Made by a program: the position numbers and the translations under genes
In this document: piece by piece, positions 1 to 64,000 of the stretch
Layout of the letters: each line of letters opens with the position of its first letter
How positions within the stretch are numbered: the first letter of the stretch is position 1
From: Dipteris shenzhenensis
Lineage: Eukaryota
Strand: one strand, 5' to 3'
Length of the DNA stretch: 64,000 bases
Assembly: GCA_047967505.1 (NCBI GenBank)
Contig: CM106538.1
The notes under the pieces: model-generated
Told to the model about the DNA's origin: nothing
Database searches by the model: none
What the model saw: the letters and a program-made list of their open reading frames with translations, nothing else

Positions 1-1050
1 AAATATATTCCCATCTTCATTTGCAAAATGACTATGACTAGAATGTCCACCATGATGATTTCCTTTGCCTTGGAAATTCCCTCGATTTCTATTGGATTGA
101 CTGCCTTGGTCATACTACTTCTTGCGGCAATCTCTTTCATAGTGTCCAAACTTGTGATAGTAGTTGCCCTGAATGTTTGACACGTTGGTGGATGCATTCC
201 CTCGTCCTTGGAATCTTCCTCAATTGGAATGATTTCCTCTTTGCTGATTTTGATGTTGCTGAGGATGATGCTGATGATGACCACTTCTCTGGAATGATTT
301 CCTCTCTACTTCTATCTGAGCTGTGAATGCCTGATAATTAGAATGACCTTTGCATGCTTGGATGGCTTGCGTCGTGAGTTCTTCACCAAGTAGGACTGAT
401 TGAAGTTCTTCCAGTGTCAAAATTTACCATTGGATGGCAATACTCTGAACTAGATTCTGGTATCCCTCTCCTAGTCCATTCAGGATTACTTGAACCATTT
501 CTGTGGGGTTCATAGTCTCTCCTGCTGCTGCAAGTTGATTGTTGTAGTCATTTATCCGGAGTACACAAGCATTACCAGTTTTGCTATTGTTGCAGAAACT
601 TTGGTTGATCTAGTTTCTCAGTGAGAATCCTAGATGTGTTCTTGGACTCGTAGAGGGCTGCGAACATATCCAAGCTTCTTTCAATGTCTTGACTATGTTG
701 AGCTATCCTAGCATAACATCTTGCACATTCTACTTGATCAGATGATAGGCATACTTGTCTTTCTTATCCCATTCTGCTTGATCTCGAGCAATGGCAAGAT
801 CTACTACAGGTGTGGAAACTGTCTGTGTAGCTGTAGATGTCGTTGTAGATCACACTGCTGGTGCTGTGACAATAGGTGGAGTAGAGCTACTGGTGGCTAG
901 ATCATCCAATGGTCTAGGAGTAGACCCATTGACATACTCCCATTTGTCGTGAAGTACTAGAATGGTCTCCATTCGGTATTTCCATGTACTATAATTGGAG
1001 TTATCTAGCATAGAAAATTTCTCTAGATTGAGGTTGCTAGTTGTAAACAT
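1..1050 (-). mobile_element. Ty1/copia element A, decayed gag (continues off the window start)
   Basis: ORF 850-1254 has LDNSNYSTWKYRMETILVLHDKWEYVNG, a typical copia gag N-terminus. ORF 220-420 has TLEELQSVLLGEE. A degenerate zinc knuckle (..YHKFGHYERDCRKK) lies near 120-170. Confidence 0.85.
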
Positions 1051-1551
1051 GGTGTAAGAAAATGTACTCAAAGTATCGTGAAAAATATATGTATGAGAAT
1101 CAACTGCAAAAAGCTGGCTATGCCAAGTGAAATCTTTGAACCGTCGATGAAGATAGAATTGCAATATATAAAATCTAATCTGTGTTACAAGGCTTGTGGC
1201 AAATGATGCCGGGAATAGCCAAGAGGCATTACAAGGCTGAAATGATGTGCACAATGCCGTGCAATGGCCATGTAGGCTTTACAATGGTGGCATGTGTGTG
1301 TGAAATCAAATTCTATCTGCCCACTCAATAATCAGCAATGCCTCTAAACTCTGAAGTCTACTCATTGAACTGATGAAACATCAGGTTTCAGGTAATGTGA
1401 TGATGTGAAACCGTATGTGAGTGTATGGACTGCGAGTAGGTACTAGTCAGGAATTTCGTGCATGGCTTAGATTGGCAACTTGGGGAAATTCAATGCGTCC
1501 CCTCTATGGCGATCTAGTCTACTCTAATTTGGATCTATACCAACCGTCAAG

Positions 1552-1974
1552 TGATGAAAGAACAGTAAATAATTCCTTTTCTTTTGTTCTTTTCAAGTGC
1601 TGGGTCAGATGCATCGATGTAGAGGCTGATGTGTGTGTACGAAGTGGATTTGTCCGGTGAGGCTCAAATGTCAGTGTAACTTGTGAAGAGAGTGGGAGAG
1701 AAGTAAGGAATCTCACTTGCAGCTTTCTCACATACACAATGGGGGAATACACACAAAGGTGGAGGCTGAAATCAGTTTTCCTCTTCTTAGTTATGAAAGC
1801 CAAAAGAACTTTCACTTAGTACAAAAGGAATAGATGAATCCTATATGTGGGTCTCAAACCAAACTTAGCTAACCTATGTGGCATACTAACTGAGCCACTA
1901 ACTAGAGTACATAAATATAGCTGTCATTCAGCTATTATTCATGGGCAGTGTACCAACCGCATCTGCAACTAACA
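1552..1974 (-). repeat. Probable 5' LTR of copia element A, nested in the 3' LTR of element B
   Basis: Minus strand starts TGTTAGTTGC at 1974 and ends ..TCATCA at 1552. It lies upstream of the gag. The PBS is only partially recognisable (TGGTATAG near 1535-1542). Confidence 0.5.
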
Positions 1975-4900
1975 AGTCGGTGACATAAATGCACAACGGT
2001 CATTTTGGCATATTATGAGTGGAGCTCGATATCTCAACACTCCCCCTTGAGCTCAATCCCAATTCTTGCACACCAAGCAGGTCTCTAAACTTGCGTAGCT
2101 TCTCTGTGCCCAATGCCTTCATGAATATGTCAGCTACTTGATCCTCTGTGCTGACATAAACCAGATCAATAAAACCTACTAGAACCTTCTCCTGCACATA
2201 GTGATAATGCACCTCAATGTGCTTTGTTCTAGCATGATAGACTGGGTTATTTGCCAAGTGTATACTGCTCATGTTGTCACAATAAATGACAACTGGCCCA
2301 TTTGTAGACTTATGCATATCATAAAGTAGCTTATGCAACCAAGCTACCTCACATGTAGCCATTGCTACACCCCTATACTCAGAGTCTGTGCTCGACAAGG
2401 AAACTATAAGCGGTTTCCTACTGCTCCAGGTGATTGTAGCACTCCCAAAAGAGAACACATATCCACTGGTAGATTGTCTATCAGAAATACTACCAGCCCA
2501 ATCAGCATAAGTGTATCCATGCAACTATATTTGAACCCCAGTCTCATAAAATAGTCCATACTGCAATGTGGACTTCACATACCTCAGTATGCGTCTAGCC
2601 ACATCCAAATGCGGTTTCATTGGAGCTTGCATAAACTGACTTACCAACCCAACAACATAGCTCAAGTCTAGGTTGGTAATAGTCATATAAATCAAACTTC
2701 TAACTATGCATCTGTACATAGTAGGGTCTTTCAGAAGACCACCTGCATTTGCACTCAACTTCACATTCTGCTCCAAAGGAACTGAAATAGGCTTACAACC
2801 TATCATCCCATATTTGGACAGCATGTCCAATCCATACTGCCTCTGCAAGAGCCATATCCCACTTGTGGATCTAATCACCTCAATGCCCAAGAAGTAACGC
2901 AGCTCTCCCAAATCCTTCATCTCAAACTTCTGCTTCAATAGCATTTTCACATGAAGGATATCTTCATCACTATCACTTGTGATGATCAAATCATCAACAT
3001 AAATGACAAGTAGCATAATACCTTTCTCTGTTTTTCTCACATAAAGTGAGAAATCTGCCGTGGAAATCTGAAAGCCAATAGTGACAATATATTGTCCTAT
3101 CTTGTCAGACCATGCTCTAGGTGCTTGCTTCAAGCCATACAAGGCTTTCTTCAACCTACAAACAAACTCAGGATGAACAACATGCACATAACCTGGTGGT
3201 TGCTCCATATAGACCTCTTCTTGCAAATCACCATGCAAGAAGGCATTCTTTACATCCATCTGATGTAAAGACCATCCCTTTAATGTAGCCATAGCAATGA
3301 CTACTCTTACGGTTGCCATCCTTGCAATCGGACTGAATGTTTCTTCATAATCAATGCCATATGTCTGTGCATACCCCTTGACAACTAATCTTGCCTTGTA
3401 TCTGCTCATAGAACCATCTGCATTGTGCTTCACCTTATAAACCCACTTGCACCCAATTGCATTCTTGTCTTTAGGCAAAGGCACCAATTCCCATGTAGCA
3501 TTTACTTCCAAGGCATCCATTTGTTCTCCCATTTTTGTTTTCCAGTGGCTTGCTCAAAAGATGTGGGTTCTGGTTCTTGTATCACTTTGACCATATAGGC
3601 ATAGTGAATGGCTGTAAATCCATCATATTTCAGCCTATCTAGAGGATACTTAACTCTGGTAGACCTGCGAAAAATAGGCTCACTACCAAGTGCTCTCAAA
3701 ACATCCCTTGTCTTCCTTACTCCAGGTGTAACAATAGAAGGAATACCCAACTCATCATCAAGGCTTTGTTCTAAGCCACTAGATTCACCATCCACATAAG
3801 AGTGACCTGCATTCACATCAACCATGGGCTGATCTACTTTCTCTTTTCCCTTTCGTGATACTTGCATACCACTATTTGCATTGCTTTAAGGAGATTCTCC
3901 TGATCTCAATCTGCTTGTCCATGGTGAAGTATATGAACAACTGCTAGAGGACACTATAGGTGCACTAATATTTGGTGATTGTTGCTGTGAATTCTATGTA
4001 GCATTACCATTTTGTGCATCTACATCATGAATCACATTTACTGGTTTATACCAGCTCTCGTCTCATCAAAAACAACATCTCTGCTCACTATAAACTTACG
4101 AGTAGAAGGGTTATAGTATCTATACCCTTTCTGCTGCAGAGAATAACCAATAAAGATGCACTTCTCAGCTTTTGGATCCAACTTGGATCTCAAATCATCT
4201 GGCACATGAACATAGGCAATGTAACAAAAAATTTCAAATGAGAAATATCTAGTTTCCTACCAGTATACCTCTCCTCTGGCATCATGCCATGTATTGCTGT
4301 AGTGGGAGTCCTTTTCATTATGTAGACTGATGTAGCAACTGCTTCAGTCCAATAATAATCTAGCAGGTCTTTTTCGTTGAGCATGGCACACGATAACTCT
4401 CCAATATGCTTGTTTTTCCTTTCTGCAAGTCCAATTTGCTGTGGGGTATGACTGCATGAATATTACTACTTTATACCATGCTCCTATAGGAACCTTGCAA
4501 ACTCTTTTGAGAGGTACTCTCCCCCTCCATCTAACCTTAGGCATTTTATTTGCAGGCCTGTTTCTTTCTCAACCATAGCTTTAAAAGCTTTGAAATGCCC
4601 AAACACTTCACTTTTGTTTTTCATAAAATACACCCAAACTTTTCTGTTGTAGTCATCAATAGATACAACTTTAGTAGTCCACACATCAGAGGATTAATTC
4701 CAATGGCCTCTTACTCTCTTGAACATGTCTAGGAAATGGTTTCCTTACATGGTCTCCAAATTGACAGGCTTCACATACCTTATGCATTTCTGCAACCTTG
4801 AACTTAGGCAATCCTGCAACAATATTTTGGGCCTGCATCAATTTAAGTCACTGTAGATTAACATGACCAATGCGTTTATGCCAGATATCAATATCTATAA

Positions 4901-5600
4901 CTACACCGGTCCCATGTGCAAACATTGCTGCACTCAATTCAGGCATGTCCGCATCCAACGTAAACATGCTGCCCTTCTTCTTCCCTTTTGCTATCAAGCG
5001 ACCTTTATTTTTCATATCCACAACAAAGCATCCATGAGGATCAAATCTGACTTGCAAGCCCTCCTCAAGCATCTTAGATAGACAAATGAATTTTACCAAT
5101 CTACACAGTAGGATGTGCAGTATCATCGCTAGTCTCCACAAATCCTGGTCTTTTCATTTTCCTTGCATCCTGCATCCATTCTGCATGACCTGTCATGTGG
5201 TTTGATGCACCTGAGTCAACATACCACACATCATTGCTTTCTTCTGCACTTGTCACAGAATTGGTCATGTGCTACACCATAAAAAAATGCTCATTTCTGT
5301 CATCACCCTGTCTACTAGAGGATGCATAATTGCCTTGCTGCAATTTTCCATTCATGATGTCATTCTGCTTTTTGTAGCAGTCTTTAGCCATATGACCCAT
5401 TTTACCACAGTAGTAGCATTCAACATTACTGTTTGCATTTTGACCTCGCTGCCATCCACCATGACCTCTTTGGCTCCCTCTGCCTCTAAGGTTACCATGT
5501 CCTCCTCCATAGGACTGGTTTTCTTGAATTTTCTGCATATTCTGATTTCTGCCATGGCGGTCGGCCTACTCTACCTCTGCCTCTACCTCTTCCAGCATTT
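1975..5600 (-). mobile_element. Ty1/copia element B: gag knuckle-PR-INT-RT-RNaseH, 5' truncated, frameshifted
   Basis: CYYCGKMGHMAKDC (5272-5538); WYVDSGASNHMT protease (~5190-5230); IWHKRIGH and integrase (4000-4900); RT with YKARLV, QMDVKNAFLHG, LYGLKQAPRAW, YVDD (2525-3532); RNase H with ADWAG, YCDN, RTKHIEVHYH, DQVADIF (2000-2524). PPT AAGGGGGAG precedes the LTR start TGTTGAG at 2039. Confidence 0.97.
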
Positions 5601-5619
5601 GAGTAGAAGATAGCTTCTT

Positions 5620-8316
5620 TTGAAGTTCCTCCTGAAGAAGATGCACCACCATTTCTCTGCTCTTAAGATATTAGAAGAGCAATCAACTCCCCAAAATCAA
5701 GAAAATTCTCACGGATGCATGCCAACTAATCTAATGATCAATAGTACACCACATGCACATGGATGCAGGTTCAAAAAAATGCTGCCACTAAAGAGGATGC
5801 ACAAAAAGAGCCCACTGCCTCAACCATGAGGACCCCTCTAGAGTTTGCAACCATCTACACCCATTGCCTCAACCACGAGACCCCCTCTAGAGTTTGCAGC
5901 CATTCACATCCTCTTAACCATGGCAACCATAGGCATTTGTGGTCCAAAGCGATAGCTTCGAGGAGGATTCAGTGCATGACCAAGAAGAACAAATGCCACC
6001 CCAGTCACCACTAGCCTACACAACCATTGACAGGGCCCGGTCACTGGAACTTGTTTGGCCACCTACATTGACTTATGCTCTTTCCAAAGAAGCAACATCT
6101 TACTTAGGGCAAAGGGGTCTAGGCAGTTTGCATGAGAGCCTAAAATCCTTGGAGGACAGTCCTACAATGACTGCATACATCAGGGAATTTCTCCACTCTT
6201 ACCACTTCAGCAATGCACAGGTTGGCAAGTACGGTACCATCACTATACATCAAAGCCCACTCAGCATTATCCTCAATGGTACAGTCATTCAAAGGGCTTT
6301 CTCACTCCCAACACAAGGTGCCAAATACTCTACATGGCCTACCGATGCAAAATTTCTCAAAGTATAGGCTCTCCTCACCAAGGGCCCAATGATCCATAGG
6401 GACGACATATTACTTCACACCATCCTTAACCATCGCCTCAGGGAAGTAGCATAATTCCTATCCACAATCCTGGGGGTTAAGTGCAGCAAGAATCAATCCC
6501 TTCCACCCCACACATTTGTCTTATTGAGTAGGAAGCTAAAGCAAGACTGGATCCAACACTTAGTCATCTTCTTTATAGAAAAACTAGATGGTTCATCAGG
6601 CCAAAAATGTAAAATTCCATACTTATTGGCTATAATCATAAAAAAAGAGCTACATGAATGAGAAATGATTCTGCCCCAGTCACCAAAACCAATTGAGGAG
6701 TTGGACATTCCCTTCTCACCAGTATGGGAGCTGTCACCAACTTGTCCTACTATCACATTGGCAAATGCAGATGCCTAAGAAGAAATACCTATTCTGGAGG
6801 TCAGAATTGAGGAATTGCCCCTCGAGATGCTACAACTCAGTGCACAACTGCAACCAATATATCTCCAACAATAGTAGCAACCAGAGCCTGAGGAAAGATC
6901 GACACCAGAGCTTGAGGCTACATCAACACTAGAATTGCCTATTGACACCATGCCAGTCGATGAGCCACAAGGGGAGCTAGTGCCAGATCAACAGTATGAC
7001 TATTGTACACAAGTGACTAATATACCATTGGAACAACCTCCCACAAGTACTACAGAATCATCAGGATGGCTACATGGGCACCACTTTATCAGTAGTATCA
7101 CCAGTCCTCATCACCGTCTATCATTCTCCAACATCAAGCTAGCCAAATGATCCAAATGTTCAAACTATTCATTAGCTTGGCCAAGGAGGAATATGCAAGA
7201 GAATTGGACAGACAGACTGCAAAAAAAATCGAAGACGATCCAATTCTAGGCAATTGCATAGAGGTCAAGGCACTTCGAGCACAGATAGATGAGAAGGAGC
7301 TAGAAGAAGTGTGCATGAACCAAGCTCTCCAAGGTCAAGAGAAGGTAGTGAGGGATGTGACTCCAACCTCCACCAAAGTCAAACACAGCTGTTAGTAGCA
7401 GTACAAGCAACGGCAATCCTACAAACCTACTGAAACTCCTTGACCTCCACACATGCTCAGTAAACGGAGGTAGTGGCACAAGCTCAACTCACTCTAATTA
7501 ACAAAGAAGAAGAGCTTCAGGATTACAAAGACAAGCTTGAAGACATGAAACCAATCTTTGGAAGTACACGCCTTCAGCATTGACGAGCTTACAAGAGAAT
7601 GCAAAATCTTAAAGAACCAACTTGCTACCGCTAAAGAGGCTAGCACTTCACAAGCACAAGTCTTGGACCAATGGTCCAATACCACTGAAGACATTTCTCA
7701 ATAGGCGAAGGTCACCTTGCAAATGAAAAAGCTTAAGGAGGCATATACAACCATCTACCAGAAATACAAAGAAAAAATGGAGGAGATGCACTCCCAAAAG
7801 ATAATCATCTCCAAGCTTAAACTCCAATTGCTAGTGCACAACAATGAGGCAATGGAAGACAACACCAATGAAGCCCCACTACAATGCACAATGGTGGTGT
7901 ACCAAGAGCTTGTGGGTGCTCTACAAGTGGAAGATCACCTCAACACATGCGTGCTCCAAATCAAGATCATATCCGCTCATCCAACAATCAAATGGGAATG
8001 TTCCATAGGGACCAAAACTCTAAGAAACTCCAAATCAAGATCATATCCGCTCATCCAACAATCAAATGGGAATGTTCCATAGGGACCAAAACTTTGCGCA
8101 TAATTTGCCAAGACTTATCTAAAGATGAGAAAAATATCTTTTGCCTGTCTACCCATGTCGGGTTTAGAGTAGTTAGGATGGATGCTTTCATTGCATATGT
8201 ATGCCTCATGGGTAGTCCTCCCCTCAGGGTTATTGCTGGTTTGTTGCCATTGCTACAAAGACCATCACTATTATTTGCAAGGCATGACATAACCGACATC
8301 CCACCCATGCAACTGA
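5620..8316 (+). pseudogene. Decayed long ORF with coiled-coil tail, probably an LTR-retrotransposon accessory ORF
   Basis: A chain of + strand ORF pieces (5939-6367 LVWPP..YIREFLHSY, 6935-7395, 7717-8354) is broken by stops. No catalytic motif recognised. Confidence 0.35.
7955..8093 (+). repeat. Tandem duplication, ~72-bp period
   Basis: TCCAAATCAAGATCATATCCGCTCATCCAACAATCAAATGGGAATGTTCCATAGGGACCAAAACT occurs twice. Confidence 0.95.
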
Positions 8317-8489
8317 CATTAGGGGAGAATTGGAGTCTCAAAAGGGCCTCATAAGGAATGGATTAGTCCTAATGAAAGGGCCAAGTTAGGTCCCAAAAAG
8401 TCCTAACCCCCCCTCACCTAGGTGGGTTAAGCCCAAAAGTGACCCCACCTCTTATACCTCTTACACAACTCTTACTCCTAAGTGGGAAC

Positions 8490-9000
8490 CAAAAAATTCA
8501 AAATTCAAAATTCGAATTTTGAATTCCCTCCCTCCTCTCTCCTCCTTCCCTCCCTCCTCCCCCTCCTCACTCCCTCCTCCCCCTCCCTCCTCCTCCCCCT
8601 CCCTCCCTCCCTCCTCCCCCTCCCCTCTCCTCTCCTCCCCCTCCTCTCTCCTCTCCTCACTCCCTCCTCCCCCTTCCTCCTCCTCCCCCTCCCTCCCTCC
8701 CTCCTCCATGCTTGCTCCTCCTGCTCTCCCCCTCCCTCCCTCCTGCATGCTTGCTCCTCCTCCCCTCCCCCTCCCTCCTCCTCCACTGCTCCTCCTCCTC
8801 CCCCCTCCCTCTTGCTCCTCCCACCTCCCTCCCTCCTCCTCCATGCCTACTCCTCCTCACCCTCCACACCTGCTGGTCTGCCCCCTTTCCTCCTCTTCAA
8901 CCACTGGTCCTCCCTCCTCCATCCCTCCTCCTCGCCCTCCCTCTTCCTGCGTGCTACTCCTTCAAGCCTGCATCTCCACACCTTCTCCTTCTCTACACTC
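8490..9000 (+). repeat. Subterminal (TTCAAAA)n motifs plus a ~480-bp polypyrimidine (CCT-rich) tract
   Basis: Seen directly; its purine-rich mirror lies at ~24450-24770. Confidence 0.9.
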
Positions 9001-9008
9001 CTTTAGTC

Positions 9009-11918
9009 ATGGCACCGTTTGAGGATGTCTCCAACAAGTACCAGGTTCACTTAGAGTTGGAGGCTGAATATGCAAGCACACGTCTAGGATTAAGGGGAGC
9101 CTCCAAAATCCACAGTCTTTGTTACAAGGAAAGAAGCTTCTCGACCTTTGGGTAGAAGGATCCTTGTATCCTTTAGATCCTGCCAACCAAAAGAGGCCTC
9201 CTTTCCATACAATGCATGAGCTAGTTTAGTTTGTTAGAAATGGACATGCGGGGTTGCTTGGTCATTGCAATCAGTTAAACAATGCTCAATCAATGGCTAT
9301 GTAAGCAAGTGAGATGCACAGAGCCCAAGCAGAGATGCTAGCACATTTAGAAAATAGCACCATTGTTGCAATGCATAACTCTATGCAGCATCTTCAAAGG
9401 AAGAACCAAGATCTTCATGATAAAGCCAAAGCATTGGACTTAGAGTGAAATGCATTGGACTTGAAGTGACATAAATTAGAAGAGTCACTCTGTAAGCTAC
9501 CTGAGTCCAAAAAAGGCTTGGAAAGATCTATATACAATCAATTTCGATGAGCCGTAGAGAAGGAATGAGAGAAGGTAGAAGAATGAGTGCAAAAGATGAA
9601 AGAAACACCTTTGGGATTGAAGGAGAGGAAAATAAGGTACTTACATAACATGGATGCATTGGCACCCACTGGTGGTGCTAGAAAGAGGAGAGTCTGGGCT
9701 ACAAGGTTGGTTATCAAATGTTCCAATGAGATTACACTCTTTTGTGCTACACTATTTGTGACTAAGTTTTTATTGTGTTCTTCTTTAGGAACTTCATGGA
9801 AGATGTGATGGGAAGAACAAACGAGATGATATTGACTGTTCATATGTTCTAGCTAGTTTATTGAAGTCAAGCAATGTCATTGGGATACTAAGGGACTCGA
9901 CACAAGTTCCTACATGTGCAAGTTGCTGAAGAGGTGATGAAGGACTTCAAGAATATTGTGGATGCAAAGGAGATGCTTGCAGCTTGTGATACTACCAGTG
10001 AGAGTCGTGAAGCTTACACATCTGTTTTCAAAATTTTCAAGTTTGCTATTTTGGGAAAGTATAAGAAGCCTATAGTGCCCCTACCCACACCTTGGTCTGT
10101 GAGACGTGCATGGCAAGAAACAAACTAATGTGCAAGAGAAATTCTTGGAGGGTACCATTGCATAAGGGGCACAATGACTTGGAAGAGTAAAAAGAAATCT
10201 GGCTTGCAAACCTTTGAGATGAATGCTTTCAACAATGTCTACTTAGATGTTGAGAAACTACAACAAGCAATGGTCAAATTTTATGGCATGAGAGAAGATG
10301 GTAAGATGAAATCCATTATAGCATTGCACTTTACTTAGTTCATTTCCTATATCATGTTTATCCTAATGATTTCTCTCTTTTGTTGTACAGATTGCAATGG
10401 AAAGCTCATATTTGTCATCACAATGGATGAAGCTCAATCGATGAAAGAACACAAGTTAGAGAGAGTCACCATCTACATTATGAATAAAGCCTTAGCCTTT
10501 GTTCAAAGGAACGAAGAAGTAGAGCAAGATTTCTCAATGCAATCAGAGAAAGATATATGGTGGCTTGTAGCATTTGAGACTCCAAAAGAGTGCCATGAGA
10601 TATTGAAGTGGGTCCTAGATAGAACAGGAATCCCATCGATGATCCAAAGATAAGAGGAAGGGAAAACATTGACAGTCGATGGCCATGGAACCTTTCAAGT
10701 TGAATGGCATCTTACTAGTGATTTGAAAACCCTCAAGTGCTTGCATGGTTGAGATATAGGGGCAAATGCAATGAACACATGCCTTTATTGCATGTGTTTG
10801 CAATGTAAGCAAAAGGCTGGCTTACAATGGGAGAATGGCATTCTATCTTGTAGCCAAACGCAAGCTCCCAATTGTGATAAGAAGCATCCAAAGTGGGATC
10901 CCATCTTGCCCATCCCACTTGAGAGAGTACACATATGTACTTTACATGTAGAACTATGCGTACTTGACATGTTGTTGTATTTGCATCTTGTTTATGCTTG
11001 GAATTTAATTCCGCAAGAAGTATACGGTGCATTATAGAACCTGAGAAGTTGCTGTCAGAGATGGGATTCCATGGAGGACATGTCAAACTTAAGGAGGATA
11101 AGAAAATGTCTGGGGCAACACAGAATCTTCCTGCAAAAGTATCCATGGGTGGAGGGAAGGCAAGGAGATTCCTATCGAACCACAATATTGACAGAGACAA
11201 GTATACATCGTCTCAAAGTAGTTTGGGTTGGGAATACTGGAAAGCATTGTGTGAATGCATGACCAATAAGGCTTCTCATCCTCAAGTAGCAACTTTGAGA
11301 GCTAAAGTATGGACAAAGGTAGATGCATTGATAAAATTGCTTCGCCAGGTTCAAATCAATGAGATGTATTATGAAAGGTGTAGGATGGCAGTGAAAGAGT
11401 TTATGCAATTAATGGTGAAAGCATGGGGGGAGTCGCACATTACACATTACATGGTAATCTTGGCACCATCATAATATTTAGCACTTTTTTTTTAAATTGT
11501 TTTTGTTGCTAAAATGATTCTCATCATGTTTGCAGCATATTTTCTATGCATGTGCACGGACCATGGTTTGTACAAAATTAGGGTCCTTTGTCCATTTAGA
11601 ATACACAAGGCATGGAGAAGTCGCACTATAGAGCCAAGGTAGCCTACTTTAAGAACTCAAGGCATGGTGGTGGTGTCACTTGCAGCAATGCATTGCATGA
11701 GATGCTCGACTAGTTTTTTAGATGTTTACTAGGAAGGACTTTGAAGTCTGAAAAGGCAAAGGCATCAAAACTTGCAAAATCAATTCAAATTGTATCAAAG
11801 AATAGAAGGCATACTGCTTGGAAAGCATCCATAGGAAGTTGAGGAGTCACACATTAGTTGCAAGCTAGAGTGAGAGAAGGGAGCAGATGTCCAACCAGCA
11901 ATAGAAGCTATGGTGTAA
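9009..11918 (+). pseudogene. RAG1/Transib-like DDE transposase, 4 exons (introns 9706-9788, 10301-10390, 11454-11535), with stops and frameshifts
   Basis: FVITMDEAQ (first D); WHLTSDLKTLKCLHG..NTCLYC (second D plus CxxC); ICTLHVEL; ITHYM|HIFYA(H)GPWF..GPLSI*NTQGMEKSH (HxxxxH plus catalytic E). These are collinear with the RAG1 core motifs YDEKLVREVEGL..ICTLC, DALH and ITNYFHKTLAH..AWASEGNES. The introns have GT..AG boundaries. Confidence 0.85.
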
Positions 11919-12029
11919 TTGTATACAAATATGAAATAAATATATTGCTTATTTTGACCATAATTTGTGTACTCACTCTTTAATATCTTGCTTATTTTGA
12001 CCACAATTTTTGTACTCACATGACATTGG

Positions 12030-12232
12030 GGAAAGTGGGGACATGGTGAAGGAGGGGGGAGAGAAGGGAGGGGTGTGGGGTGGGGCAAGGGGAGGGGTGG
12101 AGTGGTAGCAAGGGTGGGGGGAGGGGGGGATGGGGGGTATGGGGGAGGACAACAGGTGTGGGCAGGGCAATGGGGGGGATGGCAACAAGGGTGGGGGGGT
12201 TGGAGGGGTTAGGGCAGGGGCATGGGGCATGA
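12030..12232 (+). repeat. G-run tract (G-quadruplex-prone) between transposase and H3-like gene
   Basis: More than 15 runs of 3 or more G in ~200 bp. Confidence 0.8.
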
Positions 12233-12268
12233 TGAAACCCTAAACATAATTAAAAGGGATGTCAAAAC

Positions 12269-12667
12269 ATGATGGGCCTATATAAAGCATTAAAAAAGGC
12301 AGACAGGAGGCCGTGAGATCATGTTTGGGTACCTATAAAGCCTCCACCAAGAGTCAAGAAGCCGTACAGAACAAAGCCAAGAGCACGGGCCCTAAGGGAG
12401 ATTAAGCAAATGTAGAAGACCGCCGACAACCTAAACTCGCATGCTCCCTTCCAATGTGTGGTACGGGAGATAGCACAGGGATACAAGTATGACGTGCGAT
12501 TTAGCATAGGATCTATGGGGGTGCTCCAGGAGGCTACGGAGCAAGTGACCATTGCTCTATTTGAGGACGCCAACTTGTGTGCCATCAATGCAAAGCACAT
12601 CACGGTCATGGACAAGGACATGGCTTTGGCAAAGTGGCTATGGAGTGACCCAAGTTTGAAGCCCTAG
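12269..12667 (+). pseudogene. Divergent, intronless histone H3-like gene with two in-frame stops
   Basis: One frame reads MMGLYKALKKADRRP*DHVWVPIKPPPRVKKPYRTKPRARALREIKQM*KTADNLNSHAPFQCVVREIAQGYKYDVRFSIGSMGVLQEATEQVTIALFEDANLCAINAKHITVMDKDMALAKWLWSDPSLKP. It aligns without gaps to H3 from VKKPHR to DIQLARR. Stops are TGA at 12314 and TAG at 12413. The start codon is uncertain. Confidence 0.93.
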
Positions 12668-13234
12668 ATTCTCTTGCAGCCCACTCTTAGTACTTAGAAC
12701 ACCCCCTGCCCTTGAAGGCACTATCTTGTATCAAAGGCCCAAGGGTCGATCTTTTTTAATAAAATATATCGACATTCTCTACACTATTGTATTGTTGTGT
12801 ATTTTCCATTTCTATGACTACAGTAACTAATCATTTTAATGTAAGTCTTGAATTTTGTCAAATCTTGAAGGAATTTCACCATCTCGTAGAACGAAAAAGT
12901 GTCTGAGATGTTGCCAAGACCCCAGAAAGCCCAAAACCTACCACAGCATGAATTTGGGCATTTTGGACTTGCGCGACTGTGAAATTCCTTTAGGATTTGA
13001 TAGAAATGAACTTTTGATACCCAGAATTGGTGAAAATGATACCAAATTGGCTATAAATGTATTAAATTAACACAATTAAAATGATGGAGAAAATATATCA
13101 TCAATGACTTAAACAAAATACAATGGAATTCATGACGAGCAATGATAACTTAAAACAAATAATAAAGACATGTAGTCATGTATCCATTGAAATATCCATT
13201 TAAATATATGTTTATATATACAAAAGGCCTCACA

Positions 13235-14766
13235 GGCTATCTTTCTTCTTGGCTAGTTCGTCTTTGAATCCCCTAGTGGATTCCTAGATATAAATTTAGC
13301 TACAACAACACTAACATCCTCCTTTGCTGCTGCCAAAGACAGCCATTACCGTCAATGCCCTGCCATGAATGTTCGATCCAAAGGCATTGATAGCAGCTAG
13401 GCGGTGTACCAAAATGACTTTGTCGGCATTTCAAGTAATGTTGGAGTATCCAATAGCACACGACAATGCCTTGCACTTCAGCAGCTCTAAAGGACCTCGA
13501 GGAGAAAATTTGTTGTGAAAGACCATGATATGCTCTGTGACTTTGCCAAGGTAATGGGCCAAAGAATGATCTCGCCCAAATGCGCTACAAACATTACTCC
13601 ATTTCGAGATGAGAATTCATCAAGCTCAAACACGTCCTGCAATAATTAAACAAACATTAGAAGACCGGCAAAATAAATTATACTAAAAGAACATCAAAAT
13701 AAAAAATATTGTTTGAACTTACCACTATAGTATCATTGGCTTCTATCCCCTCCTCATTCGCAATGTTGATGGAACCAGGTGCTGTGTGATGTTCCATTTG
13801 CGAGGTGGATGCTTTCTCCTGACCTGTGTTGGAGGTGGAAGCTTCTACATGAGAGGGTTGTGCATCGTATACGGACATGTCTGCATCCTTCATTGAAACT
13901 AGCATTGTCAAGAGAAAGTCTTCCATTGTCTGGTCTTCGGTACCTAAAACCTCGGGATCTTTGACACTTGTGTCAACATCGAACCCCGATAGGACTCCGA
14001 GTGCCTCATCTTCTTGTAGTCCAAAAAGGATCTCTATGTAATGGAGGAATACGTACTCTTCTCCATCGATGATGAGGGGGGACAAGGACCATAATTCTGA
14101 GTCTGGGTCAACGGTCTTCGATGCAGATTCTTACTCTACTAGGGGCTCTTGAAGTAGGCTCAATGCTTGAGTTGCTTCCATCTCCTATGTTGGATCGTCA
14201 AGACTCTCTTCCATGTAGATGTTCGAGTCTAGTCTAGGGATGACCAGATCAGTAGTTCTACTAGAGGTGGTGCTAGACGATGAGGCTTCTTCCTTCTTGG
14301 AGAAGGAAAATGAATGTCATCTCCCATGAAAGGAATTTGGTGCCTGTATTTCCTGTGATCCCGGTGTCTAGGATGTCTTGAACTTTGACTATCCTAAAAC
14401 CTTCATCTGTAAGGTTGTCACAAAAGTGGGCCAAGCGCTTTACAAACTTGGGTTCCTCTATGAATAGATACTTTATGTAATCTATGGGAACCCATCTCTT
14501 TGAAGAGTGGTCAAGTGTATAAGCAATATTTGAGAAATCATCTTGCATGTAAAGGATGAGATATGAGAAGTCATCCTTGGCTTGCATATATGTGCCTAGG
14601 ACATCTAAAGTCCTATCAAACACTAAAAATAGCTCTTCGTCACGATCTACAAATACAGTTCGTGAGATGAAGTCATGGAACACAGTTCTAGCTAAATCCA
14701 TGGCAAATAGCAATTGATGGAGGGAGTAACTTCTGAGGACAGAAGTTTCTATGGCTCTCTAAACAT
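13235..14766 (-). pseudogene. Transposon cargo gene of unknown function (at least 2 exons; intron ~13637-13722)
   Basis: ORFs 14273-14713 and 13678-14085, then a GT..AG intron, then an exon reading DVFELDEF..FMAGH*R*WLSLAAAKEDVSVVV. A weak remnant lies at ~22070-22340 in copy 2. Confidence 0.6.
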
Positions 14767-14981
14767 GAAAGTGAGAATGTGATGTAAAAAGGGCTCTTAC
14801 CCCTTAATATAAATCAAAACCCTAAAAATTAAAATCAATAATAAAATCCCCAAATTTTTTGAAAAACATTTACCATGAACTGAAAGGAGAAAACATTAAA
14901 AGAAATAACATTTTAATTTAATTGTCCATCATCTTTTGAAGCAATAACTAGGATTTGATGGACAAAAAATTAAATGCCGCA

Positions 14982-16254
14982 CTAGTCGAACACATTGTTA
15001 GCAATCTTTAAAGTCGCAATAGGAATGAAATTGGCACTATGCATGCACTTCTCCACACGGCGGCTGATCTTGCCACCATTTAAGGTAAAGTAGAAGGACT
15101 CTGACATGCCATCCTCCATGACCAATAGGTGTTCTCGCACATCCCTTAGAGTCCATTGCGATGTGACATTCACATTCTTGACATCTCCCTCTTCAACATC
15201 AATAGACAAACCCCCATATTGTCTTCATCATTACAGTCTAGGGGAAGCCACCGGCCATTTGTTTTCTTCTAGCACCTGTACTGAAAAGCTAAATACAACA
15301 TTTGGTGTGACAAATGGTATCTAACAACCACATTGTCTTTACATGTGTGACATTGAAACACATCACCCTTTTGGTCGCCTGACCTGGTTCCCAATTCATC
15401 CCAAGTAAATCTTTAAGAGCATTCATCTACACGCTTGCAGGACCACATAGTTTTTGTTCTATGCATATGTATATTCTGAAATAAAGAAGCAAAAAAGTGC
15501 ATAGCCATAAACCAAGATAACCTTGCCCATTTGGATCCAAATGTAAACTTCATGGTCATGCCCACATCCTTTGCAATCTTGTCCTTGTACGATTGCAATG
15601 TCCTCGAGTCCACATTGCTGCAATCCATGTCTTGAAGTTGTGGTGGTGCAATGGTTTACAGACGGCCATAGCTTGATGATGTCATTGGAGTGATGTATGT
15701 TGCATTATACCAATACACATTCTTCATTTGCAAGGAGGACAACTTCTCCCCGGCATTCATTTGCTTACCTAAATCCTCATGAATTGTAGTGAACTTGCCT
15801 ATGAATGATTCAATTGGTTCCCACTCCTCGAAGTCCAAAGGGAAAACATCTACCACCATGAATAAGAGCTCTTAAAAACCAAATACAAAATTTCCAAATG
15901 TACTCATTACACTTACAGGTGAAAAAGGTACATAGATAGAAAGGCTCACAGTGTGATGGTATCCTAGATTGATTGGAGGAAGCTACATATCTTTTCCCAT
16001 GTAAACATGTTGCACTTTTGCAAGCCATCCTTTCTTCCCAAACTTGAACTTCAAGATGCGCCCCTTCCACTCATGCAAGATTCACCTCTCTTGCTCTTGC
16101 AAAGCTTATGTGGACCTTTGGCCAATCCTTTCATTACTATCCAGTCATTTAAGCTATAGGTGCAAGGGATCCACTCATCCAATGCATTTATGGTGTTGTG
16201 GAAGACACAAGAGGTTGCAGCATTGCGTGGTCTTGTAGCCTTGCTTCTCACCAT
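14982..16254 (-). pseudogene. Transposon cargo gene: BAH-like domain plus C-terminal ubiquitin-like fold
   Basis: TYSLNDWIVMKG..EWKGRILKF..LAKVQHVYMGKDM..VFPLDFEEWEPIESFIGKFTTIH follows the BAH pattern (Y.vGD.V, w.grI, v.v.wfY, lf.Sd..d.ip.esi.gkc.v). The C-terminus KNVNVTSQWTLRDVREHL..SFYFTLNGGKIS looks like a beta-grasp fold. Confidence 0.65.
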
Positions 16255-16299
16255 GCTTGCAGAGGTTGCAACAACAAGAATGGGACTCCTACATAGGGC

Positions 16300-16516
16300 A
16301 ATGCAGTTCCAATAGAGGGACAAAAGAGGTAGAAGGAGAGGGATAGAGTAACAGCAACAAAGGCACAGGAGAGGGAGAAGGAGAGGGACAGAGTAGCTCC
16401 AATAGAGGAACAAAATAAGGTAAAGGAGAGGGATAGAGCAACAACAATAGAGGCACAGGAGAGGGAGAAGGAGAGGGACAAAGTAGCTCCAACAGAGGCA
16501 CAGGAGAGGGAGAGGG

Positions 16517-16560
<44 letters not shown>
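16300..16560 (-). repeat. Degenerate ~54-bp repeats plus (AG)n microsatellite upstream of the BAH-like gene
   Basis: GAGGCACAGGAGAGGGAGAAGGAGAGGGA units and (AG)n at ~16519-16555; mirrored at ~20193-20480. Confidence 0.85.
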
Positions 16561-17959
16561 CTATAGCAAGTAGGCCCGAGCAAGAGGGACCAAAGAAAGA
16601 GGGGGAAGAGGGAAAATGCATGGGATTTGGTTCAAACGGAGTGATTTGGCAGGCTGGACCAGAATAGTGGGGGGTAGAGGCCCTAAAAAGAGGGAGGGGA
16701 GAGAAAAATTTGCCAGAAGGTCCCTACCATCCCATTGAAGGCAGTTTTGGGCTCATGTGGGGAAGGGTTTGGTCCAACATATTTCAATCCATAGTGATAA
16801 GACTCCCTTTTAATAGAGGCCAAGAGTTGCACCCTTGAGGGTTACAATCCACACACTTGTGTACATTCTTCACCACATACTTGTTCACATCCTTAGCCAT
16901 GTAATACATTGGTCATGTTCCATGTGACACCGTTAATGAGGCCCATGCTTAATTCATGTGCCTCTTCATGTGAACCATGTGCACACTCAGATTTAACCTC
17001 TAGGTATTTCTCTACTATACTTGAGAACCATGTTTTGATAAGCAATGACTAATCCACCAATTACGAAAAGAAAAGAATCTTGATCTAGCAATTCTGTTTT
17101 TTTAAAAACTGATTACATAATTTTAAATCATTGTTTTAAATCAAGCAAGTCAAATTCCTTAAAACTCGTTTCCACTATATTGAGAAGTTTTAGAGATTGC
17201 ATATTATAAATGCCACTTGTCTACAAATGCTTTTTGGTCCCCGTAAATGTCCATCAACTCTTATGTGATAGTGTCTTTTAGCATTTCCTAAAGTTTACCT
17301 ACTCTATCTAGGCTATGTACTCTTTAAATCTTAGAGAGCTATCTGTCCATAACCCTTACTTGTTTCAACATGCCACTCATAAGTCTTCTTATGAAGGCTT
17401 CATTGGGCCTTTGGGAAAAGATAAGAGTGTATCCAAGGTAGTACAAATCAAATTCCAAATCTTGATGAGCCTTAAAAACTCATGAAATTAAATGATTTAA
17501 ATCTGATCGAGAGTGGGATGGGTTAGCCACACTCTTTAGTGGCATCTGGTTTAGCTTAACTTTGGAATTCTAAGGCAAATGTCTCCAAGTGTCCGTGCTT
17601 CCTATGCTATCGTGTTGTAGCATGCTCTCGCCCTTGCACTCCTCCCTCCTCCTCCCTCCTCCCTTCTCCTCCTCCTTTCTCCTCCCTCGTCCTCCCTTCT
17701 CCTCCTCCCTCCTCCTCCCTCTTCCTCTCTCCTCCTCAACCCTCTTCCTCCCTCCTCCTCAACCTGCTGTTACCCCCTTCTAAACCCTTAACCCCCTGAA
17801 TTTGCGAAGGAGACTAGCTCTCCACTCCTCAGCCCTACAACCTTCTCTCAACCCCAAACCTTCTCTAAGCCTTGGATTCCCTAAATAGCTTCCTCAACCC
17901 TACCCTCTTCCTACACCCTACAAACATTTTCTAGCTACACATATACCACAACAATGACA

Positions 17960-18223
17960 CCCAATATGTATGTAGGTGACAAAAAGACTTGGAATTTTTT
18001 TCAAATGACTATCTCTCCATACACGTAAGGAAGTGGCAACAAGCTATCTCTCCATACATGTAAGGAAGTGGCAACAAGCCTATAAAGGCTTGTACTTGTA
18101 CTTCACATTGATTATATGAATATAGGGAAAGACTTTCATTATGTCTTCATTTATGTAGCACTTCCTCACATCCTAGCCTTCTCTCTTTGTCTCACCTCCA
18201 TGTTTCCAACATGGTATCAGAGC
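17960..18223 (+). mobile_element. LTR remnant with tRNA-Met primer-binding site
   Basis: ..TTTCCAACA is followed by TGGTATCAGAGC at 18212-18223. The left boundary is approximate. Confidence 0.65.
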
Positions 18224-20189
18224 AGATTAGTCTTGCCATAGCCCTTCCCTAATCTCTTTCTACCATGCCATCATCCTCTTTAGCCCTAACCCTTATTTTA
18301 TCTCTGCTACATCCTTCTCTCAACCAACTCATCTCACTCTATTTCTCAAAACTATTCAGTTTTTTGCTTAGCTGCCTCTTTCTCCATATCTCTACTACAC
18401 TCTCTTGTAGCAACTCGGAGTGCTTTGTTAAGCTGCCTTACATATTTCAGACATGTGTGTGCATTTTATACTACTTCAAGCCTGCAAGTAGCTATTGCAA
18501 CTATTTATAGGACCAACTCTTCAGCCGTCTTGCACACGTGGGGGGTTTTATTGCATTTGCGAGTCATTTTAGGGTTGCTATTGTTGCTTGGCTTTAGGGG
18601 GTGGAGAATGCCTCATGGGGTGCTCATGTTTGACTGAGATGTAGAAGGGTGGTGAATACCCAGCTTACTATTGGCTAGGACAACGTTTGCCTCTTCAAAC
18701 TATTGGAGTCTCATAGTTTGGATCAGTTGGATTCGTCTAGAGTATGGGCAACATACACATGGATTTGGAGAGATGTTGGTGTGGTGGTTACATGGCAGTG
18801 GTGGTGAATTAGGCATGACACAATCTCATAAGCTAACTTAGAGCCTTGAGCTCCTTGCTTTTATCCAAGACCATGAGGTTAATAGTTGTCATGTCGAGCT
18901 ACTACTCATTAGTCTACTAGAGTGCCATAGTAGTGTCGTGAGTCATATATTATAAGTCCTAAAACTTAATAGAGGTGCAACCAAAGTCTTCGTGTGTTTG
19001 AGTCTTGAGTAGTGCTTTCATGGTTGATGAATATATAAACAATATTTTGAGTCCCCATTGTCTATTGTTCAATCTACTTTCCTTTTTGTTATTGACTCCA
19101 AATTATAGGTTGCTACTCAAGCTCTTTCGTGATTTTGTAATTCAAATGTGATAATGGATAGTTCATTCAAATGTGTATGTGATTGTCTCTAAAAATAGAG
19201 CTTCATATGCTAACATTCTCATGTCTTGCACCAACCTTGCTTTCTTGACACCTTGTGCTCCACCCCTCACTCTAGCTCAATTGCTCCCACGCCACACTCT
19301 AGCTCTGTTGCTCCCTCTACCACCCCCACTGCTACTTCCTCATGCATGCATACTTCTAATTTTCCTTTTCTTGAGGGGACCCATACTAGGACATCAATTT
19401 CCTGCACAAGATTATAGAGGATGAAAAAGGTTTCCTGTCATCACTCACATGAGGTGATTGATGAGCATTTACTTTCCCAAGGGTATCCAAAAAGACTGGC
19501 TATCAAGACAACTGTGCTAAGGAAGACATCTTAGAAGGAATAAGGGAAAAATATCCCTCCTAACTACGAGTTTGAGAGGCATTACATGCTTAAGCGCATG
19601 AATTATATCCTTAAACATCATAGGTAGGAGTTGAAGAAAATGAGAAAGTATTTTCTAGGGAGGGTAAGAAGAATGCACTATGGGCACATCCATAGGATTG
19701 CAAGGAGCTACTTCCATGATTATGGATGATGTAGCATTCTTTGCCCCTTAAGCATTAGGGGAGAATTGGGGTCTCAAAAGGGCCTCCAATTAGTGTTTCC
19801 TAATTTCAAGGGATTAGAGAGTGATTTGAGGTGTACCAATGAGAGTGCTAGAAGGTATGGGGCAATGGTATGTTGAGGTAGATGGTGGGCAGGCCTATAG
19901 AGAGCCCCCATTGGTTGCTCCCCTTACACTAGGGATCACCAAACCATCCCCCATCCTCTTAACCCATGTTTGACCCTCCTACCAGGTGCACCTCCCCCAC
20001 ATGAGCCCAAAACTACCTTCAATGGGATGGTAGGGCCCTTTTGGCAAATTTTTCTTCTCCCCTCCCTCTTTCTAGGGCCTTTGCCCCCCACAATTCTGGT
20101 CCAGCCTGCCAAATCACTCAGATTTGAACCAAATCCCATGCATTTTCCCTCTCTCTCTACTCCTTCTTGCTCTAGCCTACTTGTTGTAG

Positions 20190-20229
<40 letters not shown>

Positions 20230-20523
20230 CTCCCTCTCCTGTGCCTCTATTGGAGCTACTCTATCCCTCTCCTTCTCCCTCTCCTATGCCTCTATTGCTA
20301 TTGCTTTGTCCCTCTCCTTCTCCCTCCCCTGTGCCTCTATTGTTGTTGCTCTGTTGTCCCTCTCCACCCTCTTTTATGCCTCTGTTGGAGCTGCTCTGAT
20401 GTCCCTCTCCTGTGCCTCTATTGCTGCTACTCTATCCCTCTCCTTATCCCTCTTTTGTGCCTCTGTTGGAGCTACATTGCCTTGTGTAGGAGTCCCATTC
20501 TTGCTGTTTCAACCTCTGCAAGC

Positions 20524-21005
20524 ATGGTGAGGAGAAAGGCTACAAGACCACACAATGCTGTGTCCTCTTTTATCTTCTACAACACCAAAAATGCATTGGA
20601 TGAGTGGATCCCTTGCACCTACAGCTTAAATGACTGGATAGTGATGAAAGGATCGGCCAAAGGTCCACATAAGCTTCCCAAGAGCAAGAGAGGTGAAATC
20701 TTACATGAGTGGAAGGGGTGCATCTTGAAGTTCAAGTTTGGGAAGAAAGGATGGCTCGCAAAAGTGCAACATGTTTACATGGGAAAAGATATGCAGCTTC
20801 CTCCATCATTCAATCAATCTAGGATACCATCACAATTTGAGCCTTTCTATCTATGTAGCTTTTTCACCTGTAAGTGTAATGAGTCCATTTGGAAATTTTG
20901 TGTTTGGTTTCTAAGAGCTCTTAGTCATGGTGGCAGATGTTTTCCCTTCGGACCTCGAGGAGTGGGAACCAATTGAATCATTCATAGGCAGGTTCACTAT
21001 GATTC
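20524..21005 (+). pseudogene. Second, truncated copy of the BAH-like cargo gene
   Basis: MVRRKATRPHNA..TYSLNDWIVMKG..GWLAKVQHVYMGKD..VFPSDLEEWEPIESFIGRF. Confidence 0.75.
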
Positions 21006-21114
21006 TACTACAGCAACTCTTTGCTCTCCTACAGGAGCTTTTTCCCTCTTTCTTTTCCTTTTCATATAGGATACAATTGCTCTTTCCTCTCCTATAGCTA
21101 TTGTTTTCCCAATA

Positions 21115-21372
21115 GGCATGGTTTGGAACACAGTGACACAAGGTGGTAATGTTGTGAGCTCTAGTGTGTTCTAGAAGCATGGTCAAGAAGAAAGTGACAC
21201 AAGTTGGCAATATTGTGAGCTCTAGTGCGTTGTAGAGACATGGTCAGGAACAAAGTGGCCAAAGTGGCCAAAGATGGCAATATTGTGAGCTCTAGTGTGT
21301 TCTAGAGGCATGGTCAAGAAGAAAGTGATAGAAGTTGACAATATTGTAAGCTCTAGTGTGTTCTAGAACATG
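21115..21372 (+). repeat. Minisatellite, ~61-bp unit, ~4 copies
   Basis: Unit AATATTGTGAGCTCTAGTGTGTTCTAGAGGCATGGTCAAGAAGAAAGTGACACAAGTTGGC. Confidence 0.9.
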
Positions 21373-22954
21373 AAAAATGCATTGGATGACTTGAACTTAC
21401 AGATTGACTAACTAGATAATCATGGAAGGTTTTGCCAAGGGTCCACATAAGCTTCCCAAGAGGAAGGATGTATTTCTTAGACTATGTAACTTCCTTGCCT
21501 ATCTTCTTTACAAGATCCCATTTTAACATAGGAGTGGGAAGTAGTGGAATCTTTGATATAACTGACAATGGACTGTCTGTAAGTTATGTGCAGGAATACC
21601 TTTTAGTCATGGAAAATGAAATGTATATTCCTTCAACTTTACTTGAAATGGTGAAATAGCAGGCAAGAATCTAGAGAAATGCATGAAAATGTCCATTTTA
21701 TCCCTCGTGCAACATCAAACAATGTGTTTGACTAGTACAAGCTGTCCATAAATTGTAGGTTGGGCATTTTGGAATTTGCATAGGTTTTCTTCAGGACTTA
21801 GAGGACATTAAAAGCATTGATGAATTTTATTTTGATGGTTTTATTATGTGGTTTCGTGTCCAAAGTTTTTAGGTAATATGTATAAAGTTTTCATGCCTAA
21901 AGTTTTCATGTCTAAAGTTTACAGTTTATACCTGTTTGCCTTGCTTGCATCATTAAAGGAGACAATGACATGATGGTAAGCATCCTATGTATTGATTTAT
22001 ATTTTATGGTCTTTTAATATAATGTGCTTTGTTAGGTTTGCTAATCTAATGGTTGTTGAATTGATGTAGGAGGCATTTGAGATCTCTCATTGGTGCACTA
22101 TATTAGTTGAGCAGGAGGATACATTTTGGTCTTCCACATCCAACTTTTAGAATGGCCTACTTAACTATTGAAGTGCATCAAAGTATTGACATCTTGATCA
22201 TTGTGATCCACATCACATGGCTTCCGCTATTGCATTGTATCCCATTGGCAATGGTGTAAAAAACTTTGTTCTCGGCTACTCTGAGAGGAGAGCCTTAATG
22301 GTATTAGTATTAGGATCTTACTAAGTTGGGGATTTCAAAAGCCTCTTTTTTTTATGTATTAGCGGTAGCAAAGAGGAGGTATAGGCTATGAAGAGTCTTT
22401 GTATTTTAATGGAGAGATTATAATACAAAAATGTACATTTTATCACATTCTCTTCCTTGCAAGATACCATGTCATAAGCAATAATTTTGATTGAGTCATG
22501 GTTGGAATTTTGAATGTGTTGTTAATTCAATATAAGGTAATCATGTCGCCTTGAATTGTAGAGTATTGAATACACCACGTCCAAGTTTGTTCTGTAGAGA
22601 GGTGAACCTTTTAGATTCAAACTTGTCCCTTTTCCTTCATTTGTATCCAAAGTAATTACAAATTTATGACCCCCTCAACTTGTGACTGATTTTTGAAGGT
22701 CTTCTACATTGAATTTGAACATTCAAGGTTCCAATCAAATATTATAGAGCTACTCATGCTCTCGATTTTGAACTAAAAAAATTTGTAATCGAAGTTATAA
22801 TGCAAAAGTTATAGCTATTTTACTATTCTCTTCATATTCCATGCAATTAAGTTCTATTACTTGTATATATATTTTTGTAAAATTAATTTAGGAAAATATT
22901 ATGAATATTCCAAGTCAAAATAATACTCTCGACTAGGTTTGGTAATTTTGGTGA

Positions 22955-23195
22955 CCATTTTTGGTAAATGTAGGAGGAATTTGACCACGGCGCATAAGGC
23001 AAAGTTGGTCAGGACATCATGGGGTGTCCAAAAATGTACAAACCTGCCACAACACAAATTTGGCCATCTGGGCACCCTCTAGATGGCCAAATTCATGCCA
23101 TGGTGGGTTTGTGCATTTTTGGACACCCCATGATGTCCTGGCCAACTTTGCCTTCTGCGCCGTGGTCAAATTCCTCCTTTATTTGCCAAAAATGG
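22955..23195. repeat. Long imperfect palindrome (hairpin 1), ~115-bp arms
   Basis: GGAGGAATTTGACCACGGCGCA..AATTTGGCCATCT, loop 23070-23080, then AGATGGCCAAATT..TGCGCCGTGGTCAAATTCCTCC. Confidence 0.95.
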
Positions 23196-23793
23196 ACATC
23201 AAAATGGCCGAAGTTATCAAACTCCTTCATCTACCTCTTCAAAATCTATATTTCTTCATAGGAAATCATGAAGTGCATCAATCCTTTACAAGGTGATATA
23301 GTAGCCAACCTAAAAATTAAAATAAAAGATACATGGACATAGCCAACCTCCATGACTAAGAAAACATAGAAAATGAAAATTTTAGATTCCTCTTCAAAAT
23401 ATATATTTTCTCATGTAATGCATCAAATTATTTCAAGGTGATTTAGTGATATGAAATCAAATATTTCATTGACATAGCTAACCTAAAAGGTGGCTCCAAA
23501 GGCAAGATAAACAAAGAAAATGAAAATTTACAAGGTGATGTAGTGGAAGATCAAAGTCCTCTGGATTAAATTAAAAATTACATTGACCTAGCCAACCTAC
23601 AAGGTTCCTCCAAAGCGCAAGAAATTATATAGAGAATATATTACCTAAGAATCTTACCAGAGCTGTGCTACAAGGCACATAAGTTGTCATATTGACCAAC
23701 CATCATTTGCTAAGTTACTTTGTAAATATTTTCTTTTCCATGTTTATCTATGTTGAAGTTGATGCATCTATAAAGACACATGGATTTCAATTA

Positions 23794-24114
23794 GGTAGAT
23801 GAAGGAATTTGACAATTTGGGCCATTCCAATGTCCATTTTTGGCAAATGTTGAAGGAATTTGACCTCGGCACTGAAGACAAAGTTGGTCGGGATGTTATG
23901 AGGTGTTCAAAAATGTAAAAACCCACCACGATGCAAATTTGGCCATTTGAAGGGTGTCCAAATGGCCAAATTCACACCATGGTGGGTTTTTGCATTTTTG
24001 GACACCCCATGATGTCTAAACCAACTTTGCCTTCTCTACCATGGTCAAATTCCTCCTACATTTGCCAAAAATTGACATTGAAATGGCCAAAGTTGTCAAA
24101 TTTCTTCATCTACC
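23794..24114. repeat. Long imperfect palindrome (hairpin 2), ~155-bp arms, paralogous to hairpin 1
   Basis: GGTAGATGAA..AATTTGGCCATTTG, loop, then CAAATGGCCAAATT..TTCATCTACC. Confidence 0.95.
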
Positions 24115-24206
24115 CCTTCAAAATCTATATTTCTTTGTAGAAAATCATGAAATGCATCAATCCTTTACAAGGTGATGTAGGAAAATCTCAAATTTTGGTT
24201 TTTAAT

Positions 24207-24440
24207 CACTCCATCTAATCAATGTGGTGCCATGGTCAAATCCCTTCTACATATGTATTGGAATGGCCAAACTTGGCAAACAACATTTTATTGACTTGTT
24301 ACATCAAAATGTGATATAACTTTTGTGTGCAAGGTTTTTAAACACTCCATCTAATCAATGTGGTGCCATGGTCAAATCCCTTCTACATATGTATTGGAAT
24401 GGCCAAACTTGGCAAACAACATTTTATTGACTTGTTACAC
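24207..24440 (+). repeat. Tandem duplication of ~97 bp (period ~137)
   Basis: CACTCCATCTAATCAATGTGGTGCCATGGTCAAATCCC..GACTTGTTACA occurs twice. Confidence 0.9.
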
Positions 24441-24962
24441 CAAAAAGTAGGGCGGGAGGAGGAGGACACATGTGGGAGGAAAGAGGAGGAGGAAAAAGCA
24501 GCAGGGGGAGGAGGATGCATGTGGGAGGAGGGAGGAGGAGGCATGTGGACAAAGGGAGGAGGAGGGGGGGAGGGAGGAGGGAGGCAATGGGAGGGAGTAG
24601 GAGGAGGAGGAATGGGACATGTCGAAGAGGAGGGAGGAGGGAGACAAGGAGGAGGATGGGGGGAGGAGGGAATTCAAATTCAAAATTCAAAATTCAAAAG
24701 TTTGACTTTGGAGGATGGGGGGAGGTGGGAGAGAGAGGGAATTTAAATTTGAAATTCAAAATTTTGACTTTGGGAAAAGTACCCCCTCCTTGGTGTAAGA
24801 GGTGGCCCCCTCCTAGGTGTAAGAGGTGTAAGAGGTTGGATCAACTAGGCTTAACCCACCTAGGTAGGGGGGGTTAGGACTCCCTTGGACCCCACAAGAG
24901 GACTTGCATTAGGCCTAATCCATTTCTTAATCCATTCCTTATGAGGCCCTTCTGAGACCCCA

Positions 24963-27900
24963 TCCTCAAAATTTTTTTTGGGAATCCTCCTCTAGATATT
25001 GCTTACCCTTTCCCATGTTGAACTCTCTTTAAGTATATCTTTCCACTTAATAATACATCCTTGATATATTGTATATCTTGATCTGATAGTTCTAAAATTA
25101 TTTCTAGTTCATGTGGTAAGGTAACAAATTCAATGATTTTGACTAGGAATTCAATTCCAATGAGATTGTCATCATCTCATAACCTCTTTTTTAGCCTACT
25201 CACATGAAAAACTGGTTGTACTCTATATCCCTCTATTAAGGCTAAGTTGTAAGCAAGTTCTCCAATTTTCTTAAGCATTATGAATGGTCCACCATATCTA
25301 GGAGACAACTAAGATGGGAATTTACATATCTTTAGAGATTTTGAAGATTTGGGCACCCTAGAAAAGACTTTCTCATTTTCTTCAAACTCTTCAAACTCTA
25401 ACCTTCTATAATGTGGGCTTGCATAACTTCTTGCTCTATCTTGAGCCTTTCTAATGCTGCCTCTAGCAAACTTTAACATTGTATTCATATCCCCAAAAAG
25501 TCTTTGGTTGTTTGAACCTTTTATTTTTGGAGTCCCACTACAATCAGGGCTCTAGGTCGAAATCCATACACCCAATGACTTGATTGACCCTATCTTTATG
25601 AATGACCATCTCTATTTAACCATCTCTTTGTGGATGATCTGTGGTCACCCTGTTCATATTCAATGTAGCTTCCAAGCTCATATCCAAAAGTGAATTTTAA
25701 ATTTGCTATCTTCATCACTCACAATACTAGTTGGTAGCCCATACAATGTATTGATATACTCCATAGATAGCCTTGATAATTATGGAGTTTAACCTCTTCA
25801 GTGGTTGGAATAAAATGAGCAATCTTGGTCAAAGGATCCATGATTCCCCACACAACGTCATGCCCCCTCTGTGTCCTAGGCAATCCAATAAAAATACATG
25901 GAAATATGCTTTCCCATGTTCTAGGTAATCCAATAATAAAATACATAGAGATATGCTTTCCCATTTCCTAGATGGGATCTCCAAGGGATGTAGGAGGCTC
26001 CTACCTTAAGGGGATTCAACCTTATTGACCAGGAATTTTAGGCACTTTAATACATAATCTTGGATGTGTTTATTAATTCCACATCAAAAGAATTGCATGC
26101 ATCTTTTGAATTCTTGGGTGTCTAGCACTCAACTATCATGACACTCAAAAAGAATTTGGTGCCTAATATCATTATTGCTGGCATACATACTCTGCCCTTA
26201 TAGAGAAAGTAGCCATCTTCAGCAGTATATTTTTTCCATTTGAGCCCTTTATCACCTGTGGTGTATCACCATTTCCATGTGACTCCATAATGAAAGCTTC
26301 ACAATTTGTTGGATCCCTCCTCATAATTGCTTTCCATATTTCAAGAAAGTGAGGATCAAACTCACATTTTTTGTTTAAGGACTCTAGGAAATCATTTTGG
26401 AATTGAGTTAAGATCAATTAATTAACAATTAGCGTTCGACTTACGGAGTCTACTACCACGTTGAACTTCCCCTTCCAACATGTCAATTGGATATCAAATT
26501 CTTGCATCATTTCAACCCATCTAGCTTTTCTTCCTTTAAAATTTGGTTGATTGCAAATCGACTTAATGCTTTCTTGATAAAAAGTGATCTAGAATTTGGC
26601 ACCATATAAATAATGCCTCTATTTCTTTAAAGCGTGAAGTATGGCATACAATTCCTTCTCGTATGCTGACTGCAAATTGACTAAATGCTTTCTTGATAAA
26701 AAGTGATCTTGAATTTGGCACCATATAAATAATGCCTCTATTTCTTCAAAGCATGAAGTATGGCATACAGTTCCTTCTCGTATGCTGAGTAATTATGTTT
26801 GGCATGGTCTAGCTTCTTGCTTTCAAAAGCCACTAGTCGACCCTTTTGTTAAAGTACCACCCTAATAGCAAAATGACTAGCAATTCTTTCAACCATAAAC
26901 GGTTCATTGGGATCCCTACGTATAAGACATGAGTTGATGCTATAACCACTTTTAATTTTTCAAAACTCTTCTTTTGAGGTTCATCCAATATGAAGGTACT
27001 TACCTTTCCATTGGCATAGGAATCTTAGCATATTTTTGGATGGATATCCTATAAAATCCATTCAAACGTAAGAATATATGTATCTCTTGTAGTTTTGTAG
27101 GATGTGGCCACTACAATATGGCCCTTACCTTTTCAAAGTCCATATAAATCCCTTTTTGGGATATAATATGTCCTAAGTGTTTTACATCTTTTGCAAAGAG
27201 TTCACATTTGGATTATTTAGCAAAAAGAGTGTTATCTCTTAGCAATTGGAAATTTTACTAAATATGGCTCAAGGCATTGTTCATAAATGTCATAAAAGTT
27301 ATTGGACAATTTGTTAAACCAAATGGCATTACTCTAAACTGATAATGCCCATACCTAGTGCAAAATGATGTCTCTCCTTTAATTTGCATTTAGTGATATC
27401 TTGAACTTACTTCAATTTTAGTGAAATACATTTCCCATTGCAATTAAAGATAGCTCATTAATTCAGGCATATGAACTTATTTTTTATTGTGACTTTATTT
27501 AAATCTTGATAATTTATGCATAAAAGCATAGTACCATCGTTTTTCTTTACCAATAAAACTAGTAAGAAACAAGGTCAACTACTTGGTTGAATTTGGCCCT
27601 TCATAAGATATTTAGTTAATTTTCTTTCAACCTCAAGTTCTTCCATTTGACTAAGTCTATATGGGGGTTTAAAAACAAGGGTATATCTAGGAATTGTCTA
27701 TCTTATGATCTACTTCTCTCTTGAGGGATAAACCATCATGCAAATCGGATAAAAAACATCTTTAAATTCAACCATTAAATCATGAAAGAAGATTTATACT
27801 TTTTAACATTATCAAGAACAATTGTACGTCTTTCATGTGAGGAAGAGATAAAATAACCAAAGAAAGTAAGTTCACAAAGATATACCTCGCATTCTTATTG
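24963..27900 (-). mobile_element. Highly decayed Ty3/gypsy (chromovirus-type) pol: RT-RH-INT-chromodomain remnant
   Basis: The minus strand reads [17 protein letters not shown] (~27310-27360), KHLGHIIS, AYEKELYAILHALK (~26630-26780), ISMYFIIGLPRT..LTKIAHFIP (25719-25964), PRYGGPF and [11 protein letters not shown] (~25190-25300). Confidence 0.9.
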
Positions 27901-30600
27901 GTGTAGAAGTCGTTCCAATTCCATCAAACTAATAAGTGGAGAATTGGGCACATCGAACTCTCCCCTCTGGAACCTCTCTATTGCATCGCTCCCCCCTCGG
28001 CTGACGTGCCTCAATCTCTCCCTCCTCAATTGATGTGCACTATTCTACTCAGCCAACCTCGATTGCTATGCCCTACATTACCTCTAGACTCCCTGTGTGC
28101 CTCCTGTGTGCCCACATGTTTCTGTTCTCTCCCACAACTCACTGAGCCTATGTGATGCCTCGACTCTGATTGCTATTTCTGCCTCGGTTGGGCTGATTAA
28201 TGCTCCTCGAGTTTACTCGTTGATTGCCCTATTAACATCCACAAAGTACTATCATTAAATGTAGGGTAATCAATGAGTTAAGGTGACCAAGCCGAATGAT
28301 CTACTTCAACAAGACAAGCTCAAGGGAGTTTGATACCCAAAAACACCAAGGTCAATGATTACAAGCAATGTGCACATGGAAGGAGTATTGCTCAAACTCA
28401 GGGAGTTTGATCCCCAAATACCCTAAGCCCACCCAAAAGTCCAAAGATTCCAAGCAATGTGCATAGGTTGTATGTTCCACCTGCCCCCACCCAGAATAAA
28501 GAGGTATTGGAACACGGAGATGCACACTTCTGAGCAACAAAGAGTGCATGCACCTTGCACTGTTCAGCTCCACATCCATAGGAAATAGCGACATCAATGA
28601 AAATAACCATGAAAGAAGTACAGTTTAAACTCAGGGAGTTTGTTCCTCGGATGTGCACACTTTTCGAGCAAAAACCTACGAGCAAAAAAGTCCGAGCTTT
28701 AATTTTTGACACCAACGATGCTTGTATATTTCTCAAAGGAATATACAATTCTTTCTTAATTTCTCATTTATGGAACCATATACTTACTTATTTTTCATTA
28801 TAACCCTCATTTTAGAGAACATCATCTATATATGAACAAATAGTGAACACTTTAGAAACTCCTATAAATACCTCCCTACCATACTCTCTTTTGAGGATTA
28901 TGGTAATTAAATCAATTTAAAAGAGTTTCCCTAATCTTTAGCAATCCCATATTTGAAGCTCTCATATAACAATGTATACCATATTCCTTGGATGAGTAGG
29001 AAAAAGATTTTGGAAACCTCATACTTCAGGCCATTATAATCGATCTTAAATTAATCTTTGATACATTATCAAATATGGGAAGGCAAGGAATGAATTTTCA
29101 AAATATTCCCAATTCTCCAAACCTAAGTACTTTTAAGGAAATGTGGTCTCTATTGAACTCCTTCCTACCATAATATGAATTAGGGAGAAGTTCTAACTCT
29201 CATATACATCTTGAAATTTTTACTTTTTATATTTTATAACTATCAAAAGTATAATTTTAAGCCTACCATTGCATAGATCATGAAATTTTGAACATTTTTC
29301 CTTTTTACAACTCCTCAATCTAAGATAAGGAGCAAAAGTTATGACCCCTTCTGCATAGGCTCTCCAAGGGTATTTTGCCAGCAGAATAGGGTTGGGGGGC
29401 AAGCTCTTCAAACCATATTCCTTTGGAAAAATACACTTAGAGGGTCTATTAAAAAAGTATTATATTATTTTCTTAGGTCATCCTGAGGAACTATAAAGAG
29501 GATATTTGCTCAAAATTTCATGATCCAACCAATGGTGAAAGGAAAAGAAAGGATTTTTGAAAGTGATAAAATAAGTCACCACTTGGACATTATATATGTA
29601 TATTATATAAAGGTATATTTATATCTATATCTATTTATTAGTATTTCATATCTACTTACATATTCCTTGAAATAATTTGGATTTTTTTGCTCCCCAAAAA
29701 TGACTTGAGCCTATATATTTTGACCCCTCCTACCTTTTGTCCGCTCGTCGCTCGGGGGTTTTTGCTCAGAAAATGGAAACCCCCGTTCCCCAAATATCAT
29801 CCCAAGATAGCGTTATCATTAAGTGTCTCGACAAAGTTGAGTCTTGCCACTCTAGGTTTGAGTCTCATTCATCATACATGACCACAAATAGGTGAAGGTG
29901 TGAGGGCGCTCAGGGAGTTTAAACCCCAAATCACCTGAGCCTAGGAGTGGCAAGGCTAACACAAGCACTATTTGGGAACCGATTAGGATCAACTCCTAAT
30001 ACCAGGTTTGTCCCAAGTGCCTTAATTTGTTAACATAAGCACTATTTCTGCTAGCAGGGAGAGTCAGTAAAAATAACAATATGCCTTGGCACCATACGAG
30101 CCCAAGAGCCCATGGTTGTAAAGTGAGGAAGAGTGCTAAAATGGAAAAGGGTTGGCCCTCCCTTCAAAAGGTGACTTGTATAAAAGGCCAAAAGTTTGAC
30201 TTTGGTCTTCATTGTGGTTTGCACAAGTTTGAATACAAGATCCCTCTTCTCTTCCAAAAGAGTGTTTTGGGTGTTCTCTTGTTTCCATTGTAGTGCCTTT
30301 GTGGTTGTCACTCTATCCCCCTTCACTCCCTTCTCCTTCTTCCCTTCCTCCTCCTCCCTTCTCCCTCCCTCTTCCTCTCCCCTCCCCTTCTCCCCTTCCC
30401 TCTTTCTTGCATGAAACCACATTGCAACAATCCGAAGGCTGCTTGAGTGACACTTGTGGATGGCTCATGCTATATAGGCATTGCTCCCACAAGGAGTAGC
30501 CAGGAGTGGAAGCTCCGTCAACATATCTTCAACTATCCCATGACATGTGAGTCACCGTTGAGACCCATTACACTCCCTAATGATGGATTCTGAGGTTCCT
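27900..30600. mobile_element. Probable gypsy LTR/leader remnants
   Basis: A recurrent TCAGGGAGTTT-type motif at ~28320, 28398, 28631 and 29910; no ORFs. Boundaries uncertain. Confidence 0.35.
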
Positions 30601-31849
30601 TACCTTTTATAAATTTTTAACCTTCCCCCACACTTCCAATTCTTTCTTGTTTTACCACACCTTCCCCCCCTATGTCTTTCTAATTCTCCCTTCCCTTTTC
30701 AATTATTCCTCCTTGTTCCCTCCTCCTTTATATTTAAGTAATTATCATCAAAACTCCCTTTTCCTTTACACTGTTGATTCATTAATTTATTATCGTTAAT
30801 ATTTTCCTTTTGAATTTTCAAACTCCCCCCCCCCCCCCCTTTCCTTATTATGCTTCCCTTCATGTCTATTAAATCCCCCATTAGTATTTTTTAAGTTAAT
30901 TTCTCACACTCATTCCTTTACATTAAATCCTCTCTTCTTATTGGCCTTTTAATACACCTCTAACTCATTAATTTTTTACACACACTCCTTCCCTTTAAGA
31001 ATTTCCCTCCACATTAAAACTACTTACTTAAAATTACATTAACTCTTCCCCTCCCTCCTTCTTTTCTAACTTAGGCTTATTAATTATACCTTTGGCTTAA
31101 TTTTTAAGTACTTAAGCGTACTTACTTTTCTAACTTTAGCTTATTAATTATACCTTTGGCTTACTTTTATAGTACTTAAGCGTGATAATTTCTCCTCTTT
31201 GTAAATTCCACTACATCTACACTTTCAAATTTCCTTTATTTTGCTGCATATTTAACTCTCTTTATTCCTCTCTCTCACCCTTAAAAGCATGTCTTTCCAC
31301 TTAAATATATACATTTAGCTTTATAGGTTGTACTTAGTTGTTATTTTTATTATGACTTCAATAACAAGGGAGGGGTGTTTATGACACCTGTCTTACCAAT
31401 TAATTCAAAATATGGTTCTTATAATTTTTTCTTGTTGGATGGTGGTAGGTATGAAGACTCCCCTCTTCAATAAAAGTAAAAGCTTACCACGACTTATCAA
31501 AATCTTCTCTCTACATTTTGCATTTTTTGCAAAATGTCTACTTGTTTATGTTATTGTTTTTATCCAAACAAATTTTCATTTATATAACTTAAACTTCCCA
31601 TTTAATACATTTCAACACCTCTTTTTATTCACTTTTTGTACTGACTCACATTTCCCCTGCAACTTTGAATGGTTGCACATAGTTCTATTTAGTCATTATG
31701 GCCTTCTTTTTAGACTTCTTGACTTACTTTTCTCACATATATGGTATGTTTTCACTTTCATAAATTTTCCTCTACAAACAAGATCACTCAAAAACCCGTT
31801 GCCAACTCCCTCTCCTGCCTCATAGGTGGTATTATCTTACTTCTATGCT

Positions 31850-33530
31850 TTTGAATTCTTTGAATTCCTGCAAGCTCATGATCTTTAAGCAACTACAAAA
31901 AATACCCCTCTCCCCACAAAAACCCTTTCATTCAATGATTGGGTCAAACTCCTAAAGTTCTCTTGGAGTGAAACTGATGGTGCCCTCTCAAGACTTCAAA
32001 AAGTTACAACTAACCTTGTAGCCATTGATCATAATGACTCAAACTCTTTGAGTAGTTATCATGCCAATATCCTTGGCCTCGCCAAAGATATTCTTATCAA
32101 CAATGGTGCTTCTCCTTTTCCCATTCCTGCAGGTCTTGCCCCTATAAATAGTGAATTCCACAGTTTCACAAACTTAGACCTCCTTTCCTGCAAGGATAAA
32201 ATATCATTTGAATCTCTCTCGCAGTCTCATTATCTACCCCCCCAACCCTTGCAAGGCAAAGAACTCAAGAATTTCACCTCCTTCATACCTATAGTCCCCT
32301 CCAAGCATATCGAAATGAAGTTTGCTTTCTCACATCACAAAATCTAGTGCCTCGACAATCTTAGCTTCCTTGCCCCTTTCTCCATCCAGTCATCACGGGC
32401 CTTCATTTGCAATCTCTCTGCAAAAGAGGTTGACCATTGTAAGGAAGATGCTTATCAAGGCCATCAACACCTCAATTCAAATTACTTCTTTAACCTTCTT
32501 TTCCTCTTAAAAACCATCGACCACTCCAAATGTGGCCTCATAAAGAGGTCTTTTTTTGTTCCAAAGGTTCAAGTCGTAATGACTCTGGTTTCTCTAGCAA
32601 AGATGACAATTATAATGTAAAAAATTACTAGAATGCATTTCGACCTTATGTCAAGTGTCCCTACCTTATAAAAAGGACTAGTACTTTATGCAAATCATCC
32701 ATCCTTTGGCTTGACCATTACATTTGGTTTATTCTTAACCATCTAGATACTTTTTTTCCTATTGGTTCTTTACAAGCCGAATTTTTTGCCTTTCTAAACT
32801 GGGTATCAAAACTACCAAAAGAAGTCATCTTCTCTTTGATTACCTTCTATCACTTCAGAGCTATTGTTATTGAAACTGCAAAATCCCTTTCTCCCTTTGT
32901 TGATTTCTCTCTCCCCTCTTCCTTCCAAAATCTTCCTGGTCCCTCAATTGCCCTTAGTATCCTCTCCCTTCTCTCTACTTCTAGATCTCTTTCACCACCT
33001 AAAAGAAGACATAGCTCCCCCCCCAAAGCATCACTACAAAATCCAAAAGACAAACCCCTTGAGTCTATTGCTGCTGTCAATCTCTCCCTTGTTTCCAATA
33101 TCAAGGATTCCCAACCTGACTCCTCGTTTGCATTAGTGCTTAAAGAAAAGGCTCCCAAAGATGACAACCAACAATATTCTATTGATTGGGATAGACATTG
33201 ATTCTCTCCAAATGGTTAGTGTTTTGTAGATCTCTACTCCAGGTACACCAGAGGTGCATTTCACTAAACCACTTAATAATGGCTTGCTCTCATTTAAGTT
33301 TCTACTAAAAGTAATAGTTCAAAATAATTCCATGTTCTTTTCATGAATAAAATTTTAACTAAAATAACTCCTAAGTCTCTTTTCAGAGAAACACTGCTCT
33401 TACTCTTTAACTCTTTGTCAGACACTATTAAAACTTTCGATAGTTTTTCTTTTAGTTGGAGCTACACTCTGGCTTTAAGAACACTACTTTACAAACCTAA
33501 AAACATTTTCTAATCTAAAACTTTTACTTC
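31850..33530 (+). pseudogene. Decayed ORF, probably retroelement accessory sequence
   Basis: ORF pieces 32048-32347 and 32836-33201 lie in a C/T-skewed region; no catalytic motif recognised. Confidence 0.25.
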
Positions 33531-33819
33531 TTCTTGCTTATGCACATTACTCTAGTTGGCAATAGGCCAAGGCTTTGTAATGTAGATCTAAGAAATGTAA
33601 TGTTGTACATATGCGTTTGTGTAACATCTCATAATCTCCCCCCAAGTATGATTTATCCTAAGTCATTTATGGAACAAGTGTAGTTCCTACAAAAATGTGT
33701 TTCAAAAATAAGGATCCTCAACATGTTTCATAGTATATACATCTTACTTGAAGGTATCATAAACTTGTTATTTATCACAGATGTTATTATGCATGTACAA
33801 TTTATTAACACCACATAGA

Positions 33820-33906
<87 letters not shown>

Positions 33907-33972
33907 CACACATGCATACACATGCACGAATGTGTATGTGTGTGCATGCGTGGACATATGTGTGTGTGTGCA
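33820..33972 (+). repeat. (CT)n(CA)n microsatellite followed by a TG-rich tract
   Basis: About 37 CA units at 33830-33904. Confidence 0.98.
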
Positions 33973-34472
33973 TGAACAAGTGCCCAAGCATCTACCCACA
34001 CAAACATGGGCCCACACTCTACAGGGGTCACCAGGACCCCCCATGGGGGAGGGTCCATGGTGCCCATCAAGAGATTCTAAGGTGCAAAGATGTCAAATTT
34101 AGGAGCCCTAATGTGCACTAGTACACATCAAAATTAGGCTCTAATTAGCCCCTCATTTTGTCCCTCTTTGCCCTTTTTGGAGTAAAATTAAGCAATGGAA
34201 TAAAAATTAGGGGATTTAAGGTGTGATAAGGGTCAAATTTAGGGGCTCTCCCAAGAACTTTTTGGTGTGCACTAGCATACATTAAAATCGGGCTCCCAAG
34301 AGACCTAAATTTTATCATTCTTTTCTGTTCTTAAAAAGTCAAAGAAGGGAACACGATAAGAATACACCTGCATTATCTTTTAAAGTGTTTCAGAAAAGAG
34401 TTAAGCATACAAGGAAGGAAACTTGAAAGATTATGAATAGTGACATAGTTCAATGGGTGAAAATAGAAAACA

Positions 34473-35042
34473 TTGATAAGAAACCCTTACTTTCTAGATC
34501 TGCTGGAGATAGGTCATGCTACTCATGATTCTTTGTTTATCTCCGGAAAGTCAAAGGTAATGGATAAGAAGGAGTTGACGGCAAGGATGTGGAGGCCTAT
34601 AAAGTACTTACCTGACAAGTATGCATCCATGGCAGCACAAAAAATTTTAAAGAAAGAATGGTTTTTTGGAAAAAAAGACAAAGACCACTGCATGGAAGAA
34701 TGCATCAATGTACAGGTGAGGCATGATGCAGTGCATAGTGCCATTAAGTATTTGCTGTCAGAGAAACAAATTCCACTTACTCATTGTAACATTGACTATA
34801 ATGTGGTGAAGCATATAGCTTCTTTGTCAACACCCAAGGTAAAGCTATGGGCAAACAGGTGGATTAAAAAGGATGAAGATGGGTCAGAAATAGTAACCTC
34901 TTATATGAGAAAAGAAATCCCACAACAGGTGGTTGCATATGTGGAAAGATTAATCAGCGAGATAAGGATGCCGACAGATATGCACCAAAGCTTTCAATTC
35001 AATGTAGAGGTTACGGCAGAGGCTTACATGCAATTGGCTTGA
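34473..35042 (+). other. 189-aa ORF fragment, probably TE-derived, function unknown
   Basis: The frame is open and protein-like (WRPIKYLP..WANRWIKK). No promoter or splice context recognised. Confidence 0.3.
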
Positions 35043-37147
35043 GCACATAAGAGGCCATGCAAAGCAACATAGATTTAGACTATATTCTTTGTAATTTACT
35101 GATTGCATGTCTTTAGATCTTCATGCAAGTAGGCCTATGTATATACCATCATGGGTTCTGTTGGAGTTGTCAATCCAGTTTTGGGTATGGGATTCACAAA
35201 TGCTACACTAAATTAACCATTTACGCTTCCACCGAGATGTTTAGAGTAGCATAGTGACCTAGATCACTGATTTAAATAGAATTTTCTCAATGGCATCTAG
35301 TAAGATGGTGGCATCCAAGGTCCATAAAGGGATTTCTATGTTAGCAAGTAGGTGAAGAACAATTGAGTGTCATAAAATAGACACATAAGAGAAATGGAGG
35401 TGCATCAATAAATGTCATTATTATTAAGCAATGGCATAAATAACTCAACATGTATGTAGCATAGAAATGGAAGACAATAAATTCTCTATGTGTGCACTTA
35501 AATGTAATCCATATTGGAGAGAGAAGGTAAAGGAAGACTTGTACATAAACTTGAGACTCAATTGTCTACTCAGCTTACAACAATGATAGCCATTAGTTGC
35601 AATAAATCTATTCTATCCAATATTCATTTGTTCCATAAGAGTCTTCTCCATATGTCAAGCGTATCAGTATGCATGAGCAAATTCTTTGACCACGTGAATG
35701 GTTCCACTACCATCATCATTGTGGCATCCAGTTCGCTCATCAGACCTTTAGACTCGAACCTCATTGGGATAAAGATTCGGGCCTCATTGGGGCTACCCTG
35801 TAATGCCCAATTATTTCATACACCACACAACCCCAACATGGCTTGATTTAACGCATGGAGTTAATGGGCAACTTGGTGACCACTAGTCAATCATTTGGAT
35901 TCTACCCTTGCACACTTCTCCCCTAACCACATAATTACTATTTTCATTATATTTTATTTTTACTTCATCATGAGAGGTTTGTAGCATGGAATGAGGAATT
36001 TCAGAATGCCTAAGCTTAATTTTATAGGCTATTAAAAGTGTAATAGATTTTTGTCATGCATACTTGTGTGTATCAACCCGACTCTTAATGAGTATTGCAA
36101 TAGAATGTTGAGTATGTATGCAAGCAAGCTTTTGAAGAACACCCAAAATATGCATCTTTGTTCTGTGCAAAGGATGCTCAATTCCTAGAAAATTAAAAGA
36201 GCTCAATGTATAGACATGTAGGCTACTGTGCAAAACAAGTTGATGGCACAATGACCTTCCTTTCAGAGTTCCTTGTATACTTTTTTTTTTGTCACTAAAT
36301 GAAGAGACAATTATCCACTCACATTTAGGTAGCCATTGATGCACAACAATTGCGAGGAGCAATGTTCAAAGAAAACATTTTTCTCAACAGATCACAAAAT
36401 CTGGGGTTTGAATATTTTTCAGTTTTTTCTGTAGAATTTGCAGATCTTTTAAATTGTTTCAAATTTTGTATATTTTTTACAAAATTAAGAAAATATTTTC
36501 TATGAGTGAAATTGAAAATGTTGCAGGTGCATTATATATAATTTGTAGGATTGCCAGTGAGGAGATGAAAACCACAAAACTAGAAAGTCCCCCTACACAT
36601 AGAAATCAACTGCTTTGATCGAGACCAAGAGAGCAAGGAGGAAAATTTAACTCACATACACCATAGCGAACTATTCCCTTCCAAAAGAGTTCCAAAATCG
36701 GATTCCTTATAAAGGCAATGCCGATTATATTAGTAACAAAAGAGATGTAGACAACGTTTGAAGGTCCTTGGGCGCATGAACTATCCATCCTCGTAAGCTT
36801 GCCTTGTCTTATTCATTATACGTAGCTAGCTACTGATGTGATGCCTGCAAACAACAAAAGGGGGACTACATGGTCAATCCATGGCACAAACATTGTTCAC
36901 AAAAAACGTACACAATGAACCTACAACATTTTCATTTTTCACTTGTAAAACATATTTTCGCATTTTCACACGCTTTAAACTTTGCAAATTCTCGAGATTC
37001 TTGAACCAGTGGACAGAAATCAGACTTATAGCTAATACTTCATGAGGTAGGGAAAGAGAACTAAGCCAATTTGCTCTCCGAAATGGCAATCTAAGTCTAA
37101 TTTTTTTTCCTGTTAAGATAAGAAGGGGCCGCACCCGATAATGGTGA

Positions 37148-37468
37148 TCAACCCTGAATCCAGACGGCACGCAGCTTGGTTCTCCCTTGGACCACACAGC
37201 CTGTTCCGTAGATTTGGGCAACGCTACTGTAGCTTTCACAATTCTTCTGGTTATGGATGGACACACGAGTGCCGCTGCTAACATCACTGATGCGAACCGC
37301 ACCCTGGTCATTGAACGTCTGACAAGTATTACCGCCTACGTAGAAGGTGTTGGTAGCAGATCCGTCACAGCTCGCTGGGTTGAACGTCTCGATCTTTGCC
37401 GCTTCGCTCGTCACTATAGATAGCAGGAGTAACACGGAAACAACATTGCGTGCCATCATCATGGCCAT
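37148..37468 (-). CDS. Small secreted Cys-containing protein, MiAMP1-like (beta-barrel antimicrobial peptide candidate), 106 aa
   Basis: Signal peptide MAMMMARNVVSVLLLLSIVTSEA, then a mature AKIETFNPASCDGSA..C..VSIHNQKNCE..C..LRAVWIQG that echoes MiAMP1 (..WSGPGC..AALYNQAGC..SIFIQC). Intact, intronless and GC/CpG-richer than the flanks, with a TATA box upstream. Confidence 0.8.
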   Translation of the reverse strand: MAMMMARNVVSVLLLLSIVTSEAAKIETFNPASCDGSATNTFYVGGNTCQTFNDQGAVRISDVSSGTRVSIHNQKNCESYSSVAQIYGTGCVVQGRTKLRAVWIQG

Positions 37469-37571
37469 GATCGTACGTCCGCTCAAGACTGAAGACAGAT
37501 GGGTTGGAATTCGAACAAACACAGTGAAGATCTGTTATGCAATTGTGAGAGAGAGAGAGCTCTTTCTTGGG

Positions 37572-37580
37572 CTTATAAAG
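37572..37580 (-). promoter_or_regulatory. TATA-box candidate of the secreted-protein gene
   Basis: CTTTATAAG on the minus strand, ~105 bp upstream of the ATG and followed by a CT-rich leader. Confidence 0.55.
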
Positions 37581-37981
37581 AGCCATGCGGAAGCACCACG
37601 AGGGAGAAAATTTCTCTCCGAACTGAAATTCCTTGGCTCTCCTTTCCACGTATGTACTGAAGAGACTGAACTCCGATAGAGTACGACAGCTGCATATGAA
37701 AGTGCCTGAAATGTTACAATATGCCGTTAAAACACAAGTTGATAATAGTCATACTGTCGTGTACGCCACGCATTTAAGGCCCTTAGCACGTGTGACTCGT
37801 GAGGAAACAAGATAGGAATGTGTTTCTCGGAGATAGGAAACAGCGAATGCACCGTATTGCTATCCTATTCACCATGCACTCCAAGCATCTAAGGCCCTTT
37901 TTATCTCAACTAAATAATTTTTTTTTACAAGAAGGCGGCCTAGAGGGATGCTTTGTTTTGTGAGCCCTCATTGAACCATGT

Positions 37982-38164
37982 GTCACGATCTTAAACATTG
38001 ATCTTCAAAAGATCTAATGGGCTGAATTGTGCTTTCTTTTTGGGTGTCCATTGCTTTTTAAAGCACGCATATATTTTTTGGGTCACGATCTTAAACTTTG
38101 ATCTTCAAAAGATCTAATGGTCTAAATTGTGCTTTCTTTTTGGGTGGCCATTGCTTTTTAAAGT
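37982..38164 (+). repeat. Direct duplication of ~80 bp (period ~100)
   Basis: GTCACGATCTTAAAC.TTGATCTTCAAAAGATCTAATGG..CCATTGCTTTTTAAAG occurs twice. Confidence 0.9.
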
Positions 38165-38299
38165 AGGCAGATATTAAAGATTTTACATATTTTTTGCCCT
38201 TATCAAGCATTAAGCTTACATTAAATGGACTTTTTGGCCCTCCATGCCCGTGTGTATCAATCACAATCGTATTGATTGTGTATTGATTTTTTCTTTTCT

Positions 38300-39330
38300 T
38301 TTAGAGTTATTTTCGTGAGCGAACGATATGGATTTCCTAACACGGCTTTGTCTTATTATGTTCCTATTGTATGACTCTGTTGTGATAAAAACCTTCGAAG
38401 ATCTAGAGCACGATATGCTAGAGTACCTTTGAAAGCACTATAAGAGAGTGTATTTCGTCGGTCCTGTATTGCCCCCGTCTTATCTTACTAGTTCGTTCAA
38501 TGTCGACGATGGTTCTGCGGCCATCGGGCTAGAGCAAATGCGTGTGCCTAAAATGGTTGGGCCAACATCAACGTGATTCTGTTAATCTCTATGTTTCCTT
38601 TGGCAGCCTTGTTGTTCTCTCTCCGCATCAAGATAAAGAGATTGCTTACATACTTGAAGCAAAAGCAAACTGACAATCTATCCTCTAGGTAGCAAGTCAT
38701 GATGCCATCATGGATGTTTTTATCAAAGGTATATATATATATTAATATAAAATCCTGGCGAAAGTTTATCGAGCTAATTTTTTTAGTTTCACAATGTTGA
38801 TAGCATATAGCACAAATTTGTATATTTTCTTTTAAATTTTGAAGTAAAATATGTAAATCCTTGCGAAACTTCCAATTTTTTCACATTAGAGTTTCAAATC
38901 CTGGCGAATGTTTCAAACATTTATTTGTATTAGGGCATACAAACTCTCCACACCAATATAAAAGTTATGCTTCTTTACGAAACTAACATGAAAAATTCAT
39001 CCTTGGATGTCATGCACAAAAAGTCACCACATGCGCTCTTAGAGGATTTCTTGGACCGCATGAGAGATTGCATAATTGTTGTTGCATGGGCACCACAACT
39101 ACGTGTACTTTGCCATCCCGATGTAGGGGGGCTCTCAACACATTATGGGTGGAATTCAATGATTGAGAGTATAGCCACCGGAGTACTGATGTTGGTACAT
39201 AGGGATCAGTGGACAAATGCAAGATTTGTGGTGGATAAATGGAAGGAAGGAATGCCCTTGGAAGTTGACGAAGAGATGGGTTGTGTGAACAAGAAAGAGT
39301 TGGAGTAATTAATGCAGGGAAAAAAGGGAA
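38300..39330 (+). pseudogene. Family-1 UDP-glycosyltransferase pseudogene (3' half)
   Basis: KTFEDLE..RVYFVGPVLP, YVSFGSL and the PSPG box WAPQLRVLCHPDVGGLSTHYGWNSMIESIATGV..DQWTNAR. Contains stops and frameshifts, an AT-rich interruption at ~38730-39000, and no N-terminus. Confidence 0.92.
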
Positions 39331-41399
39331 GATAGCTAAGAAACAATACTCAAGATTGAAGTGTGAGTGCTAAGAGGGCGTGAGTGCACTTCCTGTCAAA
39401 ATCTCCACAATTTTAAAGTATAAGGAACAATGAACATTCAAATGATGTTTACGACAGGCAGCCTTAAGGGATGTTTAGGTTCCTTGAGCCCTAGTTCACA
39501 GCCACATGAAACTAGTGTAGCCTTTGGTTTTGGATTGATCTAAGGGCTAAAAGCTTTCCTTAAAAAAGAAATGCTCCCTAACATGGTCATGCCTTCTTGC
39601 TTTTAAAGATTACGTGTCTTTGTCTTCTTCTCTTGTGCATAGGAGAGTGTGAAAAAGCATGGACATGCTACTTGTGAGTTGCGGATCGAATCCTCCATAT
39701 TTTCATTTTGTTTGCTTCTAGTATATATGTTTTTGTTCTCTCTTAGAATTGTTCATACATAGTCAAGAAAGAATAGAGACTTAAAGGAATGATTGAATTT
39801 GATGAAGAGTGATAGATTATATTAAAGTATCATAAAAAAGAGAACAATATATGATAGGCTATAGGATTATCAATAACCATAAACATGTGTATTGATAGGG
39901 ATATGACTATGAATTATACTACTTGGTTACGATTTCAGAAATCAACAAGTATCATTGAGTGGAATTTCAGTTTGAGATTATAAGTTCATTGAAATCCTTC
40001 TTCTAATGATTTATTGATTTTTCATCACATAAATATTGAAAGATTGAATAATACTGGTGATTAATTCCAAGGTTACTTATACTTGAAATACTTCATTATT
40101 ATTAATATTGTGAATTTAGGGAAAGGATACTTGATCGAGTGATGGAATTTAACAAGCATGATTTGTTGTATTTTGGATGTGTAGATGCAAGCTCCAATGA
40201 ATACTTTGTGGGGATGCATAACTAAACCGTGTTTTGCCATGATAGATGGTGATGGAATTAATGACAAGGATTGGAGTTAGTGCGGGATTATCGATTCAAA
40301 TGCCGCACGATGCATGTTATATGGCTATGGGCCAATGTTGTAAAAATCACAAATACGAAGCCATGTGCTATTATTTTTGGATGAAGGAATATTAAGCCTT
40401 ATGATATTTTGAGCTTGTGGAGCTATATTAAGCTATCTCTCTAATTGTAAAAAAGGTATGCTCGTTACTTTCACATGTATTATTATTGGCTCTTTGCTTT
40501 TTGGAATTATAATTATAAATACTCTAGTGGGAAGCAAGAGCCACCATCTAGAGGGGGCAGATTTGACCCTATGCGGTGTCACTCTCTTCTCTCTTCCTGA
40601 CTCCCTTCTCTCTCCTTTCCTTATTCCTTTTCCTTTGTTCATGTTTTCTTATTTTGTTGATCATGTGTTTGTGGTTTCATGAATTCATAGAGGTATAACT
40701 AATCCCCTTTCCCATTTCAGTGATATCAAAGCTTGGCTATGCTCTAGCTTGACTGCGAGAAGCAAGCGACATGATTTTTGCCAATATGATAACACAATTG
40801 TTCATAGAACATTCTTTCTGATCATTTCGACTACTTGATCACTAAGTTTTGAGTTCATATGAAAAAGTTATCAAATGTGTGTCAAAAATGTTTGAATTAT
40901 GATTGACCAAAAGGTCTCACGTGGGCTTGTTCAAAGGGTATGCGCCGATTATTTTGACTGGTGGGGTAACTATATTCTGATTTCACATAAGAAAGTTATG
41001 GTTATTGCTTTTTGGTACCTGCTGTCAACAAACGGGTTGAAGAGTCTTTGGATAGGAAAATGAATAGCCATAATTAGAGAGGACTTGAGGATGGAAAAGG
41101 TTGATATTTTTTATAGAATAAATAATATTTGAGGCAAAGTAGCATCGTGTGATTTCAAGCATGGAAGAAGTACAAAAGTTTCATCAAGAATGCCACTCTC
41201 TCTTTTTCTCTCTTATTTCCTTGTTCTTGGTTTCTATAGTCTTGGTAAATCATGAATTTGTCAGCTTGCCTAATTCCAAGATCAAGGCTATTTAATTTGT
41301 AAGTAATAGAGTGGATGGAGAATACTATTTTAAATCAGGAAACTTGTGAAGTGGATTTGAAAAGTATTCTCATTGAAAGGAAAGACCGCAACTGTTGAA

Positions 41400-44300
41400 T
41401 CTATCCTTTGTAAAGAGTTATAGAGCACTAGTTGTCATAACACAAAATTCAATGAAATAAAAGGTGTAATATGCCATACCCTTCTCAAGCTCATTTCTTA
41501 GATGTCATGTGAATCAAATGGAGCATGGCAATCCGGGCAATTAGGGATGCATGGGTTGATCCATTAGTAGCAAAACCAAAGAGCCTAAATTTATAGAGTT
41601 CCTTGACTTTAAGGCTAGTCCATCCACATAAATAGAAAAGCCACCCCAATATCGGGCTACTTGGCCATTATGGTGATATTTTAGCAAACAAGCGCTCCTA
41701 AAAATTCTATCGTGGCATGATAATTGATGCAATTGGTGAGATACTATATACTAATCCACTTAAACATGTTGTGATCCCACAAGAAAGACTAGGTACACAT
41801 CCCTTGCTCATTTGGCCTATGAGATAACCTAGGGGGCAACTTGATTCACAAAAGGGTAGTTGTTTATCCAGATGTTTAGACCATGGGAGCCTTAATGTAC
41901 CTTGCTAGATGCTATCACCAATATCATGTCTCCAAATTGGAATTAGTTGTTGTGATAATAAGCCAAAATGTTGTATCTTTAACAAGAAACTAAGAAAAAC
42001 GAATTTGTAGTGAACATTCCCTCAAGCAATACTCCCTTGCGCTCTATGAGATATCTAGAGATTATTGCTCATGACTTAGGGGTGTATGTTTTAATAATCC
42101 ACTTATAATACAAGTTTTCACATTTCATCTTGACAGATTCAAGTTTGAGTCCTCCCTAATCATTAGGCATTGTTAGCCCCAAATCCCAAGAGAACAAAAG
42201 ACACTATGCTTTCGAAAGAAAGTCTCGAGCCAATCTATCCACAGAGGTGAAGCAATTCTGGAAGAAAGGGAAAATGCTAGAAACATTTACACTATCATAG
42301 AGGACAAATTATGCTTTAATACACTAACTCTACCCACCAAAGATAGCATTTTTTCTTTTTCGTTTATGAAACTTAGTCTCTATCTCCTGCATACATCATT
42401 ACATTCATTGCTTCATAGTAATACCAATCCCTAGTGGGAAACCAAGGAATTTGTAGATTGTTTCCATTGGGATCTGGTGGAAGCCATACGTTAAAATTGA
42501 CTTAGAAATGCTGTCCCACCCCAAATGAAGAATTGTAGTTTTATTTTTGTTAATGTGGACATCTAAAAGTGCACTCAAAGTGAGGAAAACTCTAAAAATT
42601 CATATGAACTCATGCACATTGTCAAGATTTGCAAAGTCTAATAAACTAGAGTTATCATCCACAAAACATTGAGATGCAAATTGTGAATCATGAGGTAGTT
42701 TTGGATGTCATAATGAGGACACTGACAAAGGATAATCTATTTGTCAAAGAAGTGGCCATGTGACCAATGCAAAACTTAGAAGTGGTGCAAGTGAGCAACC
42801 TTGGCCCAAACTGATCACCACAATAAGAATTGATTGTAGAGAAATAGTTCTTGATGGAAATGATAGCAGATTAATTAGTGAAAATATTAGCTATCATCAT
42901 ACAAAATCCATCAACAAACCCTAACTTGGTTGAAAGGTGTACAGGTGTGGATTGCAGAGGAACTCACAAAAAATCAAATGAAGAATAAAAGCTCAAAAAT
43001 AGCAAAGGTGAAGTTGGCGAGAAATGAAGGCAAATGGGCTGTCTACATAGACAGCAAGGTATTGGTTAAGGATTTTAAAGATAAAATGCCAGACCCTCAT
43101 GTATGATATCATTCGTTTTCTTCCTTTTTCTTGTATACTGGTTGAACCTATTAGGCAACATAGTTCATGCCACATGTCCATACTGGGTACATGGGTTCCC
43201 AAGCCCTAGTCCATAGCCATGCAAAGGGCCTCTCTCTCTCCTCCCAAGAGGGATGTGTGAGAGAGGGGAAATGAGGCCTTTATATTAAGGCCCCTAAGAT
43301 AGAGAATTTATGTATAGGATTACTCCCATGTCCATTATTCCATGCATTAATTGTGCGGAGTGATGGTCACCACCTTCAACACCCCTTGTGGACAAACCTT
43401 GAGTAAACGAAATCGATGATCTTGATCGAAACAAACCAAGGTGACATGGTATAGGAGCCGATAAGCCAAAGTTTCTACAAAGTCCACGTCAAACACAAAG
43501 ATTGCCTGCCTCAAATTCCATGGGTAGCAGCATTTCTACCAAAGCCCAAGGGGGCTGACACATGCATGTACTTAGGAATAGTTGCCATAATAAAGTTGCA
43601 CTGAATGTGTGCTACTAGAGACTGTGACACCTCTACACCACAAAAAATACATTGCCACGAATAAGTCTGTAGACCACCAAACACCAGACCATAGTAGAAG
43701 CCAAGGACAACTACCAAATGTAAGCCAGGAGATAGTCACCACCAACACAGTTGCCATCGAAATAGAATGGCTCTAATACCATGTTTGGCACATATCGGAC
43801 AACATGTCCACATTGGGTATGGGGGTCCCTAGACCTACCACCCCTAGCCCTACCACCTAGCCATGCAAAGAGCCTCTCTCTCCTCCTAAAAAGTCCCAGG
43901 AGGGATGTGAGATTCAGGGGAAAATTGAGCCTTTCTATCTAAAGCCCCCAAGAAAGCACCTTTATATATGGGATTACTCCCGTTTTCATTGTGCCATGTG
44001 TTAAGTACATGGTGCCCTGCTCATAAAATCATGCTCAAGCGAGGGGTGAAAGCCACCACCTCCAACACATCCAAGTCTAGTTGGAACTTGACATGGTTAT
44101 TTCATGTCTTTTAAGACATTATGCAATTCCCCCCTCCCCCATAAGAACATATTCAATATTGCCTCATGTATATTATGGCCTTGTATTCACGAGACCATAT
44201 GATGTGAGTGAGGAGAGCATTCAAGAATAAATTTGATGTGGTTTGCCATTGTTTTTTCCAATATTTTATATGGGTCATTGAGCATCGTCAATGGTTACCA

Positions 44301-45000
44301 AGCCCCTGAAAGCAAATGGTTTAGTGATTTGTGAATGAGTTCAATAACACCCTGATTCATTGAATAAGGTAAGAGACCATGCATAGCATAATGATTAAAG
44401 AGCACAATTAAATCCCACTTAGATACACCCTAGAAATACTAGTAGAAGTCATTAGGAAATCCATCTAGCCTAGGAGCCTTTTTTATGGATATTGAATAAA
44501 TAACAAAGAATAATCCATTCTCAAAGAATGGGCATTGCAATTGCAAGGCTTCATCTACAAGAAAGATAGTCAATATAGGTTCTAGAAATTGCTCTAGTCT
44601 AATATCATAGTCAACATCCTGAGGGGGTCATGTCCGATAACCAAAGAAAAATGCTCGAGCATAACATCAACAGTGGCATCATCTCTCATTACTTTTGACC
44701 CTCTCCGTCTTGATTCATTCTCTTTTTCTTGATATGATTTAAAAAAATTTGCAAAGGTCGATCACCACTATCGAGCCATATTAGTCATGATTGGATCCAA
44801 GCACCAAAGGCCCTTAGCACATGTGAGGAAATAGGATGGGAATGGCGCTAACATTTTGAGAGAACTAGGGATGGGTTGAGTGGGAGAGGATCCCAAGTTC
44901 TTGAGGACATGGTCCAAGATGGGAGAAAAAATGGCTATTCCCATCATAAACCTAGCCTAGGCCACTTTGTCTAGGATGAGAGTAATCATGAGAAATAGAT
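41400..45000 (-). mobile_element. Decayed LINE (L1-type) ORF2, interrupted at ~42945-44070
   Basis: The minus strand reads QGCSLAPLL (~42780-42805), SQCFVDD (~42655-42680) and YKFLGFPLG (~42430-42460). RT N-terminal remnants lie at 44080-44780. Confidence 0.7.
43149..44067 (-). mobile_element. TRIM-like non-autonomous LTR retroelement
   Basis: Diverged direct repeats at 43149-43381 and 43782-44067, both ending CACCACCT(T/C)CAACA. PBS TGGTATTAGAGCC (43769-43781, minus), short PPT at 43382-43388 and a ~390-bp non-coding core. Confidence 0.8.
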
Positions 45001-45069
45001 TCCCATCCTTAGAAACCCATGTTGATAGGGAACAAAATGGCTTCATCAAGGGAGATACATTTTTAAAAA

Positions 45070-46980
45070 TGCCCTCAAATGTGTCTACACTTTTGGAACA
45101 TGCTTGTGGTGTGGTGCAGAGAAGTGTTGGACTTTGGGTTTGATCTTGGTAGATCTCTTAGATTGATTGTAATGGGATTTCATTTGTGTAGTCTTGGATT
45201 GTTTGGGATTACGAGGGGAATTCATCTATATAGTAAGTATGCTTTTTGTAATGTTGCAATTGTCATGTGTTTGAACGAGGGAGTGGCGGGGAGATTTGAT
45301 CTTTGATGAGATTAGTAAAGCAAGGCTACCCATTAGCACCTCTATTGTTTGATTTGGGAATGGTTCCTAAGTGAATTTGATCCGTATAATCAAGAGGGGT
45401 GTAGAAGAGGGGAAAATCCAAGGGGTGACCTTACCATTTAGTACCCAATTATGTGTGTCCACACTCCAAAGGTGCTTGCAAATGACATAATTGCCATGTT
45501 TGTTGATGAGCTTAATAACATCTATAATGTGCAAGGTTTGCTCCTCTCCTATTGTGAAGCATGGGGTTCAGTTTGTAGCAAGTGAAGAACTTTTGTGATT
45601 AGGAAATATTCAAGAAGGATGCCTAGTTGGGTTGGAAAACTGCCCAAGGATTTAATATTTACAAAATCACTAGGACTTGAAGCATTAATATTTACAAAAT
45701 CACGTTAATGAGAGTAAACGTATGAGATTTAGGAAGTCAATTGCACGAAGCCAGTAAGATAATAGAATAGTATGTATATAGCAAGCTGCATGTTAAGAGG
45801 GTTAGAAGGGGTGAGATGGTTTGGTATTTGGAAGGCTCCCTCAGGGTGGGGAGTGTCATGCTAAGAAAACACTAAGTGGTTCAAGGATAAGCTTAAATCA
45901 ATGCTTCAAGGATGAAACACAACGTACTTGGGGTGGAATGCAAGAATGTTGATAATCAACCATCTACTCCTAGAAGCTTAGGGCTTGTAATTATGGGCTC
46001 CTAAATGCTTCATAGTTGACCAAGTGGCTCCTAAGCTGTTTGCCTGCTAGGCCCATGGGTAGTTATACAATATTGAAGCTAGAAGAAGCAATAAGTAGAT
46101 ATAAGGAGGGTCATGGACTAGTGTAATAGGATCTATTCCTAGTTCCCATTGAAAGTGGTTGGTTTAGACCTAGTTGTAGGCTTGATAGATGCCTAGAAGT
46201 TCTCTAGGTTCGTCTTGCATTGGAAACAAAGTGCTAGCTTTTCTAGGGTTTCCATCTTGGGTGAAAACCTATGGTGGATTCAAGTGGTGACTTAGGGTGG
46301 TGGGAAATCCATGGCTTATCTAGACTTGCCTGATTCTCAAAATTTTAGGCTAATCATTTTAATGCCTTAGGCACAATTGTGGGATCATCACCAAGAACAT
46401 TGGAAAGCAATATAGGATGTGTCGTTGGTGGTGCAAATTAATGCTCATGAGGAGGAATTGGTGTATGAGGAGCTACAACTTATTCCAGTAGATAGCCAAT
46501 TATGTAATCTCAACAAAATGGCATGTCAACCAATGGTCCTTGGGATCTAGGGTCCTAAGAAAAGATAGGGCTAAGTTTTCTTAAATGAAAATTTATAGTT
46601 TCCTTGAATTCCAAGTGGAATCTACTTAGAGGTAGGAAATGGTGGGAATCCAAGTTTATGAGAATTTGGAAGCAATGCTACATAGGGAAAGCCAAATAGA
46701 AGAAGTGGAAAGTTTTACTATGCAACTACTAGTCCAAGGAAAGATAGCTAAGTTTTTTATGTGTATTTGTATGTCCTGTATGTCAAAATATGAGTGAGGA
46801 TGTTCAACCCTTGTTCTATGGCTATTCAATAACATGGGTCATGGTATAGAAGTGAGTGCAGGAGTTGATAAAGAAATCAAGCTTGATGATGTCCTTTGCA
46901 TTGTAAGATTTTATCAAGGATGTGGTGCGATTCACCTCTGCTATTGTAGGTTTAAGGTAATTCATTGGTTCCAATAGTTT
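45070..46980 (+). mobile_element. Second decayed LINE ORF2 (RT to zf-RVT), opposite orientation
   Basis: QG.PLAPLLF-like sequence at ~45320-45350 and CPVCQNMSEDVQPLF at ~46770-46820. Confidence 0.65.
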
Positions 46981-48269
46981 ATTGTCCATCTAGTAGTTTC
47001 ACAATCACCTCAGGGGGCCCACTAAACAATATGTAAGATAGCACATGCAATCAATGGAAGGGGTATTAGTTTCTTATGGAGCTACATAAATATACATACA
47101 TAAAGGGGGTTTTAATTCCAAAAGCAAAAATTTCCATATGTAAGGGATACTTTTATAGTCTCAAAATTTATAACGAGGGTGTATATTGGTTATAAAAAAT
47201 TGTAGGATCACATGTGCTATATATATTTTTTACATAATAAACCATTCAGGACAATGAATTAGTTTCTGAGGGTCACCCCATTTATGATCAAAGCTCATAT
47301 ATAATTTTGAGTGTATTGTGTTCTTTATTTAGTATATGACTATGGTTGTCAAGTCCTTTGACAAGTGGATTAGCCTACTTCTCTATGAGGTAGGGTACTC
47401 AATACCTTGTTGGCCAGCATGACCCCAAGCATTTGGCCCAATTTTGTATTATGTGTCTTTTCCTTTGCGACTAACCCACTCTTAATAATATAAGCTGATA
47501 ATTTTTTTCAAAAAAGAAAAAGCTAAAGGCATTGATATTAAAGATGTATCTAGCCATTAGGCATAGTTTTTAAATTAATTAACAAAGAAATAATCATAGA
47601 TTGTCATTTTATTTTACATCCCTCCAAAAGATTATTACTTTGTCCAATTACTTTTACATGTAGTCTTGGTCTTAGATTAAAAAATTTTAAAGTATAGATT
47701 GAAGCATGCAAATGGGGATGAAAGACTTAGCAAACATAAACTGATCGCTGTGAAACCTGTTCTCAATCCTATCTGACTAAATTACTGTGTTGAACTTATA
47801 CATTTGTGAGAACCTTGTAATCATGTGTGATGCTTTTTTATGTTCCTTATGTTTTTTAGAAATAGTATTATGACTCTACCTTAAGCTTAAGAGAGGTACA
47901 ATTCTCAAAAACATTATCTAGATCAAGTTGTGAACCTTTTGCCAAAACATCAAAAGGACACTTATATGTCCCATTAAGCTACCAAACTAGTGTTAAGGTT
48001 GAACATATTGCAAGAGGCTACAAGAGTAGTAAAGGAAAAAAGAAACATATATTAACAGAACCATATCATGTGTTCATTTCTTCTTAGAAAATAGCTACAT
48101 ATCAAAATGGTGAGTAATTTTGTGATGCAGATTACAAAAAATCAATGAGATAGAAGGGCCTAGCATGCATGCATGCCTCTTTGAGTGTTGTTATACAATG
48201 CAAGTGTGGAAAGCGGTAGGAAAAAGCTTGAAGGGCTCACAGATATTCATAAATATAGATTGGAAGTTA

Positions 48270-50105
48270 GCTTTACTAGTGTTGGCATATGTAGTGCAAG
48301 CCGACCTTGACATCCATCAAATGGATGTCAAGACTACTTTCCTCCATGGAGAAATCTCTGAAGAGGTCCAACCTCTTGGATAAGAAGATTCCCTTCATCC
48401 TCATCAAGTCTGTCGATTGCATAAATCCCTCTATGGACTTAAACAAGCCTCTCATGCTTAGTTTGAGAAAATAAAGTTCTTTCTTCAACGAATGGGTTTC
48501 AATCCCCCAAGTACCGATTCAAGTATTCTTCAACATATCAAGGATTAGTTGCAATCACAATTTGATATGGTGGACTTAGGAGAGTTGGGATACTGATTAG
48601 GAATGGAAGTTTATAGAAACCGATCAATCAACAAGTATTCTTCTGTAAGAAAATAGTACGCAGCGGAAGATAACAACAAAACGCAAGTACACGATGGAAA
48701 GCTGGAGAGAATACAAAAAATTCTGATATACCAAACTGCTGATACAACTGATGGTTGGCTGTCCACCCGTGCGCTCTACAGACAGAGCTTCGATGGTGAT
48801 CTAGACAGATGCTGGACGGAGGACTATGAGCGTGAAGAACTGGTGATCTGATGATAGGGGGTGGCCACTTATATAGTGTAAGTGGTTGACGGTCGGCCCT
48901 GTAATAGGCAGTCGGCCTAATAGACAGTCGGCCTGGAAGACCAACCGACCCTTCAGAAAACATGCCGTCGGGCAGATGAAGGATCGCGCATAGGTCATAC
49001 CGTCGGGCCTGGGGCTACCGGCAGCCCCCGGACCCTGCCGCTGGGGGCTTTGCCCCCAGACCCCCACCGGGGGCCTGCGCCCCCCGGACCCCCTGCTATC
49101 GGGGGGGCTATCGCCCCCCCGAACCCCCCCTTTGTGCAGACGGGTATCTACTCTTGGCTCCTAAGCCGTCTCATAACCATCTGGTCTACTCTAAGACCCC
49201 TTCCAGTGTCTAAACTGGGGATCCCTCCCAATATCTGATACCCATCATGGCTTCTCCTCATATGGGGGCCTTACAACATTGGGTACACAGAATATTGGTG
49301 GGTTACATGAGAGGTGGACATTTGAGCTAACTCTAACATCTTCAACATGTCAAGGATTAGTTGCAATCACAATTTGATATGGTGGACTTAGGAGAGTTGG
49401 GATACTGATTAGGAATGGAAGTTTATAGAAACCGAGCTACCGTCCTTATTCACTTACATCAACAAAAGTATGTTCATGATCTCCTTGGCCGCTTTTGACT
49501 ACTACAAGATTGTAACGCAGTGGCTATTCCAATGGAACCTAATGTTGTCTCCATTTTGAATGGTATCAAGACTCATCTAGAAGTGACTTCTCTTCCTTAT
49601 CATAGATTGGTTGGTAGCCCTCTACACCATAGTATGTTGGAAACACACATTGCATTCTCTGTGATTATAATGTCTCAACATAGTTTGAAGCCTACACCAC
49701 AGCATTGGTAGATTCTCAAGCACATCCTCCGATATCTCCAAGGTACTCCCACTCACATTCTAACATTTTAGTGACAATTTGATCATGATCTTGAGCTTGA
49801 AGCATTCTCAGATGCCAATTGGGGATCTAATCAGCCCATTGGGCAATCCGTCAATGGATGTTGTTTTCTAATCAATGGCACTGTCATCATCAATTGGTTT
49901 AGTAAACCATAGTGCATTGTTGCTCTCTCATCTACTGAGGCTAAGTACATGGCCCCTTCTCTAGCACATCTTGTGAAGTGTGGCTTTGTCGACTGCTCTT
50001 TGACCTAGGGATTCTATCTCCATCCATGCCTACTAATCTTTGGTGTGATAATCAAAGTGCCATTGCACTAACCAAAAATCACATGCTTCACCCTCAAACA
50101 AAACA
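48270..50105 (+). mobile_element. Decayed Ty1/copia RT-RNaseH fragment
   Basis: DIHQMDVKTTFLHGEISEEV, LYGLKQA, FDMVDLGEL, FSDANWG, VALSSTEA, WCDNQSAIAL. Confidence 0.93.
48644..49275. mobile_element. Solo-LTR-like insertion (632 bp) with a GC-rich hairpin island
   Basis: Termini TGTAAG..CTTACA. CpG-rich relative to the flanks. GGGGGC..GCCCCC stems at ~49005-49130. Confidence 0.7.
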
Positions 50106-50109
50106 CTCT

Positions 50110-51058
50110 TGGTACAATGCACTTGTTGCTTGCTCCTAGGTGAGATCCTTGTTTGTCATTAAGGAACTTTGAAAATTGTGCCAGGTGCTGGGCAAGGATT
50201 GAAACAACTTCAGCTTTGGTTGCTCCACTAGTGTCTTGTAAGCTTCACTTGCACATGCAAGTTGATTGAATAGTTCTTTCATGGATCTGACATGTGCCTT
50301 CAGATCCTTGCCATTTGAATATTAAAGGTTTTCTAGCTTATGGAAAATATGTAGTATCTTCATTTCAGAACGCTTCTCATACTTTTGTATAAGCTAATCC
50401 TAGAGCCCTTTATTGGAATTGCATGGGGCTTCGAGCACTATTTCCCTCTTCAGACTAAGTCCTACAGCTGCCAGAGCTTTATCTTTTTGGACCTGCCAAG
50501 CCTTTCCTTCAGCATCCATCTAAGGCTTCTTCTTAGACCCATCCACCATGGCATAAAAGCTTCCACCCTTCAACTGTAAGGTCATCATTCTTTTCCATGT
50601 AGCAGAACCAGTGCCATCAAACATAAGGACAAGGCACAATGTGGAACTTGATGACGTCGAAGCCAACATGACATGCTCTTCCTAGCTTAACCGCTCTGAT
50701 ACCAATAATGAAAACAAAACTAAGATGCAAATAAGCAAACATACAACAAACAATAATAGGAAATCAAGAGCACATTTCATTCAGTATGCACAAGCCTTCT
50801 TATACATCATCCTCATCGATCATGATCCATCTTCATCCGCAATCCTCACGGAGGCTCATGCACCCTCTTCATGATCTTAAGCATGCTCTCTACCCATTTA
50901 GCCAACTGGAGGTGGTGCATCAAATGTGAGGTGGTGCACCGGATGATTTCTGTGCATGTGCGTGTGCATTACCACATCGGCTTGTGCATGCAAGGTGCCA
51001 CGTAGACTTATTTTCATGGGCATGTTTGCACATGAGTTCCAACAAACTTAAACATAAC
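50110..51058 (-). mobile_element. Truncated Ty1/copia: LTR (~50709-51058), PBS (50693-50704), gag (~50110-50670)
   Basis: PBS TGGTATCAGAGC on the minus strand; gag reads FDGTGSATWKRMMTLQLKG..LFQSLPSTWHNFQSSL. Confidence 0.85.
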
Positions 51059-51090
51059 AAGTGTAGAGGTTGATATCCATAAACACGGCA

Positions 51091-51922
51091 ATGGCTCGCA
51101 AGCAAGCTCTGATTCTAGTCCTTGTGGTGTTGGGGGCGCTCATCAACTATCATGCAGTCGACAAGGTGGAAGCTTAACAAGGAAGATAAGGTAGTTCCCA
51201 TGGATGCTAACACACAAGCTGAGGGAGGCTACGGCAGTTGCAAGAGGTTATTCCTACACGTGTTTGTTTTGTCGTATGCATCAGGATGCCATTGCCAAAA
51301 AGGCAACCGAAAATTGTTTTGCATGTATGTGCAAAAGTTCTTGAAACATGGTGATCAAACCCTAGATGCCACCATTGTGAGGCTGTGGCACTGCTCCATA
51401 CATGACCTTGTGCATGTGTGTGCACATTAATCTACATATGTGTAGAGAGGTGCACACCTCCACCTCTGATGCCAAAAATCTAGCACCGACTAGTAAGGCC
51501 CCACTGTGAGTGCATAAGACAAAAGGAAGTGACCTAGAAATAACGTTGGGCCACTATGGGGGCTTGGAGGTGGTTATGGAGGTCATGGAGCTAGATCTCG
51601 TACCCAAGACAAGGAAGGGTATGGGAGCTATGGTGGATGTGGAGGCTATGGTGGCTATGGTAGACACAGAGGTGTTGGAGCTACCTCTCACACTCAAGAA
51701 GAGGAAGGCTATGGTCATTATGGTGGACATGGTAGTGGAGGCTATAGTGGTCGTAGTGGGTATGGTGGACATGGAGTGGGTATGGGCATGGAGGACATGG
51801 AGCTACATGTGAAATTGAAGCTGAGAAGGCTATGGAGGCTACTAGTGGGCTTGGGGATGGCTATGGTGGTGGACATGGGGGGGGGCTATGGTGGGCACGG
51901 TGGGGCAAGTGTTGAGAGGTAA
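51091..51922 (+). pseudogene. Secreted glycine-rich protein (GGYGGHG repeats) pseudogene
   Basis: Signal peptide MARKQALILVLVVLGALINY; ..EGGYG at ~51220; repeated GGCTATGGTGG/GGACATGG units at 51550-51920. Contains frameshifts and stops. Confidence 0.75.
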
Positions 51923-54164
51923 TGCTGCAGTTATCTCATTGTGCAACTCTGTCTTATTCCACTAACTAACAGTTTGTGTTGCACATGTGGAGCTCTCCTT
52001 CAAGAAGATGATGTAGTTGTTAATAGATCAAGGGCAACTTGTTCCCTTTATCATTAGATAAAAGCTTCTCTTCTTGAAAGACTCTAATATGTGCATGCAC
52101 AGGCACAAGGTTTAATAAAGTAGTTGAGTACCTACATATATAAGACATAGTGAGAGCACCCGAATGTACCACATGCATGGTAAATCTCTAGAATTCAAAA
52201 AATTCATATAGCATTTCCCTCTAGTTCATGCATTTTCTTTTTCTAAAGCACGACTATTTATGCTACCTTATGTAGGTCAACTTGGCCCACTATTAGAAAG
52301 TATTCCTATCACTCCCCAAACATAGCAATTGTGATTACCCCGAGACTTGCATCTTATACTTGACAATTTCATTATATTAGGGATCCTCTCAAGGTACCAA
52401 ATTCATTCGTTCCGTCATGAAAAATATACTAACACATAACATCATTGACATGTTCTATAAAAAACAAGGTCTTGCACCAAGAAACCTTGCTCAAAGTTCT
52501 AAATCAACTTCACAACAAATCAAGTTTTAGCATTCCATCCGATGTAGAATTACCATTCTTATCCACACTCCTCCCACATAGTGTATAGAAGTCAATATAG
52601 GATTTCATGTTGTATTCTTCACATCATGTACTACGCTTAAAGCCAAATAGATATAAGTAGTCACTAATAAGAAAGTGATATTTAATACTCTTTGGGGTCT
52701 TGAAAGGTTCTAGAATCAATCCTTGGACAATCATGAACCCTAGAATAGACTTTTGAAGATGTATCCCTTAGGGTTGACGCAACAGTTTCCAAAAAGCGAT
52801 AGGTGAAATAATATACCTGATCTTACTTGAAAGATGGTGATCTCTCTTTGTACTTTTTCAGGAAGAAGTCATGTAGGTTGGACAAAATCAAGATTCATGT
52901 AGAGGCCTGCTTGCACTAAGATCCAAAGACATGTAGTCACTAGGCAATATCCTTGTCCCATCCTTGTACATTCTTGTCACCATGCTAGCCAATTTGGCTT
53001 TTGGTAAGGTGCTGAAAGATAGGCAACTCACAATATAGCGGTATAATTTTGATCAAATCTGGATGAGAAGATGTAACCACTACCTCATAAGGCCGCATCC
53101 ACAAAGGCAAACTAGCCTTTATAAAAATGTATTCACAGCACCTTAGTGTTAGAAATAATGGAATGGTCTACAGTTGATATTAAAGACTCCATGTGTTTAC
53201 ACTCTACACTTGCTATTGCAATACCCTATGCAAGTGGACTCACCATATAAATGAGACACAAGTTGCATTGTAAGGTTCTCTTGTGTGCAATAATCACTAG
53301 TCTTAACTATCATTTGCATACAAAATCACCTTGAACATCTTCAAAATTCAGGCATTTAGGCTTAGCCTCATGGCTTAGCAATAGGAATTGGAAAAGTGAG
53401 TTCTACTACAAGATGATAAGGGTCTTGCAATGAAGCCCAATAGAATTGTGATCAAGCAGCTTATCGAGCACAAATCCTAGTCTTGAGAAGAGCCAAATTT
53501 GAAAACCCTCCTTATCCTCTCCATATGCTCCCAAAGTGCTCCCACAATTCACCACCTAGTGCCTTTGTCTCCTTCGGGATAGAACCTCCACTGCATTAAT
53601 GATAGAGTGCACAATAGAGGTTCACAGACTAAGTAGACCCACGAAATGAAAACTTGAAAAACTACCAATTTTTTGGAAAACTCCATAAATGAAAACTTGA
53701 AAAACTTTCAAAAGGCACTAAGACCGATATACACAAAGAAAGTCAATGGAAAGAAAAACATGGGTGATCTCCCTCAATAATTCAGATTGTACCAACAATT
53801 CTCAATTGTATGATTACCATTATCATTGCAAATTTGACCTTGGACAATTGCATAGATTTGCCTTCTCTTCAATGTGTACTACATTTGGGACCTTAAAATC
53901 TTGTGGATTCAATTTCTTTTATATCCTTGTGGGTATTTCTTCAGCACAATATATTGGTAATGCACCTTGTAGTGACAGAAATATGGAATGGGGAGACAAT
54001 AGAAATACCTCTAAAATAGATTCATAAACACGTTAAGATGAGTAGGTATATGTATTCCATAGCCAAAGAAGATGCCTAATAGAAAATCAAATATCTGCCC
54101 TGTCACATTTTAGAGGATTGTGAGTATTACTATTTGGTGTTTTACTTTATTTTGATCTAACGAT

Positions 54165-54530
54165 GAATCGTGAAGACGAAAATGGTTGTCATTTTAAAAC
54201 TTATGTCAATTTGGGATTTGGAATCTGCTTCTTGATAAAGTTGACAAATATAAAATTCTATTGATGATGAAACAAACTTTTTATCCAAAAAAGGAATTTT
54301 TGAAATATGAATGGATGCAAATTTCAGTCCACTAAAAGGAAAAAACTTTTGTCATGTAAGACTTCCATTGATGAATCAAAATTTACCTTTTTAAGATGAA
54401 ATTGTATTGTATTCATGGAAAGTTATTTTTTTTGAATGAGAATTTTTGTGTGTTCACGTTTATCAACAAAGTGGATTCCAAAATCTAAAATTTCATCAAG
54501 TTTTGAAAACGACAACTGTTGTCATATTCA
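54165..54530. mobile_element. MITE-like element with ~65-bp imperfect inverted repeats
   Basis: GTTGTCATTTTAAAACTT..TTTGGAATC..TTGATAAA (54185-54240) pairs with TTTATCAA..GATTCCAAA..AAGTTTTGAAAACGACAAC (54458-54516). Confidence 0.6.
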
Positions 54531-55681
54531 TGCTTTTAGATCTAGCCATTGTAAACTTAATACTATATTTTTGCAAAGGCTAGATTTCTAAATTGAGCCA
54601 TTGGATCAAAGTAAAATGATAGATTATAGTAATCATGATTAATTAAAATTTGACCATTTGAATCATTGGGTTTCTATCTAGATCTAAAGGCATGTTTGCT
54701 TTGAATAAACCTCTTTTATGGTCATGGACTCCATATCCCTACCCATCTTAATGTCAAAATATATAACTTAAACACTTTGATCAGCTTTGTACAAAAAGAA
54801 AAGTTATTTTTTAAGACAAAACAGTAGCCCCATGTAAAAGTGTTTCATCAAATTATATTGGATCTCAAAGTAACATCAATTATATTAACTATCAGTTTGT
54901 GGATAGCATGCTATATATAACAACTATTCTAGAAATGTATATTGGTACAAAACTTATCAATGAGGACAGTGTTATTACTTATGTGGAAGTCAATTGATAA
55001 AAAATTATTTCAACTAGTGCGCCTAATGGAAAGTATGATCCAAAGATCATTATACAAGATGACAAAGGAAAATGGCCGAAGAGGAATACTATCTAGTGGC
55101 TCAAACACCATATTAGAGAATTTGGGAAAATCCTAATAATTTGGGAACTTTTGAGGGGTTGTAATTATGTAACATTCAATGTTTTTCATTGATTTTTCCC
55201 ATAGATTTGGCAGTCCATCCAAATCTTGCAAATGTGCATGGTTTGCATCAACATAAATAAAATGTCAAATGTTGAGGTTTCGACCAATGCATGGTATTTT
55301 TTGAGGAGTTTCAATTACAATGCATTGAGTGCACTCCATTGACTTTCTCCTTGGATTTGGCTGTGTATATGAAACTCACAATTTGGAGTGTGCCTGTTCT
55401 GTATTAACCGAGAAAAAAACATCATATGTTTGAGTTTAATGAAGCATTTTTTGCCTCTTGTCGAATCAAAAACACCATTTTAGTTTAGTTGCAGAAAAAG
55501 TAAGAATGCAACACTAGTCCATGATATTTTATCGAGTGTGCAGAACTTGCAACCACAAAGCAATGGTCTGCAAAAAAAAAGATAAAGAAAAAAGATCAAT
55601 GTCATACCTTCCAAATATTTATCAATATTCAATTAAATTATCATTGTGCAAGGAAAAAAAAGTCATGCTTTTCAAGTACCT

Positions 55682-58600
55682 TCACTCCATTGTGGAGTCA
55701 GCATCAGAGTCAGAATCTATTCTATGAGACAAATTGGATAAAGCTCGCTTGTGTGCAATGGTTGGTATCTTCACCTTGATGGGGAGGTTGCTACTCTTCG
55801 AGGAAACCTTCTTTGAGAGGTTACATTTTGGAACCCATGACCATACAATAGCATCAATAGATTCCCAATGTGGAGGATCACCTTTATTGCACATCCAAAT
55901 CTTGTTCCAACAATCTCCATACACCTCCTCAATTTGTGCATTGTGTCTTTTGCATATAGGTGCCCAATATTGTATGAAAACCTTCTTGAATTTTTTAGAT
56001 TTATTATCCTTCTGTACATCAGTTTGAGCAATGCCTAGCCAAATTGGGTAAATTTTTTCTGTTGGTTAGACCAAAAGAAAGTGTCCTTTTTGTACATCAA
56101 CCATTGGATTAAATGATTGTTTTGGCTTTTTCCTTTGAGGTCCACAGTAGTGATCATTCAACTCTTCAATTCCTTGAAACTCATCATTTTCATTATCAAC
56201 TACTTGCACACAATCAATATGTTGCGTCTTTGGCCAAAATCTCTCATACATGCCCTCTACACTATTGTTTGGTTTATCAAGCTCATCAATCATGTTCTTC
56301 TAGTACTTCACTACTGGCTTGTAAAACTTTGTGAAAGATGCTTCTGGACCTTGCAAGTGCACCCATTTTTCCCAAAAGCATACATACTCCTTGATACCAA
56401 CTATCACATCTAAGTGATCCTTCACATACTCGAACATGATTACACAAGGTGGCTCTCCACTTGGTAGCATTGGATGAACATTCGGATGTCTCTTCCACAA
56501 CTCAATGCCACCTTCACTTGGTTGGCAATCTAATGATCGTGGATGCACTTTATATTGCATGATAGGAGCTTCATTTCACATAAAGAACCGAAATTGGAGA
56601 GGCTTTGAGTGTCCCACTAAAGAATCCTGTCCATTGCATAGGCATCCATCAACATAGCTCTTGAAATCAGGGACTTCCGTTACCAAAAATGGCATTGGAG
56701 AAGACTCCTCACATTGTCTAAAAGTATCCATGAGATGTGCAAATGTTAATGTTTGGCTAGTTCTTAACCTCTCTGAAAACCTACTAAACATTGCATCAAT
56801 ATCCTCATGTGTATGCCCAACCATCAAGAATCCCAATTGAATTGACTTGAAAATCCCTCGAGCAACAAGTAATGATAGGTATGCAAACAAGTACCTATTC
56901 TTGTTTTCAGAACCACAATTATCCAACTGCAACAATAGGTGTTCGGGTAGTTTCTTATAAGGATTTTATTGATGGGAACTTCCAAGTCCAAGGTCTTTGA
57001 ATGTTCCACCCACTGCTCCAAGATGAAGTTGTTGCTTGCCATTAGAAACATAGTGAGAATCCAATGCTTCTCTTGAGGTTAGCGTGTTTAGTAGAGCGTT
57101 GTTAGACCTTGGCATCCCATCATGTACCAAATCTCCAAGTGCATGGTTATCAAATCTTTCAAGATTTCTCAAACACAAAGCCAATGAACCAATTGTGAAG
57201 TTAGGATCTGACGGCCACAAGGATAAAGAAAAGTGACCATAACATCCTTGACCATGTCCATGTGTTATCATTCCAGTCAAAGACACTAGGAGCTGAAAGA
57301 ATTTGTCTATGTCCTTTGAACGATTGCATAATCTAGGGATGGCTGTCTTCTTTTGGTCCATCTTATCATGGATAATGCACAAGTATGTCTGAGGATACAT
57401 TTCAAAAAATCTACGCCAAGTGTAGTACACATTTCTACAACTTTTTTGTTGTAACATGTGCTTTCTTCTATCTTCCATCAACTTATTACGTTCATTTTGG
57501 CATTTTGGCCTTGATTGCACTACATAAACCACACTTAGAGAATTCACTTGTTTTTGACAAAGTTAAATGCTTGAATTCAGAGTGCCATATGTGGATGAAC
57601 GTGGAAGTTGACATCTCCTTACAACCCAAACTATGCTTTAATTGCATGTTAACCTCATAGAGAATATCAACTTGCTTGTATACATCTGGTATCACCAACT
57701 GTGTTTCCCTTGATCCATCTTGAAGTGTTCTACTTTTGTGTGGAATACACTCAGAATTGTTATCCACAAAATCTTGGATTATGGCTCTACCTAAATCTGT
57801 GTGGTCCCAACCTCTCCGCACGATTCCTTTATTACCGTGCATGCACCTTCATATACCAATTTCAAATTGCTCCCTGTATCAATAAAATGTTGTTTTTGGA
57901 ATACCATGCATTTCATACCATGCTCTACAACAAACTTGAATACCATTCAATGAAAAGACATATTTGAACTGCCTATTGTCATCTTTTCGACAAGCAACCC
58001 CAAGAGTGTCATATACATAATTGGTGCGAGCCTCCAAACTTTGGCCCCAATACTCTATGCGTAATTTGCATATCATTTGACGATCGGCAAATCGATAACA
58101 ATTTTGTTTACAACAATCAATCATAGATACTTTTGTGACTGCATCCCTTGTGAGTCTAGATGATGCCAATTGCATGCCATGTTTTTTAGCTTTCCTTTTT
58201 ATCATGCAGTAACGCCTCTTTTTTGTGGATTTTTCCATTGGATCCTCATATTCCATGTGCTTTTTCCCAGAACCACTTGGAGAATTCATGGTGTCATTGA
58301 TTCTTAATGAAGTTCCATCTAAAAAGGTTATTTGTGCAATGGGCCATTTTATTAAGTGGATGGTATCGATGCCTGATACATCACTATGATACTTTTCAAT
58401 TCCCACACCTAGATTACCTTCACCAAGCATCTCAAAATTTATAGGTTCAAATTGGTAGACATACAAAACAACACCCTCTGCAATGCTCTTGGTTTTCTGC
58501 TCATCCCATATTAAAACTTTATTGTCCTTCCATGATTCTCGAATGGAAAGCTCATCATATTCACATAGAGGTTCAACATCAATGGTATCCGATGTTATAT

Positions 58601-58889
58601 CATTCATTGGTATAATAGCTCCATTGACATTGTCCACACAACTCATTGATTAGGCTTTCCAACAAACAACACTACCCAAAGCCTCATAGACTAAGAATGC
58701 ATCCATTGTAGGAAATGGAAGAAGTGCACTTTCATCCATACAAATATCGATCGCCACCGATACATTATTTTCTCCCAAGGGCACACCTTGGCACATGTCA
58801 TCATGTGATGTAGAGAATATTGTCCCAATGGCAACAATCTTTCCACTGACAAGCAAGTTGACTTTAACCCCCACTTTCAATGTGGCACC
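55682..58889 (-). pseudogene. Large DUF7869-type (Sola-like) RNase H-fold transposase candidate, ~1070 codons, with two N-terminal Tnp1/En-Spm-like beta domains
   Basis: Eight ORF-track pieces join into one reading frame with a single frameshift near 57500. Motifs: IVAIGTI..QGVPLGENNVSVAID..LLPFP..GSVVCW; CCKQNC; NGIQVCCRAW..HGI; HGNKG; FSKCGLC; IHDKMDQKK; LQLDNCGSENKN; FLMVGHTHEDIDAMFS. A splice acceptor lies at ~58890. Confidence 0.8.
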
Positions 58890-58939
58890 TACATATTACA
58901 TAGCATTTATTATAGTTCAATATTGATATCTGATGGTGT

Positions 58940-59682
58940 GACTGGCTACATGGCCAAATCTTCACAGACCATGGTGCTTTGAAAGGGAGATAGCAAGATT
59001 TGTCCACACTACCAAATCTTCCGAGACACTGGTGCTTTCAAGAAGCCATCAAGATTTATCCACACATCCAAATCTACTTAGACCTTGGTGCTTTGAAAGA
59101 AGCCAAATCTCCACATACCCTGGTGCTTTGAAAGAAGCCCACAAGATTTGGCCACATGGTCAAATCTCCCCAGACCCTGGTGCTTTGAAAGGAGCCAACA
59201 AGATTTGGCCACATGGCCAAATCTCCTAAGACAATAGTGCTTTGAAAGAAGCAATAAGATTTGGCTACATGGCCAAATTTGCTCAGACCTTGGTGCTTTC
59301 AAAGAAGCTAGCAAGATTTGGATGCACGGCCAAATCAAGACCTTGGTGACTTCTTTCAAAGCACTGAGAAGATTTGGTTGTGGTGTTCTTTCAAACTTGG
59401 GGAGATTTGGTCGTGTGGCCAAATCTTGTAGGCTTCTTTCAAAGCACTAGGGTATGGGGAGTTTTGGCCGTGTAACCTCCTCTTGCATGCTTCTTTCAAA
59501 TCACTAGGTTTTGAGAGATTTGGCCGTGTGGCCAAATCTTTCAAAGCATTAGGGTTTGGGAAGATTTTGCCATGATGCCAAATGTTGCTAGCTTCTTTCA
59601 AATCACTAGGAAGATTTGGCCACATGGCCAAATCCTCTTTCAAATCACTAGGAAGATTTGGCCACATGGACAAATCTTCAAA
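58940..59682. repeat. Left palindrome array (~45-57-bp units), orientation flips at ~59345
   Basis: Core AGATTTGGCC-N4-GGCCAAATCT. The linker is TGCTTTGAAAGAAGC up to ~59340, then its reverse complement. Confidence 0.95.
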
Positions 59683-60374
59683 CGTTAAATTTAAAAATTG
59701 AAAATCCGAATTTTAAAATTTAAAATTTAAAGTTCAAAATTCAAAATTCAAAATTTAAAATAAAAAATTCAAATTTGAAATTTCAAAATTTAAATTTCAA
59801 GTTTCAAGTTTCAAATTTTGAAATTCAAATCTAGAGATCCTACTTTTAAAAAATTCGTACATGCTTTTCATGATTCACGCTATTACACTTTAAAATCATA
59901 TTATTACTTTAAAAGCAAACCAGAAAATCTAAAACTATTAAAAAACCAAAACTTTAAAAGGCAAAGCTAAACAAACCTTTTAAACCAAGCATAAAAAGTA
60001 AACCTATGAGAAGGAATTGAATTCATCTTCATGGGGGATCAAGTGCTAGGCTTACCTTGTTCTCTCCCTTCCTAGATCTCAAATGTGTAACTAGGGTGGT
60101 TTGAGAGCCTTAGGACAATGTCTTAGATGGGGTAGTTCTTGGAAAACACTCCTCCACCCTTGGTTAGCTAATTGCAAGCAAAAAAGTTTAAAACTATGTC
60201 AAAATAAGAGGTCTCGGGAGGCTCCCCATCCTAGTTTTGTCCTAACAGTGTGCACTTAACTATGCAGGTTTTAAACTTCCATTACCGATTCAACTCTCCA
60301 TAAATTCCACATGCAATAGTTGGATTAGAAAGAGGTCCTTTTTTTTTTTTTTTTGGCTCTACATTTCCCTCGGT

Positions 60375-60612
60375 TCTCCTTCCAATCCTCTGGATGAAAT
60401 CCTTTCTCCTGTTACACAAAATCCCCTCAATTCTGCTTCCACTCCTCTGCTGGATGAAATCCCCTCTTGACACTCCTCTCTCCTGGCCAATCCCCTCTTA
60501 TATGAAGTGCCCCCTCCATCCTTCTGCCGCTCCTCTCGATGAAATCCCCCTCAGTTCTCCTTCCACTCCTCTGGACGAAATCCCCTCTCCTCTTGCACGA
60601 AATCCCCAATTT
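60375..60612 (+). repeat. Degenerate minisatellite (GATGAAATCCCC core) in the central spacer
   Basis: About 6 copies of GA(T/C)GAAATCCCC-like motifs with CTCC-rich linkers. Confidence 0.8.
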
Positions 60613-61051
60613 CTGGCGCTCTTCTCTTTGTGCTTCTTCCCTTTGGCTCGTCTTTTGTTTGCCAGCAAGAAAGACAACTCCTATAATTGCTATAGCTACT
60701 CTCTATACATCTCCTACGATTGCTTGAAATCCAAAGAGCACAAGCTCACGAACAACAATGGCTACTCAATGATCCAAGTAAGAAAACGAAAGAAATCAAA
60801 AGTGTACCTAATTCATGCATGTTCTCCATTTTTTCCATTTCGGAACACCACGATTTGAAAGAAAGAGTCTTGTAAAAGTAGGAATCTCGAAGTGTGATTT
60901 GAAAGTAGGGTCTTTAGTATATGATTTGACTTTCAGATCTTGAAATTTGAATGTTGAATTTTGTATCTAAGATTTTGAATTTTGAATCTAAGATTTTGAA
61001 TTTTTCAGATTTGAAATTTGAATCTTAAGATTTGAATTTTAAATTTTAAAT

Positions 61052-62285
61052 GGGGAGATTTGGCCATGTGGCCAAATCTTCTGGCTTTTTTCAAAACATA
61101 CAAGATTTGGTCATAGGGCCAAATCTCCCTAGACCTTGTTGATTTGAAAGAAGCTATAAAGATTTGGCATCACAACTAAATCTTCCTAAACCTTGCTGCT
61201 TTGAAAAGATTTGGCCACACAACCAAATCTTCCTTGACACTCGTGATTAGAAAGAAGATAGCAAGATTTGGTCGCATGGCCAAATCTCTCTAGACCCTCA
61301 TGATTAGAAAGAAGCTAGCAAGATTTGGCTACACAGCCAAATCTCCTTAGACCCAGGTGATTTAAAAGAAGCTAGAAAGATTTGGCATCACAACCAAATC
61401 TCCCCAAATCCTGCTGCTTTAAAAATTTGGCCACACGGCCAAATCTCCCTAGACCCTTTGATTAGAAAGAAGCTAGCAAGATTTGGCCACACAGCCAAAT
61501 CTCCCTAGTGCGACCAAATCTCCCTAGACCCTTGTGATTAGAAAGAAGCTAGCAAGATTTGGCCGCACATCCAAATCTCCCTAAACCCTCGTGACTTATA
61601 AAAAGCTAGAAAGATTTCACATCGTAGCCAAATCTCCCCAAACCTTAGTGCTTTGAAAAGATTTGGCTACACGGCCAAATCTCCCCAAACCCTGGTGCTT
61701 TGAAAAGATTTGGCTGCATGGCCAAATCTCCCCAAACCCTGGTGCTTTGAAAAGTTTTGGCTGCATGGCCAAATCTCCCCAAACCCTAGTGCTTTGAAAA
61801 GATTTAGCCGCACGGCCAAATCTCCATAGACCCTTGTGATTAGAAAGAAGCTAGCAAGATTTGACTACATGCAAATCTCCCCAAACCCTGGTGCTTTGAA
61901 AAGATTTGGCCACATGGCCAAATCTCCAGAGACCCTCGTGATTAGAAAGAAGCTAGCAAGATTTGGCCGCACAGCCAAATCTCCCTAAACCCAAGTGATT
62001 TAAAAGAAGCTAGAAAGATTTGACTGATTTGAAAGAAGCTAGCAAGATTTGGTTGCACAGCCAAATCTCTCCAGACCCTAGTGCTTTGAAAGAAGCCCAC
62101 AAGATCTGGGCATAAGGCCAAATCTCCCCAAACTTTGGTGCTTTGAAAGAAGCCCATATGATTTGGCCACACATCCAAACCTCCCCTTCTAGTGCTTTAA
62201 AAGAAGCCCATAAGATTTGGCCACACGGCCAAATCTCCCTAGTGCAACCAAATCTCCCTAGAATCTAGTGCTTTCTCAAATCTAC
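61052..62285. repeat. Right palindrome array (~46- and ~57-bp units, over 20 copies)
   Basis: AAGATTTGGCCACA(C/T)GGCCAAATCTCCCCAAACCCTGGTGCTTTGAAA(GAAGCTAGC) is repeated. Confidence 0.97.
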
Positions 62286-62321
62286 TACTATGTCTAGAGT
62301 CAATTCTAGATTCTATTTTAG

Positions 62322-64000
62322 ACACAAATGTGAAGAAGGTTGAGAAAGTTGTAAGTGGATTTGGAGAAAAAAGCATACCTTGGTACTTTGACATATATAG
62401 TATTGAGGGAGCATAGTTAACACGAGTTCACTTATTTGTTTTGTTACCTAATAAAAGTGCATACACTTGTGTTGGATCGGCACATTAAATCACTGAAGAT
62501 GTGGTTGGAAAAGAGGGAGATATTGGATTGTTGACCATTATAAATCAAAAATTTCTCTTGGATCCCAGTGATTATGAAGCATCTCGTATGAAGTCTGATG
62601 TAGATGACAACATGCACTCAAGAGGCTTGATAAGTGTTGAATCAATTGATGGAAATAAAATTGACACAGTGACAACAATGATTGAATCATATCGCAAAGT
62701 TTTAGCAACATTAAAAAAGTGTAAGAGTGGGGAAGGAACAGAGAAAGGAAAGTCGACTATGGTTCAAGCACCAGGTGGTAGCAGAGAAGGGGCAAAGAAA
62801 GGAAAGCTAACTGTAGTTGATGTACCACAAGAAGGAACACCTCCAGAGGGTATGCTAGCAGTTGTGGAAAGAAGCAGTGGTAGTGAATTGTAGCCAAGTG
62901 GAAAGGTCATAGGAAAAAAAGAGCAAAAGAAACCATCAAGCTTGGTGGAATATGAAAAATACTATCCATTCGGGTTGCATGCAAGATTTCCAATTCCGGT
63001 TGCAAGATGTGTATATAGAGGGTTGAACAAAGAGCATGTCGAGAAGCTTGCTACAGACTTTGGTTATAACTCTAGGCCTCCTACTACTGTAGCGGATTTA
63101 ATGCCTTTCAATCCTAAAACAAAGCAGCCCCTGGAAAGGGTAGATAAAAAGGATTTAACCAAGTGCCACTACTGGATACTATCTGGACAACATTCAGTAT
63201 ATGCTACTAAAATATTCACAGCTAATGGTGATAACAGCACGGTCCAAAGAAAGAACTACTACCACACCCACCAGGCGAGGATTGTAGTGAATTGTCCCGC
63301 ACGCTTTTGTGTGGAGATATCAAAGATGGCAAACCTGGAGTCTCAAAATATCTTGAGACAATCTCCATACATTGATATACTTAAGCAGGTGAGGGGACAA
63401 TGGATTCTCTTTAACAAACCCAAGAAAGCACAATAAGGGCTTGCAAAAGGACATCCAGATCGTGAGAATTGGGATGTAAGTACAGATTTTAATTATGAAT
63501 CATTTTTTACAAGTCTGTTTTCTTAATTATTGCATTCTAATGGATTTTTATCTTTTGTAGGCTTTCATTGACACTGGCAAGGTAACATTGGGCAATAGCT
63601 TTGCCACGAAGGATGTACATATGATAATCATAAGCGATGTCATTTATGATGGTTGGATCTCCATCCTTGAGGATTACATTGCAGGAAAATATTCACAAGA
63701 TGGAAAATGCTATAGGTAACCCATAGTCTCAATGTTTAGATGCTTGCATGGATTGAGTGATGACCAAATTAGTCAAATTCAAAATGACATTAAGGAAGGT
63801 AGAGTAGTCATAGCTAAAACAAAGACTGATGCCATGATTCTTGATATTGAAGGATGAGCTATGCAGATCAAGAGAGATGCTGCACTATAAGAAGAACTTT
63901 ATATGTTTATATCGGCAGAACAACCTTCCTTAATGTTAAAAAATTGGGATGAGTGCAGATTACATTTTAAAATTACTCTAGAATTGTATCATCAGATTTG
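62322..64000 (+). pseudogene. ParB/Sulfiredoxin-like domain protein, decayed; intron 63476-63560; runs off the window
   Basis: 62324-63474 is one frame with TAG/TAA stops. VYRGLNKEHVEKLATDF..HYWILSGQHSVYATK..ARIVV..ISKMAN matches the ParB/Srx N-terminal pattern (R....v..L, y.ii.GqH/R..A, ..N). Confidence 0.65.

Follow-up and report, generated by a model that had tools for sequence, protein, structure and literature searches.

An inactivated, intron-bearing transposase gene copy, very probably of the RAG1/Transib superfamily

The plus strand of our 64-kb window (the whole stretch of DNA that was analysed) carries, at positions 9892–11907, what is very probably a dead transposase gene from a DNA transposon of the cut-and-paste kind, whose enzyme would belong to the RAG1/Transib superfamily. 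Fold and motifs lend the RAG1/Transib assignment good support. The window copy is inactive, and its family adds a new and divergent member to a superfamily that is already known. RAG1 cleaves the antibody genes of vertebrates, and V(D)J recombination has its root in the RAG1/Transib superfamily, which is why there is active debate over the range of hosts of this superfamily and over its deep branches.

Extent, introns and lesions of the coding relic

To delimit the coding relic, we performed tblastn with its relatives, which placed it at about 9892–11907 on the plus strand, the 3′ limit being approximate. P0158 (363 aa), the nearest relative with a long open reading frame, matched the window at 74% identity (E value 8.7 × 10−150), a homology far above chance, and eight further relatives were colinear on the window (P0003, P0085, P0166, P0019, P0107, P0051, P0127, and P0164). 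The initial annotation had begun the gene at 9009 on the plus strand, and we found no homology support for the portion from 9009 to 9891: none of 9 relatives gave a tblastn match upstream of about 9874–9892, BLASTP of the frame at 9792–9926 against P0003 yielded an E value of 20, and a TAA at 9889–9891 stands just before the start of homology.

Within these limits, the relic resolves into three exon relics and two introns, all on the plus strand. The exon A relic (9892–10300), the part that precedes the catalytic core, is colinear with P0003, P0085, P0166, P0019, and P0107 from about 9892. It is followed by intron 1 (10301–10390; 90 nt, GT..AG, phase 1), which appears as a gap of 30 codons in all five of the homologues that span it. 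A stop lies within this intron. The exon B relic (10391–11453) corresponds to a single unbroken open reading frame in the close relative P0158. Intron 2 (11454–11535; 82 nt, GT..AG, phase 0) lies at a site common to relatives: many of their gene calls, P0003, P0016, P0017, P0005, and P0158 among them, end just past THY[MI]V, indicating that reading runs into the GT of intron 2, and P0127 and P0164 read across its 3′ end, passing from ..CLQ directly into HIL. The exon C relic (11536–11907, again with an approximate 3′ limit) is colinear with P0051 and P0127 by tblastn, and P0164 matches it at 60.5% identity over 11546–11887 (tblastn) and terminates a few residues past 11887. Homologues thus back two of the three spliceosomal introns originally proposed. 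The third, at 11019/11020, was rejected because P0158 crosses this point without a gap; the change of frame there is a frameshift.

The homology-supported region contains 8 in-frame stops. One is in exon A (TAA at 10126–10128), two are in exon B (TAA at 10651 and TGA at 10750–10752), and five are in exon C (TAG at 11579, 11597, and 11711, TGA at 11840, and TAG at 11855). The TGA at 10750–10752 is the codon right after the HG of SDLKTLKCLHG and is occupied by Cys in relatives, while relatives have Trp at the positions of TAG 11579, TAG 11597, and TAG 11711. Comparison with P0158 places a frameshift of net −1 at 11019/11020 (plus strand). In addition, a 4-bp insertion (tgtg, 11551–11554, plus strand) interrupts the HxxxxH motif, and the reading resumes with HGPWF at 11555. 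This insertion, already suspected near 11550, is real: four relatives (P0164, P0051, P0095, and P0127) read straight across with an uninterrupted HIL[YF]AHGP[WY]F. Given the 8 in-frame stops, the frameshift, and the 4-bp insertion, this copy is unable to make the enzyme and is dead; what had been described as a gene is a pseudogene, and the window copy has no function of its own.

Motifs, fold and profile evidence for the RAG1/Transib assignment

The residues expected of a RAG1-type transposase are still legible in the relic, all on the plus strand. In exon B, we located the first Asp in MDEAQ (D at 10426–10428), the second Asp in SDLKTLK (D at 10720–10722), the CxxC motif as CLYC (10780–10791), CTLH (10936–10947), and a helical insertion region that runs up to HITHYM (11436–11453). 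In exon C, we located the two His of HxxxxH (11536–11538 and 11555–11557), split by the 4-bp insertion, and the putative catalytic Glu in GMEKSH (E at 11615–11617), after which the C-terminal tail follows. The motifs listed in the initial annotation sit where it had put them and in RAG1 order, with SDLKTLKCLHG..NTCLYC encoded at 10717–10791, ITHYM at 11439–11453, HIFYA at 11536–11550, and NTQGMEKS at 11600–11623. MDE, SDLKTLK, and MEKSH follow the D, D, E order of RAG1 in the window and are conserved across alignments A1 and A3, so that the DDE triad is colinear with that of RAG1, both Asp having been assigned by colinearity and fold.

To characterize the fold, we modelled two relatives, P0097 (635 aa; pLDDT 71.9, pTM 0.67) and P0101 (pLDDT 62.6), the latter having CxxC, HxxxxH, and E; this evidence therefore comes from relatives that are 30–33% identical to P0001, another member of the family, and not from the broken protein of the window itself. 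Foldseek of P0097 against the PDB gave 49 matches at E ≤ 1 × 10−3 (best 6.8 × 10−11), and the listed matches down to rank 49 were RAG1, BbRAGL, and HzTransib only, with Hermes at rank 50 (E value 3.7 × 10−3). With VIA, the model of P0097 matched RAG1 (4wwx_B) at Z 18.2, with an rmsd of 3.7 Å over 359 aligned residues, residues 118–545 of the model superposing on RAG1 552–994; HzTransib (6pqx_A) followed at Z 16.3 and BbRAGL (6b40_A) at Z 16.2. P element (Z 10.7), ISCth4 (6.6), and Hermes (6.1) scored lower, the next family trailing by more than 5 Z, and neither hAT nor P element is the best fold. An exhaustive VIA search of 48,161 chains with P0097 likewise returned RAG1, BbRAGL, and HzTransib at ranks 1–6 (Z 18.0–12.9), then P element at 10.4 and the remainder at 7.8 or less. 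For P0101, the listed Foldseek matches down to rank 44 were again RAG1, BbRAGL, and HzTransib only (best E value 1.2 × 10−3). The assignment to RAG1/Transib in the initial annotation is thus borne out by the structural matches of both relatives, which these three enzymes top and hAT does not. The models predict a core fold of RNase H with an inserted helical and zinc-binding module and a C-terminal domain, as in RAG1/Transib; around the catalytic Glu, the pLDDT of the P0097 model is below 50.

The putative ZnC2/ZnH2 ligands are present at the right places, where the P0101 model has a pLDDT of about 50–70. Both Cys and both His are absent from the full-length relatives of one clade in four of four cases (P0097, P0170, P0086, and P0187), and this joint loss of two Cys and two His is what would be predicted if the four residues formed one metal site.

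Sequence profiles pointed in the same direction. We compared the profile of alignment A3 with 177,635 PDB sequences, and RAG1 supplied the top three of five matches, at a marginal significance (E value 0.009, 18.3 bits). In this alignment, the MNG..AR stretch of the family pairs with the same motif in RAG1, H(IL.YA)H falls on H(KTLA)H of RAG1, GSL..W falls on GSIGAW, and the MEKSH Glu lines up with that of the GNES motif in RAG1, a residue that we take to be catalytic. RAG1 was absent from the PDB-sequence matches of profile A1 and from those of P0001 (phmmer); the A1 profile lacks the C-terminal columns, which A3 has. No Pfam family reached its cut-off in the window pieces, in P0001, or in 25 other relatives. 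Below the cut-off, PF12940 (RAG1) was the sole family matched by P0051 (E value 0.0038) and P0095 (E value 0.0032), both at PF12940 positions 553–593; these scores, 15.8 bits for P0051 and 16.1 bits for P0095, lie under the gathering cut-off of 25 bits and were seen in 2 of 26 relatives. In the ESM Atlas, the top three clusters for P0001 were RAG1_ZnC2/ZnH2 (scores 0.96, 0.96, and 0.95), and RAG1 was the only named set for P0051 (0.93). The fold, profile, sub-threshold Pfam, and language-model lines are not fully independent, as several of them share relatives or alignments.

The foremost alternative is that the sequence is a relic of the CMC (CACTA/Mirage/Chapaev) or KDZ/Plavaka type, which would appear RAG1-like in fold only for want of a solved CMC structure. 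Cys/His motifs near the DDE residues are also found in CMC transposases. We know of no solved structure for the CACTA/Mirage/Chapaev or KDZ transposases, and neither CMC nor KDZ structures were among the listed PDB fold matches of P0097, so the fold search cannot rank these rivals. The ESM Atlas also placed a Plavaka cluster at rank 16 and a Transposase_21 cluster at rank 23 for P0001, both with a score of 0.91, although it ranked the RAG1 clusters higher (0.96). Against this alternative, Transposase_21, Plavaka, and KDZ were matched by 0 of 26 family proteins (Pfam, E ≤ 0.1 or E ≤ 10), whereas RAG1 was the only transposase family seen in the Pfam scans and was also the PDB profile match, with H....H and E in residue-level register. 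The ordinary CACTA or hAT proteins that the initial annotation had named as the competing outcome were looked for as well, and no relative scanned matched a CACTA or hAT Pfam family. We therefore consider a CMC or KDZ origin very unlikely and retain the RAG1/Transib assignment.

If the family works as this assignment suggests, an intact enzyme would build an RNase-H-like DDE site from the two Asp residues in MDE and SDLKTLK and the Glu in MEKSH, and its CxxC and HxxxxH pairs would be placed as in the ZnC2/ZnH2 zinc-binding module of RAG1. By analogy with RAG1 and HzTransib, the ends of the element would presumably be paired and nicked, and the element would be freed via hairpins on the flanking DNA.

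Element ends, flanks and genomic context

Next to the coding relic, we found no terminal inverted repeats (TIRs) and no 5-bp target-site duplication (TSD) that rose above shuffles in the window. The best CAC..GTG pair of ends (8865 and 12160) matched at 16 of 20 positions and had no TSD, and shuffled sequences reached 16 in 2 of 30 cases. Two low-complexity arrays flank the relic: a C/T-rich array at 8520–8960 upstream and, in inverted relation to it, a G-rich array at 12020–12235 downstream that is about 71–86% complementary to parts of it. Similar arrays occur elsewhere in the window (17637–17768, 24450–24680 in reversed orientation, and 30316–30413), so the array at 8520–8960 may be a separate repeat. 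An Rfam search over the whole window returned 0 matches, and none of the 8 sequencing runs listed covered more than 0.11 of the words sampled, with no RNA runs among them.

The relic lies between a copia-type retrotransposon, whose Pfam domains in the window include RVT_2 (E value 2.8 × 10−79), Retrotran_gag_3, and DUF4219, and other repeats. Copia-type retrotransposon domains are the only ones seen in this context, and retrotransposons of this type are common in plants. This setting bears on the possibility that the sequence is foreign, having come from a contaminating animal or fungus or by horizontal transfer in very recent times, and is not part of a resident host lineage. Such an origin could be entertained because the ESM Atlas neighbours are mainly animal or fungal clusters and because the phylogeny of Transib departs from that of its hosts, for which massive horizontal transfer has been invoked (PMC9435367). 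It is nonetheless very unlikely in our view: the relic sits inside the 64-kb window with the copia-type element and other repeats on its flanks, the closest family comprises 77 near-identical members over many contigs, and the copy shows heavy decay, with 8 stops and 2 changes of frame, which makes a recent arrival in particular improbable.

We also looked for a RAG2-like partner. The region from 4 to 18 kb has 46 open reading frames of 75 aa or longer; 9 were left out of the Pfam scan as low-complexity frames, and the remaining 37 had no RAG2 or Kelch match, in keeping with the earlier remark that no RAG2-like kelch partner is visible; a decayed partner could escape such a scan. Hence a domesticated RAG1-like host gene, or one unit of a RAG1L+RAG2L transposon of the ProtoRAG type, is extremely improbable, for although the P0097 fold is by VIA Z and identity slightly nearer to RAG1 (Z 18.2, 14–16% identity) than to HzTransib (Z 16.3, 8–9%), the reading frame is destroyed and none of those 37 open reading frames matched RAG2 or Kelch.

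The family and its relation to known RAG1 and Transib systems

To place the RAG1/Transib-type relic in its family, we performed phmmer with P0001 against 1,835,955,588 representative proteins and found 190 relatives at E ≤ 1 × 10−3, 88 at E ≤ 1 × 10−10, and 19 at E ≤ 1 × 10−30. These 190 are mostly fragments, and none of those checked carried an informative name. The 90%-identity cluster of P0001 has 77 members on many contigs, and 0 of the 40 members listed are named. P0108 and P0112, which matched phmmer over multiple stretches, were excluded from the alignments; their Pfam matches (VPS53_C, DmmA-like_C, and EVE) are unrelated and lack a supporting stretch. Searches for longer homologues returned P0001 only with an exon B query and none with P0051, a homologue search with A1 returned P0097, P0187, and P0188 only, and in consequence we recovered no single intact protein combining D, D, CxxC, HxxxxH, and E. 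No loci were confirmed among metagenome contigs searched with A4 and P0097, and tblastn of P0001 against phage records, a collection irrelevant to the question, gave no match. The family is a large, unannotated, intron-bearing, and very divergent one in eukaryotic assemblies, and one to which Pfam is blind. Because a large family with a RAG1 fold escapes Pfam, screens based on domains would miss it.

Among characterized systems, the RAG1 core of mouse and zebrafish (PDB 4wwx, 3jbw, and 6dbo) is the best structural match of the folded P0097 and shares with the family the order D, D, CxxC, LH, HxxxxH, E. In contrast to RAG1, to which it is 14–16% identical, the family reaches no Pfam-level match and has no RAG2-like neighbour that we could find; it is multi-copy, intron-bearing, and mobile, its copy in the window is dead, and one of its subclades lacks the four zinc ligands. 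BbRAGL/ProtoRAG of lancelet (PDB 6b40) has the same fold as P0097 (Z 16.2, and 15.9 in the exhaustive VIA search) but comes with a RAG2-like gene, whereas none was seen beside the relic. HzTransib of Helicoverpa zea (PDB 6pqn and 6pqx) also has the same fold (Z 16.3, and 12.9 in the exhaustive VIA search) and is, as here, a single-protein DDE transposase without RAG2; its identity to the family is 8–9%, and its Z score is below that of RAG1. Transib elements are defined by TIRs and a 5-bp TSD, neither of which was found above shuffles at the relic.

Transib-like proteins have been described from plants before. A published survey (PMC9435367) reports 39 of them, lists five angiosperms in its Fig. 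1f legend (Juglans sigillata, Capsicum chinense, Corrigiola litoralis, Hordeum vulgare, and Silene latifolia), groups at least CchTransib_3309 in Subgroup II in its Fig. 1h legend, and ascribes the spread of Transib to horizontal transfer. In a second study, in which 1007 plant genomes were screened by Pfam domains including Transib, the recently active TIR elements fall into seven superfamilies, Transib not among them (PMC12973397), and a third gives only 35 Transib transposases as recovered in its whole survey (bioRxiv 10.1101/2021.09.26.461848). The suggestion in the initial annotation of a plant lineage of this clade stands as regards RAG1/Transib membership and is weakened as regards novelty, given the 39 plant proteins already in print (PMC9435367). 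Those proteins are likewise sequences of the RAG1/Transib superfamily in plant genome assemblies; our family differs from them in being too divergent for Pfam RAG1, in its conserved introns, and in its many decayed copies. Judged by description, the two could be one lineage or separate ones. Our literature search found no publication on this particular family, and the supplements of PMC9435367 may include the family.

A broader reading, taken as one whole, is possible and for now doubtful: that the family is an ancient RAG1/Transib lineage of green plants, inherited vertically and bearing introns, structurally closer to RAG1 than to insect Transib, distinct from the horizontally transferred Subgroup II plant Transibs and unseen by Pfam-based surveys, that it has intact and possibly active members in related genomes, and that a sister clade gave up the zinc site entirely. 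Should the family prove to be resident in plants, it would supply RAG1/Transib trees with a deep branch on which to root them, and the one clade lacking all four ligands would serve as a naturally occurring test of the zinc module.

Catalytic and putative zinc-ligand residues in relatives of the transposase

Four unannotated protein relatives of the inactivated RAG1/Transib-like transposase copy (P0097, P0170, P0086 and P0187), none of them encoded in the window, form a clade of full-length family members. They retain the D, D and E residues of the catalytic triad; both cysteines of the CxxC pair and both histidines of the HxxxxH pair, the putative RAG1-type zinc ligands, are gone from all four.

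Repeats and a histone-like fragment around the transposase relic

Two 38-nt direct repeats (11939-11976 and 11982-12019; 92% identity) come straight after the 3' end of the transposase relic; a subterminal position in the element that carried the transposase is conceivable for them. Behind the relic lies a G-rich low-complexity array (12020-12235), with a degenerate histone H3-like fragment on the plus strand a short way downstream (12416-12664; Pfam Histone, E = 4.3 × 10−17, profile positions 50-118 of 122). This fragment may have been captured, or it may be what is left of a pseudogene. At 7954-8019 and 8028-8093, the same 66 bp occur twice in direct orientation without a mismatch, with a start-to-start spacing of 74 bp.

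Other repeats and transposon-related genes in the window

A repeat in which a C/T-rich low-complexity array comes after a unique head (8317-8466) was found at 8317-8960 and, in both orientations, elsewhere in the window: at 24450-24962 (reversed), 17637-17768 and 30316-30413. It may belong to the transposase-bearing element or be a separate repeat. When compared within the window, the head shared about 80-94% identity with 24962-24817. On the minus strand, a Ty1/copia-type retrotransposon (850-5600) was identified by Pfam matches to RVT_2 (E = 2.8 × 10−79), Retrotran_gag_3, DUF4219, a zf-CCHC knuckle and, weakly, gag_pre-integrs. Also on the minus strand, two long ORFs of 198 and 256 amino acids (56966-58649) may represent another transposon-derived gene; the first has a weak Pfam match to DUF7869 that falls below the cut-off (E = 2.2 × 10−4).

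Follow-up and report, generated by a model that had tools for sequence, protein, structure and literature searches.

The segment at 14982..16254 of the window, which is the whole 64 kb stretch of DNA that was analyzed, holds on the minus strand a decayed full-length copy (copy 1) of a gene whose protein begins with a BAH-like barrel. This copy is a dead pseudogene and itself serves no function. The gene family to which it belongs is conserved and unnamed, encodes a protein of approximately 400 residues with one confident barrel domain, and has no Pfam model. We give about an even chance to the full reading in which this dead copy of a multicopy, one-intron gene represents an accessory ORF of a gypsy LTR retrotransposon, the product of which would tether integration or blunt silencing.

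Copy 1 was delineated from its ORFs, from colinear tblastn alignments, and from a family HMM. When the minus strand is read, the start ATG is found at 16254 and the stop TAG at 14984-14982. The two full-length relatives (n = 2), P0013 (412 aa) and P0036 (594 aa), were compared with the window by tblastn, and both align colinearly with copy 1 from end to end, with sum E-values of 2.5e-46 and 3.5e-26, respectively. These alignments use frames -2, -1, and -3. The family HMM matches copy 1 at 16054-16560 (E 1.5e-14) and at 15986-16081 (E 2.1e-12). The coding sequence carries two frame changes and four in-frame stops. A 1-nt deletion near 16083 shifts the reading from frame -2 to frame -1, and the second frame change lies near 15225. 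The in-frame stops follow GKDM (15985-15983), GRL (15658-15656), ECS (15415-15413), and YRC (15271-15269). The proteins of the gene family are about 380-410 residues long.

Exon 1 (15950..16254, minus strand) encodes the five-strand BAH-like barrel and a short tail, as judged from the alignment of 44 relatives and from pLDDT. Its end is probably marked by the xCK that is conserved where relatives read through the donor site. Many relatives terminate in xCK directly after VQHVY..., with the cysteine present in 32 of 37 sequences, and this ending results when a GTAAGT donor is read in frame. Two transcriptome ORFs of the fern Pteridium aquilinum, P0030 and P0062, are spliced across intron 1; the same stretch is skipped in these two ORFs and in P0036, and the unspliced ORFs read through it. 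Because of the xCK ends of the relatives, and because the Pteridium ORFs and P0036 skip the stretch behind the donor, copy 1 appears to contain a single intron at 15949-15850. This putative intron 1 (15850..15949, minus strand) would be 100 nt long, GTGAGC...TAG, in phase 1. None of the contigs of the four runs described below, among which no RNA run is listed, bridges it. Exon 2 (14982..15849, minus strand) is colinear with 130-393 of P0013 and 300-591 of P0036. It contains the WEPIESFIGKF motif, a middle region (FGSK; GDVFQC...RYH), and a C-terminal WTLRDVRE...FYFTLNGG piece. The sequence WEPIESFIGKFTTIH is located in the ORF at 15656-15871. The leader of copy 1 (16255..16766, minus strand) is 81-91% identical to 19991-20523. 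Its stretch at 16561-16766 is conserved, and its stretch at 16290-16560 is CT-rich, containing a (CT)n run and 45-nt repeats, in agreement with the CT-rich leader that the first-pass annotation had described before the gene.

The first-pass annotation had also reported that the 5' half of the gene is kept in a second copy, and this is borne out, since 20524-21005 is 93% identical to copy 1. Copy 2 (19991..21005, plus strand), defined by alignment and by the family HMM (E 3.2e-36), comprises a leader, an intact exon 1 (20524-20790; P0001, 89 aa), the intron, and the start of exon 2. The entire segment is 86% identical to 16766-15781 over 1023-1028 nt, and the identity rises to 93% in exon 1, the intron, and the beginning of exon 2. 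The substitutions between copies 1 and 2 number 5, 6, and 7 at codon positions 1, 2, and 3, respectively, and the exons are kept no better than the intron; both copies have therefore drifted neutrally. Copy 2 is followed by 61-nt tandem repeats at 21096-21372 and by diverged remnants at 21383..21735 (plus strand), which consist of a second exon-1 piece (21383-21466, 80% identity) and a C-terminal piece (about 21540-21735) with the same NNVFD-stop as copy 1, at 21733-21735.

The gene family is real, with relatives in many assemblies and transcripts in a fern. A phmmer search of 1.84 billion representative proteins with P0001, the intact exon 1 of copy 2, returned 44 relatives at E <= 1e-3, 11 at E <= 1e-10, and 1 at E <= 1e-30. 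These 44 relatives are clusters at 50% identity from mainly short contigs, and the majority are short ORFs on Logan or ENA contigs. The barrel, the motif W-E-x-[IV]-E-S, and FGSK occur in the same order in the window, P0013, and P0036, followed in all three by the further colinear landmarks G-[DE]-V...RY..RQ and W-[TS]-L..[DE]-V-R...F.F..N-G. S/L/P-rich leaders are translated in the ORFs of P0003, P0007, P0011, and P0025 that enter from upstream. When 14900-16290 was compared with the contigs of four runs, which come from three coded organisms, 35, 32, 67, and 93 contigs were found at 85-99% identity, with several variants at each place. In some of them, the 1 nt and the 7 nt that are deleted from copy 1 are present. 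Since there are many variants and since contigs retain the deleted bases, the family is multicopy and the lesions are private to copy 1.

These data bear on the possibility that the family is an ordinary host gene family, the window copies of which are a decayed local inverted duplication lying near retrotransposon sequence by chance. The two copies are 3.2 kb apart in inverted orientation, as such a duplication would be, and the cluster of P0036, with 29 members on contigs of approximately 2.2 kb, resembles an expressed cellular transcript. Against this stand the many variants per run at 85-99% identity in three coded organisms and the 44 clusters at 50% identity on mainly short contigs. The same leader is retained in relatives (P0003), and the start motif of the copy 2 unit, described below, is common to two other units within the 64 kb. 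We consider an ordinary host gene family to be quite improbable.

In P0036, foreign RadA exons (TIGR00416, E 6.4e-7) are joined to the family sequence about 17 codons upstream of its usual start codon. This junction would fit a functional splice acceptor in the leader. Other searches yielded nothing further. A word-based search with P0001 against longer proteins gave no match, and one with P0013 against proteins of near length returned P0013 alone. Scans of metagenome contigs with P0036 and a close N-terminal alignment found no relative, and the ESM Atlas gave no usable match to the whole of P0013. Searches of the PDB sequences with P0001, with the last exon, and with the family profile found nothing at E <= 10. 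The family HMM, run against the 1613 ORFs of the window (>=25 aa), found only the family's own copies. The plain family result is already useful for the annotation of large fern-type genomes.

The structure of the protein was modeled with two relatives. Model 1 was obtained by AlphaFold2 for P0013 with an alignment of 42 rows, and model 2 was obtained by AlphaFold from 41 rows for the 404-residue part of P0036 that is homologous to the family. The window fragments were excluded from the folding alignments, as MAFFT had misplaced them onto the dense N-terminal block. In model 1 (mean pLDDT 52), residues 10-90 reach 88-96 and form five strands, and model 2 is confident for the N-terminal barrel only (about residues 10-85, pLDDT 81-96). 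The N-terminal 85-90 residues of the family are thus predicted in both models to form a five-strand barrel. When model 1 was searched against 48,161 PDB representatives, 12 BAH or BAH-containing entries were returned for the N-terminal domain. BAH entries occupy ranks 1-5 and are followed by the BAH matches MET1, DNMT1 BAH1, TNRC18, ORC1b, ASI1, PBRM1, and ZMET2. BAH chains head the fold searches for this domain in both models, and no Foldseek match reached E <= 1e-3. In a comparison of ESM features for residues 1-100 of P0013, 27 of the 30 named matches belong to the BAH set, with a top score to this set of 0.90 (185 of 256 features in common). Likeness to BAH is favored because BAH heads the searches with both models and because the structure-free ESM features agree. 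As far as the models show, the known structures closest to the barrel are solved BAH domains, and the resemblance is consistent but weak.

The profile searches gave a different result. Pfam BAH (PF01426) at its curated threshold matches none of the window exons, and it matches neither P0013 nor the homologous part of P0036 at E <= 1. No match was obtained for any of 41 members at E <= 10. The window exons, P0013, and the homologous part of P0036 in fact matched no Pfam family at all. The Pfam search that had been put forward as a check on the BAH assignment, run here on the exons and on the relatives, thus speaks against it. The confidently modeled part corresponds to the first half of a BAH domain only; the would-be second half, including the WEPIESFIGKF strand, is covered by 5-7 sequences and has a pLDDT below 65 in the models. 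Because this second half is of low pLDDT and is represented by few sequences, we call the domain BAH-like rather than a member of the BAH family. Of the initial BAH-like description, the fold resemblance holds, through two models and the ESM features, and membership in the family does not, as no Pfam BAH match was found; the structural check likewise recovered a BAH-like five-strand barrel that is confident over the first half only. The barrel is probably a divergent BAH-type chromatin-reader module.

The best-kept residues, in the numbering of P0013, are N19, W27, W37, P42, G46, W62-K63-G64, F69, and V81-Q82-H83-V84-Y85. From the analysis of conservation, W27, W37, W62-K63-G64, and Q82-H83-V84-Y85 may line a binding pocket, and the conserved W27, W37, W62, H83, and Y85 are candidates for a pocket that would accept methyl-lysine or another histone ligand. 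The HWKGRI and VQHVY motifs are placed where, as we assume, BAH readers have their cage residues.

The barrel could instead be an SH3-like domain of the integrase C-terminal (GPY/F) type, which would bind DNA or integrase rather than histone marks. Pfam MLVIN_C is found in 2 of the 41 members (best in P0028, E 0.001), with a score of 19.1 bits that falls under the Pfam cutoff of 29.2 bits; the integrase C-terminal SH3 profiles that were tested, PF18697 and PF24626, did not reach threshold, and SH3_Tf2-1 matches none of the 41 members. By eye, the layout of motifs in the barrel resembles that of the integrase SH3 at 25180-25308, with D-W-V ... H-W-K-G-R-I ... V-Q-H-V-Y in the family set against G-D-x-V ... 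P-R-Y-x-G-P-F ... V-F-H-V-S in the SH3 domain, and the gene adjoins pol. However, an hhalign comparison of the family with the integrase SH3 of the window gave a probability of 0.1%, and the family HMM missed this same SH3 among the 1613 ORFs of the window. BAH chains and not integrase chains top both fold searches, and BAH clusters top the ESM feature search. An integrase SH3 identity is unlikely, and we retain the BAH-like assignment.

The C-terminal region, which had been described as beta-grasp-like, is less well defined. The pattern WTLRDVRE...FYFTLNGGKIS is retained in P0013 and P0036. The strand-strand-helix-strand-strand order of a beta-grasp is present in the low-pLDDT C-terminus of model 2 and absent from model 1; the pLDDT of this region is 56-67 in model 1 and 30-50 in model 2. 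No ubiquitin-like Pfam family matches 14985-15224, P0013, or P0036, and no PDB sequence matches the last exon at E <= 10.

The surroundings of the two copies point to a retroelement. A 20-mer, TGGGGTCTCA[A/G]AAGGGCCTC, occurs at 8331 (plus), 19767 (plus), and 24962 (minus), that is, three matches in the window versus 0.00 expected. The purine tract adjoins the TG start at all three 20-mers. At 19753..19786 (plus strand), the purine tract CATTAGGGGAGAAT is followed by the 20-mer TGGGGTCTCAAAAGGGCCTC, which gives the copy 2 unit an LTR-type start; the distance from the 20-mer to the ATG of copy 2 is 757 nt. The tract CATTAGGGGAGAAT also precedes 8331, where a third unit start (8317..8814, plus strand) consists of the purine tract, the 20-mer with one mismatch, a subterminal part, and a CT-rich tract, with an ATG downstream at 9008. 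The sequences 8317-8350 and 19753-19786 are 97% identical, and the similarity ends directly afterward. Related LTR families may have the tract and the first 20 nt in common and diverge directly after them. The inverted 20-mer, TGGGGTCTCAGAAGGGCCTC at 24943..24962 (minus strand), starts a unit related to 8331-8814 (24962-24441, 66% over 552 nt).

A decayed Ty3/gypsy chromovirus pol, recognized with Pfam at 24995..27697 (minus strand), ends 29 nt before the 20-mer at 24962. It includes RVT_1 (27261-27389, E 4.7e-6), RT_RNaseH (26741-26848, E 5.7e-9), the integrase SH3 domain SH3_Tf2-1 (25180-25308, E 7.2e-13), and a weak Chromo match (24995-25108, E 0.0094), all on the minus strand. The order toward 24962 is reverse transcriptase, RNase H, integrase SH3, weak chromodomain, stop, 29 nt ending in a purine run, and TG, a layout that reads as the 3' end of a chromovirus pol, a polypurine tract, and the start of an LTR. 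Pol, a polypurine tract, and a TG start are thus found together at 24962, in a unit without the BAH-like gene. For the copy 2 unit the arrangement is partial, comprising the tract and a 30-nt, 97% match to the 3' region of pol that lies 107 nt upstream of 19767 in the same relative orientation. No pol-like sequence was found upstream of 8317. A putative integrase N-terminal motif upstream of copy 1 was confirmed as an integrase fragment neither by Pfam nor by tblastx.

Owing to the context of pol 3' end and purine tract, the divergence of the units, and the lack of a target-site duplication, the 20-mer is most likely an LTR start rather than a TIR. The gene would then be a sense accessory ORF of a Ty3/gypsy chromovirus-like LTR retrotransposon. 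No direct LTR pair, primer binding site, or target-site duplication was found within the 64-kb window, and no direct-repeat partner within it was found for 19767-21750, 16766-14950, or 24962-24441. The missing direct-repeat partners are a weak negative, given the age of the units (66% between 8331-8814 and 24962-24441) and the limited length of the window.

The first-pass annotation had placed the gene next to a TIR on a transposon and had suggested its product as a possible partner of the transposase. This corresponds to a cut-and-paste DNA transposon in which the 20-mer is the TIR and two convergent genes encode the transposase (9.3-11.7 kb, plus strand) and the BAH-like partner. The 20-mer is indeed inverted at 19767 relative to 24962, and CT-rich leaders precede both sets of ORFs. 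The outer flanks of 19767 and 24962 are inverted gypsy pol 3' ends with the purine tract, however, and the arrangement is therefore not the product of a simple insertion. There is no target-site duplication around 19767..24962 (AGAAT vs TCCTC). Copy 1 has no 20-mer, copy 2 being the only family copy that has one, and the 20-mers follow a pol remnant or a purine tract, so that neither the adjacent TIR nor the transposon as carrier is upheld. Both candidate elements pair an end of the BAH-gene type with an end of the 8331/24962 type, but 4 of the 6 arrangements would give this pairing by chance, and we no longer count it in favor of a TIR. A candidate inverted terminus downstream of the copy 1 stop (AAAAGGGCTCT at 14787) was also rejected, because its 4 matches compare with an expectation of 3.67 and no match follows copy 2.

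The ORFs at 9.3-11.7 kb that had been taken for the transposase match no Pfam or NCBIfam family and no PDB sequence below E 0.1, and a word-based search of longer proteins with the 168-aa ORF returned nothing, which is weak evidence. No transposase could be verified beside the gene by these searches. These ORFs are also unrelated to the DUF7869 element at 55.6-58.7 kb; a kinship was considered and set aside, as it consisted of one 55-aa, stop-containing tblastx piece without colinearity. The stretch from 8.3 to 16.8 kb, which the transposon would occupy, is a mosaic with a histone H3 fragment (12416-12667, E 4.3e-17) and an unrelated repeat. We find a cut-and-paste transposon hard to credit, and we propose that the protein does not partner a DDE transposase. 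That a mobile element carries a chromatin reader is an idea that stands, and an LTR retrotransposon is the more likely carrier.

On the reading as an LTR retrotransposon, we infer the ligand, the expression route, and the role of the protein as follows. Preceded by pol, a purine tract, and an LTR-type TG start, the gene would occupy a long U3 or else the space that separates pol from the 3' LTR. Expression would proceed from the pyrimidine-rich leader or via a splice acceptor ending just before the ATG; the pyrimidine tract ends in AG before the ATG both at 9003-9010 (TTTAG-TC-ATG) and at 20516-20526 (CTGCAAG-C-ATG). A subgenomic message would then give rise to a nuclear protein, the BAH-like barrel of which would bind a histone mark and couple the integration or the silencing state of the element to chromatin. 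The protein could tether the integration complex of the element to marked chromatin, or it could bind a silencing mark and thereby blunt silencing.

The barrel superposes best, in two models, on the first 75-80 residues of the BAH domains of plant histone readers (AIPP3, EBS/SHL, ASI1) and of ORC1, Rsc2, and DNMT1/MET1, and the ESM features put residues 1-100 of the family beside BAH clusters. Unlike the BAH proteins, the family protein is short and lacks any PHD, bromo, methyltransferase, or ORC part, and unlike the BAH readers, the family is multicopy, is repeat-borne, and has no Pfam BAH match. Chromatin reading by mobile elements is known through domains fused to enzymes, namely the chromodomain of chromovirus integrase and the PHD finger of RAG2, from the domesticated V(D)J recombinase. 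The integrase chromodomain is thought to steer integration to marked chromatin. The barrel would likewise be a small chromatin reader on a Ty3/gypsy element; whereas the chromodomain is fused to integrase, the barrel heads a separate protein of approximately 400 residues with two more regions. The neighboring pol also carries a chromodomain remnant. The RAG2 PHD finger and the MuDR mudrB product are accessory chromatin-binding or helper proteins encoded beside a recombinase, and the first-pass annotation had drawn the comparison with the former. The concept is the same, but the family protein has no PHD finger and the context is that of a retrotransposon. The sag gene of MMTV is an ORF in the U3 of a retroviral LTR, and the gene described here would similarly begin 757 nt into an LTR, provided that the LTR truly starts at the TG 20-mer. 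MMTV is an animal retrovirus, and its sag protein is unrelated to the family.

For the arrangement of the gene, the closest precedent is found in plants. As described in PMC7264820, plant LTR retrotransposons can have accessory ORFs in sense orientation that lie between pol and the 3' LTR, and some of these are spliced; spliced expression is reported for Bagy2, and most of the products are env-like transmembrane proteins, from elements of the Athila/Tat type, in which no domain is known. Like these accessory ORFs, the gene of the window lies behind pol in the same orientation, occurs in several units, and has a possible acceptor before its ATG. Unlike the env-like ORFs described there, it encodes a soluble-looking protein with a reader-like barrel and adjoins a chromovirus-type pol, and unlike these plant ORFs, it lies behind an LTR-type TG start and possibly inside U3. 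The nearest structures are thus those of plant BAH readers, the nearest gene arrangement is the sense accessory ORF of plant LTR retrotransposons, and the nearest functional analogue is the integrase chromodomain.

A full-text literature search, covering listings and abstracts together with passages of PMC7264820 and PMC2864245, found no paper on this gene family and none that connects a BAH domain with a protein encoded by a transposon. If the proposal is true, a separate BAH-like reader on a plant retroelement would give an element a new means of choosing its landing site or of resisting silencing, and the "additional ORFs" of plant LTR retrotransposons, which are poorly understood, would gain a testable biochemical function. 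A more far-reaching version, which is speculative and on present evidence doubtful, is that a Ty3/gypsy lineage in ferns and related plants encodes a free-standing histone-mark reader of its own, a divergent BAH-type barrel heading a protein of approximately 400 residues that is made from a spliced subgenomic message and that steers integration or shields the element from silencing, and that in at least one species a copy spliced to the first exons of the DNA-repair gene RadA has been kept as an expressed chimera (the P0036 cluster).

The DNA of the window is plant-like and rich in repeats. A copia reverse transcriptase is present at 2528-3553 (RVT_2, E 2.8e-79).

The cluster that contains P0036, a full-length relative (594 aa) of the decayed BAH-like gene, together with P0046–P0059 was found to have 29 members, on contigs of approximately 2.2 kb. 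In the chimeric protein of this cluster, a RadA/Sms-type zinc ribbon within the N-terminal ~190 amino acids is joined to the entire BAH-like module. The zinc ribbon was matched by TIGR00416 (E = 6.4e-7) and PF18073 (E = 2.6e-5), and in P0047 and P0048 the RadA part only was found. The P0036 chimera looks like an exonised or domesticated copy of the repeat.

Two long ORFs of 150 and 161 amino acids are located directly downstream of the BAH-like gene on the minus strand (13681–14758), and neither was matched in Pfam or NCBIfam. The layout at the BAH-like gene, a pyrimidine tract followed by an ORF, is found again on the plus strand at 9008–9154, where an ORF beginning MAPFEDVSNKYQVHLELEAEY starts 3 nt after a pyrimidine tract ending in TTTAG. 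No match to the product of this ORF was found, including in Pfam. An isolated fragment of histone H3 (12416–12667, plus strand; Pfam Histone, E = 4.3e-17), covering positions 50–118 of the 122 in the profile, lies within what the first-pass annotation had taken for a DNA transposon.

A transposase-like element with a fairly intact set of ORFs is present on the minus strand at 55685–58649. Pfam DUF7869 was matched at 56579–56965 (E = 2e-40) and a second time at 56969–57562 (E = 2.2e-4); no mention of DUF7869 was found in the literature searched. When the ORFs at 9–12 kb, the putative transposase of the first-pass annotation, were compared within the window with this element, no kinship was found.

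A repeat of ~330 nt occurs in direct and inverted copies that are 79–84% identical (22938–24180 and 12838–13041), and has a translated relative within the 9–15 kb stretch. Tandem units of 136 nt are found at 24197–24448. The minus strand carries a decayed Ty3/gypsy chromovirus pol (24995–27697) with reverse transcriptase, RNase H, an integrase SH3 and a weak chromodomain, and a 119-nt tandem duplication (26548–26785) within its RNase H region. A Ty1/copia element is located on the same strand at 2003–5565 (RVT_2, E = 2.8e-79), and its integrase-like and CCHC gag-like ORFs were recognised by eye. At 58940–62300 there is a satellite-like array whose repeat units, 47 and 57 nt long, occur in either orientation; it comprises repeat families D2–D5, D9, and D11 and inverted pairs I11–I20.

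Follow-up and report, generated by a model that had tools for sequence, protein, structure and literature searches.

The last part (55,682-64,000) of a 64,000-nt stretch of Dipteris shenzhenensis DNA (assembly GCA_047967505.1, contig CM106538.1; the whole stretch is referred to as the window) raises the question of why a transposase gene and a ParB-like gene should diverge from a block filled with copies of one palindrome. The answer that we favour, and hold to be rather probable, is that a large cut-and-paste DNA transposon of a plant genome is present here as a decayed copy, which runs from 55104 past 64000, with two divergent genes, and with an accessory protein for which self-regulation or anti-silencing via the palindromes is proposed.

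Layout of the locus and its repeat family

The features of the locus are given below by window position and strand.

55104..55714, no strand: left terminal region of the repeat family, lying downstream of the stop codon of the transposase gene; other copies cease to match at 55104
55715..58889, minus: gene for a DUF7869-type transposase, predicted to be of the DDE class; full length, 7 in-frame stops, frameshift near 57503
58950..59340, plus: array A, 56/57-bp units with one 24-bp palindrome each, ~60 bp from the transposase start
59340..59680, minus: array B, array A units inverted; 71-113-nt inverted repeats with A and C
59687..59830, no strand: AT-rich 7/21-bp minisatellite, left arm of an inverted pair
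59831..60939, no strand: spacer of ~1.1 kb without palindromes, absent from some other copies
60940..61050, no strand: AT-rich minisatellite, right arm, inverted
61056..62260, plus: array C, 47- and 57-bp units holding 21 palindromes in all; the accessory gene follows after ~70 bp
62333..64000, plus: accessory gene, 5' part, with N-terminal domain, ParB/Srx-like domain, intron (~63470-63560) and start of the middle region
62942..63436, plus: ORF with the predicted ParB/Srx-fold domain and an SGQHS motif (AlphaFold2, Foldseek, VIA-align, BFVD)

When relatives of 1058-1069 aa (P0016/P0024) were aligned by tblastn, the transposase gene was covered from 58880 to 55715 (residues 3-1063). The accessory gene was outlined by tblastn of P0001, P0007, P0009, and P0011 together with translations; it starts at ~62333, contains 7 in-frame stops up to 64000 and continues past the window end. 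A sequence-only reading of this DNA had described a DUF7869 gene (-) and a ParB/Srx-like gene (+) placed head to head around a palindrome block, and both tblastn and the layout confirmed this, the block between the gene starts measuring 3.3 kb. Both genes are pseudogenes in the window copy, and the copy is dead. The same reading had hinted at pseudogene status only by the words 'repaired protein'.

That this DNA belongs to a large eukaryotic element, as had been suspected, is supported by the other copies. Contigs from two low-coverage runs of one organism (X1 and X3) were ~95% identical to the window on both genes, array A, and part of the spacer. The alignments of X1 record 1 and X3 record 9 begin exactly at 55104, and beyond this point the contigs are unlike the window for 1515 and 871 nt. 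Further joints were seen at the same boundary (47996->55103 and 54160->55104), and contig depth was near 0 in the flanks (49.3-54.0 kb). These observations support a repeated element that includes the whole stretch and has its homology boundary at 55104. Self-BLAST of the left end revealed no inverted copy of the left terminus in the window, and Rfam gave no match on 54-64 kb. A CACTA element was rejected, neither a CACTA terminus nor a Transposase_21/24 domain being seen. In one RNA run, only 43 reads fell on 20 kb, with 25 of the 43 less than 90% alike, and these reads carry no weight for or against any reading.

The transposase and the ParB-like accessory protein

Pfam DUF7869 (PF25273) matched the ORF at 56576-56935 with an E-value of 1.8e-37. 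The core was modelled on a relative, P0021 (pLDDT 81.0), and the best 31 rows of the VIA-align search were transposases, integrases or RNase-H-like proteins, with Z 8.0 for Mos1 (rmsd 4.0, 179 aligned) and 7.4 for Metnase; retroviral integrases, IstA, TnsB, Tn5, and Mu were also among the fold matches. By Foldseek alone the match was weak (best E 0.035). Three acidic positions, D88/D91, D255, and D295/D297, are 90-100% conserved in the family, and the motif HTHxDxD is near-invariant. In the relative's model these residues lie at the ends of strands 82-89 and 249-255 and at the start of helix 294-309, i.e., at the canonical DDE/D places of an RNase-H-like core, the window gene itself being broken. 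The model therefore supports a DDE transposase/integrase-like core for the DUF7869 protein, which had been called a transposase from the outset. DUF7869 would thereby gain a function, that of the catalytic core of a DDE transposase. For P0016, nothing significant was found in a sequence search of the PDB and nothing in a scan of viral contigs; ESM Atlas gave no usable match for the core, and a literature search for DUF7869 yielded no paper. Named DUF7869 matches came from mosses, a liverwort, bivalves, and a sea urchin, and the reported range of Sola1 includes Physcomitrella and bivalves; this overlap in taxa is the one hint that these transposases might be Sola1-type. For the Sola1 superfamily a 4-bp AWWT target-site duplication has been described (PMC3845634). 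Its other hallmarks are a Sola1-clade transposase and terminal inverted repeats.

The ORF on the plus strand was modelled by AlphaFold2 with a pLDDT of 91.7 (residues 1-164 of the window ORF, which comes from a pseudogene and is without 7 residues that relatives have). In the Foldseek search of the PDB the leading rows were PadC, Noc, ParB, sulfiredoxin, SbnI, and KorB, the best with E 8.3e-4 and probability 1.00; these scores are middling, with E about 1e-3 and TM 0.4-0.46. When the model was compared with 48,161 chains by VIA-align, the best 9 rows were all ParB/Srx proteins (Z 9.0-4.4), the first unrelated row having Z 3.9. The values were 9.0 for PadC, 8.8 for free serine kinase, 8.3 for KorB, 7.4 for Arabidopsis sulfiredoxin, 7.3 for SbnI, and 6.5 for pNOB8 ParB, of which those of 7-9 lie in a range that VIA-align itself calls common. 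The BFVD search, too, was headed by ParB-like phage proteins. The models thus support the ParB/Srx fold that had been read from the ORF, and where other members have the arginine-bearing motif this protein has GQH[S/T].

This signature runs through the family. Among 59 members, G82 is present in 59, Q83 in 57, H84 in 59, and Ser or Thr at position 85 in 58; R26 (56/59), N131 (59/59), and R151 (59/59) belong to the same pocket-like signature. In the model, the S-G-Q-H-S stretch sits where strand 76-81 turns into helix 83-94. The arginine-bearing nucleotide-binding motif of the canonical ParB/Noc/KorB clamps, GxxR / GERRxR, is not found here, which agrees with the earlier remark that GQHS stands in its place. 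As the family as a whole has another residue in place of the motif arginine, a CTP-clamp mechanism like that of bacterial ParB appears unlikely for the accessory protein. As judged from dN/dS, which was 0.08-0.14 among three paralogous ParB domains, the ParB-like domain is under purifying selection. The N-terminal ParB/Srx domain of bacterial ParB does not itself read specific DNA sequences; the canonical clamps have an HTH DNA-binding domain behind the N-domain and a dimerisation domain at the C-terminus. In the model of residues 1-164, the ParB/Srx core is followed by two helices, and neither an HTH nor another domain of the DNA-binding kind was identified.

Sequence-based searches were less informative. 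Pfam gave no relevant family for the plus-strand ORFs and the 59 family members, and a family-profile search of PDB chains gave nothing significant (best E 0.018, in a low-complexity stretch). With ESM Atlas the ParB-like ORF matched unnamed eukaryote clusters and then DUF3723 (31% of one cluster's members), with ParB_N (35%) at rank 26 and a score of 0.92; these are leads only. A scan of viral contigs with the ParB-like family alignment A2 found nothing.

Among named proteins, those nearest to the accessory protein come from ferns. Full-length relatives, also from ferns, have 990-1440 aa and carry a NIF/FCP-like (HAD) domain at the C-terminal end. This domain was found in 5 of the 8 scanned family members of at least 990 aa, and also in P0215, a C-terminal fragment that shares just 32% identity with P0115. 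The window stops short of it, so that the domain is known from the relatives, in which a ParB-like domain and an effector domain are joined in one transposon accessory protein. The canonical phosphatase motif of the NIF/FCP type is DxDxT. The relatives have SLCGL or DLNGL at this position, and the NIF-like domain may be catalytically dead. No methyltransferase or 2OG domain was detected in the family members scanned, and a literature search on NLI interacting factor with transposase gave nothing relevant.

Palindrome arrays and their linkage to the ParB-like gene

The 24-bp palindrome AGATTTGGCC-N4-GGCCAAATCT, carried in 47/57-bp tandem units, was present in 32 copies at up to 4 mismatches, all within 58996-62236, where chance would give none. 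At up to 2 mismatches there were 23 matches, all in 59144-62236, as against 0 in 100 shuffles; the earlier count of 'more than 30 copies' therefore holds at the former threshold but not at the latter. The half-site AGATTTGGCC at up to 1 mismatch gave 60 matches (6.1 expected), 54 of them in 58952-62236. The arrays are far above chance. Across ten 57-bp units, mean identity to the consensus was 0.95 for the arms, 0.83 for the unit spacer, and 0.70 for the centre. The three dinucleotides of the centre are CG, CA, TG or TA in 29, 32, and 28 of the 32 copies, which would fit a decayed CGCGCG. Within the 64-kb window the palindrome-bearing repeat is restricted to the block between the two genes, apart from one degenerate copy at 55203-55226 (3 mismatches), the sole match at up to 5 mismatches outside the arrays; in a control of 20 shuffles of 58.9 kb, 2 gave one match.

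Linkage was examined in distant relatives. Four metagenome loci (L001-L004) encode relatives of the plus-strand protein at 38-39% identity. Two of the four, L003 and L004, have contigs that reach upstream of the gene, those of L001 and L002 ending before that, and both carry arrays there: 4 and 5 copies of CCCTATGGCC-N4-GGCCATAGGG, ending 100-170 bp before the start codon. This palindrome was found neither elsewhere on these two contigs nor in the window, and the window-type palindrome was not found on the two contigs, which are too short to show a transposase. The L003/L004 palindrome is also 24 bp long and has in common with the window type the core TGGCC-N4-GGCCA, with other outer arms. The arrays are thus linked to the ParB-like gene in distant relatives, as array C is in the window, and the palindrome arms co-vary. 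Co-occurrence of array and gene was the check proposed by the sequence-only reading, and this linkage speaks against an independent satellite.

There is some chance, though a minor one, that the palindromes are instead binding sites of the transposase, comparable to En/Spm-type subterminal repeats and read by the Cys-rich N-terminus of the DUF7869 protein for transpososome assembly, while the ParB-like protein does something else. Plant DNA transposons usually have multiple short sites for element-encoded proteins. CCxxxC and CxxC are conserved upstream of the transposase core, array A starts ~60 bp from the transposase start, and the degenerate copy lies 100 bp inside the left homology boundary. 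Against this, 32 of the 33 palindromes are internal, at 3.8-7.1 kb from the left end, and are not subterminal; the L003 and L004 arrays lie directly upstream of the ParB-like gene, to which the published algal arrays, as far as described, are likewise tied.

It is unlikely that two unrelated mobile units adjoin here by chance or nesting, one being a DUF7869 transposon whose end lies in or near array A, the other a unit of array and ParB-like gene, with a head-to-head layout that was not designed. Such an origin would be consistent with the movement of red-algal ParB-like accessory genes between transposon superfamilies, as reported in the Bostrychia preprint (bioRxiv 10.1101/2025.02.11.637652), but the Ectocarpus element Sola1-1 is described with the same opposite-strand layout (PMC12477816). 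Within the window, unit orientation flips at ~59340, and arrays B and C form an inverted pair around the spacer, like the ends of a nested element; the inverted pair I5 (59677-59800 / 60926-61049) is 70% complementary. The block also differs in other copies, in unit number as well as in layout, with joints 58943->61171 and 59701->61031. The latter occurs in X1 and X3 with 40 other letters between its sides (spacer lost), and the stretch 60721-61081 is covered by other contigs. The spacer's low-complexity 154-aa ORF had no Pfam match. Against two units, array A and the 5' region of the transposase gene are joined on a contig of another copy (X3 record 13); from 58.0 to 64.0 kb the summed depth of contigs keeps to the same order of magnitude (7-31 in X1, 16-61 in X3); and terminal sequence like that at 55104 does not recur inside the block. 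Among the contigs listed, none bridged array C and the accessory gene in another copy.

Expansion of tandem repeats is common within plant transposons, and the arrays might be a neutral satellite seeded in the transposon with no protein partner, as the varying unit number and layout and the fairly conserved unit spacer (as from recent duplication alone) would allow, but we consider this very improbable, for the repeat is confined to one intergenic block in 64 kb, the arrays are not covered more deeply than the genes (with no sign of a genome-wide satellite), the arms are better conserved than the unit spacer, and the distant relatives have arrays of the same 10-N4-10 design with different arms at the same place.

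Proposed role and comparison with known systems

In the reading that we favour, a self-regulating or anti-silencing transposon, the accessory protein would recognise the 24-bp palindromes as a dimer and coat the arrays in the upstream region common to both genes. The effector domain at its C-terminus would thereby be placed on the DNA of the element itself, and the outcome may be control of the element's transcription or chromatin state. Binding, dimerisation and downstream effect are all conjectural here and follow the role proposed for the ParB-like accessory proteins of algal giant transposons (bioRxiv 10.1101/2025.02.11.637652). A bacterial-type partition role was set aside, the element being a nuclear chromosomal repeat that has lost the CTP motif.

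A wider reading is possible but on balance doubtful, namely that fern-lineage transposons re-use the ParB-parS principle in chromatin. A ParB/Srx protein without the CTP-clamp arginine would load on CpG-centred arrays of 24-bp palindromes that separate its own gene from the transposase gene, its degenerate NIF/FCP domain, of CTD-phosphatase-like type, would engage RNA polymerase II or the silencing machinery, and the element would so control or protect its own expression, the outer arms co-evolving with the protein to give each subfamily a private recognition.

Should the accessory protein indeed recognise the palindromes of its element, the class of self-binding transposon accessory proteins would extend from algae to land plants, and a phosphatase-like effector would be a third kind besides DNA methyltransferase and 2OG oxygenase. 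A ParB/Srx family that Pfam misses, with GQH[S/T] as its signature, would also be defined. Two subfamilies with a common TGGCC-N4-GGCCA core and differing outer arms make specificity-swap experiments possible, and, the centre being rich in CpG, it can be asked directly whether CG methylation by the host prevents binding or permits it.

Bacterial ParB, Noc, and KorB act as CTP-dependent clamps and are loaded at parS, NBS or OB palindromes; KorB, in addition, represses transcription at palindromes. The present protein resembles them in its predicted ParB/Srx-fold domain and in the multiple palindromic sites beside its gene. It differs in having GQH[S/T] for the arginine-bearing motif and no HTH identified in residues 1-164, and in belonging to a eukaryotic nuclear transposon with 32 copies of 24-bp 10-N4-10 palindromes in 47/57-bp units. 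Like the VANC anti-silencing proteins of eudicot VANDAL transposons (as cited in bioRxiv 10.1101/2025.02.11.637652), which are element-encoded and thought to bind repeated motifs of their own element and change its epigenetic state, it may act on its own element; VANC is from an unrelated protein family, and its description there reports no ParB fold.

The algal systems are closer. In a search of the literature on ParB-like transposon accessory proteins, the only relevant paper was that on Ectocarpus, in which the transposase of the 21.5-kb giant DNA transposon Sola1-1_Ec32 is accompanied, on the other strand, by a gene that combines a ParB-like part with a DNA methyltransferase (Dinatale et al., Genome Biol 2025, PMC12477816). 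Compared by description, it has the same strand layout but a DNA methyltransferase as effector, and arrays are unmentioned there. In red algae, PAG3 of giant Plavaka elements (EnSpm/CACTA) joins an N-terminal ParB-like domain to a 2OG-oxygenase domain, and tandem inverted-repeat arrays adjoin its gene; its ParB assignment rests on an HHpred E of 0.29 to 7BNR (Petroll et al., Bostrychia moritziana genome, bioRxiv 10.1101/2025.02.11.637652). PAG3 has been suggested to bind the element that encodes it and to modify it, and most copies are degenerate. Again by description, the differences are a 2OG-dependent oxygenase there as against a NIF/FCP-like HAD domain here, and a Plavaka/EnSpm transposase in a red alga as against DUF7869 in a land plant. 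The sequence-only interpretation is supported in part, namely as to both folds, the repeated element, and the array-gene linkage, and is less new than supposed: transposase and ParB-like genes diverging from a palindrome block have so far been described only in algal transposons, and what is new here is the land-plant host, the effector domain, and the GQH[S/T] motif.

Genes and arrays of the palindrome block

The transposase gene on the minus strand was delimited with its full-length relatives (1058–1069 aa), in which DUF7869 was the sole Pfam family. Their alignment, in two segments separated by a frameshift near 57503, spanned 58880 to 55715 and contained seven in-frame stops. For the accessory gene on the plus strand, the alignment of the relatives began at 62333 and the gene continued past the end of the window. 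Its frame contained stops at 62414, 62486, 62891, 63434, 63717, 63855 and 63888, as well as an intron at about 63470–63560. Both genes are dead in the window copy, which is a relic. The two alignments confirmed the head-to-head arrangement around a palindrome block that the sequence-only reading had described, with the gene starts about 60–70 bp from arrays A and C.

Layout of the block, from tandem repeats and self-comparison
58950–59340, units on the plus strand: array A
59340–59680, units of array A, inverted: array B
59687–59830: left arm of an AT-rich 7/21-bp minisatellite
Between the two minisatellite arms: spacer of about 1.1 kb without palindromes
60940–61050, inverted relative to the left arm: right arm of the AT-rich 7/21-bp minisatellite
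61056–62260, units on the plus strand: array C

A pattern search of the window for AGATTTGGCC-N4-GGCCAAATCT at up to two mismatches gave 23 matches, all in 59144–62236, and none in 100 shuffles. At up to four mismatches 32 copies were counted within 58996–62236, so that the earlier figure of more than 30 copies holds at this threshold but not at the stricter one. Of 60 matches of the 10-bp half-site in the window, 54 fell in 58952–62236, against 6.1 expected.

The palindromes are carried by tandem units with a period of 57 or 47 bp. For ten 57-bp units, the mean consensus identity was 0.95 in the palindrome arms, 0.83 in the spacer and 0.70 at the six central positions. The first, second and third central dinucleotides were CG, CA, TG or TA in 29, 32 and 28 of the 32 copies, respectively, as would be expected if a CGCGCG centre had decayed via deamination of methylated CpG. 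The observed/expected ratio of CpG was 0.26 for the window and 0.14–0.23 for the arrays. It may be noted that the two types of unit in array C differ in length by roughly one helical turn (10 bp), so neighbouring palindromes would keep their rotational phase in either; this match may be coincidental.

Folds and conserved residues of the two proteins

Pfam gave no family in the plus-strand ORF or in 59 relatives, and no PDB chain matched when searched with the family profile. The ORF at 62942–63436, without 7 residues present in the relatives, was represented by an AlphaFold2 model built with the 59 aligned relatives (pLDDT 91.7, pTM 0.79). By the standards that the tools themselves give, the scores of searches with this model are middling, but the match lists are uniform: Foldseek against the PDB returned PadC, Noc, ParB, sulfiredoxin, SbnI and KorB (best E 8.3e-4, probability 1.00, TM 0.3–0.46); the top nine rows of VIA-align (48,161 representative chains) were all ParB/Srx proteins, namely PadC (Z 9.0), free serine kinase (8.8), KorB (8.3), Arabidopsis sulfiredoxin (7.4), SbnI (7.3), pNOB8 ParB (6.5), Atu1540 (6.0), human sulfiredoxin (5.3) and Spo0J (4.4), with unrelated chains only from Z 3.9 downwards; and phage ParB-like proteins stood at the top of the BFVD structure search. 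Judged from the predicted structure, the ParB/Srx fold that had been proposed for this protein can be taken as established.

ParB-type proteins have an arginine motif at the strand-to-helix turn. At this turn the present family has the motif [S/N/D]-G-Q-H-[S/T], which bears out the GQHS-type motif read from the sequence: of 59 members, all have G82 and H84, 57 have Q83 and 58 have Ser/Thr85. R26 (56/59), N131 (59/59) and R151 (59/59) were also fixed. Such conservation indicates that a conserved pocket exists, yet not the canonical CTP-binding pocket. From three paralogous copies of one metagenome record set, a dN/dS of 0.08–0.14 was obtained for the ParB domain, indicating that it evolved under purifying selection. 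Metagenome copies of the gene are partly damaged (SSQHS at locus L001; SGKHS and an in-frame stop at locus L002), so this family also mixes intact and decaying copies.

The accessory-protein family is small, with 154 clusters at E 0.001 or better among 1.84 billion representatives searched, and named members came only from the fern Adiantum nelumboides, as hypothetical proteins. Long members (990–1440 aa) begin with an N-terminal domain, followed by the ParB/Srx domain, then a conserved middle region and finally a NIF/FCP-like HAD domain. Pfam NIF was detected in five of the eight scanned members of at least 990 aa (P0007, P0010, P0011, P0013, P0115), and also in P0215, a C-terminal fragment 32% identical to P0115. 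The window stops short of this domain, which is known from the relatives. The canonical phosphatase motif is DxDxT. At its expected place in alignment A4 of the relatives (P0007, P0010, P0011, P0215), the Adiantum proteins have SLCGL and P0215 has DLNGL; hence, the NIF/FCP-like domain may be catalytically inactive, i.e., a pseudo-phosphatase.

For the transposase, the core of the relative P0021 was modelled with 46 aligned sequences (pLDDT 81.0). Foldseek gave weak rows for this core (best E 0.035). In VIA-align, the top 31 rows consisted without exception of DDE transposases, retroviral integrases and other RNase-H-like nucleases; rows were obtained for Mos1 (Z 8.0), Metnase (7.4) and several intasomes (about 7), and further ones for IstA, TnsB, Sleeping Beauty, Tn5, Mu and Hermes. 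The near-invariant acidic residues of the DUF7869 family are D88/D91 at the end of strand 82–89, D255 at the end of strand 249–255, and D295/D297 at the start of helix 294–309. In the model, these are the canonical places of a DDE core. Mosses, a liverwort, bivalves and a sea urchin are the sources of the named DUF7869 proteins, and their range overlaps the reported range of Sola1 when the two are compared by taxon alone. No paper naming DUF7869 was found in a literature search.

Copies of the element and its left end

The interval 44001–64000 was compared with Logan contigs from four runs: two DNA runs at low coverage, both of one organism, a metagenome run and an RNA run. Contigs matched at about 95% identity over 55104–58943, array A, 60721–61081 and 62686–64000, and the summed contig depth was near zero in the flanks at 49.3–54.0 kb. 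In two long contigs from different runs the match ended exactly at 55104, followed by 1515 and 871 unlike letters, and two joints also ended there. Position 55104 was taken as the left end of the repeat family. The only palindrome outside the block, a degenerate one at 55203–55226, lies 100 bp inside this end.

In one contig, from another copy, the 5′ region of the transposase gene was linked to array A; among the contigs listed, none bridged array C to the accessory gene in another copy. The block differed between copies, with joints from 58943 to 61171 and from 59701 to 61031. In some copies the latter joint had 40 other letters between. The 1.1-kb spacer may be an insertion, or may have been deleted in the copies that lack it.

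The first 40-odd bases inside the boundary (55104–55146) are repeated to a very high degree: the bin 54673–55339 had a summed contig depth of 2123 for run X1 and 3767 for run X3, compared with tens elsewhere in the element. RNA reads of run X17 matched this piece only, their alignments ending loosely at 55104 and 55146. The piece may be a terminal repeat common to many short non-autonomous elements. Another high-copy repeat, unrelated to the element, was seen at 46669–49336, with several internal joints and a summed depth of 59–368 in the two DNA runs. A 335-aa ORF on the minus strand (2525–3532) contains a reverse transcriptase domain of Copia type (RVT_2, 2.6e-79) and marks an LTR retrotransposon remnant at the beginning of the window.

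Reading of the arrays and algal counterparts

We hold it to be rather probable that the accessory protein reads the arrays and acts on the expression or chromatin of the element itself. The anatomy of the earlier suggestion, in which a large eukaryotic element encodes a ParB-like accessory protein and contains palindromes internally, is supported; binding and purpose are what we infer.

A scan of metagenome contigs gave four loci with ParB-like relatives at 38–39% identity. The contigs of L001 and L002 do not extend upstream of the gene, and the informative loci were L003 and L004, both with tandem repeats just upstream of it. These contain another 24-bp palindrome, CCCTATGGCC-N4-GGCCATAGGG, in 4 copies in L003 and 5 in L004, which stop 100–170 bp short of the start codon; the rest of those contigs contained none. 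At both of these loci, array and gene occur together. The window and these loci have in common the 10-N4-10 design and the core TGGCC-N4-GGCCA, and differ in the outermost five bases of every arm. A protein–site pair diversifying into private specificities would look like this.

The transposase could be the reader of the palindromes. At L003 and L004 it is the ParB-like gene that the arrays precede. We consider a reading by the transposase unlikely, and a chance juxtaposition of two units more unlikely still. That the arrays are a functionless satellite is very improbable, as the arrays of L003 and L004, with common design, kept core and changed outer arms, argue against the independent satellite that had been named beforehand as counting against the proposal.

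An accessory protein acting on its own element through the arrays would have parallels: on the main-text passages compared, the window system is of the same kind as recently described in algae. For PAG3, the accessory protein of red-algal giant Plavaka transposons, the authors propose that the protein binds and modifies its own element (10.1101/2025.02.11.637652). In the 21.5-kb Sola1-1_Ec32 family of Ectocarpus, the transposase is accompanied by a gene on the opposite strand that encodes a ParB-like plus DNA-methyltransferase protein of 1104 aa (PMC12477816); for green algae, the same paper cites Iyer, Abhiman and Aravind 2011. No paper linking a NIF domain with a transposase was found in a literature search. 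Compared with the algal cases as given in those main-text passages, the host lineage, the effector domain, the motif and the transposase family are new.
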